From NCBI GenBank assembly GCA_902563555.1, contig CACEXM010000004.1, positions 6,174 through 70,173 on the forward strand: 64,000 nt of DNA. Reading direction: 5' to 3'. The stretch comes from an uncultured Pelagibacteraceae bacterium. Its GTDB lineage: Bacteria > Pseudomonadota > Alphaproteobacteria > Pelagibacterales > Pelagibacteraceae. Below the pieces are notes generated by a model. The model ran no database searches. It had not been told where the DNA came from and saw nothing but the letters and a program-made list of their open reading frames with translations. This document shows, one piece after another, positions 1 through 64,000 of the stretch; positions within the stretch are counted from its first letter, which is position 1, and each line of letters starts with the position of its first letter. Made by a program: the position numbers and the translations under genes.

Positions 1-2
1 TT

Positions 3-299
3 GAAAAAGATCCAAAGAGTAAAGTAAATAAATATAAAATAAAAACTACCACTTTTGATAAGATTATTCCCAGTAATAAAATTATAGATTATTTATCTAT
101 CGATATAGAGGGTAATGAAATGGATATTTTAGAGACAATTGATTTTACCAAATATACTATTAAAGTGATCTCGGTTGAAAATAACAAACCTGATGAAATC
201 AATTTTAATTCTTTTTTTAAAAAAAAAAATTTTTCATTTTTTGATAGAATTGGGGTAGATGAAGTTTTTTTTAATAATTCATTCTTTAAATTTGACTAA
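3..299 (+). CDS. FkbM-family methyltransferase, C-terminal part (truncated by window edge; not in ORF track)
   Basis: Manual translation ...FDKIIPSNKIIDYLSIDIEGNEMDILETIDFTKYTIKVISVENN...FKFD*; IDYLSIDIEG motif; TAA 297-299 abuts hisA ATG. Confidence 0.75.
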   Translation, partial: EKDPKSKVNKYKIKTTTFDKIIPSNKIIDYLSIDIEGNEMDILETIDFTKYTIKVISVENNKPDEINFNSFFKKKNFSFFDRIGVDEVFFNNSFFKFD

Positions 300-1016
300 A
301 TGAAAATATTTCCAGCAATAGACATTAAAGATAAAAAGTGTGTGAGGCTAATAAAAGGTGATTTCAGAAATAAAATTGAATATGAACCGTCCCCAATTGA
401 ACAAGCTAGCAAATATAAAGATCATGGTTTTAAAAATTTACATATCGTCGACCTTGATGGAGCTTTAACTGGTGAAACAGTAAATTTAGATATTATTCAG
501 GATATTGTTGATAAATTTAATTTAAAGATTGAGGTAGGTGGTGGCATTAGAAATTCTGAAAGTATTAAAAAATATATTGATGCTGGTGTAGAGAAAGTAA
601 TTTTAGGAAGTGCTGCAATAAAAGATAAAAATTTTTTAAAAGAAGCATGTAGAAAATTTTCTAATAAAATTGCTTTAGGTTTGGATACTAAAGATGGTTA
701 TCTGTCAGTATCTGGATGGAAAGAAAACTCTAATCAGTTAACTTTAGATTATTTAAAAGAAGTTAACGACTACGGTGTGAGTAGATTGATTTATACAGAT
801 ATTAATAGGGATGGTATGAAACAAAGTCCAAATTTTGATGAATCAATGAAAGTTGCAGATATTTCAAATTGTCCTGTGATTATATCTGGTGGGGTTTCAT
901 CAATAAATGACATTAAAAAAGCAAAGAATTTAAAAAATGTTGAAGGTATAATAGTTGGTAAAGCTATTTATGATGGGGATATTAAATTAGAGGAACTAGT
1001 GAAAGAAGATGCTTAA
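300..1016 (+). CDS. hisA: ProFAR isomerase
   Basis: [40 protein letters not shown]. Confidence 0.97.
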
Positions 1017-1764
1017 AAATAGAATAATACCTTGTTTAGATGTTAAAAATGGTCGAGTTGTTAAGGGTATTAACTTTGTTGATCTCAAAGACGCGGGAGA
1101 CCCTGTAGAACAAGCTAAAATTTATAGCGATGGTGGAGCAGATGAAATTTGTTTTTTAGATATTACCGCCTCTAATGAAAATAGAGATACTATTTACGAT
1201 GTTGTGGAAAAAACTTCAAAAAAATGTTTTGTGCCTTTAACAGTTGGTGGCGGTATAAGAAGTGTCGATGATATTAATAAATTATTAAATTGTGGCGCAG
1301 ATAAAGTTTCCATAAATACTGCCGCAGTTGAAAATTCAAAAGTTGTTGTTGATAGTTCAAAAAAATTTGGATCTCAATGTATTGTAGTAGCAATAGACGC
1401 AAAAAAGAATGGAGACAAGTGGGAAGTATTTACTCATGGAGGAAGAAATAATAGCGGAATTGATGCAATAGAATATGCTAAAGAAATGGAAAATAATGGT
1501 GCAGGTGAATTATTAGTAACATCAATGGATAGAGATGGTACACAAGTTGGATACGATATTGATTTGATGTCAAGAATTTCATCTGGAGTTAACATTCCTA
1601 CAATAGCATCTGGTGGAGTTGGCAATTTGGATCATTTGGTTGATGGTATTAAATTAGGAAAAGCAAGTGCTGTGTTAGCTGCCTCTATATTTCACTATGG
1701 AAAATATTCGATAAGCCAGGCAAAAAAACATTTGAAGACAAAAGGAGTTCCAGTAAGAATTTAA
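1009..1764 (+). CDS. hisF: Imidazole glycerol phosphate synthase cyclase subunit
   Basis: [39 protein letters not shown]. Confidence 0.98.
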
Positions 1765-1768
1765 AAAA

Positions 1769-2308
1769 TTATCTAAATTTTGGTCCATCCATCCAAAGTG
1801 CTAATGTGGCCCTTGATCCAGAAGTAATTTTTTCAACTTTATGATTAGTAAAAGATGGAAATATAACAGCTGAACCAGGATTGAAATTTTCAATTTTTAC
1901 CTCTCCATCTCTAAACAAATACAAATCTCCACCTTGATATTCCTCCTCAGAGCAATTAAGCAGGCAAGTAAGTTTTATATCTCTTACCGCAGAGTGCATC
2001 GAGGCATCTATGTGCCAAGTATATTCTTCATTGGGTTGATAAGTATTGAAATTTAATACTTTACTGGGAGCTGACTGGAATAAATCAAATCCGTAATGAT
2101 GAGAATTTGTAGTCATTATAAAATCCATTAATGGTAAAATTAGTTTCTGAATAGACAGTAATCTAACAAATTTAACCTGCGATGTTTTTATAGCTTTTCG
2201 GTTTGGATTATCTGTCCCTTTTACAAGATTTTTTTGAATTGTTTCATTTAAAAGTTTTAATTGCTCTTTATTGAATATTTGAGCTGTTACGTATCCTGCT
2301 TCTCTCAT
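1769..2308 (-). CDS. 2OG-Fe(II) oxygenase (PKHD / prolyl-hydroxylase-like)
   Basis: YTWHID (HxD), YQGGDL, IFPSF..H.V, GSR..L..W..GP. Confidence 0.9.
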   Translation of the reverse strand: MREAGYVTAQIFNKEQLKLLNETIQKNLVKGTDNPNRKAIKTSQVKFVRLLSIQKLILPLMDFIMTTNSHHYGFDLFQSAPSKVLNFNTYQPNEEYTWHIDASMHSAVRDIKLTCLLNCSEEEYQGGDLYLFRDGEVKIENFNPGSAVIFPSFTNHKVEKITSGSRATLALWMDGPKFR

Positions 2309-2382
2309 AATGGTATTTTTACATTAATTGAAACATTTATCAACTGATTGAAGTTATAAAAGGTAACTGTTAGAGTTATTCA

Positions 2383-2670
2383 ATGTTAAAAACACTTGAA
2401 AATTTATTTAAACTTGCAAGAGATAGGAAAGCTAATCCCATAAGTAATTCATATACAAATAAATTACTGGAAAATAAATCTTTAAGTAAAGAAAAAGTTT
2501 TAGAGGAGATTAATGAACTAATAGAGGCTATTGAAAAAAATACAAACAAGGTTCATGAAGCAGCAGATGTTTTTTATCATTTAATAATGTATTTGGAAGC
2601 AAACAATATACAGATTGAGGATGTTGAAGAAGAGTTAGAAAAAAGAAAAAAATCTAATGAGCAAAATTAA
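2383..2670 (+). CDS. hisE: Phosphoribosyl-ATP pyrophosphatase
   Basis: SYT.KL, KVLEE, HEAADVFYHL. Confidence 0.93.
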   Translation: MLKTLENLFKLARDRKANPISNSYTNKLLENKSLSKEKVLEEINELIEAIEKNTNKVHEAADVFYHLIMYLEANNIQIEDVEEELEKRKKSNEQN

Positions 2671-3001
2671 GATTATATTTTTTTTAATATTGGGTTTTGT
2701 TTTTTATAAAGGTTACAAAGCATTTACAAACTTTGAAATAGGAGTTTCTGACAGGATTGTTGAACTTGAGGAAGCAGCAGATTTTGAAAGACAAGGAGAA
2801 GTTATAGCTCTTATGATGTACTTAGGTGATCCACCACAGCTAAATGAACATTTATTGGTAAAAAATAAATCAAAATGTTTGGAAATGAAACAAATAGCTG
2901 AGGAAACATCTTTCGCATATTATGAATGTGCAGTAGTTGATGCTAATTTAATAGGTGGAAAAATTATTAGCATAAACAACGAACTAGAGGTTTTACAATG
3001 A
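2657..3001 (+). CDS. Hypothetical membrane-anchored protein
   Basis: N-terminal hydrophobic helix, two Cys, overlaps both neighbours as in an operon. Confidence 0.7.
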   Translation: MSKIKIIFFLILGFVFYKGYKAFTNFEIGVSDRIVELEEAADFERQGEVIALMMYLGDPPQLNEHLLVKNKSKCLEMKQIAEETSFAYYECAVVDANLIGGKIISINNELEVLQ

Positions 3002-3363
3002 CCTACGATAATGAAAATATTTTTGCAAAAATCTTAAGAGGTGAAATTCCATGCAAAAAAATTTACGAAGATGAGTTTGTATTATCTTTTTATGATATAA
3101 ACCCTCAAAAAAAAATTCATGCACTTGTTATACCAAAAGGAAAATATATTAATTTAGACGATTTTGCTGTTAATGCTTCTGATGATGAAATTGTAGGATT
3201 GGTAAAAGGTATAAATAAGGTTGCAAAAAAATTAAATATTTCTGTTGATACTGGAAAAGGCTACAGAGCGTTAGCTAATATAAGTGAGCACGGTGGACAA
3301 GAGGTGCCACACCTTCATTTCCATTTATTTGGAGGTGAAAAAATAGGTAAGATGGTTCTGTGA
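2998..3363 (+). CDS. HIT (histidine triad) nucleotide-binding protein
   Basis: NIFAKILRGEIP, GQEVPHLHFH. Confidence 0.95.
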   Translation: MTYDNENIFAKILRGEIPCKKIYEDEFVLSFYDINPQKKIHALVIPKGKYINLDDFAVNASDDEIVGLVKGINKVAKKLNISVDTGKGYRALANISEHGGQEVPHLHFHLFGGEKIGKMVL

Positions 3364-3863
3364 AAAAAAATATTAGCAGAAATTATCTTGAAATATTTTC
3401 ATTAAAAGATTTAGCAGAAGTTAAAAAACCCTCAGAAGAATTTTTTATTGAGATTGTTAATCCACCAAATTTTCTCTTAAATAAATTTTTTTATAAGAAT
3501 ATAGGCAATGATCATCGTTGGATTGATCGTCTGGTGTGGAATGATAAACAATGGATTGATTATACTACAAATGAAAATGTAAAAACTTACATTTTGAAAA
3601 AAAATAATGACCTCGTAGGTTATTTTGAGCTGATTTTTCACAATCAAAAAAAAGAGACTGAGATTGCTTACTTTGGGCTACTTAAAGAATTCCACAATAA
3701 AAAATTGGGCTCATATTTATTATCAATTGCTATTAAAAAATCTTTTCAGGACAAATCTGAGAGAGTTTGGGTACACACATGTTCTCTAGATCACAAAAAT
3801 GCTCTAAATAATTATCTTTCAAGAGGAATGAAAATTTTTAAAAGAGAGACAGTCACTATTTAA
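3360..3863 (+). CDS. GNAT acetyltransferase
   Basis: EIAYFGL...KKLG..LL, RVWVHTCSLDH.NAL..Y..RG. Confidence 0.88.
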   Translation: MKKNISRNYLEIFSLKDLAEVKKPSEEFFIEIVNPPNFLLNKFFYKNIGNDHRWIDRLVWNDKQWIDYTTNENVKTYILKKNNDLVGYFELIFHNQKKETEIAYFGLLKEFHNKKLGSYLLSIAIKKSFQDKSERVWVHTCSLDHKNALNNYLSRGMKIFKRETVTI

Positions 3864-4411
3864 TTGTTTTGCTTTGGCAAATTAAATATGTCATTGTCAA
3901 TTTTTAAATTAGTTCTCATTGAGGTCAAGTATGTAATACTTAGATTTTGATATATGTCTACAGTTTGCCAACCCATAAAATTATAATTTTTTTTATTAAA
4001 GAAAATATTCACTTTATTCTCATCATGTTTAAATTCAAAACTTATAAACTTTGAATCTTCGTGTTTTTTACGCATCTTACTGATATTATTAATTAAGAAT
4101 TTTTTATCTAAAATTAAATTTAAAGGTGTTTTATCCAGTGGATAGGAGTAATAACTACTTGTGGTTTTAACTACCAATGATTGACCATTTGAAACTAATA
4201 TTTTCTGGTTACTTGAATTATATTTACAAAATATTTTTTTTGGATAGTTAACAATACAATTTCCATTTTCTAATTTATCATTTATATTTTGTTCAAAGTT
4301 AAATGATAGATTATCTATATTTTTAAGATTATTTATAATATTAGATTTTGTTGATGCTTGGACTTCATTGATAAAAAAATAGATAGAAATGAGTAAAATT
4401 ATTTTTTTCAT
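3860..4411 (-). CDS. lolA: Outer-membrane lipoprotein carrier LolA family
   Basis: Signal peptide, F.Q...G.....P, YPLDKTPL; directly follows ftsK. Confidence 0.8.
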   Translation of the reverse strand: MKKIILLISIYFFINEVQASTKSNIINNLKNIDNLSFNFEQNINDKLENGNCIVNYPKKIFCKYNSSNQKILVSNGQSLVVKTTSSYYSYPLDKTPLNLILDKKFLINNISKMRKKHEDSKFISFEFKHDENKVNIFFNKKNYNFMGWQTVDIYQNLSITYLTSMRTNLKIDNDIFNLPKQNN

Positions 4412-6498
4412 CAAAGCACATCTCTTTTTCCGACATGATTTGCTTTACTTACAATGCCATCAGTTTCCATCATGTCGATAATTCTTGCCGCACGATTATA
4501 TCCAATTTGTAATTTTCTTTGTAAAAAAGAAGTTGAAGCTTTACCCTCTGATCTAATAATTTCAACAGCTGTGTCGTATAACTCATCTTTATCTCCAAAG
4601 TTCTTTGAATTTTCACTCATCTCTTTCTCGTCAGCAAAGTTTAGAATTTCATCAATATAATCTGGTTTAGCTTGTGATCTTAAAAAGTTATTTATTTTTT
4701 CAATTTCATTTTCAGATACAAAAGGAGCGTGTATTCTAACAATTTTATTAGCTGAGGACATATATAGCATGTCTCCTTTTCCTAATAGTTGCTCTGCACC
4801 TTGTTCACCCAATATAGTTCTACTGTCAATTTTTGATGTAACTTGGAATGAAATCCGTGTTGGAAAGTTTGCTTTAATTGTACCAGTTATTACATCAACG
4901 CTAGGTCTTTGAGTTGCCATTATTATATGAATTCCAGCAGCCCTAGCCATTTGAGATAATTTTTGAATATAATTTTCAATTTCTTTTCCCGCGACTAACA
5001 TCAAATCTGACATTTCATCAACTACTACCACTATGTAAGGCATTGGAAGTTTATGTTTTGAATTATAACCATCTATATTTCTTACACCTTCCTTTGTCAT
5101 TAATCTGTATCTACTCTCCATCTCTTTAACAACCCACCCCAATACTGAAGCAGCTTTTTTTGCTTCAGTAATTACGGGACAAAGTAAATGAGGAACACCC
5201 TCGTATGTAGACAGCTCCAGCATTTTTGGATCGATCAAAATAAATTTGCATTTATCCGGATTGTGTCGATATAAAAGAGAGAGAATAATAGTGTTTATAC
5301 AAACCGATTTTCCAGAGCCCGTAGTTCCTGCTATTAATAGATGAGGCATTGAAGTTAAATCTCTAATTATTGGTTCTCCAGAAATATTTTTTCCTAATGC
5401 AATAGGCAATTTTATATCTTTTTTTCTAAAATTTATGTCATTGAGAATCTCACTCAAATAAACGTTTTCTCTTGTTAAATTTGGTAACTCTATCCCAACA
5501 GTATTACTGCCAGGAATAGTCGATATTCGTGCTGACTCTGAACTAGTATTTCTTGCTATATCATCTGATAAGTTTATTATTTTTGAAACTTTTATTCCCG
5601 CAGCGGGTTCAAACTCATTTAAAGTTACAACTGGACCATGGCTTATTTTTTTTATATTTCCATTTACTCCAAAATCTAAAAGTATTTTTTCAAGGAATGA
5701 AGGTTCTACATTATCATTCTTGCTAGATTTTGATCTCTCATTTTTTTGAGGTATTTTCAATAATTCTAATGAAGGTAATTTAAATTTGTTTTTAGCTTTA
5801 GAAAACACATTTTCCGCCTTAATAAACGGCAAATCCTCTTGTATTAAGTTTTTTATTTCATCTTGGGGTATGTATTCTTTAATGACCTCATTTTCATTGG
5901 TATAATTTTTATTTTCTTTTTTAAATAATCCATGAATTTTCTTAACTATTAAAATAAAGCTTTTTATATTGAAATTTGCACTTAATAAAAAAAAAAACAA
6001 TATAACTAAGATTAAAATATAGAAAGAAATTGATTCATTAGCTTTAATAATTAAACTTAAAAAAGTTTCATTAAGATATTTACCTACAAAACCACCATTT
6101 CCATTAATATAAAGTTTAAAAGCATCTTTATAGTAATGATTAAAGAAAAATGCACCTAAAGCTGAATAAACAACAATATAAAATACATTTTCTATGGCAA
6201 ACAATATTTTTTTTATTCTAATAATGCTTAATCCTATTGCTATAAAAGAAATTGGTATTAAAAAAGTAATTAGACCAAGAGACTGAAAGAAAAGATCTGA
6301 TACAAAACTTCCTCGAAAACCTAAAAAATTTTTAATTTCGTAATTTTCTGGAAATATAAAATTTGGGTCTTCAGGCGAGTAAGATATTAAAGATAACAAA
6401 AGTAGAATTCCTAAAGTTGATATAATCAAACCTAAGATTTCTATTAATCTTTTTTTTATAAAATTTAATATTGAATTGCTTATTTTATTAATATCCAT
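4411..6498 (-). CDS. ftsK: DNA translocase FtsK (start probably MDINKIS at 6498)
   Basis: N-terminal TM region, MPHLLIAGTTGSGKS, ATQRPSVDVITG, gamma domain LQRKLQIGYNRAAR. Confidence 0.97.
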   Translation of the reverse strand: MDINKISNSILNFIKKRLIEILGLIISTLGILLLLSLISYSPEDPNFIFPENYEIKNFLGFRGSFVSDLFFQSLGLITFLIPISFIAIGLSIIRIKKILFAIENVFYIVVYSALGAFFFNHYYKDAFKLYINGNGGFVGKYLNETFLSLIIKANESISFYILILVILFFFLLSANFNIKSFILIVKKIHGLFKKENKNYTNENEVIKEYIPQDEIKNLIQEDLPFIKAENVFSKAKNKFKLPSLELLKIPQKNERSKSSKNDNVEPSFLEKILLDFGVNGNIKKISHGPVVTLNEFEPAAGIKVSKIINLSDDIARNTSSESARISTIPGSNTVGIELPNLTRENVYLSEILNDINFRKKDIKLPIALGKNISGEPIIRDLTSMPHLLIAGTTGSGKSVCINTIILSLLYRHNPDKCKFILIDPKMLELSTYEGVPHLLCPVITEAKKAASVLGWVVKEMESRYRLMTKEGVRNIDGYNSKHKLPMPYIVVVVDEMSDLMLVAGKEIENYIQKLSQMARAAGIHIIMATQRPSVDVITGTIKANFPTRISFQVTSKIDSRTILGEQGAEQLLGKGDMLYMSSANKIVRIHAPFVSENEIEKINNFLRSQAKPDYIDEILNFADEKEMSENSKNFGDKDELYDTAVEIIRSEGKASTSFLQRKLQIGYNRAARIIDMMETDGIVSKANHVGKRDVL

Positions 6499-6561
6499 AT
6501 CAGCTGAATCAAATATATCACTTTGTATCATCTAATTTTTGTTGTTAAAATTAAAATAATT

Positions 6562-7632
6562 ATGAAAGTTTGTATATTGGGAAATGGATTAATAAGCTTA
6601 ACACTAGCACAAACATTAGTTAAGCAAGGAATATACGTTGATATTTTTTCTATAAAAAATCCAATAAATTACAAAAAAACACAAACATTGGGTATTTCGA
6701 GATCAAATGTTAATTTTTTTAATAAAAATATTTTAAATATAAAAAATTTATTATGGGATATTAACAAAATAGAAATTTACAGTGAAAATCTTAACAATGA
6801 AAAAATTTTAAATTTCCAAGATCAAAACGAAAAACTTTTTTCAATTGTTAAGAATTATCAATTATATAATTTACTTATACATGAATTAAAGAAAAACTAT
6901 TTATGTAGTTTTAAAAAGACAATTAATTCAGAAAATTTATTAAGAAGAAATTATAAATTAATAATAAACACTGATTACTCAAATCCACTTACAAAAAAAC
7001 TTTTTCATAGGCAGTTTAGAAAAAATTATAAAAGTTTCGCATATACCTCAATTATAAAACATAAAGAATTAAAAAATAATATAGCAACCCAAATTTTTAC
7101 TTCTAAAGGCCCATTAGCTTTTCTCCCAGTTTCAAAAACAGAGACATCGATTGTTTATTCATTCAGAGGAAATGAAAAAATAGATTTTAAAAAATGTGTT
7201 AAAAAATATAATAATAGATATGAAATTTTATCATTCAGAGATATTTCAAGTTTTAAATTAATATCGTCAGATCTTCGGTCATACTTTAACAAAAATGTTT
7301 TAGCTTTTGGGGATCTGTTACATAAAATACATCCTTTAGCCGGACAAGGCTTTAATATGTCCCTAAGAGATACCAGGGAAATTCTTAACCTTATTATGTT
7401 AAAGAAAGAAAATGGGCTAGATCTAGATTATTCAATTTGTATAGATTTTGAAAAAAAAACGAGACATAAAAACTTAATTTTCTCTAATAGTGTTGATTTT
7501 ATTTATGAGTACTTTAATTTTGAAAACAAGGTAAAAAAAAATTTCCTGAGTAAAGCAGTAAAATATTTGGGTAAGAATAATAAAATAAACAAAATATTAA
7601 CTAATGTTGCTGATAATGGCTTTATGGTTTAG
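6562..7632 (+). CDS. UbiH/UbiL-type FAD-dependent hydroxylase (start probably MKVCILG)
   Basis: Degenerate Rossmann GNGLIS, GPLAFLP, GD..H.IHPLAGQGFN. Confidence 0.85.
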   Translation: MKVCILGNGLISLTLAQTLVKQGIYVDIFSIKNPINYKKTQTLGISRSNVNFFNKNILNIKNLLWDINKIEIYSENLNNEKILNFQDQNEKLFSIVKNYQLYNLLIHELKKNYLCSFKKTINSENLLRRNYKLIINTDYSNPLTKKLFHRQFRKNYKSFAYTSIIKHKELKNNIATQIFTSKGPLAFLPVSKTETSIVYSFRGNEKIDFKKCVKKYNNRYEILSFRDISSFKLISSDLRSYFNKNVLAFGDLLHKIHPLAGQGFNMSLRDTREILNLIMLKKENGLDLDYSICIDFEKKTRHKNLIFSNSVDFIYEYFNFENKVKKNFLSKAVKYLGKNNKINKILTNVADNGFMV

Positions 7633-7634
7633 AT

Positions 7635-8282
7635 TTATTGGATAGTTGTATTGTTGTAATTATCGAAAGTGTATGTTTTCAAGATATCTGCAATTTTAGA
7701 TTTTCTTGCATCTAAGTTTTTAGTCTCTAATAAAACTTGTTTTTCCTCTAATGTGAATGGAGATGCCATAGCTAAAGCATTAATTGTCTCATCTAAACTT
7801 TGATTTTCTAAAGCTTTCCAATTTATAATAAATCCTCTTTTCTCAAAAAGATTCCTTAAATCTCTAAAAATTAATTCTAAATCAGAAAATTTTAAATCTT
7901 CTTCTTTTTTTTCTAAATCATCATAAAATTTATCAAAGCTAACATCACATTCTCGATAATTTTTTTTTGAGTTAATCTCACTTATAATATCAAATCTTAT
8001 TAAACCTTTAAGTTCGATTAGATACCTATTATCATCAGTTTTTTGTAAATCCATAATTTTACCCAAACAACCAATTTTATGTAATTCAGGTATATTTTGA
8101 CTTTCTACCTTATGCATTTTAGGTTGTATCATGCCTAATAATTTATCAGATTTCATACAATCATTTACCATTTCTATATATCTTGGTTCAAATATATTTA
8201 AAGGAACCGTAGTATTAGGAAAAATTATGAAATTGCTGAGTGGAAAAACAGCAATTTTTTTTGGTAAATTTTCTTTTTTCAT
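7635..8282 (-). CDS. Lon protease substrate-binding (N-terminal) domain protein
   Basis: VFPL...FP...PLNIFEPRY, GCLGKI, EEKQVLLE. Confidence 0.9.
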   Translation of the reverse strand: MKKENLPKKIAVFPLSNFIIFPNTTVPLNIFEPRYIEMVNDCMKSDKLLGMIQPKMHKVESQNIPELHKIGCLGKIMDLQKTDDNRYLIELKGLIRFDIISEINSKKNYRECDVSFDKFYDDLEKKEEDLKFSDLELIFRDLRNLFEKRGFIINWKALENQSLDETINALAMASPFTLEEKQVLLETKNLDARKSKIADILKTYTFDNYNNTTIQ

Positions 8283-8311
8283 ATTTTTATTTATATCACA
8301 GTTAATATTGC

Positions 8312-8340
8312 TTGAATAAAAAAATACAGCTTAATATACT
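8312..8340 (+). promoter_or_regulatory. Sigma70-type promoter of tRNA-Gly
   Basis: TTGAAT-17 bp-TATACT ending 9 nt before the tRNA. Confidence 0.6.
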
Positions 8341-8349
8341 GTCTCATGT

Positions 8350-8424
8350 GCGGGCATAGCTCAGTGGTAGAGCGTCTCGTTGCCAACGAGAAGGTCGAGG
8401 GTTCGACCCCCTTTGCCCGCTCCA
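8350..8424 (+). tRNA. tRNA-Gly (GCC)
   Basis: GCGGGCA/TGCCCGC acceptor stem, AGCTCAGTGGTAGAGC D arm, TCTCG-TTGCCAA-CGAGA anticodon arm, GGTTCGACCCC T arm, encoded CCA. Confidence 0.97.
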
Positions 8425-8441
8425 ATTAACATAATTCATTA

Positions 8442-9581
8442 ATGAAAATTTGTTTAGAAGGATGGTCAAAAATAAATCATTCATTCTCTATATCATGTGT
8501 AAATAAACTTTTAGAATTTATTAAATTACCTTTAGATCTTAAATTTAAAGAAACTTCCTATGCTAATAATCTATGGAATTATTCTAATAATTTTCATGGA
8601 TTTTCAGAAAAAAATATAAAAAAAATTTTATCAATTAAACCACCTGAAAAAAATGAATTTTTTGATATAATTTATCGTATAAGTTATCCATTTAATTTTC
8701 AAAAAAGTAATTCAAAAAAACTATTTGTTTTTGCAACCTCAGAATTTCAAAACATTAATGATATGTTTATAAATGAAATACCTGGAAATTTCTCTTATAG
8801 GGACGATCTAAAAATTATAACACCTTCAAAATGGTCAAGGCTTGGTTTTATTGAGTCTGGATTCAAATCAAATCAGATAAAGATTGTTCCACTAGGTGTA
8901 GATTGTGATATTTTTTATCCTATTTCCTCAGAACGTAAAAATGAGATAAGAAAAAAATTAAAACTTAAAAAAGAAGATTTCATTATTTCGAATGTTGGCA
9001 ATATGTCAAGTAACAAAGGAATAGATTATCTTATTGTTGCCTTTGCGATACTAAAAAAAAGATATAAACATTTAAAATTAATTTTGAAAGATCAAAGTAA
9101 CTTATATGGAATTTCTGGAAGAGATATTTTCTTAAAAACCAAAAAAGGTATAAATGGTCATTTGTTGGACGAAGATGTTGTAAATGATATAATTTTCTTA
9201 TCAAAAAATATGACTATATCAATCTTAAATGATCTTTATAATATATCTGATTGTTATGTGTCTCCTTATAGAGCTGAGGGATTTAATTTGGGCCCATTAG
9301 AGGCAGCCGCAACTGGTACACCAATCATTGTTACCGAGGGTGGTTCGACAGATGATTATTTTAATGAAGATTCTGGACTTCAGATAAAAAGCAAATTTAT
9401 AAATTCTAATAATCGCAAGTATTTGGAGCCAAGTATTGAGTCTTTAGTCGAAAATACCTCATTAATAATTCAAAATCCAAGAAAATACGGAAATGAAAAA
9501 AGCATTAAATTTATCAGAGACAATTTTTCTTGGAAAAAAACAGTTGAAAAAATATATAATATTTTTGATAAAAACCTATGA
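8442..9581 (+). CDS. GT4-family glycosyltransferase
   Basis: VPLGVD, NKGID, YVSPYRAEGFNLGPLEAAATGTP, FSW. Confidence 0.9.
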   Translation: MKICLEGWSKINHSFSISCVNKLLEFIKLPLDLKFKETSYANNLWNYSNNFHGFSEKNIKKILSIKPPEKNEFFDIIYRISYPFNFQKSNSKKLFVFATSEFQNINDMFINEIPGNFSYRDDLKIITPSKWSRLGFIESGFKSNQIKIVPLGVDCDIFYPISSERKNEIRKKLKLKKEDFIISNVGNMSSNKGIDYLIVAFAILKKRYKHLKLILKDQSNLYGISGRDIFLKTKKGINGHLLDEDVVNDIIFLSKNMTISILNDLYNISDCYVSPYRAEGFNLGPLEAAATGTPIIVTEGGSTDDYFNEDSGLQIKSKFINSNNRKYLEPSIESLVENTSLIIQNPRKYGNEKSIKFIRDNFSWKKTVEKIYNIFDKNL

Positions 9582-9916
9582 GCGATTTAGCAAATAAAAA
9601 ATGTATTCCTTGTGAAGGAAATATTCCCCCATTTAATTTTGAGGAAATTCACAATTATCTAAAACAAGTAGATGGCTGGGAAGTTGTTGAAGATAAAATC
9701 GATGGGTTTCACTTGATTAAAAATTTTAAATTTGATGACTTTTTACAAAGTCAAAAATTTGTAAATAGTGTAGGAAAGATTGCAGAAGCAGAGGGACATC
9801 ATCCAGATTTATGGTTTGGCTGGGGTTATGCAAGAATAAAAATTTTTACACATGCCATAAAAGGTTTGGCTGAGAGTGATTTCATTCTGGCAGCTAAGAT
9901 AGATAAAATTAGTTAA
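9578..9916 (+). CDS. Pterin-4-alpha-carbinolamine dehydratase
   Basis: CIPCEG, AEAEGHHPD, THAIKGL.E.DFILAAKID. Confidence 0.93.
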   Translation: MSDLANKKCIPCEGNIPPFNFEEIHNYLKQVDGWEVVEDKIDGFHLIKNFKFDDFLQSQKFVNSVGKIAEAEGHHPDLWFGWGYARIKIFTHAIKGLAESDFILAAKIDKIS

Positions 9917-11461
9917 TTAATGATTAAAATGCCTTGTTTTAGAAAATACTAAAATAGTATTTGTCAGATTGGCGAATTTAATTATTTCCTTATCATTTTT
10001 TGATCCTGACGGTTGAATGACAGCAGAAACTCCAGATTGAACTAATTTTTCAATACCGTCAACAAATGGAAAAAAAGCATCTGATGCTGCAAAAAGTTCC
10101 TTATTTTTTTTTAATTTTTGAAATTTTTTCATTTTATTAATTGCAATTTGACAACTATCTAACCTACTTGGCTGTCCTGATCCTATTCCAATAGTTTTGT
10201 AATCATTGGTGATTACTATTGCGTTTGATTTAACATTTCGGCAAACATTAAACGCAAAAATAAGTTTATTTAAAGTCTCTTTATTTGGTTTCCGTTTAGA
10301 CACAACTTTAAAGTCTTTTTTTGATAAACTATCATTATCTAAATTTTGTATTAGAATCGAATTATATTTACTAACAAAACTGAGTTTACCCTCAAACTTA
10401 AATTTAGATGTATCAATTATTCTTAAATTTTTTTTCTTTTTTAGAAGATTTATCGATTTTTTATCAAAACCTTTTGCCATTATAATCTCAAAGAAAATTT
10501 TGTTAATTTCTCTTGCTAAATTTATATTCATTTTAAAATTACATGAAACAATTCCACCATAAGCACTAATTGGATCACTTTCTAGGGCTTCCATAAATGA
10601 TTTTATTTTATTTTGATTAATTGAAACTCCACAAGGATTTGAATGTTTTATTATAGTTACTCCTTTATTATTTGGTAATAATTTTGTAACATTTAATGCA
10701 GAATAAAGATCATTATAATTATTATAGCTTAAGTCCTTTCCACTAAGCTGAACAATATCTTGATCATAATCTTTAGAGTAAATTGCTGCTTTTTGATGTG
10801 GGTTCTCCCCATATCTCACTTGCCTTACCAATTTACTAGAAAATATTTTTTTTTTTGGAAAAATATTATTTGATTTTTCATTAAAATATTTGAAGATGTT
10901 TGACTCGTAATAAGCAGTCTCCATAAATGCTTCCTCAGCTAACTTTTCTCTAAAACTTAATTTCGTAAATCCTTTATTAATTTTTATTTCATTTATTAAC
11001 CGCTGGTATTGATTTGGATTACATATAACGACCACATCATTATAATTCTTCGCTGCTGCTCTCACCATAGCTGGGCCACCAATATCTATATTTTCTATTA
11101 TTTTATTGTGATTTCTTTTTTTTAATAAAGTATCCTCGAATGGATAAAAGTTTGCAATTATTAGATCTATATTTTCATAATTATTATTTTTTATTTCCTT
11201 GTAATGTTTTTTGTTATGTCTTTTATTTAAAATACCTCCATAAATTTTCGGGTGAAGTGTTTTCACTCTTCCATCTAAAATTTCAGGTGCATTAGTAAAC
11301 TCTGAAAGTTCAATACATTTAAATCCAAGTTTTCTTATTTCTTTATAAGTTCCACCAGTACTTATAATCTCAACTTTATGCTTAGAGAGTGTATTTATGA
11401 GAGGTTTTAAGCTTTCTTTATTTGATACTGAGATTAAAGCTTTTCGAATTTTGCACATCAT
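9917..11461 (-). CDS. purH: Bifunctional AICAR formyltransferase / IMP cyclohydrolase
   Basis: ALISVS, GRVKTLHP, IDIGGP, RYGENPHQ, ASDAFFPF.DG, RHFNH. Confidence 0.97.
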   Translation of the reverse strand: MMCKIRKALISVSNKESLKPLINTLSKHKVEIISTGGTYKEIRKLGFKCIELSEFTNAPEILDGRVKTLHPKIYGGILNKRHNKKHYKEIKNNNYENIDLIIANFYPFEDTLLKKRNHNKIIENIDIGGPAMVRAAAKNYNDVVVICNPNQYQRLINEIKINKGFTKLSFREKLAEEAFMETAYYESNIFKYFNEKSNNIFPKKKIFSSKLVRQVRYGENPHQKAAIYSKDYDQDIVQLSGKDLSYNNYNDLYSALNVTKLLPNNKGVTIIKHSNPCGVSINQNKIKSFMEALESDPISAYGGIVSCNFKMNINLAREINKIFFEIIMAKGFDKKSINLLKKKKNLRIIDTSKFKFEGKLSFVSKYNSILIQNLDNDSLSKKDFKVVSKRKPNKETLNKLIFAFNVCRNVKSNAIVITNDYKTIGIGSGQPSRLDSCQIAINKMKKFQKLKKNKELFAASDAFFPFVDGIEKLVQSGVSAVIQPSGSKNDKEIIKFANLTNTILVFSKTRHFNH

Positions 11462-13041
11462 ATTTTACTTAATTCCCATTCAATATTGACATTTTTTTCA
11501 TTTGTAATTCCAGAGATAAATATATTTTGATTTTCAATATAAGTTTTTTTATTACCGAAATATAAACCATTATCAATGTCAATTTTATAATTATTACAAG
11601 TAAATCTCCAACCTTCAGCATCCATTTCGATTAATATTGATTTATGGTCTTGAGTTTTCATTATTTTTGCAAGAGGATTCAGATGAAATCGTATATCAAA
11701 TTTAACATTAGGAATTATTTTTTTAGAGTTAAGTCTTTCAACTCCTTTTAATTTATTAATTTTTGGGAAAAATTGAATTTCTCTCTCATAAATTAGGTTA
11801 TATTTCTTCAAAAATCCATCATGTGAAGCGACTATTTTCCATTCATCTTTTTCAAAGCTTATTTTTTTTATGTCAGTTTTTAAACCATCTTTAATTTCAA
11901 ATTTAGAGTGTGAATTTTTAACAAATTTACAAGATGAATTATCATCAACAACTAAGACGTTGTGTACCGCTGAAGATTTTGATACTTTTTTGAATTCAAA
12001 ATTTCCATCATCATAATAACCTGCGTTAGTGAATATTTTTTTTCCGTTTGAAACAAATTCAAATGATAGTGCACCAGCCTGGTATTCATCTGAAAATTTT
12101 TTATTTGGCGATGAACCAACATCCATTATTAAATTTATTTTTTTATCTTTTAAACTTACATAATCTGAAAATTCATGATCGTTATTCTTAAATGAATAAC
12201 CAAGTCTTTTTAGATAAATGTCAAATTCTTGATTATTAGAATTATTGTTTCCATTAAACAAAGGATCAAATTTTAAATTTTTCCAAAAAAAAGCATAAGA
12301 TTGTCCAAGATTAAAAATACTCTCATCAATAAAATTTGGTATTTCTGATTGAGACTCTTTAAACCACTCCCTTATGAGTATTAGATATTTAAGAAAAAAA
12401 ACAGAGGACTTAATATTTCTTGATTTGGGAAAACCATTATCATCAATTGTATATCTGATAATTTTTTTAAGATTTTCTAAACCTTTTATTGTAAAATTTT
12501 TTTCATTTTTGTAAGCTAGGCCTACAAGGATAATTGCTGCAACTCCTCTAATTTTATTATTAAGTTTACTTTCTTTATCTATTTGGTTTATTAAATGGGA
12601 CGCTTGTTTGTGTATGATTAAGCTATAATCTTTTTGATAATGGTTTTCTGCGTTATCATAAGTAAGAGCTGTGTTAGATAACCAGGATATAATTCTTTTT
12701 GATGTTACCTCAAAGTTCCAATTTTTTGAATTATACTTATGGTTTTTCTCTATCCAATTTTTGATTACAGTCTGAACAGATTTGTTTGATGATTTTAAAT
12801 CAAGACTAAAAAGCCAATAAAAATTATTTAATTTTTGTAATTGTTTTTGGTTTAATTTTTTATCTGTCCAGAAGTTATTAAATGAAAAATTATCAATATT
12901 AAATTTTTTTGAGCTTATTTTAACAATGGATGATAGTAAATATGAGCTTGGCTTATATTCTAGTTCGTAAATTGTTTTAGGTGATATTTTTTTATCATAG
13001 AATATAGAATTAAGATAAATCTGTTTTATAATTTCAAACAT
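11458..13041 (-). CDS. Heparinase II/III-family protein
   Basis: AGALSFE, S.AVHN.L, ASHDG, IRFHL.P; usual position upstream of purH in alphaproteobacteria. Confidence 0.8.
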   Translation of the reverse strand: MFEIIKQIYLNSIFYDKKISPKTIYELEYKPSSYLLSSIVKISSKKFNIDNFSFNNFWTDKKLNQKQLQKLNNFYWLFSLDLKSSNKSVQTVIKNWIEKNHKYNSKNWNFEVTSKRIISWLSNTALTYDNAENHYQKDYSLIIHKQASHLINQIDKESKLNNKIRGVAAIILVGLAYKNEKNFTIKGLENLKKIIRYTIDDNGFPKSRNIKSSVFFLKYLILIREWFKESQSEIPNFIDESIFNLGQSYAFFWKNLKFDPLFNGNNNSNNQEFDIYLKRLGYSFKNNDHEFSDYVSLKDKKINLIMDVGSSPNKKFSDEYQAGALSFEFVSNGKKIFTNAGYYDDGNFEFKKVSKSSAVHNVLVVDDNSSCKFVKNSHSKFEIKDGLKTDIKKISFEKDEWKIVASHDGFLKKYNLIYEREIQFFPKINKLKGVERLNSKKIIPNVKFDIRFHLNPLAKIMKTQDHKSILIEMDAEGWRFTCNNYKIDIDNGLYFGNKKTYIENQNIFISGITNEKNVNIEWELSKI

Positions 13042-13070
13042 ATCTCAATAAAATCAATTTAGTCTAATAA

Positions 13071-13730
13071 TTAAATTGATTTTAATAAATCAATATTTTT
13101 TTTAATATCCCCATCATTACTTTTAAAAATGGTAGTCCCAGAGACCAAAATATCTACTCCTGACTCAATCGCTAACTTATAATTTTCAAAATTTATTCCA
13201 CCATCTATTTCAATATCAAAATGAAATTTTAAATTTTTTCTAATTTTATCAAGTTTTTTTACTTTTTCTAGAACCTCAGGCATAAATTTTTGTCCCCCAA
13301 ACCCTGGATGTACACTCATTATTAAAATTAGATCTACTTGATTTAAAAATTTTTCAACAACTTCAACCTTAGTTTCAGGATTTAATGATATTCCTACTTT
13401 CTTTTTCAGTTTCTTAATTTTATTTATAGAGTCTGAAAGATTATCCGTTGCTTCTGGATGTATTGTTATAATATCTGCACCAGCATTTGAATAACTCTCA
13501 ATATATTTATGGACTGGTGATATCATTAAATGTACATCAAAGGGTAGTGATGAATTTTTTTTTAGTGCCTCGATAACAGGAGGTCCGATAGTCAAATTAG
13601 GTACAAAGTGGCCATCCATAACATCAACGTGAATCATATCAGCACCTGCATCTTCCAATTTTTTTATTTCTTTTCCTAATTGACTGAAATCTGCAGATAA
13701 AATTGAAGGTGAAATTTGTATTTTTTTCAT
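13071..13730 (-). CDS. rpe: Ribulose-phosphate 3-epimerase
   Basis: PSILSADF, HVDVMDGHFVPN, DVHLM, MSV.PGFGGQ, IDGG. Confidence 0.98.
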   Translation of the reverse strand: MKKIQISPSILSADFSQLGKEIKKLEDAGADMIHVDVMDGHFVPNLTIGPPVIEALKKNSSLPFDVHLMISPVHKYIESYSNAGADIITIHPEATDNLSDSINKIKKLKKKVGISLNPETKVEVVEKFLNQVDLILIMSVHPGFGGQKFMPEVLEKVKKLDKIRKNLKFHFDIEIDGGINFENYKLAIESGVDILVSGTTIFKSNDGDIKKNIDLLKSI

Positions 13731-13770
13731 AGGCTATTAAATTAACTAGTACCAAATTTTAAAATCTAAT

Positions 13771-14115
13771 TTAATTAAAAAATTGATAAATTTGTCTTGA
13801 AATCTCGCTTTCTAACGGAAAAGATAGCATACCCATCACTGAGTATCCCAAAACCCAAGGCATAAAGTAAAACCTTATCATGAAAAAAAACCAAGCAACA
13901 TAAAGGGGAACAATTGGTTGAATTATAAAAGATGGAGTTAGAGGTTTAAATAAGTTAATTAGAGGATTAGTAAATTTAACAAAAACTTTCATAAAAAAAA
14001 ATTGAGAGTCTTCTTTTTGAAAAATATTCATTGCAACTCTTCCAATTAAAGTCCACATGATTACTCCTAAAATATAGTCAATTATATAAACTAAAGGGTG
14101 AAAGTTAGCCGACAT
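13771..14115 (-). CDS. Small membrane protein, YggT-like
   Basis: Hydrophobic helices, FTNP....F..LTP pattern. Confidence 0.6.
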   Translation of the reverse strand: MSANFHPLVYIIDYILGVIMWTLIGRVAMNIFQKEDSQFFFMKVFVKFTNPLINLFKPLTPSFIIQPIVPLYVAWFFFMIRFYFMPWVLGYSVMGMLSFPLESEISRQIYQFFN

Positions 14116-14145
14116 TGAGAAATTTATATTGGAAAAAGATTGAAA

Positions 14146-14173
14146 TTAAAAGGGGCGAAATTAATCGCCCCTT
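14146..14173 (-). terminator. Rho-independent terminator after the symporter
   Basis: AAGGGGCGA / TCGCCCCTT stem followed by a T run on the minus strand, 12 nt past the stop. Confidence 0.85.
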
Positions 14174-14185
14174 AATAAAGATTAT

Positions 14186-16000
14186 TTAGTGTTGTTTGCC
14201 AAGGATCGATTTACCAGCTGGTACTCGAACCTCATCAACCATTTTCTGTGTAGCAGCGTTAGGTGCTTGTGTCATCAAACTGACTACAACCATAGCTACT
14301 AAGCTGACAGCCGAACCAAAGATACCAAATGTTAACTGAGTAATACCTAAGAATCCACTTCCACCTGTTCTTACCCAAACTAGGTAAGCAGCACCGGAAA
14401 TTAATCCTAAAGCCATACCAGCAATAGCACCTTCTTTGTTAGCTCTCTTCCACCATACACCAAGTACTAGTGGGAAGAATAGTCCTGACATCGCAAAGTC
14501 AAAAGCCCAGATTACTGAACCTAAAATACCTTGGATCTCAAGAGCTGCGATTGTTGCTCCTGCAAAACCAATTACTACAAGTAATACCCTTGCAACAACT
14601 AGTCTCTTCGCAGTCTCAGCTTTTGGATCGATGATCTTATAGTAAACATCGTGTGAGATTGCGTTTGCAATTGCTAAAATCAAACCATCAGCTGTTGACA
14701 TGGCAGCAGCCATACCTCCAGCAGCAACCAGACCTGAGATCACATATGGTAATCCAGCTATTTCTGGAGTTGCTAACACAACGGCTTTACCACCCATGAA
14801 AAACTCATTTAATTCGAGTGTTCCATTTCCGTTAAAGTCGCTTACAAACATTAAGTTTGCTTGGTTCCAGTTTTGATACCAATCTATCGCTTGAACTTCT
14901 GAAATTGATTTACCAATAATACCTGTTGGTAGTGATGGATCAATCAATGACAACTTAGATAGTGTCGCTAACATTGGAGCAGAAGAATAAAGTAGGAAGA
15001 TAAAGAATAATGACCAACCTACTGATTTTCTAGCTGCTTTTACACTTGGGGTAGTAAAATATCTCATCATAACGTGAGGTAATGAAGCTGTTCCCATCAT
15101 CATTGCTAACGCTAATGAAATAAATGCCCAAGGTGTTGCGTTCACCGCTGAGTGAGCTTTAGTTATTCCAGCCAAACCTTTTGGTACTTCTTTTAGATTT
15201 TCAGCAGTGTTTTTAACAAAACCAAACTGAGCCTCTAATTCAGCTATTCTAGAAACTTCATCAGCTAACATGAAGTGAGGGAAGAAACCCGCACCCATTT
15301 TGTTACTGATCCAGAATACTGGTAACAAATAAGCTATGATAAGTACGATATATTGAGCCACCTGTGTCCAAGTTACTCCTCTCATACCACCAAGCATTGA
15401 ACAAAGTAAAATACTTATAAGCCCAACGTATACAGCGTATTGGAATGGAATATCAAGTGCAACAGATGCAATTGTACCTGTGGCGTTAATTTGTGCAGTC
15501 ACATAAGTAAATGAAGCAACAGTTAAAACGACTACCGCCATAAATCTACTTAAATTACCACCATATCTTGTACCAATAAAATCTGGAACTGTGTAACAGC
15601 CAAATTTTCTTAGGTAAGGTGCTAATAGTGATGCGACTAATACATATCCACCAGTCCAACCTACAAGCAGTGCCATATAACCGTAACCTTTAAAATAAAT
15701 ACCACCTGCCATTGCAACGAATGATGCACCAGACATCCAGTCTGCTGCTGTCGCCATTCCGTTGAACACAGTCGGCACTTGTCTTCCAGCTACGTAATAC
15801 GCATCAGCTTGAGCTGTACGCGATAGATAACCAATTATAGCATAGATGGCTACTGTAAAAGCAACGAAACAAATTCCAATTGTTTTTGCAGTCACGCCCA
15901 TCTGCTCGGCAATCGACATAATGATTATGAAAGCAAGGAAACCTCCTGTATAGATTCCATAAACCTTAGGCAGATTGTCTATAAAATTACCTTTAATCAT
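14186..16000 (-). CDS. Sodium:solute symporter, ActP/VC_2705-like (acetate/monocarboxylate candidate)
   Basis: YYVAGR, GMATAADWMSGASF, GGMRGVTWTQVAQY, LPHV, AAAMSTADG; next to DUF4212 and acs. Confidence 0.9.
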   Translation of the reverse strand: MIKGNFIDNLPKVYGIYTGGFLAFIIIMSIAEQMGVTAKTIGICFVAFTVAIYAIIGYLSRTAQADAYYVAGRQVPTVFNGMATAADWMSGASFVAMAGGIYFKGYGYMALLVGWTGGYVLVASLLAPYLRKFGCYTVPDFIGTRYGGNLSRFMAVVVLTVASFTYVTAQINATGTIASVALDIPFQYAVYVGLISILLCSMLGGMRGVTWTQVAQYIVLIIAYLLPVFWISNKMGAGFFPHFMLADEVSRIAELEAQFGFVKNTAENLKEVPKGLAGITKAHSAVNATPWAFISLALAMMMGTASLPHVMMRYFTTPSVKAARKSVGWSLFFIFLLYSSAPMLATLSKLSLIDPSLPTGIIGKSISEVQAIDWYQNWNQANLMFVSDFNGNGTLELNEFFMGGKAVVLATPEIAGLPYVISGLVAAGGMAAAMSTADGLILAIANAISHDVYYKIIDPKAETAKRLVVARVLLVVIGFAGATIAALEIQGILGSVIWAFDFAMSGLFFPLVLGVWWKRANKEGAIAGMALGLISGAAYLVWVRTGGSGFLGITQLTFGIFGSAVSLVAMVVVSLMTQAPNAATQKMVDEVRVPAGKSILGKQH

Positions 16001-16260
16001 TAGTCATCTCCTTTTTCACTGAAGCCGAACTCTTCATCAATTTTTTCTTGCCTATTTGCAAACCAAAAAATTAGTATTACAAATATTCCAAGAGATCCCT
16101 GACATGTGAACCAATAAGTCAATGGATAACCAAATGGTCCCGTGACTTCGTTCATTTCTGCTCCGAAAAGGAAGATGCCAATTGAGAATACAAACCAAAT
16201 TGCTAACGTCATCATCAGCAAACCCTTGGATTTTTCCCAGTGTTGTTCTTGTTTTGACAT
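16000..16260 (-). CDS. DUF4212 small subunit of SSS transporter
   Basis: HW......L.IWF.FS, GYPL.YW...QGS, IDEEFG; GAGAGG RBS; stop overlaps symporter start. Confidence 0.88.
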   Translation of the reverse strand: MSKQEQHWEKSKGLLMMTLAIWFVFSIGIFLFGAEMNEVTGPFGYPLTYWFTCQGSLGIFVILIFWFANRQEKIDEEFGFSEKGDD

Positions 16261-16385
16261 TTATACCTCTCTCTTTTTAGTTATAACTGCATAAAACCAT
16301 AACCATTATCAAAGAGATTTAAAGTGTTAAAATTGTTCAAAATCCCTCTATTTTTGGGATATATATAATAAAAATATCAATTTTT

Positions 16386-17009
16386 ATGGGTAAATATAAA
16401 CTTACTTGGAGAGATCTCACATGGAGAGATTTTAAAATTTACCTGTTCGCTCTTTTTAAAGCTTTCATCCCCAAAAAAAAAATTAATAATCTTGATGATC
16501 TAGAGGAATTTATTCAATCCAAGTCAGCCTGGGTAACTCAAGTCACCCTTTATGGATATTTAAAAACAAGAATGGGAACACGTTATGTTCTTCATTTTGA
16601 AAATGATGATTTTATGTCATCAGTTAACTTGGCAAAATGGAACATTTACTCAGTAGCACTGCAAGATCTTACTTTATATACGTTTTCTTACCTTAAAAAT
16701 AATTTCAATTATAATGATATTGAAAAATCTAAAGAAATTTTTTTAAAAATTTTAGATGATGAAATTTCTAACAAAATGCCAATTAATATCATAGACGTTG
16801 CAAAAGATAATTTTAGTGAGAGGTTGCACAACATAAACTGGGATAATTACTATAATGACCTTCCATTTAACTCTAGTGCATTATCATTATATAAATGGGC
16901 ACCTATCGCAGAAGAGTTAAAAAATTTAGATAGAAAAATTGTTTTAAATTCAGTTATCTTAAAATGGGATACTGTAAAAAAAGAATTTCAAGAAAGAATA
17001 AATTTTTAA
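16386..17009 (+). CDS. Conserved hypothetical protein
   Basis: 207-aa ORF filling the gap between symporter operon and acs; [13 protein letters not shown] motif. Confidence 0.75.
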
Positions 17010-19093
17010 TTATTTTTTCTGTTCTCAACTAAACTGTTAACAACATTTGGATCTGCTAAAGTGGTAGTGTCACCTAACTGACTGTGTTCATTGGCTGCAA
17101 TTTTTCTTAAAATTCTTCTCATGATTTTTCCAGATCTAGTTTTAGGTAATCCTGGAGTAAATTGTATAAGATCAGGTGTTGCTAATGGGCCAATTTGCTT
17201 TCTTACCCATAGTTTCAATTCTCTTTCTAGATCACCCGTTTCCGTCTCTCCAGCATTAAGTGTAACATAACAGTAAAGTCCATTACCTTTTATATCATGA
17301 GGATAACCAACAACAGCTGCTTCAGCAACTTTGGGATGTGCAACAAAAGCACTTTCAATTTCCGCCGTTCCAAGATTGTGACCTGATACAATTATAACAT
17401 CGTCTACTCTTCCAGTTATCCAATAATAACCATCTTTATCTCTACGACATCCATCTCCAGTAAAGTATTTACCATCGAATTGAGAAAAGTAAGTGTCAAT
17501 AAATCTTTGATGATCGCCATAAACTGTTCTCATTTGTCCTGGCCAAGATTGAGAAATGCAAAGTCTACCTTCTCCTGCTCCTTTTATTTCTTTTCCATCT
17601 TTGTCAACTAAACATGGTTTTATTCCATAAAAGGGTTTGGTTGCAGAACCAGGTTTAAGCGGAATAGCTCCTGTCTGAGGTGCAATAAGTATTCCTCCTG
17701 TTTCTGTTTGCCACCACGTATCAACTATTGGACATTTTGAATTACCAACAGTCTTGTAGTACCACATCCAAGCTTCAGGATTTATTGGTTCTCCAACAGT
17801 ACCTAATAATTTCAGTGATTTTCTTGATGTTTTATTGACCGGATCACTACCCTCTCGCATCAATGCTCTAATGGCAGTTGGCGCGGTGTAAAATGTATTA
17901 ACTTTATATTTGTCGACTATTTGCCACCATCTGGAGCTATCAGGGTAATTAGGTATACCTTCAAACATTATAGTTGTAGCTCCATTAGAAAGTGGACCAT
18001 ATATAATATAACTATGTCCGGTGACCCATCCAATGTCTGCCGTGCACCAATAAATATCTTTAGGCTTGTAGTTAAATATATATTGATGAGTCATTGATGC
18101 GTAAACCATGTATCCCCCAGTAGTATGCAAAACACCTTTCGGTTTACCAGTAGAGCCTGAAGTATAAAGTATAAACAGTGGATCTTCCGCATTCATCTCC
18201 TCAGGTTCGCAGTGAGCTGGAACATCCTTGATTAAATCGTGATACCAAACGTCTCTATCATCATCCCAAAATACGTAATTTCCAGTTCTTTTAACAACAA
18301 TACACTTTTTAACATTTGGACAGTTTGTTAATGCCTCATCAGTGGTAGCTTTTAAAGGTATTTTTTTTCCTCCCCTGATACCTTCGTCCGCAGTAATTAT
18401 ATACTCTGACTCACAATCGTTAACTCTTCCCGAAATAGATTCAGCTGAAAACCCTCCAAATATAATAGAATGAATTGCACCAATCCTTGCACAAGCTAGC
18501 ATTAAAACTGCTAACTCTGGTATCATAGTCAAATAAATTGTAACTCGATCTCCTTTTTTAATTCCAAGTTTTTTTAATCCATTTGCAGCTTTTGATACTT
18601 TTTGATGTAATTGTTTATAAGAGATTTTTTGACTGTCTTTAGGATCATCACCAACCCAAATGATAGCAGTCTTATCTTTTTTATCTTTTAAATGTCTATC
18701 AATACAGTTTGCTGATGCATTTAAAGTTCCGTCTTCAAACCATTTAATTCTAACATCATCTTTACTATATTTAACATCTTTAATCTTCTTGTAGGATTTT
18801 ATCCAAGTAATTCTTTTTCCTTCTTTTTTCCAGAAGGTGTTATTATTTTTAATTGAGTCATTATACTTCTTTAGGTATTGGGCTTTATTTGCGAGACCAC
18901 TTTTAATCCATTCAGGTTTAGTTTTTATTATTAATTCAGAAACTGATGAGCTTTCTTTTTTATTTTGTTTTTTCTTATTAGATAAAGTATTTCTTTTAAC
19001 TACTTTTTTATATTTAAGACCTTTTTTTTTGACTTTTCTTTTAGTTGTTTTTTTAATTTTTTTTTTACTTTTAGATTTTTTTCTTTTAGGCAT
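17006..19093 (-). CDS. acs: Acetyl-CoA synthetase with Lys/Arg-rich N-terminal extension
   Basis: [44 protein letters not shown]. Confidence 0.97.
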
Positions 19094-19109
19094 AAATTTA
19101 ATTTTATAG

Positions 19110-19523
19110 TTAAATTTTACTCATCTTATTCAAGATTTTCCAGCTTTTAGAGTCTATTGGCATAACCGAAAGTCTACTTTGTCTAACTAATGATAAATGG
19201 CTTAATTCCTTGTTTTTTTTAATAGTTTCTAATGAAACTGGTGTTTTAAGTTTTTTTATGAATTTAACTGTTACGGCTACAAAACGACCAGTTTTGTCAG
19301 TTTTATCTAAATAAGCTTCTTTAATAACCTCAACAATGCCAACAATTTCTTTTCCAATATTTGAATGGTAGAAAAAACATTGATCTCCAGTTCTCATATT
19401 CTTTAAATTTTTTGAGGCTTGATAATTTCTAACACCATCCCAAGGGGCTCCTTTTTTTCCAGCTTTTTTTTGTTGATCAATCGACCAAACATCTGGTTCA
19501 GATTTAAGCAACCAATAACTCAT
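19110..19523 (-). CDS. EVE domain protein
   Basis: [27 protein letters not shown]. Confidence 0.93.
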
Positions 19524-20596
19524 TATAATTGGACGCCAGCTCCTTTAAGAAATGCCGCATCTTCATCTAATGGCCATCTAGGTTTTGCGGGATGGTCTAA
19601 ATCACTAAATAATTTTAGTTTAAATTTTTCTAAACCAACCATGGCAATCATTGCCGCGTTATCACCGCAGAATTCTATTGGGGGGAAAATACTTTGGTAA
19701 TTTTTTTCTTCACATAATTTCATTAACATCGCTCTTATTTTTTTATTTGCAGCTACACCACCAGCAACCACAAATTTTTTTTCTTTTAGGCTATTTGTTT
19801 TTTCAAACTCATTAAAAGCAACAATTGTTTTCTTATACAAAATTTCTTCAATCGTTTTTTGAAAAGAAGCTGCAAGATCAAATTTCTCTTGATCATTTTT
19901 AATTGTTTTGGATATTTTAAGCACAGCAGTTTTTAATCCTGCGAAAGATAAATTGCATCCACCTTTATTTATAATTGGTTTGGGCAGTTTGAATTTTTCT
20001 GGATTCCCTTTCTCAGCCAAAACTTCGATTTCACGTCCTCCTGGAAATTCTATTTCTAAAAGTTTCGCAGTTTTATCAAATGCTTCTCCTAAAGCATCAT
20101 CAATTGTCGTACCCAATCGTTTATATTTACCAATAGATTGCACACTTAAATATTGAGAATGTCCTCCCGAAATCAGTAAGAGCAGATATGGGTAGTCTAG
20201 TCTAGAATTTAATTTTGGGCTCAAGGCGTGTCCCTCGAGATGATTGACGGCAATAAATGGTTTGTTTGTTGTAAGTGCAAAAGTTTTTCCAAAGCTTAAC
20301 CCGACTGATAGACATACGATCAGACCAGGCCCTGCTGTAGAAGCTATAGCGTCAATTTCATCAATTTTTTTTCCACTTTTATCAATAGCTTTTTTTACAA
20401 TCCAATCTATTTTTTCAATATGTGATCTTGCTGCTAATTCAGGAACTACTCCCCCAAATTCTTTATGAACATCTTCTTGACTGGAAACAATGCTAGATAA
20501 AACAACTGGTATCCCTTGCTCATTTTCAGTAACTAAAGATGCTGCTGTTTCATCGCAACTTGATTCTATTCCAAGAATTAAGGGTTTTTTGCTCAT
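19523..20596 (-). CDS. tsaD: tRNA t6A synthesis protein TsaD
   Basis: LGIESSCDET, GGVVPE.AAR.H, NHLEGH, SGGH, DNAAMIA. Confidence 0.97.
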   Translation of the reverse strand: MSKKPLILGIESSCDETAASLVTENEQGIPVVLSSIVSSQEDVHKEFGGVVPELAARSHIEKIDWIVKKAIDKSGKKIDEIDAIASTAGPGLIVCLSVGLSFGKTFALTTNKPFIAVNHLEGHALSPKLNSRLDYPYLLLLISGGHSQYLSVQSIGKYKRLGTTIDDALGEAFDKTAKLLEIEFPGGREIEVLAEKGNPEKFKLPKPIINKGGCNLSFAGLKTAVLKISKTIKNDQEKFDLAASFQKTIEEILYKKTIVAFNEFEKTNSLKEKKFVVAGGVAANKKIRAMLMKLCEEKNYQSIFPPIEFCGDNAAMIAMVGLEKFKLKLFSDLDHPAKPRWPLDEDAAFLKGAGVQL

Positions 20597-20651
20597 TCAA
20601 ATAAGTTTTAATAATTGTACAATCTCAATACAAGTAAGAAATATATTTTTT

Positions 20652-21569
20652 ATGAAAAAAAAAATAACAATTGGATCAAGAGGAAGCAAGCTAGCTACAC
20701 TTTATGCACAAAAAGTGAAAGATCAGATTATTAAAAGCGCTAGTTTTAGGGAGGATGAGATTTTTATAAAGTCAATATCAACAAAAGGTGATCAGATTAA
20801 AGATAAAAGATTATCTGAAGTTGGTGGCAAAGGTTTGTTTTCTAGTGAAATTGAAAAACAACTTCTAAAAAAAGAAATTGATATTGCTGTCCATGCTCTT
20901 AAAGATATGCCAGTAAATGAAACGCAAGGGCTTATAACTGACTCATTTCTTGAAAGAAATGATCCACGGGAAATTCTTATAACATTTAATAAAAAAAAAA
21001 TTAAAGACTTAGATGTTAATTCTATAATCGGAACTTCTTCTTATCGTAGAGAGTTTCAAATAAAAAAAAAAAGACCTGATCTGAATTGTAAACTCATAAG
21101 AGGGAACGTGGATACAAGAATCAAAAAGTTAAAAGATGGACTTTATGACGGAATACTTTTATCAAGTGCCGGAATGAAATTTTTAAAACTTGACGAATAC
21201 ATTACAGAAACTTTTGAAACTGAAGAAATTATACCTAGTGCTGGGCAAGGTATTATTGCTATTCAGTGTAGGGAAAACGATGATGAAGTTATTTCAATTT
21301 TAAAAAAGATTAATCACGATCAAACCTACAGAAGGGCACATTCTGAGCGAAATGTTTTAAAAGTTTTAGAGGGCGATTGTGAAACTGCAGTGGGTGTTCA
21401 TTCAAAAATAGAAGGTGACCAACTAACATTAGAAGCTGAGCTTTTTTCTTTAGATGGATCAGAGAGATACTATGAAAAAAAAATTGTTGAAAAATCAAAG
21501 TTTAGAGAGGTTGGTGAAGAGATTGGTGGGATTCTAAAAAAAAAATCTAATAACTCTTATAAGAAATGA
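20652..21569 (+). CDS. hemC: Hydroxymethylbilane synthase (start moved to MKKKITIGSRGS)
   Basis: GSRGS.LA, GGKGLF, AVH.LKD, RGNVDTR, LEGDC. Confidence 0.96.
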   Translation: MKKKITIGSRGSKLATLYAQKVKDQIIKSASFREDEIFIKSISTKGDQIKDKRLSEVGGKGLFSSEIEKQLLKKEIDIAVHALKDMPVNETQGLITDSFLERNDPREILITFNKKKIKDLDVNSIIGTSSYRREFQIKKKRPDLNCKLIRGNVDTRIKKLKDGLYDGILLSSAGMKFLKLDEYITETFETEEIIPSAGQGIIAIQCRENDDEVISILKKINHDQTYRRAHSERNVLKVLEGDCETAVGVHSKIEGDQLTLEAELFSLDGSERYYEKKIVEKSKFREVGEEIGGILKKKSNNSYKK

Positions 21570-21570
21570 T

Positions 21571-22269
21571 ATGCATATTTTGTTGACTAGACCATTGGAA
21601 GATTGCTCGGCACTAGCTTTGAAGTTTAAATTGCTTGGTCATAAAATATCCCATCTTCCCTTACTTAATATCGAAAAAATTAATTATGATAAAATTAATT
21701 TTTCTGAATTTGGGGGAATAATTTTCACCAGTGCTAACGCCGTTAAGTATTTAGATTTAAAAAATATAGATAAAAAAATTAAGTGTTTTTGTGTGGGAAA
21801 TATAACAGAAAAAAAAGCTCGTGATTTAGGTTTTCAAAATACAGTTGCCGCAGAGGGAAATGTTTCAAATTTAAAAGAATTAATTTTAAGGACGTACGAT
21901 ACTAAAAATAAAAAACTTATTTATGTTAGTGGAGAAACGGTATCTGTTGATCTAGATCACCAGTTGGCTTTAGAGGGTTTTGTTGTAAAAAGAATTATTA
22001 ATTATAGAGCAAAATATAATCAAAAATTTGATGACAAGTTTATAATCAAATTAAAAGAAAATTTACCTGACATAGTTTATGTTTATTCACAAAATAGTGC
22101 CTCAAGTTTTCTTAATTTTATAAAAATATATCAAACCGAGACTTTATGGATGAATACAAATTTGATGTGTATTGGTGAGAAAACCTCGTCTATATTGAAT
22201 GAAATTAAATGGAAAAAAATATTTCTTTTTAATCCTGGTGAAGAGGAGTTTTTGTTATATAAAATTTAG
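21571..22269 (+). CDS. hemD: Uroporphyrinogen-III synthase
   Basis: ILLTRP, IFTSANAV, CVG..T; follows hemC. Confidence 0.9.
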   Translation: MHILLTRPLEDCSALALKFKLLGHKISHLPLLNIEKINYDKINFSEFGGIIFTSANAVKYLDLKNIDKKIKCFCVGNITEKKARDLGFQNTVAAEGNVSNLKELILRTYDTKNKKLIYVSGETVSVDLDHQLALEGFVVKRIINYRAKYNQKFDDKFIIKLKENLPDIVYVYSQNSASSFLNFIKIYQTETLWMNTNLMCIGEKTSSILNEIKWKKIFLFNPGEEEFLLYKI

Positions 22270-22271
22270 TT

Positions 22272-23357
22272 ATGGAATTAATAAATAATTTTTCAGAAAT
22301 TTTTTTATCAGTCTGGAATAAAGGGATTTTAGGTGTTGATATTTTTCAAATATTAATTGGTTTAGGAATTTTTTTAATTTTCTTAATCTTCAGAGGAATT
22401 TTAAGTAAACTAATAATAAAAAAATTAGAAATAATTTCAAAAAGAACAACTAATAAATTAGATGATACTTTTGTTAACGCTCTTGAAGGACCAGCAAGGT
22501 TTTTACCAATAGTTTTGGGATTTTTTATTGCAAGTTATTATATGACTTTTTCTGCTGAAAGCAGAGATATTGTTGATACAATAAACAGAACTTTAATAAC
22601 AATATTAATTTTTTGGGTAATGCATCAAATTATTGAACCCGTCTCATATGTTTTAAGTGGTCTTGATAAACTTTTAACTAAGGAGTTAATTGGATGGATA
22701 ATTAAATCATTAAAGATTTTGATTTTTATTTTAGGTTTAGCTGCGGTTTTAGAATTATGGGGTATCAAAATCGGTCCCATTATCGCGGGTTTAGGTTTAT
22801 TTGGTGTGGCTGTGGCTTTAGGTGCTCAAGATTTATTTAAAAATTTAATATCAGGCATTTTAGTTCTTGTTGAAAAAAGATTTAAAATAGGAGATTGGAT
22901 TTTAGTTGATGGAATAATAGAGGGCATAGTTGAAAAAATTGGTTTTAGATCTACGACTATTAGAAAATTTGATAAATCTTTAGCAATAATTCCTAATTTT
23001 CAGTTTGCAGAAAATGCGGTTATTAATGTAAGTGAAACTTCAAACTGGTTGATAAGTTGGATTATCACTCTTCAATACGACACAACAGTTGATCAATTAA
23101 AAACAATAAGAGATCAAATAGAAAACCATATCAATAAAAGTGATGATTTTAAGCAAAGTGTTGGTGTTGCAGTTAGAGTTGATAAATTTTCAGATAGTTC
23201 GATAGATATGTATGTTCGTTGTTTTACAAAAACTAGCAGCTGGAATGATTGGTTGTCTGTAAAAGAGCGTTTAGCTATAGAAATTAAACAAATTGTTGAA
23301 AGCAACAAAGCTTCTTTCGCATTTCCAAGTCAGTCGATTTATGTTGAAAAGAAATGA
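22272..23357 (+). CDS. MscS-family mechanosensitive channel
   Basis: GLFGVAVALGAQD..KN.ISG, FKIGDWI, G.VEKIGFRST, IPN, FAFPS. Confidence 0.93.
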   Translation: MELINNFSEIFLSVWNKGILGVDIFQILIGLGIFLIFLIFRGILSKLIIKKLEIISKRTTNKLDDTFVNALEGPARFLPIVLGFFIASYYMTFSAESRDIVDTINRTLITILIFWVMHQIIEPVSYVLSGLDKLLTKELIGWIIKSLKILIFILGLAAVLELWGIKIGPIIAGLGLFGVAVALGAQDLFKNLISGILVLVEKRFKIGDWILVDGIIEGIVEKIGFRSTTIRKFDKSLAIIPNFQFAENAVINVSETSNWLISWIITLQYDTTVDQLKTIRDQIENHINKSDDFKQSVGVAVRVDKFSDSSIDMYVRCFTKTSSWNDWLSVKERLAIEIKQIVESNKASFAFPSQSIYVEKK

Positions 23358-23644
23358 TAGCTGTTTTTTATTTAGTCTTACAGATCCTAAAACTCTATTC
23401 CTATGTTGTAATTGCAAATGTAATAATAAGTTGGCTAGTTGCTTTTAATATTCTAAATACTCAAAATAGATTTGTTTATTTAGTTTTAGACTTTACTTAT
23501 CGATTAACTGATCCAATTTTAAATAAGATAAGACGTTTTTTGCCAAATTTAGGTACTTTGGATATTTCACCTATAATTTTACTTCTATTGATTTGGTTTA
23601 TAGAAATGTGTATGAAGCTTTACGTTGCACCAATGATATTTTAA
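23354..23644 (+). CDS. YggT family membrane protein
   Basis: ISWL, LTDP.L..IRR.LP..G.LDISP. Confidence 0.9.
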   Translation: MIAVFYLVLQILKLYSYVVIANVIISWLVAFNILNTQNRFVYLVLDFTYRLTDPILNKIRRFLPNLGTLDISPIILLLLIWFIEMCMKLYVAPMIF

Positions 23645-23651
23645 ATAAATT

Positions 23652-24497
23652 ATGATTTTAATTGATGGAAAAAAAGAAGCTGCATTATTAAGAGAAGAGC
23701 TTAAAAAAGAAGTCTCTGAACTTAAATCAAAATATAATAAAGTTCCTGGTCTGTCTGTAATCTTAATTGGAGATTTAACTCCAAGTCAAATTTATGTAAG
23801 AAATAAAGAAAAATCAGCTAATGAGGTTGGACTAAAGTCCGAGGTAATAAAGTATCCCGATAACGTCGAAGAAAAAGTAATTTTAGAAAAAATAAATGAA
23901 TTAAATAATGATAAAAGTGTTTCTGGTATATTAGTACAATTACCTTTGCCAAAACATATAGATAAAAAGAAAGTTATTGAAGCAATTGATCACACAAAAG
24001 ATGTTGATGGATTTCATCCTATAAATGTCGGCAATCTTTCTTCTGGTTATGAAAGTTCAGTACCTTGTACTCCTCTAGGATGCTACTTATTAATTAAAAA
24101 ATTTGAGCCGAATTTAAATGGTAAAAAAGCTGTTGTAATAGGTAGATCGAATTTAAATGGCAAACCAATGACACAACTTCTTTTGAAAGAAAACTGCACT
24201 GTAACGATAACTCATTCAAAAACTAAAGATTTAAAAGCTGAATGTTTAGAGGCAGATATTGTTGTTGCTGCCGTCGGTATTCCTGAGTTGGTAAAAGGAG
24301 ATTGGGTTAAAAAAGATGCAATTGTGATTGATGTAGGTATTAATAAAACTGAAAAGGGAATTGTTGGTGATGTTGCATTTGATGAAGTTTCAAAAAATGC
24401 AAAAGCCCTTACGCCAGTTCCTGGGGGTGTTGGTCCAATGACAATTGCGTGTTTGCTTAAAAATACGATTGACTGTTTCAAAAGATCGCAAATTTAA
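23652..24497 (+). CDS. folD: Methylenetetrahydrofolate dehydrogenase/cyclohydrolase
   Basis: GILVQLPLP, KDVDG, PCTP, GRSN..GKP, TPVPGGVGPMT. Confidence 0.98.
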   Translation: MILIDGKKEAALLREELKKEVSELKSKYNKVPGLSVILIGDLTPSQIYVRNKEKSANEVGLKSEVIKYPDNVEEKVILEKINELNNDKSVSGILVQLPLPKHIDKKKVIEAIDHTKDVDGFHPINVGNLSSGYESSVPCTPLGCYLLIKKFEPNLNGKKAVVIGRSNLNGKPMTQLLLKENCTVTITHSKTKDLKAECLEADIVVAAVGIPELVKGDWVKKDAIVIDVGINKTEKGIVGDVAFDEVSKNAKALTPVPGGVGPMTIACLLKNTIDCFKRSQI

Positions 24498-24534
24498 CAT
24501 TTAAATCCTTAAAAAATTTTTGATAAGCTAAGCT

Positions 24535-24738
24535 ATGAGAAAGCCAAAATACCCATATAGAATTTTAATTATTATGGCTATACTTACCATCCCTCCGATT
24601 GGAGCAACTCAACTTGGTTGGTATCTATACGATCAACAAACTGGATTTGATTATGGTATGATTATTGGAACTTTTTCAGTAATATTAGCAGCATGGCTTA
24701 TGTACGAAAAAAATTGGAGAGAGGAAGATGAGGACTAA
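24535..24738 (+). CDS. Small two-helix membrane protein, hypothetical
   Basis: ATG start, two hydrophobic segments, acidic tail, fills the gap. Confidence 0.65.
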   Translation: MRKPKYPYRILIIMAILTIPPIGATQLGWYLYDQQTGFDYGMIIGTFSVILAAWLMYEKNWREEDED

Positions 24739-24741
24739 TTA

Positions 24742-25005
24742 ATGGAAAAAATTATCTTTCTTGGTTTAGTAATACCAATTTTTGGATTTGTTTTATATCT
24801 TGGCGCAACTGCAATAATGAATGGATTTAGTGCCAAAAGTGCAAATAAAATAAATGAAAATTCTGATAATGAAAAAACTGATCCTCCTTTGGTTGATGAA
24901 GATAGTTTAAGTTATGAGCTTGAAAAATTGAATAAACTTTTAAAAGATGGAGTTTTAACCCAGGAAGAATTTGAGAAAGCAAAAAGAAAAATTTTAGACA
25001 ACTAA
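24742..25005 (+). CDS. SHOCT-domain membrane protein
   Basis: N-terminal TM helix; ELEKL..L...GVLTQEEFEKAK.KIL. Confidence 0.85.
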   Translation: MEKIIFLGLVIPIFGFVLYLGATAIMNGFSAKSANKINENSDNEKTDPPLVDEDSLSYELEKLNKLLKDGVLTQEEFEKAKRKILDN

Positions 25006-26000
25006 TTGTAACTAAGTAATTTTTTAAGTGAGTCAAACTCACCAATTTTATAAATCAAAACATCCTCTTTTTTAAAACCATACTTGTTGGCGCTGGCTTT
25101 AAATCTTTTTGGTGGCTCCATTATAGGTTCTAAGGATAGAACGAAAGTTCCCCAATGCATGCCAACTACTTTCTTACTTTTAAGATTTTGAGCAATTTCT
25201 AAAGCTTCCTCTGGGTTCGTGTGATAGATAGATTTATCTTTATAAGGCATAATTGGATAAAAATTGTAAGCACCAATATTTATAAATGTTAAATCAATCG
25301 GACCATATTTTTGACCAATATACTTATATATGTCGCCAATTCCTGTATCACAAGCAAATAAAATTTTTTTTCCGTCATATTCAATTAAAAAATTTCCCCA
25401 TAAAGTTTTATTGGTATCAGTTAGACTACGTTTTGACCAATGAACTGCAGGTAAAAATGTAACTTTTAATTTTTCGTTTATTTTTATTTCGTCATACCAA
25501 TCCATTTCATTAACATCTTTATATCTTCTGAAGTATTTCCCAAGTTTAAGAGGCAGTAACACTTTTGCATTTTTATATGGAAACTTCCTAATTGTGTATG
25601 CATCTTGATGGTCGTAGTGGTTATGAGTTAATAAAAATAAATCTATTTTTGGTATTTCATTTAGAGTAAGCGCCGGTTCTGTATATCTTTTTGGGCCAAA
25701 TATAAGTGGCCCAGCGTTTTTAGAGAACACAGGGTCTGTGATTATTGTAGTTTGACCAAGTTTTATTAAAAACGTTGCATGCCCAATCCAAGCCACATAA
25801 TCATCTTCTTGATATTTCTTCAGATCTGATAAAACTTTTTTTTTTTTAATTACATGCTCTTTAGGAACTGTCATATCTAGTTTCTTTTTTTCTTTATTAA
25901 AAATTTTGAAGGACCATCTAATGTTAGGGTCAGCTTTTGGTGAACCTTCAGGATTTCTGAAACTACCGTCTACTAAATGGTGATAAGGTTTTCTTTGCAC
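25002..26000 (-). CDS. Metallo-beta-lactamase-fold hydrolase (NAPE-PLD-like)
   Basis: WIGHATF, TDPVFS, THNHYDH, HWS.R, HWGTF. Confidence 0.9.
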   Translation of the reverse strand: MQRKPYHHLVDGSFRNPEGSPKADPNIRWSFKIFNKEKKKLDMTVPKEHVIKKKKVLSDLKKYQEDDYVAWIGHATFLIKLGQTTIITDPVFSKNAGPLIFGPKRYTEPALTLNEIPKIDLFLLTHNHYDHQDAYTIRKFPYKNAKVLLPLKLGKYFRRYKDVNEMDWYDEIKINEKLKVTFLPAVHWSKRSLTDTNKTLWGNFLIEYDGKKILFACDTGIGDIYKYIGQKYGPIDLTFINIGAYNFYPIMPYKDKSIYHTNPEEALEIAQNLKSKKVVGMHWGTFVLSLEPIMEPPKRFKASANKYGFKKEDVLIYKIGEFDSLKKLLSYN

Positions 26001-26005
26001 TTTGA

Positions 26006-26626
26006 CTAATTTTTTTTATTTAGAGCTTTTATTATTATCTCTTCTAAGGTTCTACTAATTATTATTGTCCCCTTTTCGTTTGGATGTATGCCATCACTTT
26101 GATTAAATTCAGGCTTCATAGCTACTCCCTCTAGTAAAAAAGGAATAAGCTCAATTTTTAATTCTTTGGCTAAATCAGGAAAAATTTTGTCAAACTTTTT
26201 TTTATAAGTAAAACCATGTGAGGTTGGAGCAATCATTCCAGCTAGAATAATTTCAATATTTTTATCTTGAGCAATTTTTATGATTTTTTCTAAATTGCTT
26301 TTTGTTTCTTTTGGCTCGATACCTCTTAACATGTCATTGGCGCCCAAACATAAAATTATTAGATCTATATCTGGCTCAGTTAAAGTCCAATCAGCTCTAT
26401 TTAAACCACCTGAAGATGTGCTACCAGAAACACTGCCATCAACAATCTCAATATTATAACCCTTTGCCTCTAAATTTTCCTCTAAAACGACTGGTAAACT
26501 ATCGGCATCAGATAAACCATAACCCGCCATCAAACTATCACCAAATAACACAACCTTTTCGAGTGCATATGCATTAATGGTTAGTAGACATATAATAATT
26601 ATTTTAATAATAAAACTTTTGTTCAT
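26006..26626 (-). CDS. tesA: Arylesterase / thioesterase I (SGNH), start moved to MNKSFII
   Basis: Signal peptide, GDSL.AGYG, GAND.LRG, DGIHPN. Confidence 0.88.
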   Translation of the reverse strand: MNKSFIIKIIIICLLTINAYALEKVVLFGDSLMAGYGLSDADSLPVVLEENLEAKGYNIEIVDGSVSGSTSSGGLNRADWTLTEPDIDLIILCLGANDMLRGIEPKETKSNLEKIIKIAQDKNIEIILAGMIAPTSHGFTYKKKFDKIFPDLAKELKIELIPFLLEGVAMKPEFNQSDGIHPNEKGTIIISRTLEEIIIKALNKKN

Positions 26627-27290
26627 GAGCTCTCTTCTTAAATTAAAAAAAATAAATCTTAAATACCAAACTGGTAAAGATAATATTAGCGTTTTGAAAG
26701 ATATAAATTTGACCACAAAAAAAAAAGAGACTATTTCAATAGTAGGTGAAAGTGGTTCAGGAAAAACAAGTTTAATCATGTTAATTGGTGGTTTAGAGCG
26801 TCCAACTTCAGGCAAGATATACTTTCTAGACAAAGAAATTACAAAATTGAGTGAAGACGAAGTATCAAAAATCAGAAAAAAAAATATTGGTATAATTTTT
26901 CAGTCTTTTTATCTAATCCCCAATTATACAGCCCTAGAAAATGTAACCTTAATTCTTGAATTGAATAAATTCAAAAATCCTGAGAAAGAAGCAAAATCTC
27001 TTTTAGATAGATTTGGACTAAAACATCGACTAAACAATCTACCCAGCCAGTTATCTGGAGGAGAACAACAACGTGTCGCTATCGCGAGAGCTATAGCTAT
27101 GAAGCCAGAGCTAATTCTAGCTGATGAACCTACAGGAAATTTAGATACAGAAAATTCCGATATGATTTCTAAAATTTTATTTAGGTATGTCAAAGAGGAA
27201 AGTTCTTCGTTAATTATGGTAACACACGACCCAAAACTTGCTAACCGTGCAAGCAGAAAAATTAAAATTAAAGATGGAAAAATTAAATAA
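26625..27290 (+). CDS. ABC transporter ATP-binding protein (YbbA-like), start moved to MSSLLKL
   Basis: GESGSGKT, LSGGEQQR, ADEPTGNLD, VTHD; divergent from tesA. Confidence 0.92.
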   Translation: MSSLLKLKKINLKYQTGKDNISVLKDINLTTKKKETISIVGESGSGKTSLIMLIGGLERPTSGKIYFLDKEITKLSEDEVSKIRKKNIGIIFQSFYLIPNYTALENVTLILELNKFKNPEKEAKSLLDRFGLKHRLNNLPSQLSGGEQQRVAIARAIAMKPELILADEPTGNLDTENSDMISKILFRYVKEESSSLIMVTHDPKLANRASRKIKIKDGKIK

Positions 27291-29811
27291 ATTTTATCAA
27301 TACAAGTTTATCTTAATATATGCTCTGAGAGATTTAAAAAGGAACTATAAAAAAATCTCAAGTATAATCATCACCCTGTTCATAAGTCTTTTTATATTAA
27401 GTGCAATATTTACTATTGAGGATAGTTTGAAAAAAGAACTCAAAGAAAATGCCAAAGAGCTTTTAGGTGGAGACTTAGAAATTGATTATAATAGAAATAA
27501 AGGAAATATAGATTTATTAAATAAAGTTGAAGAGTTTACAATTATGTCAGAGATGGTTGAATTTAGTACAATGCTCTCAACAACAAATCGAAAGAAAAAT
27601 AAATCTTTATTCACTAGAATAAAAACTGTTGATCAAAAATATCCTTTATATGGTGAGTTAACTTATGAACCTGCTGGTGCTTATGAAAGAATGCAAAATG
27701 AACCTTATACAATTTTAATTAATGAGAGTTTATCAAAAACCTTAAATATCAAGACAAATGAAATTGTAAAAATTCAAGATCGAGAATTTCTTGTTATTGG
27801 TAAGGTAAGATCTGTTCCAGATGTAAGTGGATTTGTGACTTTTGGAGATTGGGTTTTAACAGGTAAACAGACTTTGGATATCTTAAAACTTAATGGGATA
27901 GGAAATTTTTTAAATTACGAATACAAGGTAAAATTTGATAATAATGATGACCCAGAAATAATCATAAAAAAAATCAAAAGTATTTTTAAAGACGATCAAA
28001 AGGTAAAAATTAGATATCCAGAAAATGCAGCAAGTGGATTAAAAAGAGTAATTGGTAACTTTTCACAATTTTTATCCCTTGTCTCAATAAGTGCGATGCT
28101 AATTGCTGGTATTGGAATTGCTAATACTCTTCTGTCATTTATAAATCAAAATAATTTGTCTATAGCAGTAAGAAAGGCTTTAGGTTTCTATTCTGGTAAT
28201 ATTAAAAAACTTTATTATCTTCAATTAGTAATATTATTATTTATAATTACTATTTTGGCGTACCTCATTAGTTTACTAATTGTGCCATTAGCAGACAAAC
28301 ATTTGTCAAGTAGCCTTGGACTTAAGATAAATTTATTTTTTTCTTTTTTTAATTTTTTTAAAATATTTTTAATAGGTTTGTTAGTTTTGATAATTTTTTC
28401 GATTCCTACAATCAGTTCTATTGATCAAGTCAAAGCATCAAGTCTATTTAGAAATGTTTTCCAAAATTTACAATTTTATTACTCAAAGAAATTAATTTTT
28501 ATGAGTATTTTCATGTTATCAATTTTGATTTTAATATTTACCTATAGATCAGAAAATCTTACTTATAGTCTTGGGTATTTTGGGGCTTTTTTTATTTGTT
28601 TGATTATATTTTTTCTACTCTCAAAATTAATCATATTTTTATTAAAAAAGTTTAGATTTGATTCGAGCACTACTTTAAAAGTATCTATTAAAAATATTAC
28701 CCAATCAAAAAGTATCACACCTATAACAATTATGTCTTTAGGCCTAGGCGTCACATTACTTTTGACTTTGGCATTAGTTGGAACTAACTTTAAAAGAGAA
28801 ATAGCAAAGTCAATTCCCGACATCGCTCCTGATTATTTTTTTGTGGGTATTCAAAATGGAGAGCGTGGAAAGTTTGAACAAATAATTTTATCAATGGATT
28901 CTGATGCTAATGTTGAAATTGTGCCAATGGTTTCTTCAGGAATAGTAAGGATTAATGGTATAAATCCAAATACATATATTACACCTGAAAATGATAGCTA
29001 TTGGGTTATAGGTAGTGAACGGAGATCATCTTGGACAAGAGAAGTTCCTGACGACAATTTAATTATTGATGGTAAATGGTGGGATTTGTCTAAACCAAAC
29101 CAACTTCAGATATCATTAGACGCTAAGGTTGCAAAAGATTTTAATATTAAATTAGGGGATATATTTACTTTAAATATCTATGGTAGAGAAGTTGAAGGTG
29201 AAATAGTCAACTTTAGAGAAGTTGATTATAGAGATCTTAATATAAATTTTGCAATGCTGTTTAATCCTGACTTTGCAAAAAAAATTCCTCACGAATATTT
29301 AGCGACCACAAAGTTCTATAATTTAAATAAATTTGATGAAACAAAAATGCTTGAAATTTTCCCTAGTTTATCAATGATTAAAATTGCAGATTATTTAAAT
29401 AAAGTCACAAATGTTTTAAATAAAGTTTTCATAGCAGTTATTTTAATTTCAACAGTCACCATTGTTATTGGCTTAATAGTAATATCAAGTGCAATTATGG
29501 TTCAAGGAAAAGTAAGAGAATATCAAAATTTAGTTTTTAAAATTTTAGGGTTTTCAAGAAAAGAGATTATCTTTTCTTCATTAATTGAATTTATGATCAT
29601 TTTTATATCAGTAATAATGATTGCAATTTTTTTTGCTGTAATTGGTTCCAAATTTATAATTGAAAATGTGTTTGAGTTATCTTGGAAGTTTAATCTTGAA
29701 GTCTTAATTTACCTTGGACTATCTATTGGTTTTGTAACTTTAGTACTGATATTATTAACTAACATCAAATATTTAAATCCAAAGGTTTATCCACTTATAA
29801 GAAATCAATAG
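27274..29811 (+). CDS. ABC transporter permease (YbbP/FtsX-like)
   Basis: LLGGDL, YPLYG, two TM clusters, P.YFF..IQ, G.WW; follows the YbbA-like ATPase. Confidence 0.88.
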   Translation: MEKLNKFYQYKFILIYALRDLKRNYKKISSIIITLFISLFILSAIFTIEDSLKKELKENAKELLGGDLEIDYNRNKGNIDLLNKVEEFTIMSEMVEFSTMLSTTNRKKNKSLFTRIKTVDQKYPLYGELTYEPAGAYERMQNEPYTILINESLSKTLNIKTNEIVKIQDREFLVIGKVRSVPDVSGFVTFGDWVLTGKQTLDILKLNGIGNFLNYEYKVKFDNNDDPEIIIKKIKSIFKDDQKVKIRYPENAASGLKRVIGNFSQFLSLVSISAMLIAGIGIANTLLSFINQNNLSIAVRKALGFYSGNIKKLYYLQLVILLFIITILAYLISLLIVPLADKHLSSSLGLKINLFFSFFNFFKIFLIGLLVLIIFSIPTISSIDQVKASSLFRNVFQNLQFYYSKKLIFMSIFMLSILILIFTYRSENLTYSLGYFGAFFICLIIFFLLSKLIIFLLKKFRFDSSTTLKVSIKNITQSKSITPITIMSLGLGVTLLLTLALVGTNFKREIAKSIPDIAPDYFFVGIQNGERGKFEQIILSMDSDANVEIVPMVSSGIVRINGINPNTYITPENDSYWVIGSERRSSWTREVPDDNLIIDGKWWDLSKPNQLQISLDAKVAKDFNIKLGDIFTLNIYGREVEGEIVNFREVDYRDLNINFAMLFNPDFAKKIPHEYLATTKFYNLNKFDETKMLEIFPSLSMIKIADYLNKVTNVLNKVFIAVILISTVTIVIGLIVISSAIMVQGKVREYQNLVFKILGFSRKEIIFSSLIEFMIIFISVIMIAIFFAVIGSKFIIENVFELSWKFNLEVLIYLGLSIGFVTLVLILLTNIKYLNPKVYPLIRNQ

Positions 29812-29821
29812 TCATTTAAAA

Positions 29822-30889
29822 CTATTGAATTTTTTGCATTAGCCACAAACTATCTCCTGCTAAAAAATAAATTTTACCATTTTCTGGATGTACTTGTATA
29901 TCTCTTAATCTTCCAATTTTTTTTTGAAAAATAATATCTTCTTTTACATTTGATAAATCTTTAAATATCAGTTTTCTTAGAGATTGATCTTTCAATGATG
30001 TTATAAGTGCATGACCATTCCATTCACTAAATTCCTTACCTTTGTAAATTGTGATGGCACTTGTGGCAATTGAGGGTACCCAATAATGAATCGCTTTTGT
30101 GAAGCCTGGCTTCCATTTAGGTCCAATTGGGATACCAGAGTAATTTGTCCCTCCCCATCCTAAAATTTTCCAACCATAATTTTCACCTTCTTTAGCCTCA
30201 CCAAACCAATCTCCACCCCTTGCTCCGTGATTACTCATATAAATTTTTCCGTCAAATGGAGATAAAGTTAAACCTTGTGGATTTCTAATACCGATTTGAT
30301 ATATTTCTGGAAGCCAGTTGGATTTCCCTTTAAATCTAGGATTGTCTCGTGGAATACTGCCATCTAGATTTATTCTGATAATACTTCCTGGATGTTTTGT
30401 TGGATCTTGCGCAATCATACCCTCACCTCTTTCACCAGCAGATGCAAAAAGATAGTCATCTTTAATCGCTAATCTTGATCCAAAATGATAACCAGAATTA
30501 ATAGGAGGATTTGCTTGGAAAATATTTTCAAATTTTAATTCTTTTTCGGCAAATTTTGTTTTTGCAATTGAGGTGCTGGTTTTACCATTACCTCTATTTT
30601 CTGTGTAAGATACATAAATAAAATTATCTTTAAAAAGAATATCTAGTAATCCACCTTGACCATGTTCTAAAAAGTTAAGATTGTGCTTTATTTCAGAAAT
30701 TTGTTTTGAAATAATGTTTACAACTTTTATTTTTCCACTTTTTTCAGTTATAATTAGCTCTTCATTATTAATAAATGATGAGCCCCAAGGACCGTTTAAA
30801 TCCACAATTTTTTCTAAATTAAAATTTTTTGCAAATGAGAGGTTTGTTAAGAGTAAGAATAAAGATACTGAGAAAATAAACTTTTTCAC
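29822..30889 (-). CDS. PQQ-dependent (aldose) sugar dehydrogenase family, GTG start at 30889
   Basis: Signal peptide, GQGGLLD, HFGSRL, G.RNPQG, HG.RGGD, NYGW, R.RD. Confidence 0.88.
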   Translation of the reverse strand: MKKFIFSVSLFLLLTNLSFAKNFNLEKIVDLNGPWGSSFINNEELIITEKSGKIKVVNIISKQISEIKHNLNFLEHGQGGLLDILFKDNFIYVSYTENRGNGKTSTSIAKTKFAEKELKFENIFQANPPINSGYHFGSRLAIKDDYLFASAGERGEGMIAQDPTKHPGSIIRINLDGSIPRDNPRFKGKSNWLPEIYQIGIRNPQGLTLSPFDGKIYMSNHGARGGDWFGEAKEGENYGWKILGWGGTNYSGIPIGPKWKPGFTKAIHYWVPSIATSAITIYKGKEFSEWNGHALITSLKDQSLRKLIFKDLSNVKEDIIFQKKIGRLRDIQVHPENGKIYFLAGDSLWLMQKIQ

Positions 30890-30890
30890 T

Positions 30891-31601
30891 TTACGAGAGC
30901 TTTGATCTTCCACCATCAACTGCTATAATTTGACCTGTCACCCATGAGCTATCATCTGTAATAAGAAATTTGGCTAAAGACGCTGAGTCTTTTCCCTCAC
31001 CCAATCTCTTTAATGGATGAGCTTTTGCAATTCCATCTGCTAAGGCCTTATTTTTTAACATTGGTTCAGCGATTTTAGAATTGGTTAAACTTGGTGCAAT
31101 ACAGTTTACTCTTATGTTTGGAGCAAATTCTGCAGCCAAAGAAACTGTTAAACCCTCAACAGCAGCTTTTGTAGAGGCAATTATTGCATGATTTGTAAAA
31201 CCTCTTTGAGCAGCAACTGTAGAAAATAAAACGACCGAACCTTTATTTTTTTTCAAAATATCCTGATATCCCTTTATAACCTCGACTGCAGAGTATAAAT
31301 TTAATTTCATACACTTATTAAAATCTTGCTCATTCACCATTCTTAAAGGTTTCAGATCAATTGAACCCACACAATAAGCAATACCTTTTACATCAGAAAT
31401 ATCACTTTTAACCTTATCCACAAATCCATCTTGCAAAACATCAGCTATTGTAAATGCACAACCTAATTTTTCAGAAATATTTTTAGTTTCATTTTCATTT
31501 CTACCAACTAAATGAACTGAATTCCCTGAATTTACTAATTGTTCAGCCAAACTAGAACCGATGGATCCTGTCGCACCAAAAATAAGATATTTTTCTGACA
31601 T
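30891..31601 (-). CDS. Short-chain dehydrogenase/reductase
   Basis: GATGSIG, FSTVA, S.KAA.EGL, IRVN.IAP, WVTGQ.I.VDGG; catalytic YxxxK appears as IASTK. Confidence 0.9.
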   Translation of the reverse strand: MSEKYLIFGATGSIGSSLAEQLVNSGNSVHLVGRNENETKNISEKLGCAFTIADVLQDGFVDKVKSDISDVKGIAYCVGSIDLKPLRMVNEQDFNKCMKLNLYSAVEVIKGYQDILKKNKGSVVLFSTVAAQRGFTNHAIIASTKAAVEGLTVSLAAEFAPNIRVNCIAPSLTNSKIAEPMLKNKALADGIAKAHPLKRLGEGKDSASLAKFLITDDSSWVTGQIIAVDGGRSKLS

Positions 31602-31628
31602 AAAAATTTTTATTAGTTATATTTAAAT

Positions 31629-33119
31629 ATGAAGTTATTTTTTATACTTGGCAATCAATTATTTCCACCAAAATACTTGGACCGCTTCAAAAAAGACCAC
31701 CTATTTTTTATGGCAGAAGATTACCAATTATGCACTTATGAAAAACATCATAAAAATAAAATCCTTCTTTTCTTATCATCAATGCGTTCACATGCGGAGT
31801 CTCTTAAAAAGGATAAGTTCAAATTAGAATATTCGAGAATTGAAGATAAAGAATTTAAAGATGACTATTTAAAAAAATTAAAGAAATTAATTAATTCAAA
31901 AAAAATAAAAGAAATTTCGAGTTTTGAAATTGAGGATAAATTTTTTGAGAAAAAAATTGATCAATTCACAAAAAAAGAAAAAATTAAATGGAATATTGTG
32001 CAAACTCCTATGTTTTTAAATTCGAGAGATGAATTTAAACAATATTTATCAAAATCAAAAAAACCTTTTATGGCAACTTTTTATAAAGAAGTTAGAAAAA
32101 AATCCGGCATATTAATGGGTTCAGATGGAAATCCTATAGGAGGTAAATGGAGTTTTGATGAAGATAATAGAAATAAGTTACCAAAAAATATCTCTATTCC
32201 AAAATTCCCAAAAATTAATGAGACTAACCATACTAAAAAATTAAAACCTATTATTGAAAAACTATTCAAAGATCATCCAGGAACAACCAAAAACTTTTGG
32301 CTTGCTACAGAATTTAATGATGTGGTCAAATTATTAGATTTTTTTATTAAAGAGAAATCTAATTTATTTGGTGATTATGAGGACGCTGTGGATCAAAAAG
32401 ATAATATTTTATTTCACAGTGCTTTAAGTCCTTACATTAACCTAGGATTAATAACGCCTGAATTTATTATAAAAAAAGTTTTAGATTTCCATAAGAGTAA
32501 AAAAATCAAATTAAATTCTTTAGAAGGTTATGTGCGTCAAGTCATAGGATGGAGAGAATTTATGAGAGGAATTTATCAAAGTTATTCAAACGAAATGGAA
32601 ACTAGAAATTTTTTCAAACAAAATCGCAAAATGAAAAAATCATGGTATGAAGGTACAACTGGTTTACCACCACTAGATTATGCAATCAAAAATGCTTTAA
32701 ATCATGGATGGTCTCATCACATTGAAAGATTAATGATTTTATCTAACATCATGAATCTTTGTGAAATAAAGCCTACCATTGTTTATAAATGGTTTATGGA
32801 AATGTTTGTAGATTCCTCAGATTGGGTAATGGTGCCTAATGTTTATGGTATGGGATTATTTAGTGATGGAGGAATATTTGCTACAAAACCATATATATGT
32901 GGCTCAAGTTATTTTATGAAAATGATGGATTTTAAAAAAGGTGATTGGTGCAACATAATGGATGGGTTGTATTGGAGATTTATTGATAGAAATAGAAAAT
33001 TTTTTTTGAAAAATCCAAGGTTATCCATGATGGTTAGAATTTTCGACAAAATGAAAAATGATAGAAAAAAATTAATTCTTCCTGCTGCAGAAAAATTTAT
33101 TAAACAAAACACACTTTAG
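31629..33119 (+). CDS. PhrB/CryB-type prokaryotic (6-4) photolyase, apparently without Fe-S cluster
   Basis: ILGNQL, HK.KI....SMR, P.GGKWSFD..NR, FG.YEDA, HS.LS...N.GL, EG..RQ.IGWRE, HHIERLM, WV..PNV.GM....DGG...TKPY. Confidence 0.92.
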   Translation: MKLFFILGNQLFPPKYLDRFKKDHLFFMAEDYQLCTYEKHHKNKILLFLSSMRSHAESLKKDKFKLEYSRIEDKEFKDDYLKKLKKLINSKKIKEISSFEIEDKFFEKKIDQFTKKEKIKWNIVQTPMFLNSRDEFKQYLSKSKKPFMATFYKEVRKKSGILMGSDGNPIGGKWSFDEDNRNKLPKNISIPKFPKINETNHTKKLKPIIEKLFKDHPGTTKNFWLATEFNDVVKLLDFFIKEKSNLFGDYEDAVDQKDNILFHSALSPYINLGLITPEFIIKKVLDFHKSKKIKLNSLEGYVRQVIGWREFMRGIYQSYSNEMETRNFFKQNRKMKKSWYEGTTGLPPLDYAIKNALNHGWSHHIERLMILSNIMNLCEIKPTIVYKWFMEMFVDSSDWVMVPNVYGMGLFSDGGIFATKPYICGSSYFMKMMDFKKGDWCNIMDGLYWRFIDRNRKFFLKNPRLSMMVRIFDKMKNDRKKLILPAAEKFIKQNTL

Positions 33120-33250
33120 TGAAAAAAGAAAATCTTCCATCTAAAATCTGTATTGTTTGTAAGAGACCTTTCAATTGGCGAAGAAAATGGAAGCTAAATT
33201 GGGACAGCGTTAAATATTGCTCAAAAAGATGTTCTAGCAAAAAAATATGA
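33119..33250 (+). CDS. DUF2256 small Cys-rich protein (43 aa, below the ORF-track cutoff)
   Basis: GTG overlapping the photolyase TAG; MKKENLPSKICIVCKRPFNWRRKWKLNWDSVKYCSKRCSSKKI*; stop overlaps next ATG. Confidence 0.92.
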   Translation: MKKENLPSKICIVCKRPFNWRRKWKLNWDSVKYCSKRCSSKKI

Positions 33251-33780
33251 ACTTAGAAAAATATAAATGGAAAAGTAGAATTTTACTTGTTTCTACAACA
33301 AGTTATAAGGATAGAATTTATCTAGAGGCAAAAAAAATATATCAAGATAAAATAAAAGATTTTCATAAAAGATTTGTAAAATTAATTTGTAAAATTAATA
33401 AGCAGGAAAAATCATCAATTGATTTAATTGGTTTTGATGGCAAATCTAAAAAAAAGATGAATAACCTTAATCATAAAAAAATTTTTAAAATTATAGACAA
33501 AATGCCATTAAGTAAAAAATCTAAACCTATAAATTTATCGCTGTATTCAGATTATAATCCTAAGACTACTACTCATGGGTTAGGATTCAAAAATAAAGAA
33601 AAAGCTCTTTACACAATTAGAACTATTAAAAATCGTTCAATTAAGTATCAGGTAAATGTTATTGCAACCATGCTGGGTAGAGCAAAGAACCATCCTAACA
33701 AAACTAGGGATATGGAGGATGCTATAAAAATATTTGGTGATTGGATGAAAAAGTATAAAAGTAAAAAAAATGAAAATTAG
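33247..33780 (+). CDS. DUF4174-like domain fused to an unassigned C-terminal domain
   Basis: L.KYKWK.R.LLV...LIG.DG..K...IDKMP, then LYSDYNPKTTTHGLGFKNKEKA...M.GRA. Confidence 0.7.
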   Translation: MNLEKYKWKSRILLVSTTSYKDRIYLEAKKIYQDKIKDFHKRFVKLICKINKQEKSSIDLIGFDGKSKKKMNNLNHKKIFKIIDKMPLSKKSKPINLSLYSDYNPKTTTHGLGFKNKEKALYTIRTIKNRSIKYQVNVIATMLGRAKNHPNKTRDMEDAIKIFGDWMKKYKSKKNEN

Positions 33781-35215
33781 AATAATTAATTATTTAAAGA
33801 AATTAGTAGTTTTGTTTTTTCTATTAATCCCAAATAATCTGCATGCTGATTTTTTTGAAGATATAACAAGCCAAATTGCTGAGAATCCTAAAAGACTTAG
33901 TTATGGAGTTTCCGTCACCGATATAAATCAAGATGGAAATTTTGATTTTATAGTTACTGGATTTGGTTATTTGAATTTAGCTTTATCATATGAGAATGGA
34001 AAACTGATTAATATTGTAAATCAAAAAAAATTTTCTGATGAATTTAGAAGAACAATTGGTGTTGCTGCATGCGATATAGATAGAGACGGATATGAGGAAA
34101 TATATTTTCTCAATACCGACACATATAGTGGAACAAAAAAATATTCAGATAGATTGATAGACTTAGATAAGGGTAATTTTATTGATTTATTTGAAATTGA
34201 GAAAAATCAAAAAGATCTCAATTTAACTGCTGGGAGGTCAGTTGTTTGTGTTGATAGAAAAGGAGATGGCAATTATGGTGTATATGTTGCTAACTACGGA
34301 GGACCCACAAGATACTACGAATATAATGATGACATAATAGTTGATAAATCTGTTCAATTGAATCTGGCGAAAGTTACAGGTGGACGTGCTGTCGTGGCTG
34401 GACACATCATTTCTGATAAAATTGATATATTTGCAGCCAATGAGAGAGGAGCAAATTTTTTATACAAAAATGACGAGGGTAAATTTTTAGATGTCGCATA
34501 CGAATATAGAGTTCAAGACGTACTTCAAAATGGGAGAGGTACAGCTTTGTCAGATATTTATTACCGAGGAAGACTTGATATTTTAAATGGAAATTGGGGA
34601 GGATTTCACAGAGCATATGTGCTTAAAAATGATATTTTTGAGGATATAGCAAAGCCACCTTTTGATGAGCCGTCAAGAATAAGAACTGTTATTTCAGCTG
34701 ATTTAGATAATGATGGTTATGATGAAATATTCTTGAATAATATTGGTGAACCCAACAAACTTTTTAGAATTTTAGAGAATGGTTTGGTAAAACAAATACC
34801 TGTCGATATTGGTTTAGAACCAGATGGATATGGAACTGGAGCAGCAGTTGCCGATATAGATAACGACGGTATATTAGAATTATTAGTTTCCCACGGAGAA
34901 AGCAGAGATCAGCCATTGTCTTTGTATAAAGCAAAGGTGAATCCTCAACACAAATATTTAAGGATTAAACCCCTAAATAAATATGGGGCGCCTGCGAGAG
35001 GAGCAACAGTAACATTGATTTCAAATTTAAGAAAACATTCAAAAACAATTGACTCTGGTTCAGGGTATCTATGCCAAATGGAACCAGTAGCTCATTATGG
35101 TATTAGAAAAAATGAAAAGAATATAAAAATAGAGGTTAGATGGACAAATGGAAAAACTAAAATGATCTCGGTAAAAAATCTAAATCAAACAATTACTTTA
35201 AAACAAAATAACTAG
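33770..35215 (+). CDS. CRTAC1-like secreted protein (FG-GAP beta-propeller plus ASPIC/UnbV domain)
   Basis: Signal peptide; repeated D.D.DG motifs (TDINQDG, CDIDRDG, ADLDNDG, ADIDNDG); GSGYLCQMEPVAHYG; VRW..G. Confidence 0.9.
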   Translation: MKIRIINYLKKLVVLFFLLIPNNLHADFFEDITSQIAENPKRLSYGVSVTDINQDGNFDFIVTGFGYLNLALSYENGKLINIVNQKKFSDEFRRTIGVAACDIDRDGYEEIYFLNTDTYSGTKKYSDRLIDLDKGNFIDLFEIEKNQKDLNLTAGRSVVCVDRKGDGNYGVYVANYGGPTRYYEYNDDIIVDKSVQLNLAKVTGGRAVVAGHIISDKIDIFAANERGANFLYKNDEGKFLDVAYEYRVQDVLQNGRGTALSDIYYRGRLDILNGNWGGFHRAYVLKNDIFEDIAKPPFDEPSRIRTVISADLDNDGYDEIFLNNIGEPNKLFRILENGLVKQIPVDIGLEPDGYGTGAAVADIDNDGILELLVSHGESRDQPLSLYKAKVNPQHKYLRIKPLNKYGAPARGATVTLISNLRKHSKTIDSGSGYLCQMEPVAHYGIRKNEKNIKIEVRWTNGKTKMISVKNLNQTITLKQNN

Positions 35216-35685
35216 TTTAAGGGCTGAAGAACTCTATTTATAAAATGGATTATACCATTAGAAGTTTCAACATCAGCAGTTACAACTTCAGCTTCATTTA
35301 TATAAACTATACCATTAACTTTTTTTATAGTTATTTCTTCACCATTAATTGCTTTGAGTTTAATCTCACCTGCAACTTCTGAAGAAGGAATTTTTTTGGA
35401 AAAAACGTGTCGTCCTAAAATATTTACAAGTTTATCTTTGTTTTCCTCTCTCAACAGACCATAATATGTTTGTGCACTAATTGCTGCAAATGCGTCATCT
35501 AAAGGTGCAAAAACAGTAAATGGTCCTTCACTTTTTAAATTCTCACTTAATCCTGATTTCATTAAGGTTTCGTTTAATTTTGTAAATTTACCGGTTTCCT
35601 TCAATTTATCAATTACATTTCCAAATGTTATCGATGGGATAATCATCATGGCAAGTGTTAAAAATATTATGTGAAATTTTTTCAT
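35212..35685 (-). CDS. Fasciclin (FAS1) domain protein
   Basis: Signal peptide, GPFTVFAP.D.AF, IL..HV, NGIIH.I..VL.P. Confidence 0.93.
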   Translation of the reverse strand: MKKFHIIFLTLAMMIIPSITFGNVIDKLKETGKFTKLNETLMKSGLSENLKSEGPFTVFAPLDDAFAAISAQTYYGLLREENKDKLVNILGRHVFSKKIPSSEVAGEIKLKAINGEEITIKKVNGIVYINEAEVVTADVETSNGIIHFINRVLQPLN

Positions 35686-35768
35686 TGGACTTTAATAACT
35701 TTAAATTTATAATTTGAAAGTAAATTAAGTGCGACAAATAATAAAAATTTTTTAAATTAATTAAATCA

Positions 35769-36470
35769 ATGAATTTTTCAAAAACTATTTTTAGATTTGT
35801 AATTATTTTTATCCTTACTTTATCTTTTTCCAATATTTCAAATTCAGTGGAAAAAAATTATTATAAAGATTTAATAACAGATTGGTCCAGAATATTTCCT
35901 GACAGCAACAGAAATGCTGCTGGTCCAAAATTCTTCAAATATATAATTGATAAAGACATAAATTATGAAGACTTCATTGAATACAACAAACTTTATTGTG
36001 CTGTTTCTGGTTCATTGATTGATCCCAATAGTGACCCTGATTTTTTATTTATCAGTGAGAGAGGAACTAAAAATAAAATTTGTGGTAATTACTATAAATG
36101 TTGTATTCCGTGTTCTTGTGATATTATGAAATATTCTGAAGTTGAAAGGATGAAATATAAATTTAAAGACGGAATCAAGGAGTTTTTTGTTTTTACAATT
36201 AAAAATCCCTGCAACAAAGAAGATTTTCCAAATAGGGTTAATAAAGATTATTTCTGTGATGGAGAGAAAATAAATAACAAACAGGTTTATGATTTAAATG
36301 GCCGAATAGTAATTGGTTTATTGCATAACGGTAAAAGCTGCAGAAAAGATGAGATAGATTTTGTAAAAAATCATCAGATAACTGGTAGATTTTGTGAATT
36401 TAGAAATAATACACCCATAGAGAATTTAGAGGCAGGCATGGGCGATATCTTTATTAAACTTGCAAGATAA
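35769..36470 (+). CDS. Secreted Cys-rich hypothetical protein
   Basis: Signal-like N-terminus; 10 Cys including CGNYYKCCIPCSCD. Confidence 0.8.
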   Translation: MNFSKTIFRFVIIFILTLSFSNISNSVEKNYYKDLITDWSRIFPDSNRNAAGPKFFKYIIDKDINYEDFIEYNKLYCAVSGSLIDPNSDPDFLFISERGTKNKICGNYYKCCIPCSCDIMKYSEVERMKYKFKDGIKEFFVFTIKNPCNKEDFPNRVNKDYFCDGEKINNKQVYDLNGRIVIGLLHNGKSCRKDEIDFVKNHQITGRFCEFRNNTPIENLEAGMGDIFIKLAR

Positions 36471-36475
36471 AAATT

Positions 36476-36697
36476 ATGGATAATAAGATTTTTGAATGGG
36501 CAGGAGTTATAACAGCAATATTATATTCATTATTCGTAGCTATGAATATTGGTATTGAATTTTTTGGTTTTTGCTTATTACTTTTGTCTGCAATTTTAAT
36601 TGGAATTTGGGCGTATAGAGGTGGTCATAGAGGAATATTATTTTTACAATTCTTTTACGCAACGGCAGGAATTATCGGAATGTTTAGGTGGTTTTAA
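36476..36697 (+). CDS. Small three-helix membrane protein, hypothetical
   Basis: 73 aa, almost entirely hydrophobic, 5 nt after the upstream stop. Confidence 0.7.
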   Translation: MDNKIFEWAGVITAILYSLFVAMNIGIEFFGFCLLLLSAILIGIWAYRGGHRGILFLQFFYATAGIIGMFRWF

Positions 36698-37833
36698 TTG
36701 AAAGTTGAAATTATTTTTGGAATATAATTTTTAAAATTAAAAAAACCTTTGTTGCAATATTGCCAAGAATACTGATCAAGTTTTCTATATAAAAAAGTTA
36801 TTTTTGAGTTATTTAAATTTAAATAATCTAAGTTTTCACCAACCGAGGGATATAAACCATAACAGTTTTGAATATCTTTTATTTCACTTATACTGATCAT
36901 CTCATAATCAATAGACTTGGCTTTTAACCTTTGTTTTTGGTCTTCAATTAAAAGGGATTTAAATTTTAGAACTTTTTCACCCAGCTTAATAGATCTATTA
37001 TTATTTTCATTTGAAATTAAATAAATTTTTTTAAATTTATAATTTTGAAAATCAGTAATTTCAAAAGCAAGATTATTATCAAAAATTAATAGACTTTTAT
37101 CTTCAATATTTTGAGGATTACTAAAATCTTGTTTTATTATTGAGTAAGTTTTTTCAGATACTTTTGGAGGAGCATTTTCATTTAACTTAATATTATTGAA
37201 TCTGTTAGCAGTGAATTTTTTAATGTTCCATTCGCTCGCCAAATAATGTTTTCCTTGTGTTTGAACTCCAGCAACCCATCTCCATCCAAGAGTATTGGAC
37301 GCAGCATCGCCGTCATATAGATGTTGCATAAAAAATTCTGCACCTAATTGCCAAGGTAATTCTAGAGTAAAAATCCAAATACTGGCGAACCACATCCTTG
37401 TATGATTGTGTAAATAATTATTTTCTTTTAGTTCGATTACCCATTGATTAAAGCAATCTATCTTTGTTTTTCCTTCAATTGCATTTTTATAATTTTGATT
37501 ATTTTTTAAATTTTCCTTAATTTTAGTTAATTCTGTTAAATAATCTGACCAAACATTTGGTCTTAATTCTAGCCAGCCCTTCCAATATGTGCGCCATAAT
37601 ACTTCTTGTATAAATTTTTCATTTTTTGAAAAAGAAAATTTACCTAGAGATTTTTTAATGATCTCTTGTTCATTAACAATTCCATGAGTTATATATGGTG
37701 ACAAACAAGAAACATTTGATCTTTTATCTGGACCAAAATCAAAATTTCTAAGCTTTGAATATTCTGTAAGGTTGTTTTCAACAAAACTTTCTAATCGATC
37801 TAAGGCCTTAGCCCTTGAGGGTTCAAAATTCAT
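36694..37833 (-). CDS. Photolyase-family protein with FAD domain first (NewPHL-like inverted topology)
   Basis: Starts at Y...RN.D..., VS.LSPY, KFIQEV.WR.YW, YLHNH.RMWFAS.W, DGD.ASN.L.WRWVAG, then a ~140-aa C-terminal domain. Confidence 0.88.
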   Translation of the reverse strand: MNFEPSRAKALDRLESFVENNLTEYSKLRNFDFGPDKRSNVSCLSPYITHGIVNEQEIIKKSLGKFSFSKNEKFIQEVLWRTYWKGWLELRPNVWSDYLTELTKIKENLKNNQNYKNAIEGKTKIDCFNQWVIELKENNYLHNHTRMWFASIWIFTLELPWQLGAEFFMQHLYDGDAASNTLGWRWVAGVQTQGKHYLASEWNIKKFTANRFNNIKLNENAPPKVSEKTYSIIKQDFSNPQNIEDKSLLIFDNNLAFEITDFQNYKFKKIYLISNENNNRSIKLGEKVLKFKSLLIEDQKQRLKAKSIDYEMISISEIKDIQNCYGLYPSVGENLDYLNLNNSKITFLYRKLDQYSWQYCNKGFFNFKNYIPKIISTFN

Positions 37834-37839
37834 TTAAAA

Positions 37840-38220
37840 CTATTTAGATTTTTTTTTCTTAAGACCTAATTTATCACTATGTCTTAATCTCAAGATTACA
37901 ATAGCACCAGCAATTAAAACTATTGCAACTGCCTCATAAACCAATGCAGTAGGGTCCATTTCTTTACCTTGAAGAATAATAAATCGAGCAAGTGCAGTAA
38001 TTGCTATTAGTAGTGGTAACGTAATACTGATTGATTGCTGGTTCCAAAAAACTCTAACCATTGCAAGAACTTCTAAATAAAGAAACATTAATAACAAGTC
38101 AGCTAACGTTACAGACATGTTTTGATACATTTTATAAATTTCAATACCTACAGCAATTACTGTGCTTATTAAAATAATGCACATTAGTATAAGTTGTAGA
38201 TTCTTAGCTATTTTTTCCAT
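37840..38220 (-). CDS. PsiE-family membrane protein
   Basis: LADLLLMFLYLE...M, LPL.IAITALAR.IIL. Confidence 0.85.
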   Translation of the reverse strand: MEKIAKNLQLILMCIILISTVIAVGIEIYKMYQNMSVTLADLLLMFLYLEVLAMVRVFWNQQSISITLPLLIAITALARFIILQGKEMDPTALVYEAVAIVLIAGAIVILRLRHSDKLGLKKKKSK

Positions 38221-38672
38221 TATTTGTCCTTACTAAATGGCAACCATTTTTCAAACACTGATTTTGATGGACCATCATATGGAATAGTATACGAGTTAGT
38301 ATTTGTTAAAACTTCAATACCCTTAGAAAAAACAAAAATAAACACTATAACAAATACAATAACCATAATTTTAAATGGATCAAAATTCTTTGTTTGAAAG
38401 ACGCTGGTCGATTTTTCCTCAGCTTTATGGAATTGTTTGAATGTCATATAGACTGCAAATATAAGACCGATATGTGCCAAGTATGTTCCAGCCCAGCCAA
38501 AAGCAAAAGTCGTATATGAAAATACATACAAACTAAATACAGTTGTCCATATAAAACTTAGGACTAGTAATATTTGTAATCTAACAGCCTTAGGTAGTGA
38601 TCTTAAATCATTTTTACTATCATCAAACAATATATTGGCTGAGTCTTGCATCCATTTTTTTAAATTGTCCAT
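38220..38672 (-). CDS. Hypothetical membrane protein
   Basis: Three hydrophobic helices; N.LR.LP...R.Q....L...W...FS. Confidence 0.75.
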   Translation of the reverse strand: MDNLKKWMQDSANILFDDSKNDLRSLPKAVRLQILLVLSFIWTTVFSLYVFSYTTFAFGWAGTYLAHIGLIFAVYMTFKQFHKAEEKSTSVFQTKNFDPFKIMVIVFVIVFIFVFSKGIEVLTNTNSYTIPYDGPSKSVFEKWLPFSKDK

Positions 38673-38697
38673 AAAACTAAGTTATGTTTTTTTTCAG

Positions 38698-38724
38698 AAT
38701 TGACAATGTAAAAAATTGTCAATT
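38698..38724. promoter_or_regulatory. Perfect 10-bp inverted repeat, candidate operator
   Basis: AATTGACAAT-7 bp-ATTGTCAATT in the spacer between argG and the 38672 ATG. Confidence 0.5.
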
Positions 38725-38733
38725 TTTCTTGAG

Positions 38734-39918
38734 TTATCTTAATTTTTTTTTATGAAAATTTATAAATTTTTCAACGTTAGATTTATTGAAGGATTTATTT
38801 TCCTCAAATGAAACCTTTTTCATTGAATATGCTTTACTTTTTGTAATTCTTGATTGAATAATAATATTTCCTTTATAAAGCTTAAGTTTTACAGTTCCAT
38901 TTACTTTATTTCTTTTGAGGTCGACGATTTTTTGAAGTTTAAACCTTTCTTTTGAAAACCAATATCCATTGTAAATTAATTCTGCATATCTAGACATGAT
39001 GGAGTCTTTTTTATGCATTGTGTTTTTGTCTAATGTTACAGACTCTATAGCTCTATGTGCATGAATAAGAAGTGTACCACCAGGTGTTTCATAAACTCCT
39101 CTAGATTTTATACCAAGAAATCTATTTTCAACTAAATCAACTCTTCCAATACCGTTTTTACCAGCTATTAAATTAAGTTTTGTTAAAATTTTCTCAGGAT
39201 TATATTTTTTTCCATTAATACCAACTGGGTCTCCATTTTTAAAATTTATGGATATAAATGTAGCCTTATTAGGAGCTTTCTCTGCAGAAACCGTTCTTTG
39301 AAAAATAATTTCTGGAGCAGAATTTTTAGGATTTTCTAAAACTTTTCCCTCGGTAGAGGTATGAAACAAGTTATCATCAACAGAAAAAGGTGTGGAACCT
39401 GCTTTATCTTTAGGTATGGGTATTTTGTATTTTTTTGCATATCTAATAAGATCTGTTCTAGATCTTAAATTCCAAATTCGCCAGGGTGCTATTATCTTAA
39501 TCTTTGGACCAAAAAAATGATAGCCAAGCTCAAATCTTACTTGATCATTTCCTTTACCGGTGGCTCCATGAGATACTGCATAAGCTTTATATTTTTTTGC
39601 AATTTTTATTTGATCTTTTGCTATTAAAGGTCTTGCAATTGAGGTACCCAATAAATATACGCCCTCATAAATCGCGTGACCTCTGATCATCGGAAAAACA
39701 TAATCTTTAACAAAAATATTTTTTAAGTCTTTTATTATAATATTTTTTACCCCAAATTTTTTTGCATTTTTGATTATCTTTTTTTTATCTATCACTTGAC
39801 CAATATCAGCCGTGTAACAGATTACTTCGGCATTATAATTTTTTTGAAGCCATTTAAGTATTATGGAGGTATCTAGTCCTCCAGAATAAGCTAATACAAT
39901 TCTTCTGTTTTGTGTCAT
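38734..39918 (-). CDS. argG: Argininosuccinate synthase
   Basis: LAYSGGLDTS, GTSIARP, HGATGKGNDQVRFE, KSRGVYETPGG. Confidence 0.97.
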   Translation of the reverse strand: MTQNRRIVLAYSGGLDTSIILKWLQKNYNAEVICYTADIGQVIDKKKIIKNAKKFGVKNIIIKDLKNIFVKDYVFPMIRGHAIYEGVYLLGTSIARPLIAKDQIKIAKKYKAYAVSHGATGKGNDQVRFELGYHFFGPKIKIIAPWRIWNLRSRTDLIRYAKKYKIPIPKDKAGSTPFSVDDNLFHTSTEGKVLENPKNSAPEIIFQRTVSAEKAPNKATFISINFKNGDPVGINGKKYNPEKILTKLNLIAGKNGIGRVDLVENRFLGIKSRGVYETPGGTLLIHAHRAIESVTLDKNTMHKKDSIMSRYAELIYNGYWFSKERFKLQKIVDLKRNKVNGTVKLKLYKGNIIIQSRITKSKAYSMKKVSFEENKSFNKSNVEKFINFHKKKLR

Positions 39919-39921
39919 TAA

Positions 39922-40434
39922 CTAACTACAAGCTTTTTTCGCTGTGTTATAAGCTTTAGTGAAACCTAATAATGAATAATGATCAATTGTTTGAGAACCT
40001 TTTTCGTTATAACCAGTAACCATAATTCTAGAACCTTTTTTCATAACCCTAACCATTATTTTTTCTTTTTTATTACTGGTCATCCAAGCAAAACCTTGTT
40101 GTTTGATATCAAATTTAAATTTGTTATTTCCAGATGTTGCAAGAACAGTATTATTTTTATTAAATTCATATCCAGCGGTAGTGCTTATTTCATTAGTAAT
40201 TTTTTCACCTGGTCTGAATGTCACAAACAGCCTTGCATCTCTTTTACTTGTTTTTGGAGATTGTAAAATTGGTGAGGATTGAGCAAAACAAACTTTACCC
40301 GATGTTTCTGCTAGCACTATGGTTTCCCAATCTTTATATTTTCCAATTTTTTTGAGATCTTCAGCTAGGGTTTTTGTAATTGAAAAAAAAATAAAAAATA
40401 AAGACAATAATAAAGTTTTTTTAATTATGGGCAT
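39922..40434 (-). CDS. Invasion-associated locus B (IalB) family protein
   Basis: Signal peptide, G.YKDW, CFA.S.P, D.YSL.GFTKA......C. Confidence 0.82.
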   Translation of the reverse strand: MPIIKKTLLLSLFFIFFSITKTLAEDLKKIGKYKDWETIVLAETSGKVCFAQSSPILQSPKTSKRDARLFVTFRPGEKITNEISTTAGYEFNKNNTVLATSGNNKFKFDIKQQGFAWMTSNKKEKIMVRVMKKGSRIMVTGYNEKGSQTIDHYSLLGFTKAYNTAKKACS

Positions 40435-41465
40435 GGGTTTGGGTATTTTTTTTGAATATTATTAATTTCATTTAGTATTTCACTTGATAGAGTTACATTT
40501 ACACTTTCTATATTTGTTTTCAACTGTTCCATTGTCGTTGCTCCAATAATTACACTTGTTACGAAAGGCTGAATCTCACAAAATTTTAAAGACATTTGGG
40601 TAAAATCAACGTTAAATTTTTTTGATATTTTATAATATTCCTCAATTGCGTTTTGACCATTTTCGTTTTTATATCTTGTAAAATCTTTAAATAGTTTCAT
40701 TCTTGATTTTTCAGGCAAATTATTATTCCTATATTTTCCCGTTAAGTAACCAAATGCTAGTGGTGAATAGGCTAACAATCCACTTTTCTCTCTTACTGAA
40801 ATTTCTGCTAATCCAACTTCATAAGATCTATTGAGTAAATTATAAGGGTTTTGAACAGACATCATTTTAGGAAGATTTTTTAACTTAGAGATTTCAAGAA
40901 ATTTTGACAAACCCCATGCTGTCTCGTTAGACAAACCTACATATCTAATTTTTCCCTGTTTAATAAAATTTTCTAGACTTTCAAGTATTTCCTCAAATGG
41001 TGTCCAGTCATTATCGTTTTCATCGTGCTCGTAACCGTGTTTTCCAAAAAAATTAGTATTTCTCTCAGGCCAATGAAGTTGATATAAATCTATGTAGTCT
41101 GTTTTTAACCTTTTAAGGCTTTCTTCTAAAGCATCTGAAATTTTCTTTTTTCCAAAATTATTTCCACCACCCCGAATATATTTATTTGAGGTATTTCCAC
41201 AGACTTTTGTAGCAATTACAACTTTGTCTCTTTTATTTGTTTTTTTAAACCAGTTTCCAATTATTCTCTCTGTTTCACCATAAGTTTCTTTTCTCATGGG
41301 AATTGAATAAATTTCTGCTGTATCCCAAAAGTTTACTCCATGATCTAATGCCCAGTCCATTTGCTCGAAACCTTCTTCTTCCGTATTTTGTTCTCCCCAG
41401 GTCATTGTACCGAGACAAATTGTACTAACGTCAAGATCAGTATTACCTAATTTTTTGTAATTCAT
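40425..41465 (-). CDS. NADP(H)-dependent aldo/keto reductase (Tas-like)
   Basis: LGTMTWGEQN, DTAE.Y, SL.RL.TDYIDLYQLHWP, GLSNET, AYSPL. Confidence 0.93.
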   Translation of the reverse strand: MNYKKLGNTDLDVSTICLGTMTWGEQNTEEEGFEQMDWALDHGVNFWDTAEIYSIPMRKETYGETERIIGNWFKKTNKRDKVVIATKVCGNTSNKYIRGGGNNFGKKKISDALEESLKRLKTDYIDLYQLHWPERNTNFFGKHGYEHDENDNDWTPFEEILESLENFIKQGKIRYVGLSNETAWGLSKFLEISKLKNLPKMMSVQNPYNLLNRSYEVGLAEISVREKSGLLAYSPLAFGYLTGKYRNNNLPEKSRMKLFKDFTRYKNENGQNAIEEYYKISKKFNVDFTQMSLKFCEIQPFVTSVIIGATTMEQLKTNIESVNVTLSSEILNEINNIQKKYPNPCP

Positions 41466-41546
41466 TGTGGTTTTAAAGTGTTAATATTTATTAATCTTTT
41501 AAGGTATCTTGAATAATTAGTAAAAGACTATATATCTATATCAATT

Positions 41547-42311
41547 ATGGAATTTGATAAAAAAGGAATTTTAGCAAGAGCAAAAGCTGCAGCGCAAGAG
41601 ACAACTGCGGTTATGGATGAAGGCTTAAGAGCCTATATGTTAAAAGTTTACAATTATATGGCAACCGGTGTTCTTTTAACTGGGATTGTAGCTTTATTAT
41701 CCTTTAAGATGTCGGTAGTAACTGATGCAGGTGGTTCTATTGTTGCATTAACGAGTTTTGGTTCAACAATTTATATGTCCGGATTGAAATGGGTTGTAAT
41801 GTTAGCTCCATTAGCAATTGTGTTTTACATGAGTTTTGGAATAAATAAAATGAGTGCTGGAAAAGCACAAACTACTTTTTGGGTTTTTGCTGCATTAATG
41901 GGATTATCTCTTTCATCAATATTATTAGTGTATACTGGTTTGAGTGTAACTAGAGTTTTCTTCATATCTTCAGCAACTTTTGGTGCGATGAGCATTTATG
42001 GATATACAACAAAAAGAGACTTAACGAAATTGGGTTCTTTCTTAATGATGGGATTGATTGGAATTATCATTGCTTCGTTGGTAAATATTTTCATGAAATC
42101 ATCTATGATGTATTTTGTAATTTCAATTTTAGGTGTGCTTATATTTGTTGGATTAACCGCTTATGATACACAAAAAATAAAAAATATGTATGTAGCAAGT
42201 GATACTGGTGAATTAATGGGTAAAAAGGCTGTAATGGGTGCTTTAACCTTATATCTTGATTTCATAAATCTATTTATTATGCTTCTTAGACTTTTTGGTC
42301 AAAGAAGATAA
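41547..42311 (+). CDS. Bax inhibitor-1/YccA family membrane protein
   Basis: GLR.YML.VY, YGYTTKRDL, TAYDTQKIK, GAL.LYLDFINLF. Confidence 0.95.
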   Translation: MEFDKKGILARAKAAAQETTAVMDEGLRAYMLKVYNYMATGVLLTGIVALLSFKMSVVTDAGGSIVALTSFGSTIYMSGLKWVVMLAPLAIVFYMSFGINKMSAGKAQTTFWVFAALMGLSLSSILLVYTGLSVTRVFFISSATFGAMSIYGYTTKRDLTKLGSFLMMGLIGIIIASLVNIFMKSSMMYFVISILGVLIFVGLTAYDTQKIKNMYVASDTGELMGKKAVMGALTLYLDFINLFIMLLRLFGQRR

Positions 42312-42313
42312 CG

Positions 42314-42661
42314 TTAATCTGAAAGTTTTTTCCAATTAGTTTTTTTCAGCAAATTACTTAGATTGTCAGAATTTTTTAAAATCTTGCCATTTGTATCAGT
42401 AATCAAATATCTTAAATTTTTGTTTTTTGGTTTAAAATTTTTACAGATTTTATATAGAGCGTTTTCAGCAGCATTCTTAAAAACACTAAACCCAACCTGT
42501 CTGCTGGAAATATTTAATCCATAATCTTTCCAAGATCCTTCAGAAACCATTTTAGCATATAAATCCAGAATTATTTTAAGTTCGTTTTTTTCAAAAAAAT
42601 ATTTTTCATCGATGCTTTTATTGTGTGTATTATTTATGATTAATCGTAAGTTGTTATTCAT
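42314..42661 (-). CDS. DUF2794 family protein
   Basis: F...EL..IL.LY..MV..G.W.DY, FSVF..A.E..LY.I.K. Confidence 0.85.
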   Translation of the reverse strand: MNNNLRLIINNTHNKSIDEKYFFEKNELKIILDLYAKMVSEGSWKDYGLNISSRQVGFSVFKNAAENALYKICKNFKPKNKNLRYLITDTNGKILKNSDNLSNLLKKTNWKKLSD

Positions 42662-43205
42662 TAATTTTATATTTATTAATTAAACTGATCTGAAAAGCAG
42701 TGAAAATAAATGTGATAGGTAATAGGCCCCATACTTTAAAGTTAACCCAAAACTCCTCAGTTTGAGTTCTCCATACTAACTCATTCAAAACTGCCAATCC
42801 AAAGAAAAAATATATCCATCTTTTATTCAATATTTCCCAGCCTGTATTTGATAATGAAATTGAACCACCCATAATTTTTTTAAGCACAGGCTCTTTCGTA
42901 AAATATCTACCAAATATTAGAGATAATCCGAATAAGATATTTATAATAGTTGGTTTAATATAAATGAAAACTGGATTATCAAAATAGATAGTCAGTCCAC
43001 CAAATAATGTAATTAGTATTCCACTAATTAAAGGAACTTTAGGAATTTTTTTCTCTAGCATCCACATAATTATTAGTGCAATAATAGTTGCAATTATGAA
43101 AGGTGGTATCGCAATCTTTAAATCTTTGTCACTATCGTAATAGTAGTAAAAAAAAATTATAAGCGGTCCAAAATCTGTAAGAAATTTAATTAAGGATTTA
43201 TTCAC
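42654..43205 (-). CDS. ispZ: Inner-membrane protein YciB/IspZ (GTG start at 43205)
   Basis: DFGPL..FF, FGGLT, FI..KPTII, NE.VWR, WVNFKVWG. Confidence 0.9.
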   Translation of the reverse strand: MNKSLIKFLTDFGPLIIFFYYYYDSDKDLKIAIPPFIIATIIALIIMWMLEKKIPKVPLISGILITLFGGLTIYFDNPVFIYIKPTIINILFGLSLIFGRYFTKEPVLKKIMGGSISLSNTGWEILNKRWIYFFFGLAVLNELVWRTQTEEFWVNFKVWGLLPITFIFTAFQISLINKYKINE

Positions 43206-43293
43206 AAAAAAGATATTAACATAAATAAAATTTAACAAAAACTTTATATTTTTTCCTATTGATTTTTATTTTTAAATACCCATACTCTCTTCA

Positions 43294-43614
43294 ATGGCAA
43301 TTCAAAAAGCAAAATTTTCAATTGGTGACATTGTAAAACATAAACATTTTGAATTTAGAGGTGTAATTTATGATGTTGATTTTGAATTTAACAATTCTGA
43401 GGAGTGGTATCAGTCTATTCCGAAAAATGTTAGACCAAGAAAAGATCAACCATTTTATCATTTATTGGCTGAAAATGATGAAATTACATATGAGGCGTAT
43501 GTCTCAGAGCAGAATTTATTAGTAGACGATTCTAATGAGCCCATAAAACACCCGCTTATTGAGGAAATTTTTTCTGGTAAAAAAGGCTCAAGTTATTTCA
43601 AGCAATCTAACTAA
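43294..43614 (+). CDS. hspQ: Heat shock protein HspQ
   Basis: AKF.IG..V.H..F.FRGV..DVD, P.KDQPFYHLLAEN, AYVSEQNL. Confidence 0.92.
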   Translation: MAIQKAKFSIGDIVKHKHFEFRGVIYDVDFEFNNSEEWYQSIPKNVRPRKDQPFYHLLAENDEITYEAYVSEQNLLVDDSNEPIKHPLIEEIFSGKKGSSYFKQSN

Positions 43615-43787
43615 AATTCATTTTTTAAACACAATTAGCTCAAAACTTAGACACACGATCCTTTTAAAAATAATACAATTCGATCAAGGATGCTAAAGTT
43701 TTACCCTTCGTTATTATCTCCCTCTGCATTCTTGATCGGATAATTTTTCACATTATATTCAGCGTATGAATTAGTATATATCTTTAT

Positions 43788-44495
43788 ATGTTTAAACACT
43801 TTGAACCAAACAAAATATTTTCAATCACTTCCAAAGCCCCGAGATATGTCCTTTATCTACTTGTAATCGTTTTGACTATCGGTCTTATTGAGTCTTTATT
43901 ATTGTCCCCCGAGGACTATTTGCAAAGTCATACTGTTAGAATTATGTATGTTCATGTACCCGCAGCATGGTTAGCACTTGGAATTTTTTCTTCAATTACA
44001 TTTTTATCAGTAACTGGTTATATTTTTAAATTAAAAAACTTTTTTTTGATCGCTAAAAGTTTAGCTCCATCAGGTTTCATCTTTAATATTATTGCTTTAG
44101 TCACAGGATCTATTTGGGGTAAACCAACATGGGGAACATGGTGGGCTTGGGATGCTAGAATTACTTCTATGTTAATTCTTGCACTTTTTTATTTAATGTT
44201 TTTAATGGCTTGGAGAATTTATGATAAAAAAGAACAAGTTTTTAAAATTACCTCAATCATAACAGTTTTAGGAATAATAAATGTTCCAATTATTAAGTAC
44301 TCTGTAGATTGGTGGAATACGCTTCATCAGCCAGCATCAATAAATATTTTGTCAAAATCTACAATTCATTCTTCAATGTTGGTACCTTTGATGATTATGA
44401 CTGCGGCATTTGCCCTATTCTCGTTGTTAATTTTTTTAATGAAATATAATACAGAACTGATAAAAATAAAAAACAAGGGTTTAGACAGATTATGA
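43788..44495 (+). CDS. ccmC: Heme exporter permease CcmC
   Basis: YVHVP.AW, TGSIWGKPTWGTWWAWDARITS, SV.WWNTLHQ. Confidence 0.96.
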   Translation: MFKHFEPNKIFSITSKAPRYVLYLLVIVLTIGLIESLLLSPEDYLQSHTVRIMYVHVPAAWLALGIFSSITFLSVTGYIFKLKNFFLIAKSLAPSGFIFNIIALVTGSIWGKPTWGTWWAWDARITSMLILALFYLMFLMAWRIYDKKEQVFKITSIITVLGIINVPIIKYSVDWWNTLHQPASINILSKSTIHSSMLVPLMIMTAAFALFSLLIFLMKYNTELIKIKNKGLDRL

Positions 44496-44719
44496 TTACT
44501 GAATTATTTTATATGAGTGGATATGGAATTTATGTTTGGAGTTCATTTGCTTTTACTTTTTTAAGTTTTATTTCTTTATATGTCGTTACTAAGAATCAGT
44601 ATGAAAAAGAAAAAAATAAGTTTATAGCTAAATTTGGGAACCTAAACGCTGAAAGAGCTGCCTCTGCTAAACTACAAAGAATTAATAGAGAGATTTTGTC
44701 CAACACTTCAACAATTTAA
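44492..44719 (+). CDS. ccmD: Heme exporter protein CcmD
   Basis: M.GYG.YVW.S single TM helix between ccmC and ccmE. Confidence 0.85.
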   Translation: MITELFYMSGYGIYVWSSFAFTFLSFISLYVVTKNQYEKEKNKFIAKFGNLNAERAASAKLQRINREILSNTSTI

Positions 44720-44730
44720 CTTTTTAAGCC

Positions 44731-45150
44731 ATGTATGGTCGTAAAGTTAAACTAAGATTTTTTTTCATTTTCTTAATTATTGTTACATTAAGTTTGACAG
44801 TATTTCTTATTCTAAAATCTTTGGAAGAAAATGTTATTTATTTTAAATCTCCGTCTGAGGTAAAAGTTTTATCTGAAAAGCAGCAGAAAAAAATTAGAAT
44901 TGGAGGAATGGTAAAAACTGACTCGATTTCTATTGTAAATAAAGAATTAAGTTTTGTTATCACAGACTTTAAAAGTGAAATTAATGTTGTTTATTCAGGA
45001 CTAATACCTAATCTTTTTGAAGAAGGTAAAGGTGTTGTTGCAGAAGGATTTTTAAAAGATGAAAATTTTTTTTCGGCAACTAAAATTTTAGCTAAACATG
45101 ACGAAAATTATATGCCTCCCGAAGTTAAGGCTGCTTTAGAGGAGAAATAA
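44731..45150 (+). CDS. ccmE: Heme chaperone CcmE
   Basis: [27 protein letters not shown]. Confidence 0.95.
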
Positions 45151-45151
45151 A

Positions 45152-47029
45152 ATGTCAAGCTTAATTGGATATTATTCTTTAATTTTTGGTGTTGGCATTT
45201 CAATTCTAGTTATATTCTTTTCAATTAAAAATTTTAATGACACTCAAAATCTTGATATTAAAGTAATATCATTAGTCTTCTTACAACTTTTGTTCGTGAT
45301 AATAAGTTTCTCAGGTTTAATTTTATCTTTTGCAAACTCTGATTTTAGTAATGAGACAGTTTTTAATCACTCCCACACGACTAAGCCTCTTTTTTATAAA
45401 ATCTCTGGTACTTGGGGCAATCATGAAGGAAGTCTATTACTATGGTTGTTAGTTTTAACATTATTTATATTTGTTTTTTTGTTGAAATCCAAAAATCAAC
45501 CAAACCAATATAGAATTTTAACTTTATTATTTCAGCAAATAATTATAGTAGGTTTTTTTATTTTTCTGATACAGACCTCTAATCCTTTTAATCATATTTT
45601 TCCGGTCCCAAAAGAGGGATTAGGTTTAAATCCTATATTGCAAGACCCTGCATTAGCAATTCACCCACCAATTTTATATTTAGGGTACGTTGGAACCTCT
45701 ATAATTTTTTCCTCGGCACTTGCAGCAGTTTGTTCAAATAATATTACAAAAATGTGGGCGTCACATATAAAAAAATGGGTTTTAGTCTCTTGGATTTTCT
45801 TAACTTTAGGAATTTTACTTGGATCTATTTGGGCTTATTATGAGTTAGGTTGGGGAGGTTTTTGGTTTTGGGATCCGGTTGAAAATGTATCTTTAATGCC
45901 GTGGTTTGCACTAACAACTTTATTACATTGCGTACTAGTTTTAGAAAAGAAACTAATTCTTACCTCGTGGGTTGTTATTTTATCAATTGCAACTTTTACC
46001 TTAAGTATGTGTGGTACTTTTCTGGTTCGGTCGGGTATTTTAAATTCTGTCCACACATTTGCCAACGATCCAGAAAGAGGTTTGTATATTCTAATATTTT
46101 TATTTATTTTGATATTCTTATCTTTTTTTATTTTTTTAATTTTTCATAAAAGCGAAAACAATAACACCAAAACTTTCTATTTATTAAGCAAGGAAACATC
46201 AATATTAGTAAATAATTGGTTTATGATGTATTTTTTATCTGTTGTTTTAATCGGTACAATTTATCCGATATTTTTAGAAGTAATTTCATCTCAAAAAATA
46301 TCTGTAGGTCCACCATTTTTTAACAAATTGATACTACCTTTTTTAATTCCTTTTATGTTGGCGATGGCAATAGGTCCTAAATTAAAGTGGATTAAATCAG
46401 ATCTTGAAGACAAAATTTATTTAATTTTGTTTTTTATTATTTCTTTAATTTTATCCATATTGATAATTAGAAATTTAGATATTAATTTTCTTTATAATAC
46501 AGTTTTAATCACTGCAGCTTTTTATTTGTTTTTTATTACTCTTAGAGATTTTTTTTATGCAAAATATAGAAACCTATCACAAATAATAGCGCATTTTAGT
46601 TTTAGCATTTTAATACTAAGTATTTTATTTAATAATATTTTCTCATCTGAAATTATTACAAATTTAAAAATTAATGAGACTTACCAAGATCAAAATTTGA
46701 AGATTAATTTTGAAAGCATTGAGCAAGAAAATAAACAAAATTTTAAAGCTATTAAGGGAAAGTTTACTGTAGAGGATCAAAGTGGATTAATTGAAGTGAT
46801 GCAACCTGAATTAAGAATATATAATCAACCAAATATTATTACTAGTGAAGCAGATATTAAAACAAATATATTCACTGATAAATTTATGACAATGAATTAT
46901 GTCCAAAATCAAGATTATTTTAATATTCGTTATCAAGTAAAACCATTTATGATTTGGATTTGGATTTCTACAATTCTATTGTGTTTCAGTGGTAGTTTAA
47001 GTTTTATTAGAAAAAAGTATGAAAGCTAA
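45152..47029 (+). CDS. ccmF: Cytochrome c heme lyase CcmF
   Basis: W..HEGS.LLW, GLNP.LQ, HPP.LY.GY, WAYYELGWGGFWFWDPVEN, SVH.FA.DP. Confidence 0.97.
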   Translation: MSSLIGYYSLIFGVGISILVIFFSIKNFNDTQNLDIKVISLVFLQLLFVIISFSGLILSFANSDFSNETVFNHSHTTKPLFYKISGTWGNHEGSLLLWLLVLTLFIFVFLLKSKNQPNQYRILTLLFQQIIIVGFFIFLIQTSNPFNHIFPVPKEGLGLNPILQDPALAIHPPILYLGYVGTSIIFSSALAAVCSNNITKMWASHIKKWVLVSWIFLTLGILLGSIWAYYELGWGGFWFWDPVENVSLMPWFALTTLLHCVLVLEKKLILTSWVVILSIATFTLSMCGTFLVRSGILNSVHTFANDPERGLYILIFLFILIFLSFFIFLIFHKSENNNTKTFYLLSKETSILVNNWFMMYFLSVVLIGTIYPIFLEVISSQKISVGPPFFNKLILPFLIPFMLAMAIGPKLKWIKSDLEDKIYLILFFIISLILSILIIRNLDINFLYNTVLITAAFYLFFITLRDFFYAKYRNLSQIIAHFSFSILILSILFNNIFSSEIITNLKINETYQDQNLKINFESIEQENKQNFKAIKGKFTVEDQSGLIEVMQPELRIYNQPNIITSEADIKTNIFTDKFMTMNYVQNQDYFNIRYQVKPFMIWIWISTILLCFSGSLSFIRKKYES

Positions 47030-47537
47030 AATTTTTCCTATATTCTTAATCATTACATTCTCAATAATTTTTTATATTTTTTATAAGGGTTTACAAAATT
47101 CTAATATTTATACTCCTGAAATTAAATCAGAAATTAAAATTCCAAGTTTTGAAGCAAAAGAATTTTTTTCAAAAAACACCATAAATTCAGATCAAATTTT
47201 TATAGGGAGTGAATTCTATTTATTAAATATTTGGGCCTCGTGGTGTATTCCTTGTAAAGAGGAACATAAGTATTTAATGGATTTAAGTAAAAAAGAAAAT
47301 ATTAAAATTATTGGACAAAATTACAAAGATAATTTTGTCAATGCTAAAAATTTTTTGATAAAGTTAGATAATCCATACGATTTAATTTTTTCTGATAATG
47401 ATGGCACGATAGCAATTGAATGGGGTGCATATGGAGTACCTGAAAGCTTTTTGATCAAAAATAATCAAATAATAAAAAAAATAATTGGTCCTTTGAATGA
47501 AAAATTATTTTCTGAGATAAAAGAATTGACCCAATGA
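47019..47537 (+). CDS. ccmG: Thiol:disulfide oxidoreductase CcmG/DsbE
   Basis: NIWASWCIPC..EH, YGVPE. Confidence 0.92.
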   Translation: MKAKIFPIFLIITFSIIFYIFYKGLQNSNIYTPEIKSEIKIPSFEAKEFFSKNTINSDQIFIGSEFYLLNIWASWCIPCKEEHKYLMDLSKKENIKIIGQNYKDNFVNAKNFLIKLDNPYDLIFSDNDGTIAIEWGAYGVPESFLIKNNQIIKKIIGPLNEKLFSEIKELTQ

Positions 47538-47905
47538 ATATTTTAAAGCTTTTAATTACAGTTATTTTTTTGATTAATTTTTATTCCTCTGATTTAAAAG
47601 CTAAAAATTTAGGAACCGAAATTACAAAAAATTTAAGATGTTTAATTTGTCAAGGACAATCAGTATATGACTCAGATTCTGAATTTGCTAATAGCTTAAA
47701 AATTTTGGTAGAAAAAAAATTAGATGATGGTTTAAATGAAAAACAGATATACGATTATTTGAAAAATAAATATGGAGATTGGATTTTGTATGATCCAGGA
47801 TTCAATAAAAACACCTATTTTCTTTGGTTATTGCCGATATTGATGTTTGTATTTGGTGGTGCAATAATACTTAGAAAAGTTATATTAAAAAAAAAAAAAT
47901 TATGA
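47534..47905 (+). CDS. ccmH: Cytochrome c biogenesis protein CcmH
   Basis: LRCLICQGQS, YG..ILY.P, LW..P. Confidence 0.92.
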   Translation: MNILKLLITVIFLINFYSSDLKAKNLGTEITKNLRCLICQGQSVYDSDSEFANSLKILVEKKLDDGLNEKQIYDYLKNKYGDWILYDPGFNKNTYFLWLLPILMFVFGGAIILRKVILKKKKL

Positions 47906-48417
47906 AACATTTAAGAATTTGTTACCTGGTTATATTAACTTTTTTAATTTCTTCCTCAGTTTTTGCGGAAGATACTAAAGTTAATGACGATAATACAAGG
48001 TTTAATATTTATTCGGGTATGTTTGATTTTAGTGATAATGGAAAGAGATCAACTTTAATTGGTTTCCAACACCAAAATACTGATTTAAATAGAGATACTT
48101 TTCTTGGTAATCTTTCTCCAATAACAGGTTTTATGTTTACCGCTGATAGTGCGGCTTATTTATATACCGGCATACAAGCACAATATTCTTTGGGAGCATT
48201 AAATATTACACCTAGTTTTACTCCAGGTCTTTATAATCAGGGAGATGGGAAAGACCTTGGACACTTACTGGAATTCAAAAGTGAAGTTCAAATTTCATTA
48301 GATTTTTTAAAAAATAGCCAATTAGGCTTTTCATATAACCATTTATCCAATGCTAGCTTAGGTGATAAGAATCCTGGGGCAAATAGTTATATGTTTAATT
48401 TTTTTAAAACCTTTTAA
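47902..48417 (+). CDS. PagL-like acyloxyacyl hydrolase (outer-membrane beta-barrel)
   Basis: Signal peptide, GKDLG..LEF.S, HLSNA.LG..NPG.N, C-terminal Phe. Confidence 0.85.
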   Translation: MKHLRICYLVILTFLISSSVFAEDTKVNDDNTRFNIYSGMFDFSDNGKRSTLIGFQHQNTDLNRDTFLGNLSPITGFMFTADSAAYLYTGIQAQYSLGALNITPSFTPGLYNQGDGKDLGHLLEFKSEVQISLDFLKNSQLGFSYNHLSNASLGDKNPGANSYMFNFFKTF

Positions 48418-48427
48418 AAAAACATTT

Positions 48428-49585
48428 ATGATATTAAGATTAAAAGACTGCCACAATTTTGCTGATTTTAGAAAACTTGCTAAGCTTAAGCTACCATCAC
48501 CTATTTTTCATTACATTGACGGAGCAGCCGATGATGAGATTACCTACGCCAGAAATACTAGTGCTTTTGACGATGTTGACTTGGTACCCAATGTTTTAAG
48601 AGGTGTTGAGGATGTTGATTTATCTACGACTATTTTTGGTAAAAAATTAGATTTACCATTTTATCTGTCACCAACAGCACTACAAAGACTTTTTCATTAT
48701 GACGGTGAAAGAGCAGTTGGGAAAGCTGCCAAAAAATTTAATACAATGTTTGGTGTCTCTGCTTTAGCCACTGTCAGTGTTGAGGAAATTTCCTCAATGA
48801 TTGATACACCTAAAATGTTTCAATTTTATTTTCATAAAGACAGAGGTTTAAACGACTCTTGCTTGGAAAGAGCAAAAGCTGCGAAATTTGATGTTATGGC
48901 TTTAACAGTTGATACTATTACTGGAGGAAATAGAGAGAGAGACTTAAGAACAGGATTTACCTCTCCACCAAAGTTAACTTTAGCAAGTTTATTTAGTTTT
49001 GCTACTAAACCGATGTGGGGAATTAATTATCTTACAAAAGGTAAGTTTGAATTACCTCATTTACAAGATTTCGTTAAAGAAGGTACTGATGTTAACTCAT
49101 CTATTGGAAATTATTTTTCAACTATGTTGGATCAATCTATGAATTGGAAAGACGCTGAAAATCTTTGTTCTAAATGGGGAGGTCATTTCGCTCTTAAAGG
49201 AGTTATGAGTGTAGAAGATGCAAAAAGAGCAGTAGACATAGGATGTACAGGTATAATGGTATCAAATCATGGTGGAAGACAGTTAGATGGATCTAGAGCG
49301 CCTTTTGATCAACTTGCAGAAATTGTTGATGCGGTTGGTGATAAATTAGACGTAATTTGTGAAGGTGGGATACATAGAGGTACACATATGCTTAAAGCAT
49401 TATCATTAGGTGCCAAGGCTTGTTCAGGAGGAAGATTATATCTCTATGCTTTAGCAGCTGGAGGTCAAGCAGGTGTAGAAAGAGCTTTAGAAAAATATAA
49501 AGCTGAACTAGTGCGTGATATGAAACTTATGGGCTGTACAAAAATAAGCGATTTAAGTCGAAATAATTTAAGATTCAGAATATAG
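48428..49585 (+). CDS. FMN-dependent alpha-hydroxy acid oxidase/dehydrogenase, paralog 1 (start moved to MILRLKDC)
   Basis: YIDG.A.DE, FQFY, LTVD, GNRERD, LKG, SNHGGRQLD. Confidence 0.93.
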   Translation: MILRLKDCHNFADFRKLAKLKLPSPIFHYIDGAADDEITYARNTSAFDDVDLVPNVLRGVEDVDLSTTIFGKKLDLPFYLSPTALQRLFHYDGERAVGKAAKKFNTMFGVSALATVSVEEISSMIDTPKMFQFYFHKDRGLNDSCLERAKAAKFDVMALTVDTITGGNRERDLRTGFTSPPKLTLASLFSFATKPMWGINYLTKGKFELPHLQDFVKEGTDVNSSIGNYFSTMLDQSMNWKDAENLCSKWGGHFALKGVMSVEDAKRAVDIGCTGIMVSNHGGRQLDGSRAPFDQLAEIVDAVGDKLDVICEGGIHRGTHMLKALSLGAKACSGGRLYLYALAAGGQAGVERALEKYKAELVRDMKLMGCTKISDLSRNNLRFRI

Positions 49586-50736
49586 TGAGTTTAAAAAATT
49601 GCTATAATTTTAAAGATTTTAGAAATTTAGCAAAAAAAAAATTACCATCACCAATTTTTCATTATATAGACGGTGGCTCAGATGATGAAGCTACTTTAAG
49701 AAGAAACACAGAATCATTTAATGAATGTGATTTAGTTCCGAATGTGTTAGCAAATGTTGGTAAACCTGACTTAACAACAACTTTATTTGGAAGGAAAATA
49801 GATATGCCAATTTTTCTTTCTCCAGCCGCAATGCAAAGACTTTATCACGTTGATGGTGACAAAGCATCAGCAAGAGCAGCAGAAAAATTTGGAACTTTTT
49901 ATAGCATGTCTTCGATGAGTAATAATTCTATTGAGGAGATAGCCAATATTTCTAGTGGTCCAAAATTATTTCAACTTTATGTTCATAAAGATAAATCAAT
50001 CACAGATGATTTGATTGATAGGTCAAGAAGATCAGGATTTGATGCAATGTGTTTGACTGTAGACACATTGGTAGCTGGAAACAGAGAAAAAGATCATAGA
50101 ACAGGATTTACAACACCTCCAAAACTTACATTAAAAAGCTTAATGAGTTTTGCAATGAGACCTAATTGGGTTTTTAATTATTTAACTGGAAAAAAATTTG
50201 AACTCTCAAATGTTAAAAAAAAAACAGACAAAGGAACGAACATTGCTAAATCAGTTATTGAGTATATTAATGAGCAGTATGATCCACTGATGGGATGGAA
50301 AGATGCAGAATATTGTGCAAAAAAATGGAATGGACCATTTGCTCTAAAAGGAGTTATGTCAGTTGAGGACGCAAAAAAGGCTGTTGATATTGGTTGTACT
50401 GCTATTATGATCTCAAATCATGGTGGTCGACAGCTAGATGGTTCTAGATCACCTTTTGATCAAGTGAAAGCAATTTCAGATGCAGTTGGCGATAAACTTG
50501 AGATTATTCTAGATGGAGGTATTAGAAGAGGCACGCATGTTTTAAAAGCATTAGCAGCTGGCGCAAAAGCATGTAGTTTTGGTAAAATGTTTTTGTTCTC
50601 TTTGGCCGCAGGGGGTCAGCAAGGTGTTGAACATTTACTTAAAAATATGCACGATGAGATTTATAGAAATATGGTTTTAATGGGTTGCAAAAGTTTAAAA
50701 GAGTTGAATAGTTCAAAATTAATCTATAGAAAATAG
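49585..50736 (+). CDS. FMN-dependent alpha-hydroxy acid oxidase/dehydrogenase, paralog 2
   Basis: YIDGG.DDE, FQLY, LTVD, GNRE.D, SNHGGRQLD, DGGIRRG; GTG overlaps upstream TAG. Confidence 0.93.
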   Translation: MSLKNCYNFKDFRNLAKKKLPSPIFHYIDGGSDDEATLRRNTESFNECDLVPNVLANVGKPDLTTTLFGRKIDMPIFLSPAAMQRLYHVDGDKASARAAEKFGTFYSMSSMSNNSIEEIANISSGPKLFQLYVHKDKSITDDLIDRSRRSGFDAMCLTVDTLVAGNREKDHRTGFTTPPKLTLKSLMSFAMRPNWVFNYLTGKKFELSNVKKKTDKGTNIAKSVIEYINEQYDPLMGWKDAEYCAKKWNGPFALKGVMSVEDAKKAVDIGCTAIMISNHGGRQLDGSRSPFDQVKAISDAVGDKLEIILDGGIRRGTHVLKALAAGAKACSFGKMFLFSLAAGGQQGVEHLLKNMHDEIYRNMVLMGCKSLKELNSSKLIYRK

Positions 50737-50746
50737 AGGGGTAATT

Positions 50747-51913
50747 ATGAAGTTAGCAAAAAGTTTAGATAGATTAGGCACAGAGTCTGCATTTACTGTT
50801 CTTGCAGAAGCAAAAAAATTAGAGGCACAAGGAAAGCCGATGATTCATTTGGGATTAGGACAGCCAGATTTTAAAACTCCTAAACATGTTGTTGAGGCTG
50901 CTAAAAAAGCATTAGATGATGGACATCATGGATATGTTATGTCAAATGGTATCCCAGAATGTCGACAAGCTGTTACAAGGTGGATTAAAAAACGTTACAA
51001 TGTAGATATTAATTTTGAAAGAATTCTAATTATGCCTGGTGGAAAACCTACTATGAGTTATGCCATCCAATGTTTTGGTGAACCAGGAGCAGAGATTATA
51101 CATCCAACACCTGCTTTTCCAATTTATGAGTCAATGATAAACTATACTGGTTCAACTTCTGTCCCATATGACTTAACAGAAAATAAAGATTTAAAATTTG
51201 ATCCAGATAAAATATTATCTATGATAACAGATAAAACTCGACTGTTAATTCTAATAAATCCGAATAATCCGACAGGAAGCTTTGTTGAAAAAAAAGACGT
51301 AGATGTTTTAGCTGACGGTCTGAAGAAGCACCCTCATGTTACAATACTTAGCGATGAAATTTATAGTAGACAAATTTTTGATGGAAAAGAAATGCCAACA
51401 TTTTTTAATTATCCAGAGTTAAGGGAAAGATTAATTGTATTAGAAGGATGGAGTAAAGCTTATTCCATGACTGGGTGGAGACTTGGTTGGAGCTTTTGGC
51501 CAGAACATTTAGTCGAACATGTTAATAAATTATTAATTAATAGTGTTTCATGTGTTAATGCTGCTGCTCAATTTGCCGGTATTGCTGCTTTAGATGGACC
51601 AGACGACTCAATTGATGCAATGATGGAAAAATTTACTCAAAGAAGAGATTTAATTTACAAAGGTTTAAATGATTTACCAGGTGTAGAATGTAGTTTACCT
51701 GGTGGGGCTTTCTATGCATTTCCTAAGGTAATCGGTACTGGTATGAATGGTGCAGAGTTTGCAAGGAAGGCTATGCATGAAGCAGGAGTTGCAATAGTTC
51801 CTGGATCAGCTTTTGGTGAAACTTGCCAAAATTACGTTAGATTTAGTTTTGCAGCATCAAGGGATAATATTTCTCAAGCTCTTGAAAATATAAAGAAAAT
51901 GCTGACTAAATAA
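50747..51913 (+). CDS. Class I/II PLP-dependent aminotransferase
   Basis: GQPDF.TP, NP.NPTG, SDEIY, SKAYSMTGWRLG, GAFY, R.SFA. Confidence 0.93.
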   Translation: MKLAKSLDRLGTESAFTVLAEAKKLEAQGKPMIHLGLGQPDFKTPKHVVEAAKKALDDGHHGYVMSNGIPECRQAVTRWIKKRYNVDINFERILIMPGGKPTMSYAIQCFGEPGAEIIHPTPAFPIYESMINYTGSTSVPYDLTENKDLKFDPDKILSMITDKTRLLILINPNNPTGSFVEKKDVDVLADGLKKHPHVTILSDEIYSRQIFDGKEMPTFFNYPELRERLIVLEGWSKAYSMTGWRLGWSFWPEHLVEHVNKLLINSVSCVNAAAQFAGIAALDGPDDSIDAMMEKFTQRRDLIYKGLNDLPGVECSLPGGAFYAFPKVIGTGMNGAEFARKAMHEAGVAIVPGSAFGETCQNYVRFSFAASRDNISQALENIKKMLTK

Positions 51914-51950
51914 GCTGTATTTTTGCTAAAATTTTTATTAATATTTATCA

Positions 51951-53324
51951 ATGAACGATCAAGTACAAGCTGAGTTAAAAAAGATTTTTAATGGTAGGTT
52001 TTCAACATCAGTATCGACTAGAGCAAACTATGCAAGGGGTGAAGATACGTATGATCCTATTCTATCAAAGGCAGTTGTATTTCCTGAGACTAATGAGGAA
52101 GTTTCTAAGATATTAAGCCTTTGCAACAAACATAAAATCCCAGTTGTTCCTTTTGGGACAGGAACCTCTTTAGAAGGAAACGTTGTGGGCCACGACAAGG
52201 GAATCACAATTAGTCTTGAAAAAATGAATAAAATTTTGAGTGTCAACGTTGAGGATTTTGATTGTAGAGTTCAAGCTTGTGTAACTAAAGAGCAGCTAAA
52301 TGATTATTTAAGGGAGGACGGAGTTTTCTTTCCAATCGATCCAGGAGCTAATGCAGCTATAGGTGGTATGGCGTCGACTTCAGCTTCGGGAACCATGGCA
52401 GTAAAATATGGCACGATGAAAACTGTAATAACTGGTTTAACTGTAATTTTGCCTAATGGAGATATTATTAATACAGGTAGCAGAACTAAAAAAACCTCAG
52501 CAGGTTACAATTTGACAAATTTATTTATTGGTTCAGAGGGAACTTTGGGGATTATAACAGAAATTCAATTGAGATTATCCCCAATACCAGAGAGTATTAT
52601 GTCAGCTGTATGTCACTTTCCTACTTTAGAAAGCGCAGTTCAGACCGCTCAACAGGTTATTCAATATGGTGTGCCTATTGCTAGGATTGAAATGCTTAAT
52701 AAAGATCAAATGGAAATTAGTATTAATTACTCAAAATTAAAAGATATTGAAGCAGTCCCAACTTTATTTTTTGAGTTTCACGGAACAGAGGGATCAAATA
52801 AAGAGAATATAAAAATCGTTGAGGAAATCTCAAAGGATAATAATGGAAGTTCTTTTAAATGGGCAAAAGATTTAGAGGAAAGAAATAAACTTTGGAAAGC
52901 TAGGTGGGATGTTTATTACTCTGTTAAAGCATTAATCAACAATGGGAGAGTTTATTCTACAGATGTTTGTTTACCTATTTCCAAAATCACTGAGTGCGTA
53001 AATTTTGCTGAGGCGCAAACAAAAAAGCTTGGTTTGAGAGCTCCAATGGTAGGTCATTTAGGTGATGGAAATTTTCATGTAATTTTACCTTATGATCCAA
53101 AAGAAGAGGGAACCTATAACAAAATAAGAGACTTTAGTGATCTTTTAATTGAAAAAACTTTAGAACTTAATGGTACGATAACAGGTGAGCACGGAGTTGG
53201 ATTACACAAAAAAGCTTATTTATTGAAAGAACATGGCGACTGCATTCCATTAATGAAATCTATAAAAAGAAGTATTGATCAAAATAATATTATGAATCCT
53301 GGCAAGATATTTGATCTTAATTAG
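51951..53324 (+). CDS. FAD-linked oxidase, D-lactate dehydrogenase/GlcD family
   Basis: G.GTSLEG, FPIDPG, GSEGTLG, GH.GDGNFH, TGEHGVG, MNPGK. Confidence 0.92.
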   Translation: MNDQVQAELKKIFNGRFSTSVSTRANYARGEDTYDPILSKAVVFPETNEEVSKILSLCNKHKIPVVPFGTGTSLEGNVVGHDKGITISLEKMNKILSVNVEDFDCRVQACVTKEQLNDYLREDGVFFPIDPGANAAIGGMASTSASGTMAVKYGTMKTVITGLTVILPNGDIINTGSRTKKTSAGYNLTNLFIGSEGTLGIITEIQLRLSPIPESIMSAVCHFPTLESAVQTAQQVIQYGVPIARIEMLNKDQMEISINYSKLKDIEAVPTLFFEFHGTEGSNKENIKIVEEISKDNNGSSFKWAKDLEERNKLWKARWDVYYSVKALINNGRVYSTDVCLPISKITECVNFAEAQTKKLGLRAPMVGHLGDGNFHVILPYDPKEEGTYNKIRDFSDLLIEKTLELNGTITGEHGVGLHKKAYLLKEHGDCIPLMKSIKRSIDQNNIMNPGKIFDLN

Positions 53325-53341
53325 TTCAATTTAGATATTTT

Positions 53342-54295
53342 ATGAAAAAAATTCTAATTACAAGAAAGTTGATTAAAGAAAGCGAAGACAAAGCTGTTAA
53401 AACTTTTAAACCAATATTTAACACTAATGATGAACTGTACTCACAAACAAAAGTTATAGAAATGAGTAATGGGTGTGATGGAATTTTATCATCACTCACT
53501 GACAAAATGGACAAACAGACTATTGATAAACTACCTGATACTATCAAGATAATATCAAATTTTGCTGTTGGATTTGGAAACATTGATTTAGAGGCTGCAA
53601 AGAGTAGAGGTATTGCTGTTACAAATACTCCTGAGGTATTATCTGATGCAACTGCAGAGATAGGAATACTTTTAATTCTTGGTGCATGCAGAAGAGCTGC
53701 AGAGGGCATACAGTCAGCACAAGAAGGTGGATGGAAATGGTCAGCAGATTATTTAATTGGTAAGCAATTAACGGGAACAAGATTAGGAGTTTTAGGAATG
53801 GGAAGAATAGGTCAAAAAATTGCTAAAATTGCTAGATCATTAGGAATGATAATTCATTATCACAACAGATCCAAACTTAGTGAGGAAAAAGAACAAGGCG
53901 CTGTTTATCATAAAGATATAAAAAGTCTTTTTTCTGTCTCTGATGTTTTATCTATTTGTTGTCCTGCAACAAAAGAAACAGAGAACATGATTAACAAGGA
54001 AACAGTAGAGTATTTTCCAAAAGGTGCAGTAATAACCAATGTAGCTAGAGGAGACATTGTTGATGATGAGGCTTTAATAGATGCTTTAAATAGAAGAAAA
54101 ATTTATGCAGTAGGTCTTGATGTTTATAAAAATGAGCCAAACCTAAATCCAGGGTATAGTAAAATTAAATCAGCATTTATTTTACCTCACCTTGGTAGTG
54201 CAACGAAGGACACAAGAATTGCAATGGCTAACTTAGCTATAGATAATATTGATGAGTTTTTTAAAACTGGAAATTGTAAAAATAAAGTCAATTAA
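53342..54295 (+). CDS. D-2-hydroxyacid dehydrogenase (glyoxylate/hydroxypyruvate reductase-like)
   Basis: VTNTP.VL, GMGRIG, NVARG, GLDV...EP, PHLGSAT. Confidence 0.93.
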   Translation: MKKILITRKLIKESEDKAVKTFKPIFNTNDELYSQTKVIEMSNGCDGILSSLTDKMDKQTIDKLPDTIKIISNFAVGFGNIDLEAAKSRGIAVTNTPEVLSDATAEIGILLILGACRRAAEGIQSAQEGGWKWSADYLIGKQLTGTRLGVLGMGRIGQKIAKIARSLGMIIHYHNRSKLSEEKEQGAVYHKDIKSLFSVSDVLSICCPATKETENMINKETVEYFPKGAVITNVARGDIVDDEALIDALNRRKIYAVGLDVYKNEPNLNPGYSKIKSAFILPHLGSATKDTRIAMANLAIDNIDEFFKTGNCKNKVN

Positions 54296-54412
54296 TTCTA
54301 CCTTGGATTGAATAAAATTCAACTTCTGCGACATCTACGCTACTTTTTAGAAAGACTCCAATCTCAAACTATGCTTAAATTCGCCAGTTAATTAACTGTA
54401 ATAGGAGAAATA

Positions 54413-55567
54413 ATGACTAAAGAAAATAAATCATTGAAGGTGAAAACATCTTCAAGACGTAAGTTCTTTAAGACTGCTGCGAAGACAGGTGCTTTAGCTG
54501 CAGCCGCTGTTGCAATGCCATACGTAAAGGCAAATGCAGCAACTACATTAAAGATGCAAGCTGCATGGCCTAGTGGAGCAAACATTTTTTTTGAAATGGC
54601 TGGAGACTATTGTAACATGGTAAAAGAAATGTCTGGAGGATCTCTTCAGATTGATCTTCAACCAGTTGGAGCAGTTGTAAAGACTTCAGAAATCGGACAA
54701 GCGGTTAGTTCCGGTGTAGTAGATATGGGTCACTGGGTGACTGCATATTGGTATGGTAAAAATCCTGCTGCATCATTATTTGGAACTGGTCCTTCATACG
54801 GAATGTCATCTCAAGAAGTAATGGGATGGATGGAGTATGGTGGAGGAAGAAAACTATATGACGAAACACTTGCAAAAGTTGGTTTCGATTATATTGGTTT
54901 TTTCCATATGCCTATGCCAGCACAGCCTTTTGGTTGGTTCAAAAAGAACGTAACTAAAGTATCTGATGTTAAAGGTATGAAGTACAGAACTGTTGGTTTA
55001 GCGACTAACGTTTTGACTGCAATGGGAATGGTAGTTAGACAGTTACCAGGTGGTGAAATCCAACCAGCAATGAAAACTGGTTTGATTGAAGCTGCTGAGT
55101 TTAACAACCCGACTTCAGACTCTCAATTTGGTATGCAAGATGTTTCTAAGCATTATCACTTAGGAAGCTTCCACCAATCTCAAGAGATGTTTGAAATTCC
55201 AGTTAACAAAAAAACATACAACAGTTTATCACCTGCACATCAAGCAATATTGAAAAATGCTGCTTATGCTGCAAACAGTGATAACTACTTTAAAGCTTTA
55301 GTAAGATACTCAGCTGACTTAGCTAAGTTAATGAATGAGCATAAAGTAAATGTGTATCAAACTTCAGATGAGATTTTAGCTCAACAATTAAAAGGTTGGG
55401 ATAAAGTTATCGGCGATTTCAATAAGAAAGATCCTTTCTTTAAGAAAATCGTAGATTCTCAAAAATCATATGCGAAGAGAGTAATGAAATACTTGCTGAT
55501 GAATCAGCCAAATTACAAACTTGCATACGAAAATGAGTTTGGTCCAATAGGAAAAGTTAAACTGTAA
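54413..55567 (+). CDS. dctP: TRAP substrate-binding protein, TakP-like, with Tat signal
   Basis: SRRKFFK twin-arginine motif, GWF.K, G.K.R..G, LPGGEI, AAEF; AGGAG RBS. Confidence 0.9.
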   Translation: MTKENKSLKVKTSSRRKFFKTAAKTGALAAAAVAMPYVKANAATTLKMQAAWPSGANIFFEMAGDYCNMVKEMSGGSLQIDLQPVGAVVKTSEIGQAVSSGVVDMGHWVTAYWYGKNPAASLFGTGPSYGMSSQEVMGWMEYGGGRKLYDETLAKVGFDYIGFFHMPMPAQPFGWFKKNVTKVSDVKGMKYRTVGLATNVLTAMGMVVRQLPGGEIQPAMKTGLIEAAEFNNPTSDSQFGMQDVSKHYHLGSFHQSQEMFEIPVNKKTYNSLSPAHQAILKNAAYAANSDNYFKALVRYSADLAKLMNEHKVNVYQTSDEILAQQLKGWDKVIGDFNKKDPFFKKIVDSQKSYAKRVMKYLLMNQPNYKLAYENEFGPIGKVKL

Positions 55568-55586
55568 TTAACTTTTAATAAAATTT

Positions 55587-55612
55587 AAAGGGGGGCTTAG
55601 GCCCCCTTTTTT
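55587..55612 (+). terminator. Rho-independent terminator between dctP and dctQ
   Basis: GGGGGC-TTAG-GCCCCC followed by TTTTTT. Confidence 0.9.
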
Positions 55613-55652
55613 ATTTGATTAATCCAATACAATTCAATAAAAGTTTATATCT

Positions 55653-56246
55653 ATGATGAGATCTTACATAAAATTTGCTGATAGATTAAGTGTCTCAATG
55701 GGTAAAGCTTTCTCATGGTGCATCGTAATTTTAATGGGAGGAACTTGTTATGAAGTTTTCATGGCGTACGCTTTAAATGCACCAACTTTATGGAATTTTG
55801 ATTTTAGCCTTCAAATGTACGGTGCAATTTTTATGATGGCAGGTGCATACACTTTATGTACAGAAGCGCATGTTAGAGGAGACGTTATTTACAGATTATT
55901 TCCTCAAAGAACACAAGCTTGGATAGATGTAGTTTTATATTTTATTTTCTTTTTCCCTGGTGTTATTGCATTAGCTTTTTATGGTTACGAATATGCAGCG
56001 CTTGCATGGAAAATTAAAGAAACAAGTTGGAACAGCCCGGCTCAAATTCAAATTTACATGGCAAAATCTTTGATACCTTTGTCTGGAACTTTATTAACTC
56101 TCCAAGGAATAAGTGAGGTGTTTAGATGTATCATATGTATAAAAACTGGTAGTTGGCCAGAAAGAGGAACTGAACGTGATGCTGAAGAGACTGAAAAAGT
56201 ATTAATGAGAACTTCACAAGAAGGAAATAAAGAAGATGTTATTTAG
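55653..56246 (+). CDS. dctQ: TRAP transporter small permease
   Basis: Four TM helices, GAYTL....HVR.DV; follows dctP. Confidence 0.9.
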   Translation: MMRSYIKFADRLSVSMGKAFSWCIVILMGGTCYEVFMAYALNAPTLWNFDFSLQMYGAIFMMAGAYTLCTEAHVRGDVIYRLFPQRTQAWIDVVLYFIFFFPGVIALAFYGYEYAALAWKIKETSWNSPAQIQIYMAKSLIPLSGTLLTLQGISEVFRCIICIKTGSWPERGTERDAEETEKVLMRTSQEGNKEDVI

Positions 56247-57597
56247 TCTAACTAATCCTGAAGTGGCAATTATGATGATGGGTATATTTTTATTTGCCGT
56301 ATTATTAGGTTTTCCGATTGCGTTCACTTTAATGGCAATGGGATTAGGTTTTGGATATTATGCTTACTTTGATCCAACTAAGATGGAACATCTCTTTGAT
56401 AATAGGATATTCCAACTTTTTGTTCAAAATACCTACACTGTCATGGATAACAACGTGCTTACCGCGGTTCCGCTCTTTTTGTTTATGGGATATTTGGTTG
56501 AAAGAGCAGGTATCGTAGCAAAATTATTTTTTGCAATTAGATTAGCATCTCATAAGCTTCCTGCATCAATGGCAGTTGCAGCATTGATTACGTGTGCATT
56601 GTTCTCAACAGCTACAGGTATTATCGGTGCAGTTGTTACTTTAATGGGATTACTAGCATGGCCTGCCATGATTAAAGCGGGTTATGATAAAAAATTTGCC
56701 TCTGGAATAATTTGCTCAGGTGGGTGTTTAGGAATTTTAATTCCACCTAGCATTATGTTGATTGTTTACTCCGTAATTGCTCAACTATCGCCCCTAAGAT
56801 TATTTGCCGCTGCAATTTTTCCAGGACTTATGTTAGCTGGACTTTACATTGCCTATGCAGTGTTCAGAGCTTGGTTAAATCCATCGATAGCACCAAAACC
56901 TGCTGCAGAGGAAATACCGCCTACAGCAGTAATCATGAAAGAGGTTCTTGTTTCTTTTTTACCTTTATTTTCTTTAATAATTTTAGTTCTAGGTACAATT
57001 TTGGCTGGAATTGCAACTCCTGCTGAGGCTGCAGCAGTGGGGGCATTTGGTTCATTAGTACTCTCATATTTTTACAAAACTCTTAAATGGAAAAATTTCA
57101 AAGAGTCTGTCTTTCTGACAGCTAAAACAACTGCAATGATTATGTGGTTATTCATAGGATCGTGGACATTTGCTTCTGTATTTTCTTATCTTGGTGGTCA
57201 CGAAGTTTTTGAACATTTTTTTAAATCTCTAAATTTACAGCCTTGGCAATTTTTAGTAATTACACAATTGATTATATTTTTATTAGGTTGGCCATTAGAG
57301 TGGACAGAAATATTAATTATTTTTGTGCCGATATTTTTACCATTAGTTGAATTTTTTGGAGTTAACCCATATTTCTTTGCAATGTTAATTGCGTTAAATT
57401 TGCAAACCTCATTTTTAACACCCCCCATGGCAATGTCTGCCTACTACTTAAAGGGAGTTCAATCAAAGAATGTAGAATTAATGCAGATCTTCGGAGGAAT
57501 AATGCCATTTTTAGGTATTGTGATTTTAGCGATGGTTTTAATGTATTTATTTCCAGGTATAGCACTTTGGTTACCAGAGACATTATTTGCAAATTAA
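56236..57597 (+). CDS. dctM: TRAP transporter large permease
   Basis: AVPLF.FMG, G.LGILIPPS, TP.EAA, QTSFLTPP. Confidence 0.93.
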   Translation: MLFSLTNPEVAIMMMGIFLFAVLLGFPIAFTLMAMGLGFGYYAYFDPTKMEHLFDNRIFQLFVQNTYTVMDNNVLTAVPLFLFMGYLVERAGIVAKLFFAIRLASHKLPASMAVAALITCALFSTATGIIGAVVTLMGLLAWPAMIKAGYDKKFASGIICSGGCLGILIPPSIMLIVYSVIAQLSPLRLFAAAIFPGLMLAGLYIAYAVFRAWLNPSIAPKPAAEEIPPTAVIMKEVLVSFLPLFSLIILVLGTILAGIATPAEAAAVGAFGSLVLSYFYKTLKWKNFKESVFLTAKTTAMIMWLFIGSWTFASVFSYLGGHEVFEHFFKSLNLQPWQFLVITQLIIFLLGWPLEWTEILIIFVPIFLPLVEFFGVNPYFFAMLIALNLQTSFLTPPMAMSAYYLKGVQSKNVELMQIFGGIMPFLGIVILAMVLMYLFPGIALWLPETLFAN

Positions 57598-57604
57598 TTT
57601 TTAA

Positions 57605-58933
57605 ATGACAGATATATTTTCTTTAAGTCTCGAAGAACTTGCATCCAAGATTAAAGATGCCCAACTCACTTCAGTTGATGTTTGTGAAAAGTATATTGAA
57701 AGAATAAACAAATTTGACAAAGATATAAAAGCATGGGCCCATTTTGATAAAAAAGTTTTGTTGGAAAAAGCTTCTGAGGCTGATGATCATAGAAGATCTG
57801 GAAAACCAACTGGTCCACTTCACGGTGTACCCATTGCGGTTAAAGACATCATTGGCACAGTTGATATGCCAACAGAATGTGGAACAGTTATAAGAAAAGG
57901 TAAATCATATTCACAAAATGCAGAAATAATAGATTTGCTTCATGCATCCGGAGCAATTGTAATGGGTAAAACAGCAACCTCAGAACTTGCTTACCTAGGA
58001 CCTCCGGCAACTACAAATCCCCACGATAAAACAAGAACACCAGGTGGTTCTTCAAGCGGATCTGCAGCATCTGTGGCTTCTTTTATGGCACCTGCATCAA
58101 TTGGATCTCAAACTGGTGGATCCATTATTAGACCAGCATCTTATTGTGGAGTAGTGGGATATAAGCCTAGTTACGGATTAATATCTAGAAATGGTGTTTT
58201 GAGAACATCTTATAGTCTGGATCATATAGGAATTTTTGGAAGAAAAGTTGAAGATGTAGCTATGTTGGCAAAAGTTCTCATAAAAAAAGATAAATTTGAT
58301 CCAGCAACCATACATTACTCGACAGAAAATATTTTATCTGAAACAAAAAAAGGACCTCTGTTTGATCCAAAATTTATTTTTTATAAAACCGAACATTGGA
58401 AACTAGTAGATAAAAAGTCTAGAGAGTCATTTGAATACTTCATAAAATCATTTAAAAAGAATATTGAGATTTTTGACACTCCTTCTTATTTTAAGGATAT
58501 ACATAAATACCATCAAATTATTCATGAGACTGATTTAGCAAATAATTTTTCAGTTTATTTTAAAAAATTTAAAAAAAAATTGTCTAAGTATATGCAAGAT
58601 GCAATCACAAGAGGAAATAAATATTCGGCCAAAGAATATGCAGAGGCAATTGATTTTATAAAAAGAAGTTATGAGTCATACCAAGAAGTTTTTGAGGATT
58701 ATCATGGAGTATTGTCGCCAGCTAGTCCGGGTGTTGCGCCCACAGGTTTAAAAAGTACAGGAACAGCGGAATTTAATAAAGTTTGGTCTTATCTTGGTAC
58801 GCCATGTATTTCGTTACCTTTACTTGAGGGGGAAAATAATTTACCATTAGGTGTTCAATTAATTGGCAATAAATATGATGATCATAGATTTTTAGGAGTT
58901 GCTAATTGGTTAGAGAAAGAATGTCAGGAATAA
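57605..58933 (+). CDS. Amidase-signature family amidase
   Basis: GPLHGVP.AVKD, TPGGSSSGS, GSQTGGS.IRPA.YCG. Confidence 0.93.
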   Translation: MTDIFSLSLEELASKIKDAQLTSVDVCEKYIERINKFDKDIKAWAHFDKKVLLEKASEADDHRRSGKPTGPLHGVPIAVKDIIGTVDMPTECGTVIRKGKSYSQNAEIIDLLHASGAIVMGKTATSELAYLGPPATTNPHDKTRTPGGSSSGSAASVASFMAPASIGSQTGGSIIRPASYCGVVGYKPSYGLISRNGVLRTSYSLDHIGIFGRKVEDVAMLAKVLIKKDKFDPATIHYSTENILSETKKGPLFDPKFIFYKTEHWKLVDKKSRESFEYFIKSFKKNIEIFDTPSYFKDIHKYHQIIHETDLANNFSVYFKKFKKKLSKYMQDAITRGNKYSAKEYAEAIDFIKRSYESYQEVFEDYHGVLSPASPGVAPTGLKSTGTAEFNKVWSYLGTPCISLPLLEGENNLPLGVQLIGNKYDDHRFLGVANWLEKECQE

Positions 58934-58934
58934 A

Positions 58935-59111
58935 ATGAATAAAATTACTACAATCATAGGATTATCTTTTGCAGTTTTCTTTTTAATTGGTTTAGCAACA
59001 ACTCTAACGAGATCAATGATGATAGGCTTTTTGGATGTTATCCCAGTTTATCTTTTAATGGGTGCAGCTATCATCATGATGATATACGAAGCCTTCTTTG
59101 ATAAAGATTAG
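58935..59111 (+). CDS. Small two-helix membrane protein, 58 aa (not in ORF track)
   Basis: MNKITTIIGLSFAVFFLIGLATTLTRSMMIGFLDVIPVYLLMGAAIIMMIYEAFFDKD*; fills the amidase-DMT gap almost exactly. Confidence 0.75.
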   Translation: MNKITTIIGLSFAVFFLIGLATTLTRSMMIGFLDVIPVYLLMGAAIIMMIYEAFFDKD

Positions 59112-59122
59112 TATCAATTAAA

Positions 59123-60028
59123 TTGAAAAATATTAAGACAGATATATTCTCATTTTCATTATTATTTATACAACCAATCTTTATGGCTAGTAACCTAGTT
59201 GTAGCTAGGGGTGGTGTTGAATTTGTTCCACCTATTTCACTTGCATTTTGGCGTTGGACAGTTGTTTTTTTAATTTTGTTACCATTCACTTATGTAACTT
59301 TAAAAAATAATTTTCATATAATTAAAAAGGAATATAAAAAATTATTTTTTTTAGGATCAATGGGATGTGGTGTATGTGGCGCTTTCCCTTTTTTAGCTGG
59401 TGAGACAACAACTGTTATTAATATGGGAATAATTTATACATCCTCTCCAGTTTTTATTATTCTAATCTCATATTTTTTTTTTCATGAGAAAATAAATGCA
59501 ACAAAGATAATTGGCTTAATTACTTGCTTGATCGGAGTACTTATCATCATTATTAAAGGTGATTTTGACTTATTGATTAATCTAAAATTTACAATTGGTG
59601 ATTTGTGGATGTTGGCTGCTGCAATTGGATGGGCTTTATATTCAATTTATTTATTCTATTGGAAATCTAAATTAAAAATTTTTGATAGATTTACTATGAT
59701 TTCTTTTTTTGGTGCATTGAGCTTGTTACCTTTTTACGTTGGTGAGGAATTATTTTATAAAGAGACTATTTTTGCGACAGAATTCTATTTATGGGTAACT
59801 TTTGCAGCTATATCACCAGGTATAATTGCTTTTACACTTTATACTATAGCTCAGAAAAAATTAGGTGCATCATTGACTGGCTTTACGCTTTATGTTTTTA
59901 CAGTTTATGGAGCAATTTATGGATACTTTTTATTTGACGAAAAATTTGAGAATTTTCATATTATTGGAACCATTTTAGTTTTCTTTGGCGTATATTTAGC
60001 TAAGAAAAATAATGTTAAAAAAGTTTAG
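59123..60028 (+). CDS. DMT/EamA family transporter
   Basis: About 10 TM helices, PP..LAFWRW, GD...L.A...WA.YS. Confidence 0.9.
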   Translation: MKNIKTDIFSFSLLFIQPIFMASNLVVARGGVEFVPPISLAFWRWTVVFLILLPFTYVTLKNNFHIIKKEYKKLFFLGSMGCGVCGAFPFLAGETTTVINMGIIYTSSPVFIILISYFFFHEKINATKIIGLITCLIGVLIIIIKGDFDLLINLKFTIGDLWMLAAAIGWALYSIYLFYWKSKLKIFDRFTMISFFGALSLLPFYVGEELFYKETIFATEFYLWVTFAAISPGIIAFTLYTIAQKKLGASLTGFTLYVFTVYGAIYGYFLFDEKFENFHIIGTILVFFGVYLAKKNNVKKV

Positions 60029-60830
60029 GAATAATTTGTTATCGTTTTTACAACTAATAATTTTAGTTTACCTTTTTCTTTTGGCATTTCTTTATTTTTA
60101 TCAAAGAAATTTAATGTACCATCCTGACGAAAATAATTATTTTAACGATAAACTTTCTGTTGATATTGAAGAGGTTGAAATATCAACACAAGACGGATTA
60201 GGCTTGTTAGGTTGGTATCATGAAAAAGATATAAGAAAAAATAAAACAATTTTATTTTTTCATGGGAATGCAGGATCTTTAGAAAATAGAATTCATAAAT
60301 TGAATCATTTTAGAGACATGAGTGTTAATTTTTTAATAGTTGCCTGGAGAGGTTTTAGTGGCAATGAGGGCAAACCATCAGAAATTGGATTATATGAGGA
60401 TGGTGAAAGTGCAATTAGATGGTTAATGAAAAAAGGTGTGGATGAAAAAAATATAGTAATTTATGGAGAGTCATTAGGAACAGGAGTTGCAACACACTTA
60501 TCTCAAAATAGAAATTTTGCAGGTATAATTTTAGAAACTCCATTTACGTCAATGATTGACGCTGCTAAAAAATTTTATCCATATATACCCGTTGGTCTTT
60601 TACTAAAAGATAAATTTGAAAATAAAAATAAAATTAAAAATGTTAAGTCTCCAATTTTGATAATGCATGGCGAAAAAGATCAAATAGTCCCTTTTGAGAT
60701 GGGTCAAAAGATGTTCAAAATGGCTAATGATCCTAAATATTCTTATTTTACCAAATATGACAATCATATGATGGAGTATGATGAGAATCTTATAAAAACA
60801 TTAAATTCATTTTTAATTAATTTAAATTAG
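60012..60830 (+). CDS. Alpha/beta hydrolase (ABHD13-like), membrane-anchored
   Basis: FHGNAG, RG.....G.PSE, GESLG, HG..D.IVP. Confidence 0.92.
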   Translation: MLKKFRNNLLSFLQLIILVYLFLLAFLYFYQRNLMYHPDENNYFNDKLSVDIEEVEISTQDGLGLLGWYHEKDIRKNKTILFFHGNAGSLENRIHKLNHFRDMSVNFLIVAWRGFSGNEGKPSEIGLYEDGESAIRWLMKKGVDEKNIVIYGESLGTGVATHLSQNRNFAGIILETPFTSMIDAAKKFYPYIPVGLLLKDKFENKNKIKNVKSPILIMHGEKDQIVPFEMGQKMFKMANDPKYSYFTKYDNHMMEYDENLIKTLNSFLINLN

Positions 60831-60879
60831 GCCATATTCTAAACAAATAATATTCAAGATTTAATTTTACGCTTAAAAA

Positions 60880-61443
60880 GTGAAAATTTTTTTTTTAATC
60901 ACAATTTTATTAATAACTTTAAAAAGTTTTGCATTTTCAAAAGACAATTCATTTTATCCTGATGATTTATTTCACATAGATCATATGGACTCACACAATA
61001 AAAAATTTGCACTATATTTTAAGACACGAAAGAAATCAATTTTGGCCAGAGGTGAAGAAAGTAATTATATAAATGATTACCCAAAAGATCTTTATATCTA
61101 TAATTATTCAACAAAGTCCTCTTCACCATTGATCTCTTATGATTGGTTTCCCTCTCAAGCCAAGTTTCATTTAGCGGAATATGATTTTCCCGTATTTCCA
61201 GATGATTTTGCTTATTACCTTTTAAAAGACGACAAAACACTAGTAATGATTAGTGCAGTTAAAAGTTTAAATGCTAATTTTAAATACGATATTTTTGATA
61301 AGAAACTTGAACTTTACCCTACTACAGGAAAATTTGATTTTATTATTTCTTCTTTCTCTAAAGATTGTGGGCATTATAAATTTAATGATAATTATAAGTG
61401 TAGTATTTATAAACCTTTAATTTCGAGTAATTTAATTAACTAA
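60880..61443 (+). CDS. Hypothetical secreted protein
   Basis: GTG start, signal-like N-terminus, 187 aa, no motif recognised. Confidence 0.65.
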   Translation: MKIFFLITILLITLKSFAFSKDNSFYPDDLFHIDHMDSHNKKFALYFKTRKKSILARGEESNYINDYPKDLYIYNYSTKSSSPLISYDWFPSQAKFHLAEYDFPVFPDDFAYYLLKDDKTLVMISAVKSLNANFKYDIFDKKLELYPTTGKFDFIISSFSKDCGHYKFNDNYKCSIYKPLISSNLIN

Positions 61444-62353
61444 CTTGTGTAAAAGCCTCAGCAAATTTTTCTGCATTGAATAATTCTAAATCATCTTCTT
61501 TTTCACCTAAGCCTAAAGCAATAATAGGCATTTGATATTTTTTTGCTATTGCTAGCAGAATACCACCTTTGGCAGTTCCATCTAATTTGGTCATTATTAG
61601 ACCAGTTAAAGGAATAATTTTGTTAAATTCTTCCACTTGATTAATCACATTCTGTCCTGATGTTGCATCTAAAACTAAAATAATATTATGAGGAGCATCT
61701 TGGTCAATTTTCTTTGTTACGTTGGCTATCTTTTTATATTCTTCCATTAAATTTTTTTTATTTTGCAGTCTCCCAGCAGTATCGATTAAAACTTGGTGAT
61801 AATTATTTTTGATTGCTTCCTCAACTGCTTTGTATGCCACCGATGCTGGATCAGAACCTTGAGATGATTTAGTTAATTTAACATCAATTTTATTTGCCCA
61901 ATTTTCTAATTGTTCAATAGCAGCTGCTCTAAAAGTATCGGAAGCAGCAAACATAACTTTGTTGCCATTAGTTTTTAATTTTTTACCTATTTTACCAATA
62001 GTTGTTGTTTTACCAACACCATTTACTCCTGAGATTAAAGTTGCATTGAGTTTATCTTTTTTTTCAAAAAAAGAATTATTTTCTAAAGGCTTCATTAAAT
62101 TAACAATGTACTCTTTTAAAATAAGATTTATCTCAGTTGATAGATTTTTGTTGGGATCAATCTTTTTATTTGAAATGATTTCTTTAATTTCAGATGCAGC
62201 TTCTACACCAACATCAGATTCAATTAAAAACTCTTCGATTTTATCTAAATTTTTATCGTCTATCTCTTTTTTTATTATTATTTCTTTTAATCCAGATGTC
62301 AGTGCAGAAGCACTTTTTTTAAAACCTATCTTAAATTTGTCAAAAATTCCCAT
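61436..62353 (-). CDS. ftsY: SRP receptor FtsY (NG domain only)
   Basis: GVNGVGKTTTIGK, DTFRAAA, DTAGRL, TKLDGTAKGG. Confidence 0.97.
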   Translation of the reverse strand: MGIFDKFKIGFKKSASALTSGLKEIIIKKEIDDKNLDKIEEFLIESDVGVEAASEIKEIISNKKIDPNKNLSTEINLILKEYIVNLMKPLENNSFFEKKDKLNATLISGVNGVGKTTTIGKIGKKLKTNGNKVMFAASDTFRAAAIEQLENWANKIDVKLTKSSQGSDPASVAYKAVEEAIKNNYHQVLIDTAGRLQNKKNLMEEYKKIANVTKKIDQDAPHNIILVLDATSGQNVINQVEEFNKIIPLTGLIMTKLDGTAKGGILLAIAKKYQMPIIALGLGEKEDDLELFNAEKFAEAFTQVS

Positions 62354-63177
62354 TATAGTTTGATCTCAATTTCTTTTATTTCTGAAACGGGTCCTTTCAT
62401 GTGGATTGAATTTCTATCATCTATAAGAATTGACAACTTACCTGTTTGAAATTCTATATCTGTTTTATTTTCATTAAGTTTATTTAATTTACCGGCAAAT
62501 GCAGTTGCGCATGCAGCTGTTCCACATGCTTTGGTTAGCCCAGCCCCTCTCTCCCATACTTTCACTTTAATTAAATTTTTATTGATTATCTTGGCTATTG
62601 TAACATTACATTTTTCTGGAAAAATTTTATGATTTTCAATTTTGGGTCCAATTTTTTCAATACTGAAATTTTCAATTTCGTTTACAAAAAAAACAATATG
62701 TGGATTTCCAACATTAACAGCAGTACCACCAAAATATTCTTTATTATTTAAATCTGTGATCCCAATATTCAAATTTTTAGTATCTAGTTTTTCCGATAAA
62801 GGAATTTCGTTCCATTGTAATTTAGCTTTACCAATTTCAGTCGTAACAACATTTTTATCTAAAATTTTTGACTCTAAGTTCCCATTTAAAGTAGATAAGA
62901 TGATCTTTTCAGCTTTTGTCTCTTCAGAGATTAATTTTGCAACACATCTAGTGCCATTTCCACATGCACCAGCCTCCCCTCCATCAGAATTAAAAAATTT
63001 TAAATTTGCATCACTTGATTTACTGGTCTCAATAAATATTAATTGATCACAACCAATAAAATTTCTATCACAAATTTTTATAATCTGATCTTTAGTTAAA
63101 TTGGTAATTTTTTGTCTATTATCAATGATGACAAAATCATTACCTAATCCATCCATTTTAAAAGCTCTTATCTCCAT
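62353..63177 (-). CDS. dapF: Diaminopimelate epimerase
   Basis: KM.GLGNDF, CGNG.RC, GNPH, ERGAG.T.ACGT. Confidence 0.97.
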   Translation of the reverse strand: MEIRAFKMDGLGNDFVIIDNRQKITNLTKDQIIKICDRNFIGCDQLIFIETSKSSDANLKFFNSDGGEAGACGNGTRCVAKLISEETKAEKIILSTLNGNLESKILDKNVVTTEIGKAKLQWNEIPLSEKLDTKNLNIGITDLNNKEYFGGTAVNVGNPHIVFFVNEIENFSIEKIGPKIENHKIFPEKCNVTIAKIINKNLIKVKVWERGAGLTKACGTAACATAFAGKLNKLNENKTDIEFQTGKLSILIDDRNSIHMKGPVSEIKEIEIKL

Positions 63178-63256
63178 ATATAGTTATTTAACTTATTTAT
63201 TGACTTTTTGAACCTCTATTATAGTTTGTGGCAGTTTCCGCAAAAACGTTAAATTT

Positions 63257-63324
63257 GCGGTGTCTTTGGAAACAAAGAGATCGACACTAGTCAGCGAGGG
63301 TTCGCCCACTAGTGCGATTACTGC
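63257..63324 (+). ncRNA. Structured ffh leader RNA (cis-regulatory motif)
   Basis: GCGGT/ACTGC closing stem; TCTTTG-GAAA-CAAAGA hairpin; ATCG/CGAT and CACTAGT/ACTAGTG stems capped by GGG-TTCG-CCC; 14 nt before the ffh ATG. Confidence 0.8.
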
Positions 63325-63338
63325 TGTGTGAAATAAAT

Positions 63339-64000
63339 ATGTTTGAAAATTTGACAAATAAATTTGAGGAAGTCTTTTCCTCTTTAAAGAAAGCACCTTC
63401 GCTTGATGAGCGTCAAGTTGATGAAGGTCTTAGATCTATTAGGCAAGCTTTATTAGAAGCTGACGTATCACTTGATGTTGCAAAAGAGTTTATTGAGAAA
63501 GTTAAACCCAAAGCTTTAGGACAAGAAATCATAAGATCTACATCTCCTGGCGATATGGTTGTTAAGATTGTTTACGACGAATTAGTATCTTTATTAGGTG
63601 AAAAAAATAATGATGTAAATCTTAATGCTGTACCACCAGTGCCTATGATGTTAGTTGGTCTACAAGGTTCTGGTAAAACTACAACTACCGCTAAACTTGC
63701 AAAATATTTGGAAAATAACAAAAAAAAGAAAGTTATGATGGTGAGTTTAGATATTTATAGGCCAGCCGCCCAAGAGCAATTAAAATCTTTAGGTGAACAA
63801 AATAATATTTTAACTTTGCCAATAATTGAAGGGCAACAACCATCTGATATTTGTCAAAGAGCAATTAGTGCTGCAAATCTAAATGGTGCTGATGTCATTT
63901 TATTTGATACAGCAGGTAGAACACAAATAGACTTGCAAATGATGAGTGAAATTAAACAAATCGAGAATATAATTAAACCTGCTGAAACCTTTTTAGTTGC
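63339..64000 (+). CDS. ffh: Signal recognition particle protein Ffh (runs off window; not in ORF track)
   Basis: MFENLTNKF..., ALLEADV, GLQGSGKTTT.AKL, D.YRPAA, DTAGR. Confidence 0.97.
   Translation, partial: MFENLTNKFEEVFSSLKKAPSLDERQVDEGLRSIRQALLEADVSLDVAKEFIEKVKPKALGQEIIRSTSPGDMVVKIVYDELVSLLGEKNNDVNLNAVPPVPMMLVGLQGSGKTTTTAKLAKYLENNKKKKVMMVSLDIYRPAAQEQLKSLGEQNNILTLPIIEGQQPSDICQRAISAANLNGADVILFDTAGRTQIDLQMMSEIKQIENIIKPAETFLV

Follow-up and report, generated by a model that had tools for sequence, protein, structure and literature searches.

A strictly paired CRTAC1-like and ten-cysteine protein, both predicted to be exported, in the variable slot of a SAR11 photolyase locus

Closest described systems

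The structure of CRTAC1 has been solved, and to our knowledge no molecular function has been settled for it. Prokaryotic (6-4) photolyases are recognized by a His-His-x-x-Arg motif. Their subgroup M members do not carry the Fe-S cluster cysteines (PMC9178010). NewPHL or short photolyase-like (SPL) proteins have an N-terminal FAD domain without an antenna domain, together with the CPD-repair Glu and Asn and a GFF-containing Z-domain, and NewCRY proteins are two-domain members of the photolyase family without the CPD-repair Glu and Asn (PMC7736829). The accessible part of a study of the Rhodobacter sphaeroides RpoE regulon lists photolyase, SDR and fasciclin genes among its members, and a cfa-DUF1365-amine oxidase trio as one of its sets (PMC7074977). 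DUF2237 proteins, for which PDB entries exist (PMC13712998), are enriched in phototrophs and affect phototaxis.

Layout of the locus

The window, the whole stretch of DNA analyzed, comprises 64,000 nt of an uncultured Pelagibacteraceae (SAR11) genome that is 78% complete; the locus occupies 30891..38724. A sequence-only reading had described eleven genes here between a sugar dehydrogenase and argG, and the ORF list and Pfam bear out both their places and their identities. The features are as follows.

29822-30919, sugar dehydrogenase GSDH, left neighbour
30891..31601, minus strand, SDR oxidoreductase (Pfam adh_short_C2, E 1e-44), divergent from phrB and overlapping the GSDH start
31595..31623, plus strand, predicted sigma-70 promoter CTGACA-17-TATATT (10/12 consensus match), 5 nt before the phrB start
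31629..33119, plus strand, phrB, prokaryotic (6-4) photolyase without Fe-S cysteines, PromaPL/subgroup M type (Pfam DPRP and FAD_binding_7; PDB 5kcm/4dja, E 2e-83)
33119..33250, plus strand, DUF2256 small Cys peptide (Pfam, E 2e-20)
33247..33780, plus strand, DUF4174 fusion without signal peptide (DUF4174 at residues 2-54; Pfam, E 6e-12)
33770..35215, plus strand, CRTAC1-like beta-propeller and UnbV/ASPIC protein, predicted exported (Pfam FG-GAP and UnbV_ASPIC; human CRTAC1 9etn, E 2e-100)
35212..35685, minus strand, single-domain fasciclin with signal peptide (Pfam, E 6e-31), between the two pair genes
35769..36470, plus strand, 10-Cys protein of an undescribed family, predicted exported (no Pfam, NCBIfam or PHROG match)
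36476..36697, plus strand, 73-aa membrane protein (no family match)
36694..37833, minus strand, NewPHL/SPL CPD photolyase (Pfam FAD_binding_7; N-terminal FAD domain, antenna domain absent; GFF in the Z-domain)
37840..38220, minus strand, PsiE-family membrane protein (Pfam, E 7e-19)
38220..38672, minus strand, 150-aa membrane protein (no family above cut-off)
38734-39918, argG, right neighbour

The stop-to-start overlaps from which an operon had been read are real (phrB/DUF2256, 1 nt; DUF2256/DUF4174 fusion, 4 nt; DUF4174 fusion/CRTAC1, 11 nt), and none of the genes in the block matched a regulator family in family searches, in line with the earlier statement that it holds no regulator. The genes fall into five strand-separated units: SDR (minus); phrB-DUF2256-DUF4174-CRTAC1 (plus); fasciclin (minus); the Cys-rich and small transmembrane genes (plus); and the 150-aa membrane, PsiE and NewPHL genes (minus). 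The CRTAC1-like, fasciclin and Cys-rich genes each lie in a different unit. Since the GC content of the block (27-31%) equals that of its flanks, it is not a compositional island, and neither a composition shift nor a fixed gene set, the marks of a horizontally acquired island, was found at this block. An Rfam search of 26-43 kb gave no match.

The two photolyases and the slot between them

The phrB product belongs to the prokaryotic (6-4) photolyases by its DPRP and FAD domains, its full-length PhrB/CryB similarity and its His-His-x-x-Arg motif (HHIER), and it keeps both substrate-side Tyr residues. The full-length match, the motif and the two Tyr are common to Agrobacterium PhrB (4DJA), Rhodobacter CryB (3ZXS) and the Fe-S-free PromaPL. 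As differences, Trp342 is replaced by Tyr and at most one of the four cluster cysteines is left (C350 is Pro, C438 and C441 are deleted, one Cys lies near C454); without the four, the protein is not an FeS-BCP. A (6-4) photolyase occurs in 228 of 251 SAR11-order genomes, versus 101 for the CRTAC1/Cys pair.

The second photolyase, which had been called atypical, belongs to the already described NewPHL/SPL class. Its product aligns to 1tez from residue 3 and the antenna domain is absent, so that the FAD domain is N-terminal, while the repair Glu, the Asn-Arg-Met and the GFF motifs are kept in 25/25 orthologues. The missing antenna, the CPD-repair residues, the GFF motif and the co-occurrence with a (6-4) photolyase are all common to NewPHL/SPL proteins (PMC7736829, PMC8476157), from which it appears, judged by its residues, to differ in nothing essential.

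Conservation was read from the best 80 of 571 matches in a genome collection, which are the closest Pelagibacteraceae loci and blind to other taxa; the 70 of these that reach both photolyases are called close loci here. The SDR is the conserved left flank, adjoining PhrB in 68/70, and DUF2256 is a fixed companion of phrB (70/70). The slot between the photolyases shows 15 arrangements in the 70 close loci from these best 80 of 571 matches, its content is identical to that of the window in 25, and in eight phrB loci without the CRTAC1/Cys pair it holds other genes. The DUF4174 fusion (55/70 close loci) is also found on 11 viral (giant-virus) contigs at 50-64% identity. The 73-aa membrane gene (53/70) is independent of the pair, being present in 5/8 photolyase slots without it. 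In several lineages the slot lacks PsiE, which is found elsewhere together with the 150-aa membrane gene. Fasciclin orthologues occur in 14/251 genomes, all at the same site and in one lineage only, and form a lineage-specific insert. The fasciclin gene, the DUF4174 fusion, the 73-aa membrane gene and PsiE with its 150-aa neighbour are slot passengers.

The CRTAC1/Cys pair

The CRTAC1-like protein (481 aa) has a signal peptide, read from its sequence, followed by an FG-GAP propeller and UnbV/ASPIC, after which it ends; this is the domain order of the CRTAC1/ASPIC-UnbV family, and all three elements are shared with human CRTAC1 (9ETN) and bacterial ASPIC/UnbV proteins. It is 40% like human CRTAC1, with a match that covers residues 37-469. 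Pfam finds no EGF family in the window's protein, whereas vertebrate CRTAC1 ends in an EGF-Ca domain; compared with the human protein as portrayed in the available portion of PMC10477339, the EGF-Ca domain and tail are absent, and the protein is instead paired with, or in homologues fused to, a Cys-rich domain.

Exactly ten cysteines, as had been reported, were counted in this second protein, for which export is predicted. Profile searches of Pfam, NCBIfam and PHROGs returned no family. Its structural model is confident (pLDDT 89) and gave nothing at E < 0.001 with Foldseek against PDB and BFVD and only unnamed clusters with scores < 0.8 against the Atlas; in a fold comparison, none of 48,161 chains reached Z 2. 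Six cysteines are invariant across 69 homologues and a CxPC motif is found in 69/69. Other cysteines come and go in pairs: 15 of the homologues have C105 together with C191, 52 have neither and 2 are discordant, and for C117 with C209 these counts are 63, 4 and 2. A sample of 400 other genomes from the same phylum yielded no member of the family, nor did annotated phages.

The Cys gene is present in 101 and CRTAC1 in 102 of the 251 SAR11-order genomes, and all 101 Cys genomes have CRTAC1 at most 762 bp away. The pair occupies nine genomic contexts in two orientations (tandem and convergent). Each context forms one clade in both the CRTAC1 and the Cys tree (one context with one extra leaf), and the trees are congruent (patristic Spearman 0.83). 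Twelve metagenome contigs (37-55% GC) also carry the two genes next to each other. Prediction of a complex between the mature proteins scored 0.00 in two runs, which gives no answer either way. An exported, uncharacterized module of three proteins had been proposed here; the predicted export and the module stand, and the trio reduces to a pair, with fasciclin in only 14/251 genomes.

Among 40 long homologues of the Cys protein, 12 have the Cys domain fused to CRTAC1 (FG-GAP and UnbV; 40-49% identity to the window's CRTAC1), two with the Cys domain first and ten with CRTAC1 first; resolution of the 400-residue fusion tree is poor, and only domain order was taken from it. This natural joining of the Cys domain to CRTAC1, in both orders, is new. 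The fusion proteins are likely from marine protists, and one fusion cluster contains MMETSP members. A first search for homologues of 484-2000 aa among 4,702 candidates had found none, a blank that the later fusions identify as a sensitivity miss. The Cys domain is fused to DUF2237 in 9/40 (also, weakly scored, in giant viruses), to rhodanese in 2/40 and to PF02298 in 2/40; in contrast to the DUF2237 fusions, the DUF2237 gene of this genome stands by itself on a different contig. Some fusion partners looked glutaredoxin-like, which Pfam did not confirm, and a 91-aa Cys/CRTAC1 hybrid (P0215) was left out as probably chimeric. CRTAC1 is absent from 28/40 long homologues and from the surroundings of the giant-virus Cys loci (0/21), so the partnership is not universal.

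Regulation

The arrangement of the predicted phrB promoter recurs in most of eight orthologous upstream regions and the phrB transcript is likely leaderless; promoter-like sites are fewer than in shuffles (43 vs 61.5). No upstream motif shared by the units was seen, either by eye in the orthologous upstream regions or by consensus scan. Neither ChrR nor an ECF sigma was found in the genome, which has only two sigma-70 genes and is 78% complete, so that their absence is not proven. Between them, contigs from the RNA libraries of three studies span the whole block, and they are blind to strand, level and co-transcription. Photolyase, SDR and fasciclin are common to this locus and the RpoE-ChrR regulon, and in one distant genome CRTAC1 follows the regulon's cfa trio; the differences are that no ChrR or ECF sigma was found here and that the photolyases are of other classes. 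Neither CRTAC1 nor the Cys protein appears in the accessible portion of the regulon table (PMC7074977).

Gene neighbours related to light

The secreted genes had been expected to be linked to photolyases in other genomes, which for the pair proved partly so. A photolyase-family gene lies within about 8 kb in 33/59 fetched loci, which collapse to 4-5 of 9 contexts, and the pair is far from one in 26/59 and on all five longer non-SAR11 contigs (6-10 kb each), where no such gene was found. Three other contexts have a second, unrelated gene near the pair, an accessory cryptochrome-like one. It occurs in 29/251 genomes, 22 of them with the pair and 18 of these 22 within 5.3 kb; in three genomes the start of the Cys gene lies inside it by 4 nt. 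A Fisher test of its association with the pair (P 7e-5) is not relied on because the genomes are kin and not independent. By its residues the gene fits NewCRY, with two domains and with Arg in place of the repair Glu in 9/9; the one member that was aligned has Phe in place of Asn. An initial assignment to the class I CPD photolyases was dropped after that alignment. The NewCRY-like gene belongs to other genomes and is absent from the window.

Exported MsrB served as a control, adjoining the pair in 2/9 contexts (hand count) but in 3/65 genomes carrying both. It puts the background for accessory genes near 0.2, where 4 of 9 contexts has P about 0.09. A link of msrB itself to the pair looked promising in three loci and failed as a general feature. 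In the distant genome mentioned above, CRTAC1 lies 36 nt behind the cfa-DUF1365-amine oxidase trio. All 4 tested viral loci have UvdE close to the Cys gene, with most cases in one synteny block, and DCC1-like thiol-disulfide, MsrB and CopC/CopD genes stand beside some pair loci. The available text of a light/dark study of HTCC1062 (PMC3090418) names no photolyase. The light link of the pair is suggestive only.

Interpretation and alternatives

We consider it rather probable that this is a conserved SAR11 photolyase locus around a variable slot, in which CRTAC1 and the Cys protein are a separately inherited unit, likely acting as one exported cell-surface ligand-binding protein. The frame consists of the SDR, (6-4) photolyase and DUF2256 on one side and the NewPHL CPD photolyase on the other, and from family knowledge the two photolyases would remove (6-4) and CPD lesions in light-driven, FAD-dependent reactions. 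CRTAC1 is probably read through from the phrB promoter in this lineage. Both pair proteins would be exported via their signal peptides; the propeller would be a scaffold, stabilized by Ca2+ at Dx[DN]xDG loops, and about five disulfides would lock the Cys domain, whose conserved polar surface (R48, N49, S80, D118, R212, G223-M-G225) may bind or turn over an extracellular ligand.

A single UV-response island in which all eleven genes, those for three secreted proteins among them, are co-regulated, as first proposed, would agree with the tight packing and overlaps, with the RNA-library contigs spanning every part, and with the fasciclin, SDR and photolyase listed in the accessible part of the RpoE regulon (PMC7074977). 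It is contradicted by the five strand units, the 15 slot arrangements with the window's own content in 25/70 close loci, the difference between 228 and 101 genomes, fasciclin in 14/101 pair genomes, GC equal to that of the flanks, and a genome (78% complete) in which neither ChrR, an ECF sigma nor a shared motif was found among two sigma-70 genes; gene content largely refutes it and we regard it as highly improbable. The Cys-rich domain could instead be a thiol-redox or metal-binding enzyme acting via its CCxPCxCD motif, to which the propeller presents substrate. The invariant CxPC, the rhodanese and PF02298 fusions and the DCC1-like, MsrB and CopC/CopD neighbours point that way, but the pairwise covariation of cysteines fits structural disulfides, there is no thioredoxin-like or other fold match, and export is predicted to an oxidizing compartment, which leaves this enzyme unlikely.

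A further alternative makes the pair an extracytoplasmic arm of a light or photo-oxidative stress response, selected into light-responsive operons. It draws on the 33/59 loci near a photolyase-family gene, the closeness (18/22) and 4-nt overlaps of the cryptochrome-like gene, the single CRTAC1 behind the cfa trio, viral UvdE (4/4) and the DUF2237 fusions (9/40). These are set against the 26/59 loci without a photolyase-family gene and the collapse to 4-5 of 9 contexts, the MsrB background, the five non-SAR11 contigs, the single synteny block that holds most viral UvdE cases, and the failure to find ChrR, an ECF sigma or an upstream motif common to the units; we hold this alternative to be doubtful. 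The pair does stand beside photolyase-family, cfa and msrB genes beyond the expectation for a pure passenger, so the light link may be real, and a function specifically in sunlight or photo-oxidative protection is possible, if on the less probable side.

Significance

Both flanking photolyases are known types. As they are ordinary, the island as proposed adds little, and the novelty is the predicted exported CRTAC1/Cys pair. More speculatively, and rather improbably as a whole, the 10-Cys protein could be a disulfide-locked, ancestral CRTAC1 partner of new fold, displayed at the cell surface either by itself or in fusion with CRTAC1 or DUF2237. It would then belong to a system of the sunlit ocean that SAR11 has in common with protists, giant viruses and other marine bacteria, that protects the envelope from photo-oxidative damage or repairs it, and that was repeatedly recruited into photolyase/cryptochrome operons. 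If true, this would give a first biochemical handle on the CRTAC1 family. About 40% of the sampled genomes of SAR11, the most abundant and most streamlined ocean bacteria, retain the pair through nine relocations. The strict partner makes CRTAC1 function directly testable, with the natural fusion as a ready construct, and if the light link is true, a surface arm would be added to the UV tolerance of surface plankton.

Organization of the block

All eleven open reading frames claimed for the block (30891..38724) by the sequence-only reading are present. The window has a GC content of 25-35% (positions 13000-19000 reach 33-39% against ~26% around them), and the source genome is 0.93 Mb and 78% complete. 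The eleven genes are split by strand into five units, and the three secreted genes therefore sit in three units.

Strand units of the block and predicted promoter
Unit 1 (-): SDR
Unit 2 (+): phrB, DUF2256, DUF4174 fusion, CRTAC1
Unit 3 (-): fasciclin
Unit 4 (+): Cys-rich gene, 73-aa membrane gene
Unit 5 (-): 150-aa membrane gene, PsiE, short photolyase
31595-31623: predicted leaderless sigma-70 site, phrB promoter

Judged from this layout, CRTAC1 is the only secreted gene that read-through from the predicted phrB promoter can reach. The source genome, at 78% completeness, yielded just two sigma-70 genes. A perfect inverted repeat, TTGACAA-N9-TTGTCAA, lies at 38700-38722 upstream of the membrane-PsiE-NewPHL unit and is a candidate regulator site. 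The form GACAA-N8/9-TTGTY is kept in 5 of the 6 orthologous upstream regions shown, and the loose pattern has 10 matches in the genome, mostly inside coding sequence.

Both photolyases belong to known classes. The 496-aa enzyme encoded by phrB matches Agrobacterium PhrB (E 2e-83) and keeps His-His-x-x-Arg and two tyrosines; having lost the cluster cysteines, it fits the Fe-S-free subgroup M as outlined in PMC9178010. phrB is found in 228/251 genomes of the order (tallies over the 251 include one unpublished genome, G118, and no claim depends on it alone). The 379-aa photolyase has its FAD domain at the start, and its CPD-repair residues and C-terminal GFF motif are kept in 25/25 orthologues, features given as defining in accounts of NewPHL (PMC7736829) or SPL (PMC8476157). 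A third, class I-like photolyase is located on another contig of the source genome; PMC5932025 mentions SAR11 having three copies.

The slot between the two photolyases was surveyed in the 80 closest loci (best 80 of 571 matches), and both photolyases were reached in 70. These 70 loci show 15 slot arrangements, with the window's exact slot in 25, the DUF4174 fusion in 55, the small (73-aa) membrane gene in 53 and fasciclin in 42. In eight phrB loci whose genomes lack the CRTAC1/Cys pair at this site, the slot has other genes, and five of these loci keep the small membrane gene. Fasciclin matches occur in 17/251 genomes; 14 are orthologues at 79-100% identity, each of which separates CRTAC1 from the Cys gene, and the remaining three are distant and in genomes lacking the pair. 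PsiE and the 150-aa membrane gene relocate as one. Given the five units, the 15 arrangements, no ChrR-type cupin found in the source genome (78% complete) and no shared motif visible in the regions upstream of the units, the proposal that the eleven genes form a co-regulated island lacks support, and the island amounts to a mix of genes particular to this lineage.

The DUF4174 fusion (33247-33780) also occurs in 11 giant-virus-type contigs (L254-L264) at 50-64% identity, mostly full-length; one of them, L261, shares a viral bin with L071, which carries the closest viral Cys-rich homologue. Very basic ORFs of 36-45 aa recur in the slot 3' of the Cys gene and near nth/dapB (L019:8744-8881, the L053 region, cluster c66), with no Pfam match above cut-off.

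The CRTAC1/Cys pair

The part of the earlier interpretation that stands concerns two genes, CRTAC1 (33770..35215, +) and the Cys gene (35769..36470, +). This pair is a real unit, and its co-inheritance is strict. The Cys gene occurs in 101/251 genomes and CRTAC1 in 102/251; all 101 Cys-gene genomes have CRTAC1 on the same contig, within 762 bp. Among 59 of the 101 pair loci, fetched across the identity range, there are nine genomic contexts. The two genes run in tandem in one genus, and in two others they converge. The CRTAC1 and Cys trees agree (patristic Spearman 0.83), each context forming one clade in both, except that one context takes in an additional leaf on the Cys side. The pair also lies side by side on 12/80 metagenome contigs, which seem, from their GC (37-55%) and neighbouring genes, to derive from other marine bacteria; a search of 400 further genomes from the phylum did not find it. 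The open-access literature yielded no account of either the pair or the Cys family, and the SAR11 unknome paper mentions none of CRTAC, ASPIC and FG-GAP in its text and three supplements.

The Cys protein carries a signal peptide, and of its ten cysteines six are invariant over 69 full-length sequences. C105/C191 and C117/C209 are each gained or lost jointly across this set, as structural disulfides would be. R48, N49, S80, D118 and R212 are invariant or nearly so, as is a terminal GMG. The model is confident (pLDDT 89, pTM 0.82). Foldseek against PDB and BFVD returned nothing at E <0.001, and comparison with 48,161 chains gave none at Z >=2, which is not by itself proof that the fold is new. 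No family in Pfam, NCBIfam or PHROGs matched, and for a stored homologue the Atlas gave unnamed clusters only, scoring <0.8.

Homologues and fusions outside SAR11

Searching 1.84 billion representatives with a profile yielded 486 matches to the Cys domain, among them proteins in which both domains are present. A targeted search found 40 long homologues.

Families on the 40 long Cys-domain homologues
FG-GAP and UnbV: 12
DUF2237: 9
Rhodanese: 2
PF02298: 2
Kinase pair: 1
None of the listed families: 14

In the fusions, the CRTAC1 part shares 40-49% identity with CRTAC1 of the window. The Cys domain comes first in two fusions and CRTAC1 in ten, and these two orders suggest that fusion happened at least twice. 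MMETSP members occur in one fusion cluster, and Cys-domain carriers by name include Pyramimonas, Amoebophrya and Aureococcus; most fusions are probably of protist origin. Several end in a hydrophobic tail, which suggests surface anchoring. The Cys domain was also found in 21 giant-virus loci (26-53% identity), and CRTAC1 is near it in none of them; 10 of the 20 viral Cys ORFs listed have a C-terminal extension, which scores weakly as DUF2237 in 2/3 tested. Two further homologues (P0158, P0159), apparently from a high-GC bacterium, have a lipoprotein-like leader and a long acidic linker.

Possible association with light

A tie between the pair and light is suggestive, short of established. The proposed linkage to photolyases was borne out in part: 33/59 pair loci have a photolyase-family gene within ~8 kb, whereas 26/59 have none near. 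Outside the window's slot the neighbour is a different family member, which resembles NewCRY in lacking the repair Glu and Asn and is a candidate SAR11 blue-light receptor. This gene occurs in 29/251 genomes, 22 with the pair (18/22 at <=5.3 kb), and overlaps the Cys gene start by 4 nt in three. In one genome of the second family the trio cfa-DUF1365-amine oxidase lies immediately before CRTAC1, at 36 nt; PMC7074977 describes these as RpoE-regulon genes. UvdE lies near the viral Cys gene in 4/4 loci tested, and DUF2237 is described as enriched in phototrophs, with reduced phototaxis upon knockout (PMC5932025, PMC13712998).

Loci of the accessory genes
L052:6522-7979, L067:8746-10188, L265-L275: NewCRY-like gene
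L064:10216-13298: cfa-DUF1365-amine oxidase trio, RSP_2144/1090/1091-like

However, the photolyase-positive loci collapse to 4-5 of nine contexts, and 4/9 has P ~0.09 if the background per context is 0.2, and ~0.008 if it is 0.1. Where phrB coordinates are listed for pair genomes (n=67), 37 lie at <=3 kb and 30 do not. Photolyase is absent from five non-SAR11 contigs of 6-10 kb, and one shorter contig has an Fpg/Nei gene. A control gene, exported MsrB, adjoins the pair in two contexts, yet in only 3/65 shared genomes by hand count. Contigs from the RNA libraries of three studies span every gene and show presence only. MsrB with an export-like N-terminal leader occurs in addition to the usual short MsrB in ~101/251 genomes (L065:8734-9183; G000 C1:109818-110264) and may represent periplasmic methionine-sulfoxide repair in SAR11.

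Proposed working of the pair

Both proteins would be exported. The CRTAC1-like sequence has four clear Dx[DN]xDG loops, which we take to be Ca2+-binding, and the propeller, holding Ca2+ there, could act as a scaffold. The main rival is a redox role of the Cys domain through its CxPC motif; in the scaffold reading, the surface of the disulfide-locked domain would instead bind an extracellular ligand or act on it as a catalyst. What merits bench work here is the CRTAC1/Cys unit, together with its fusions and a fold for which no match was found.
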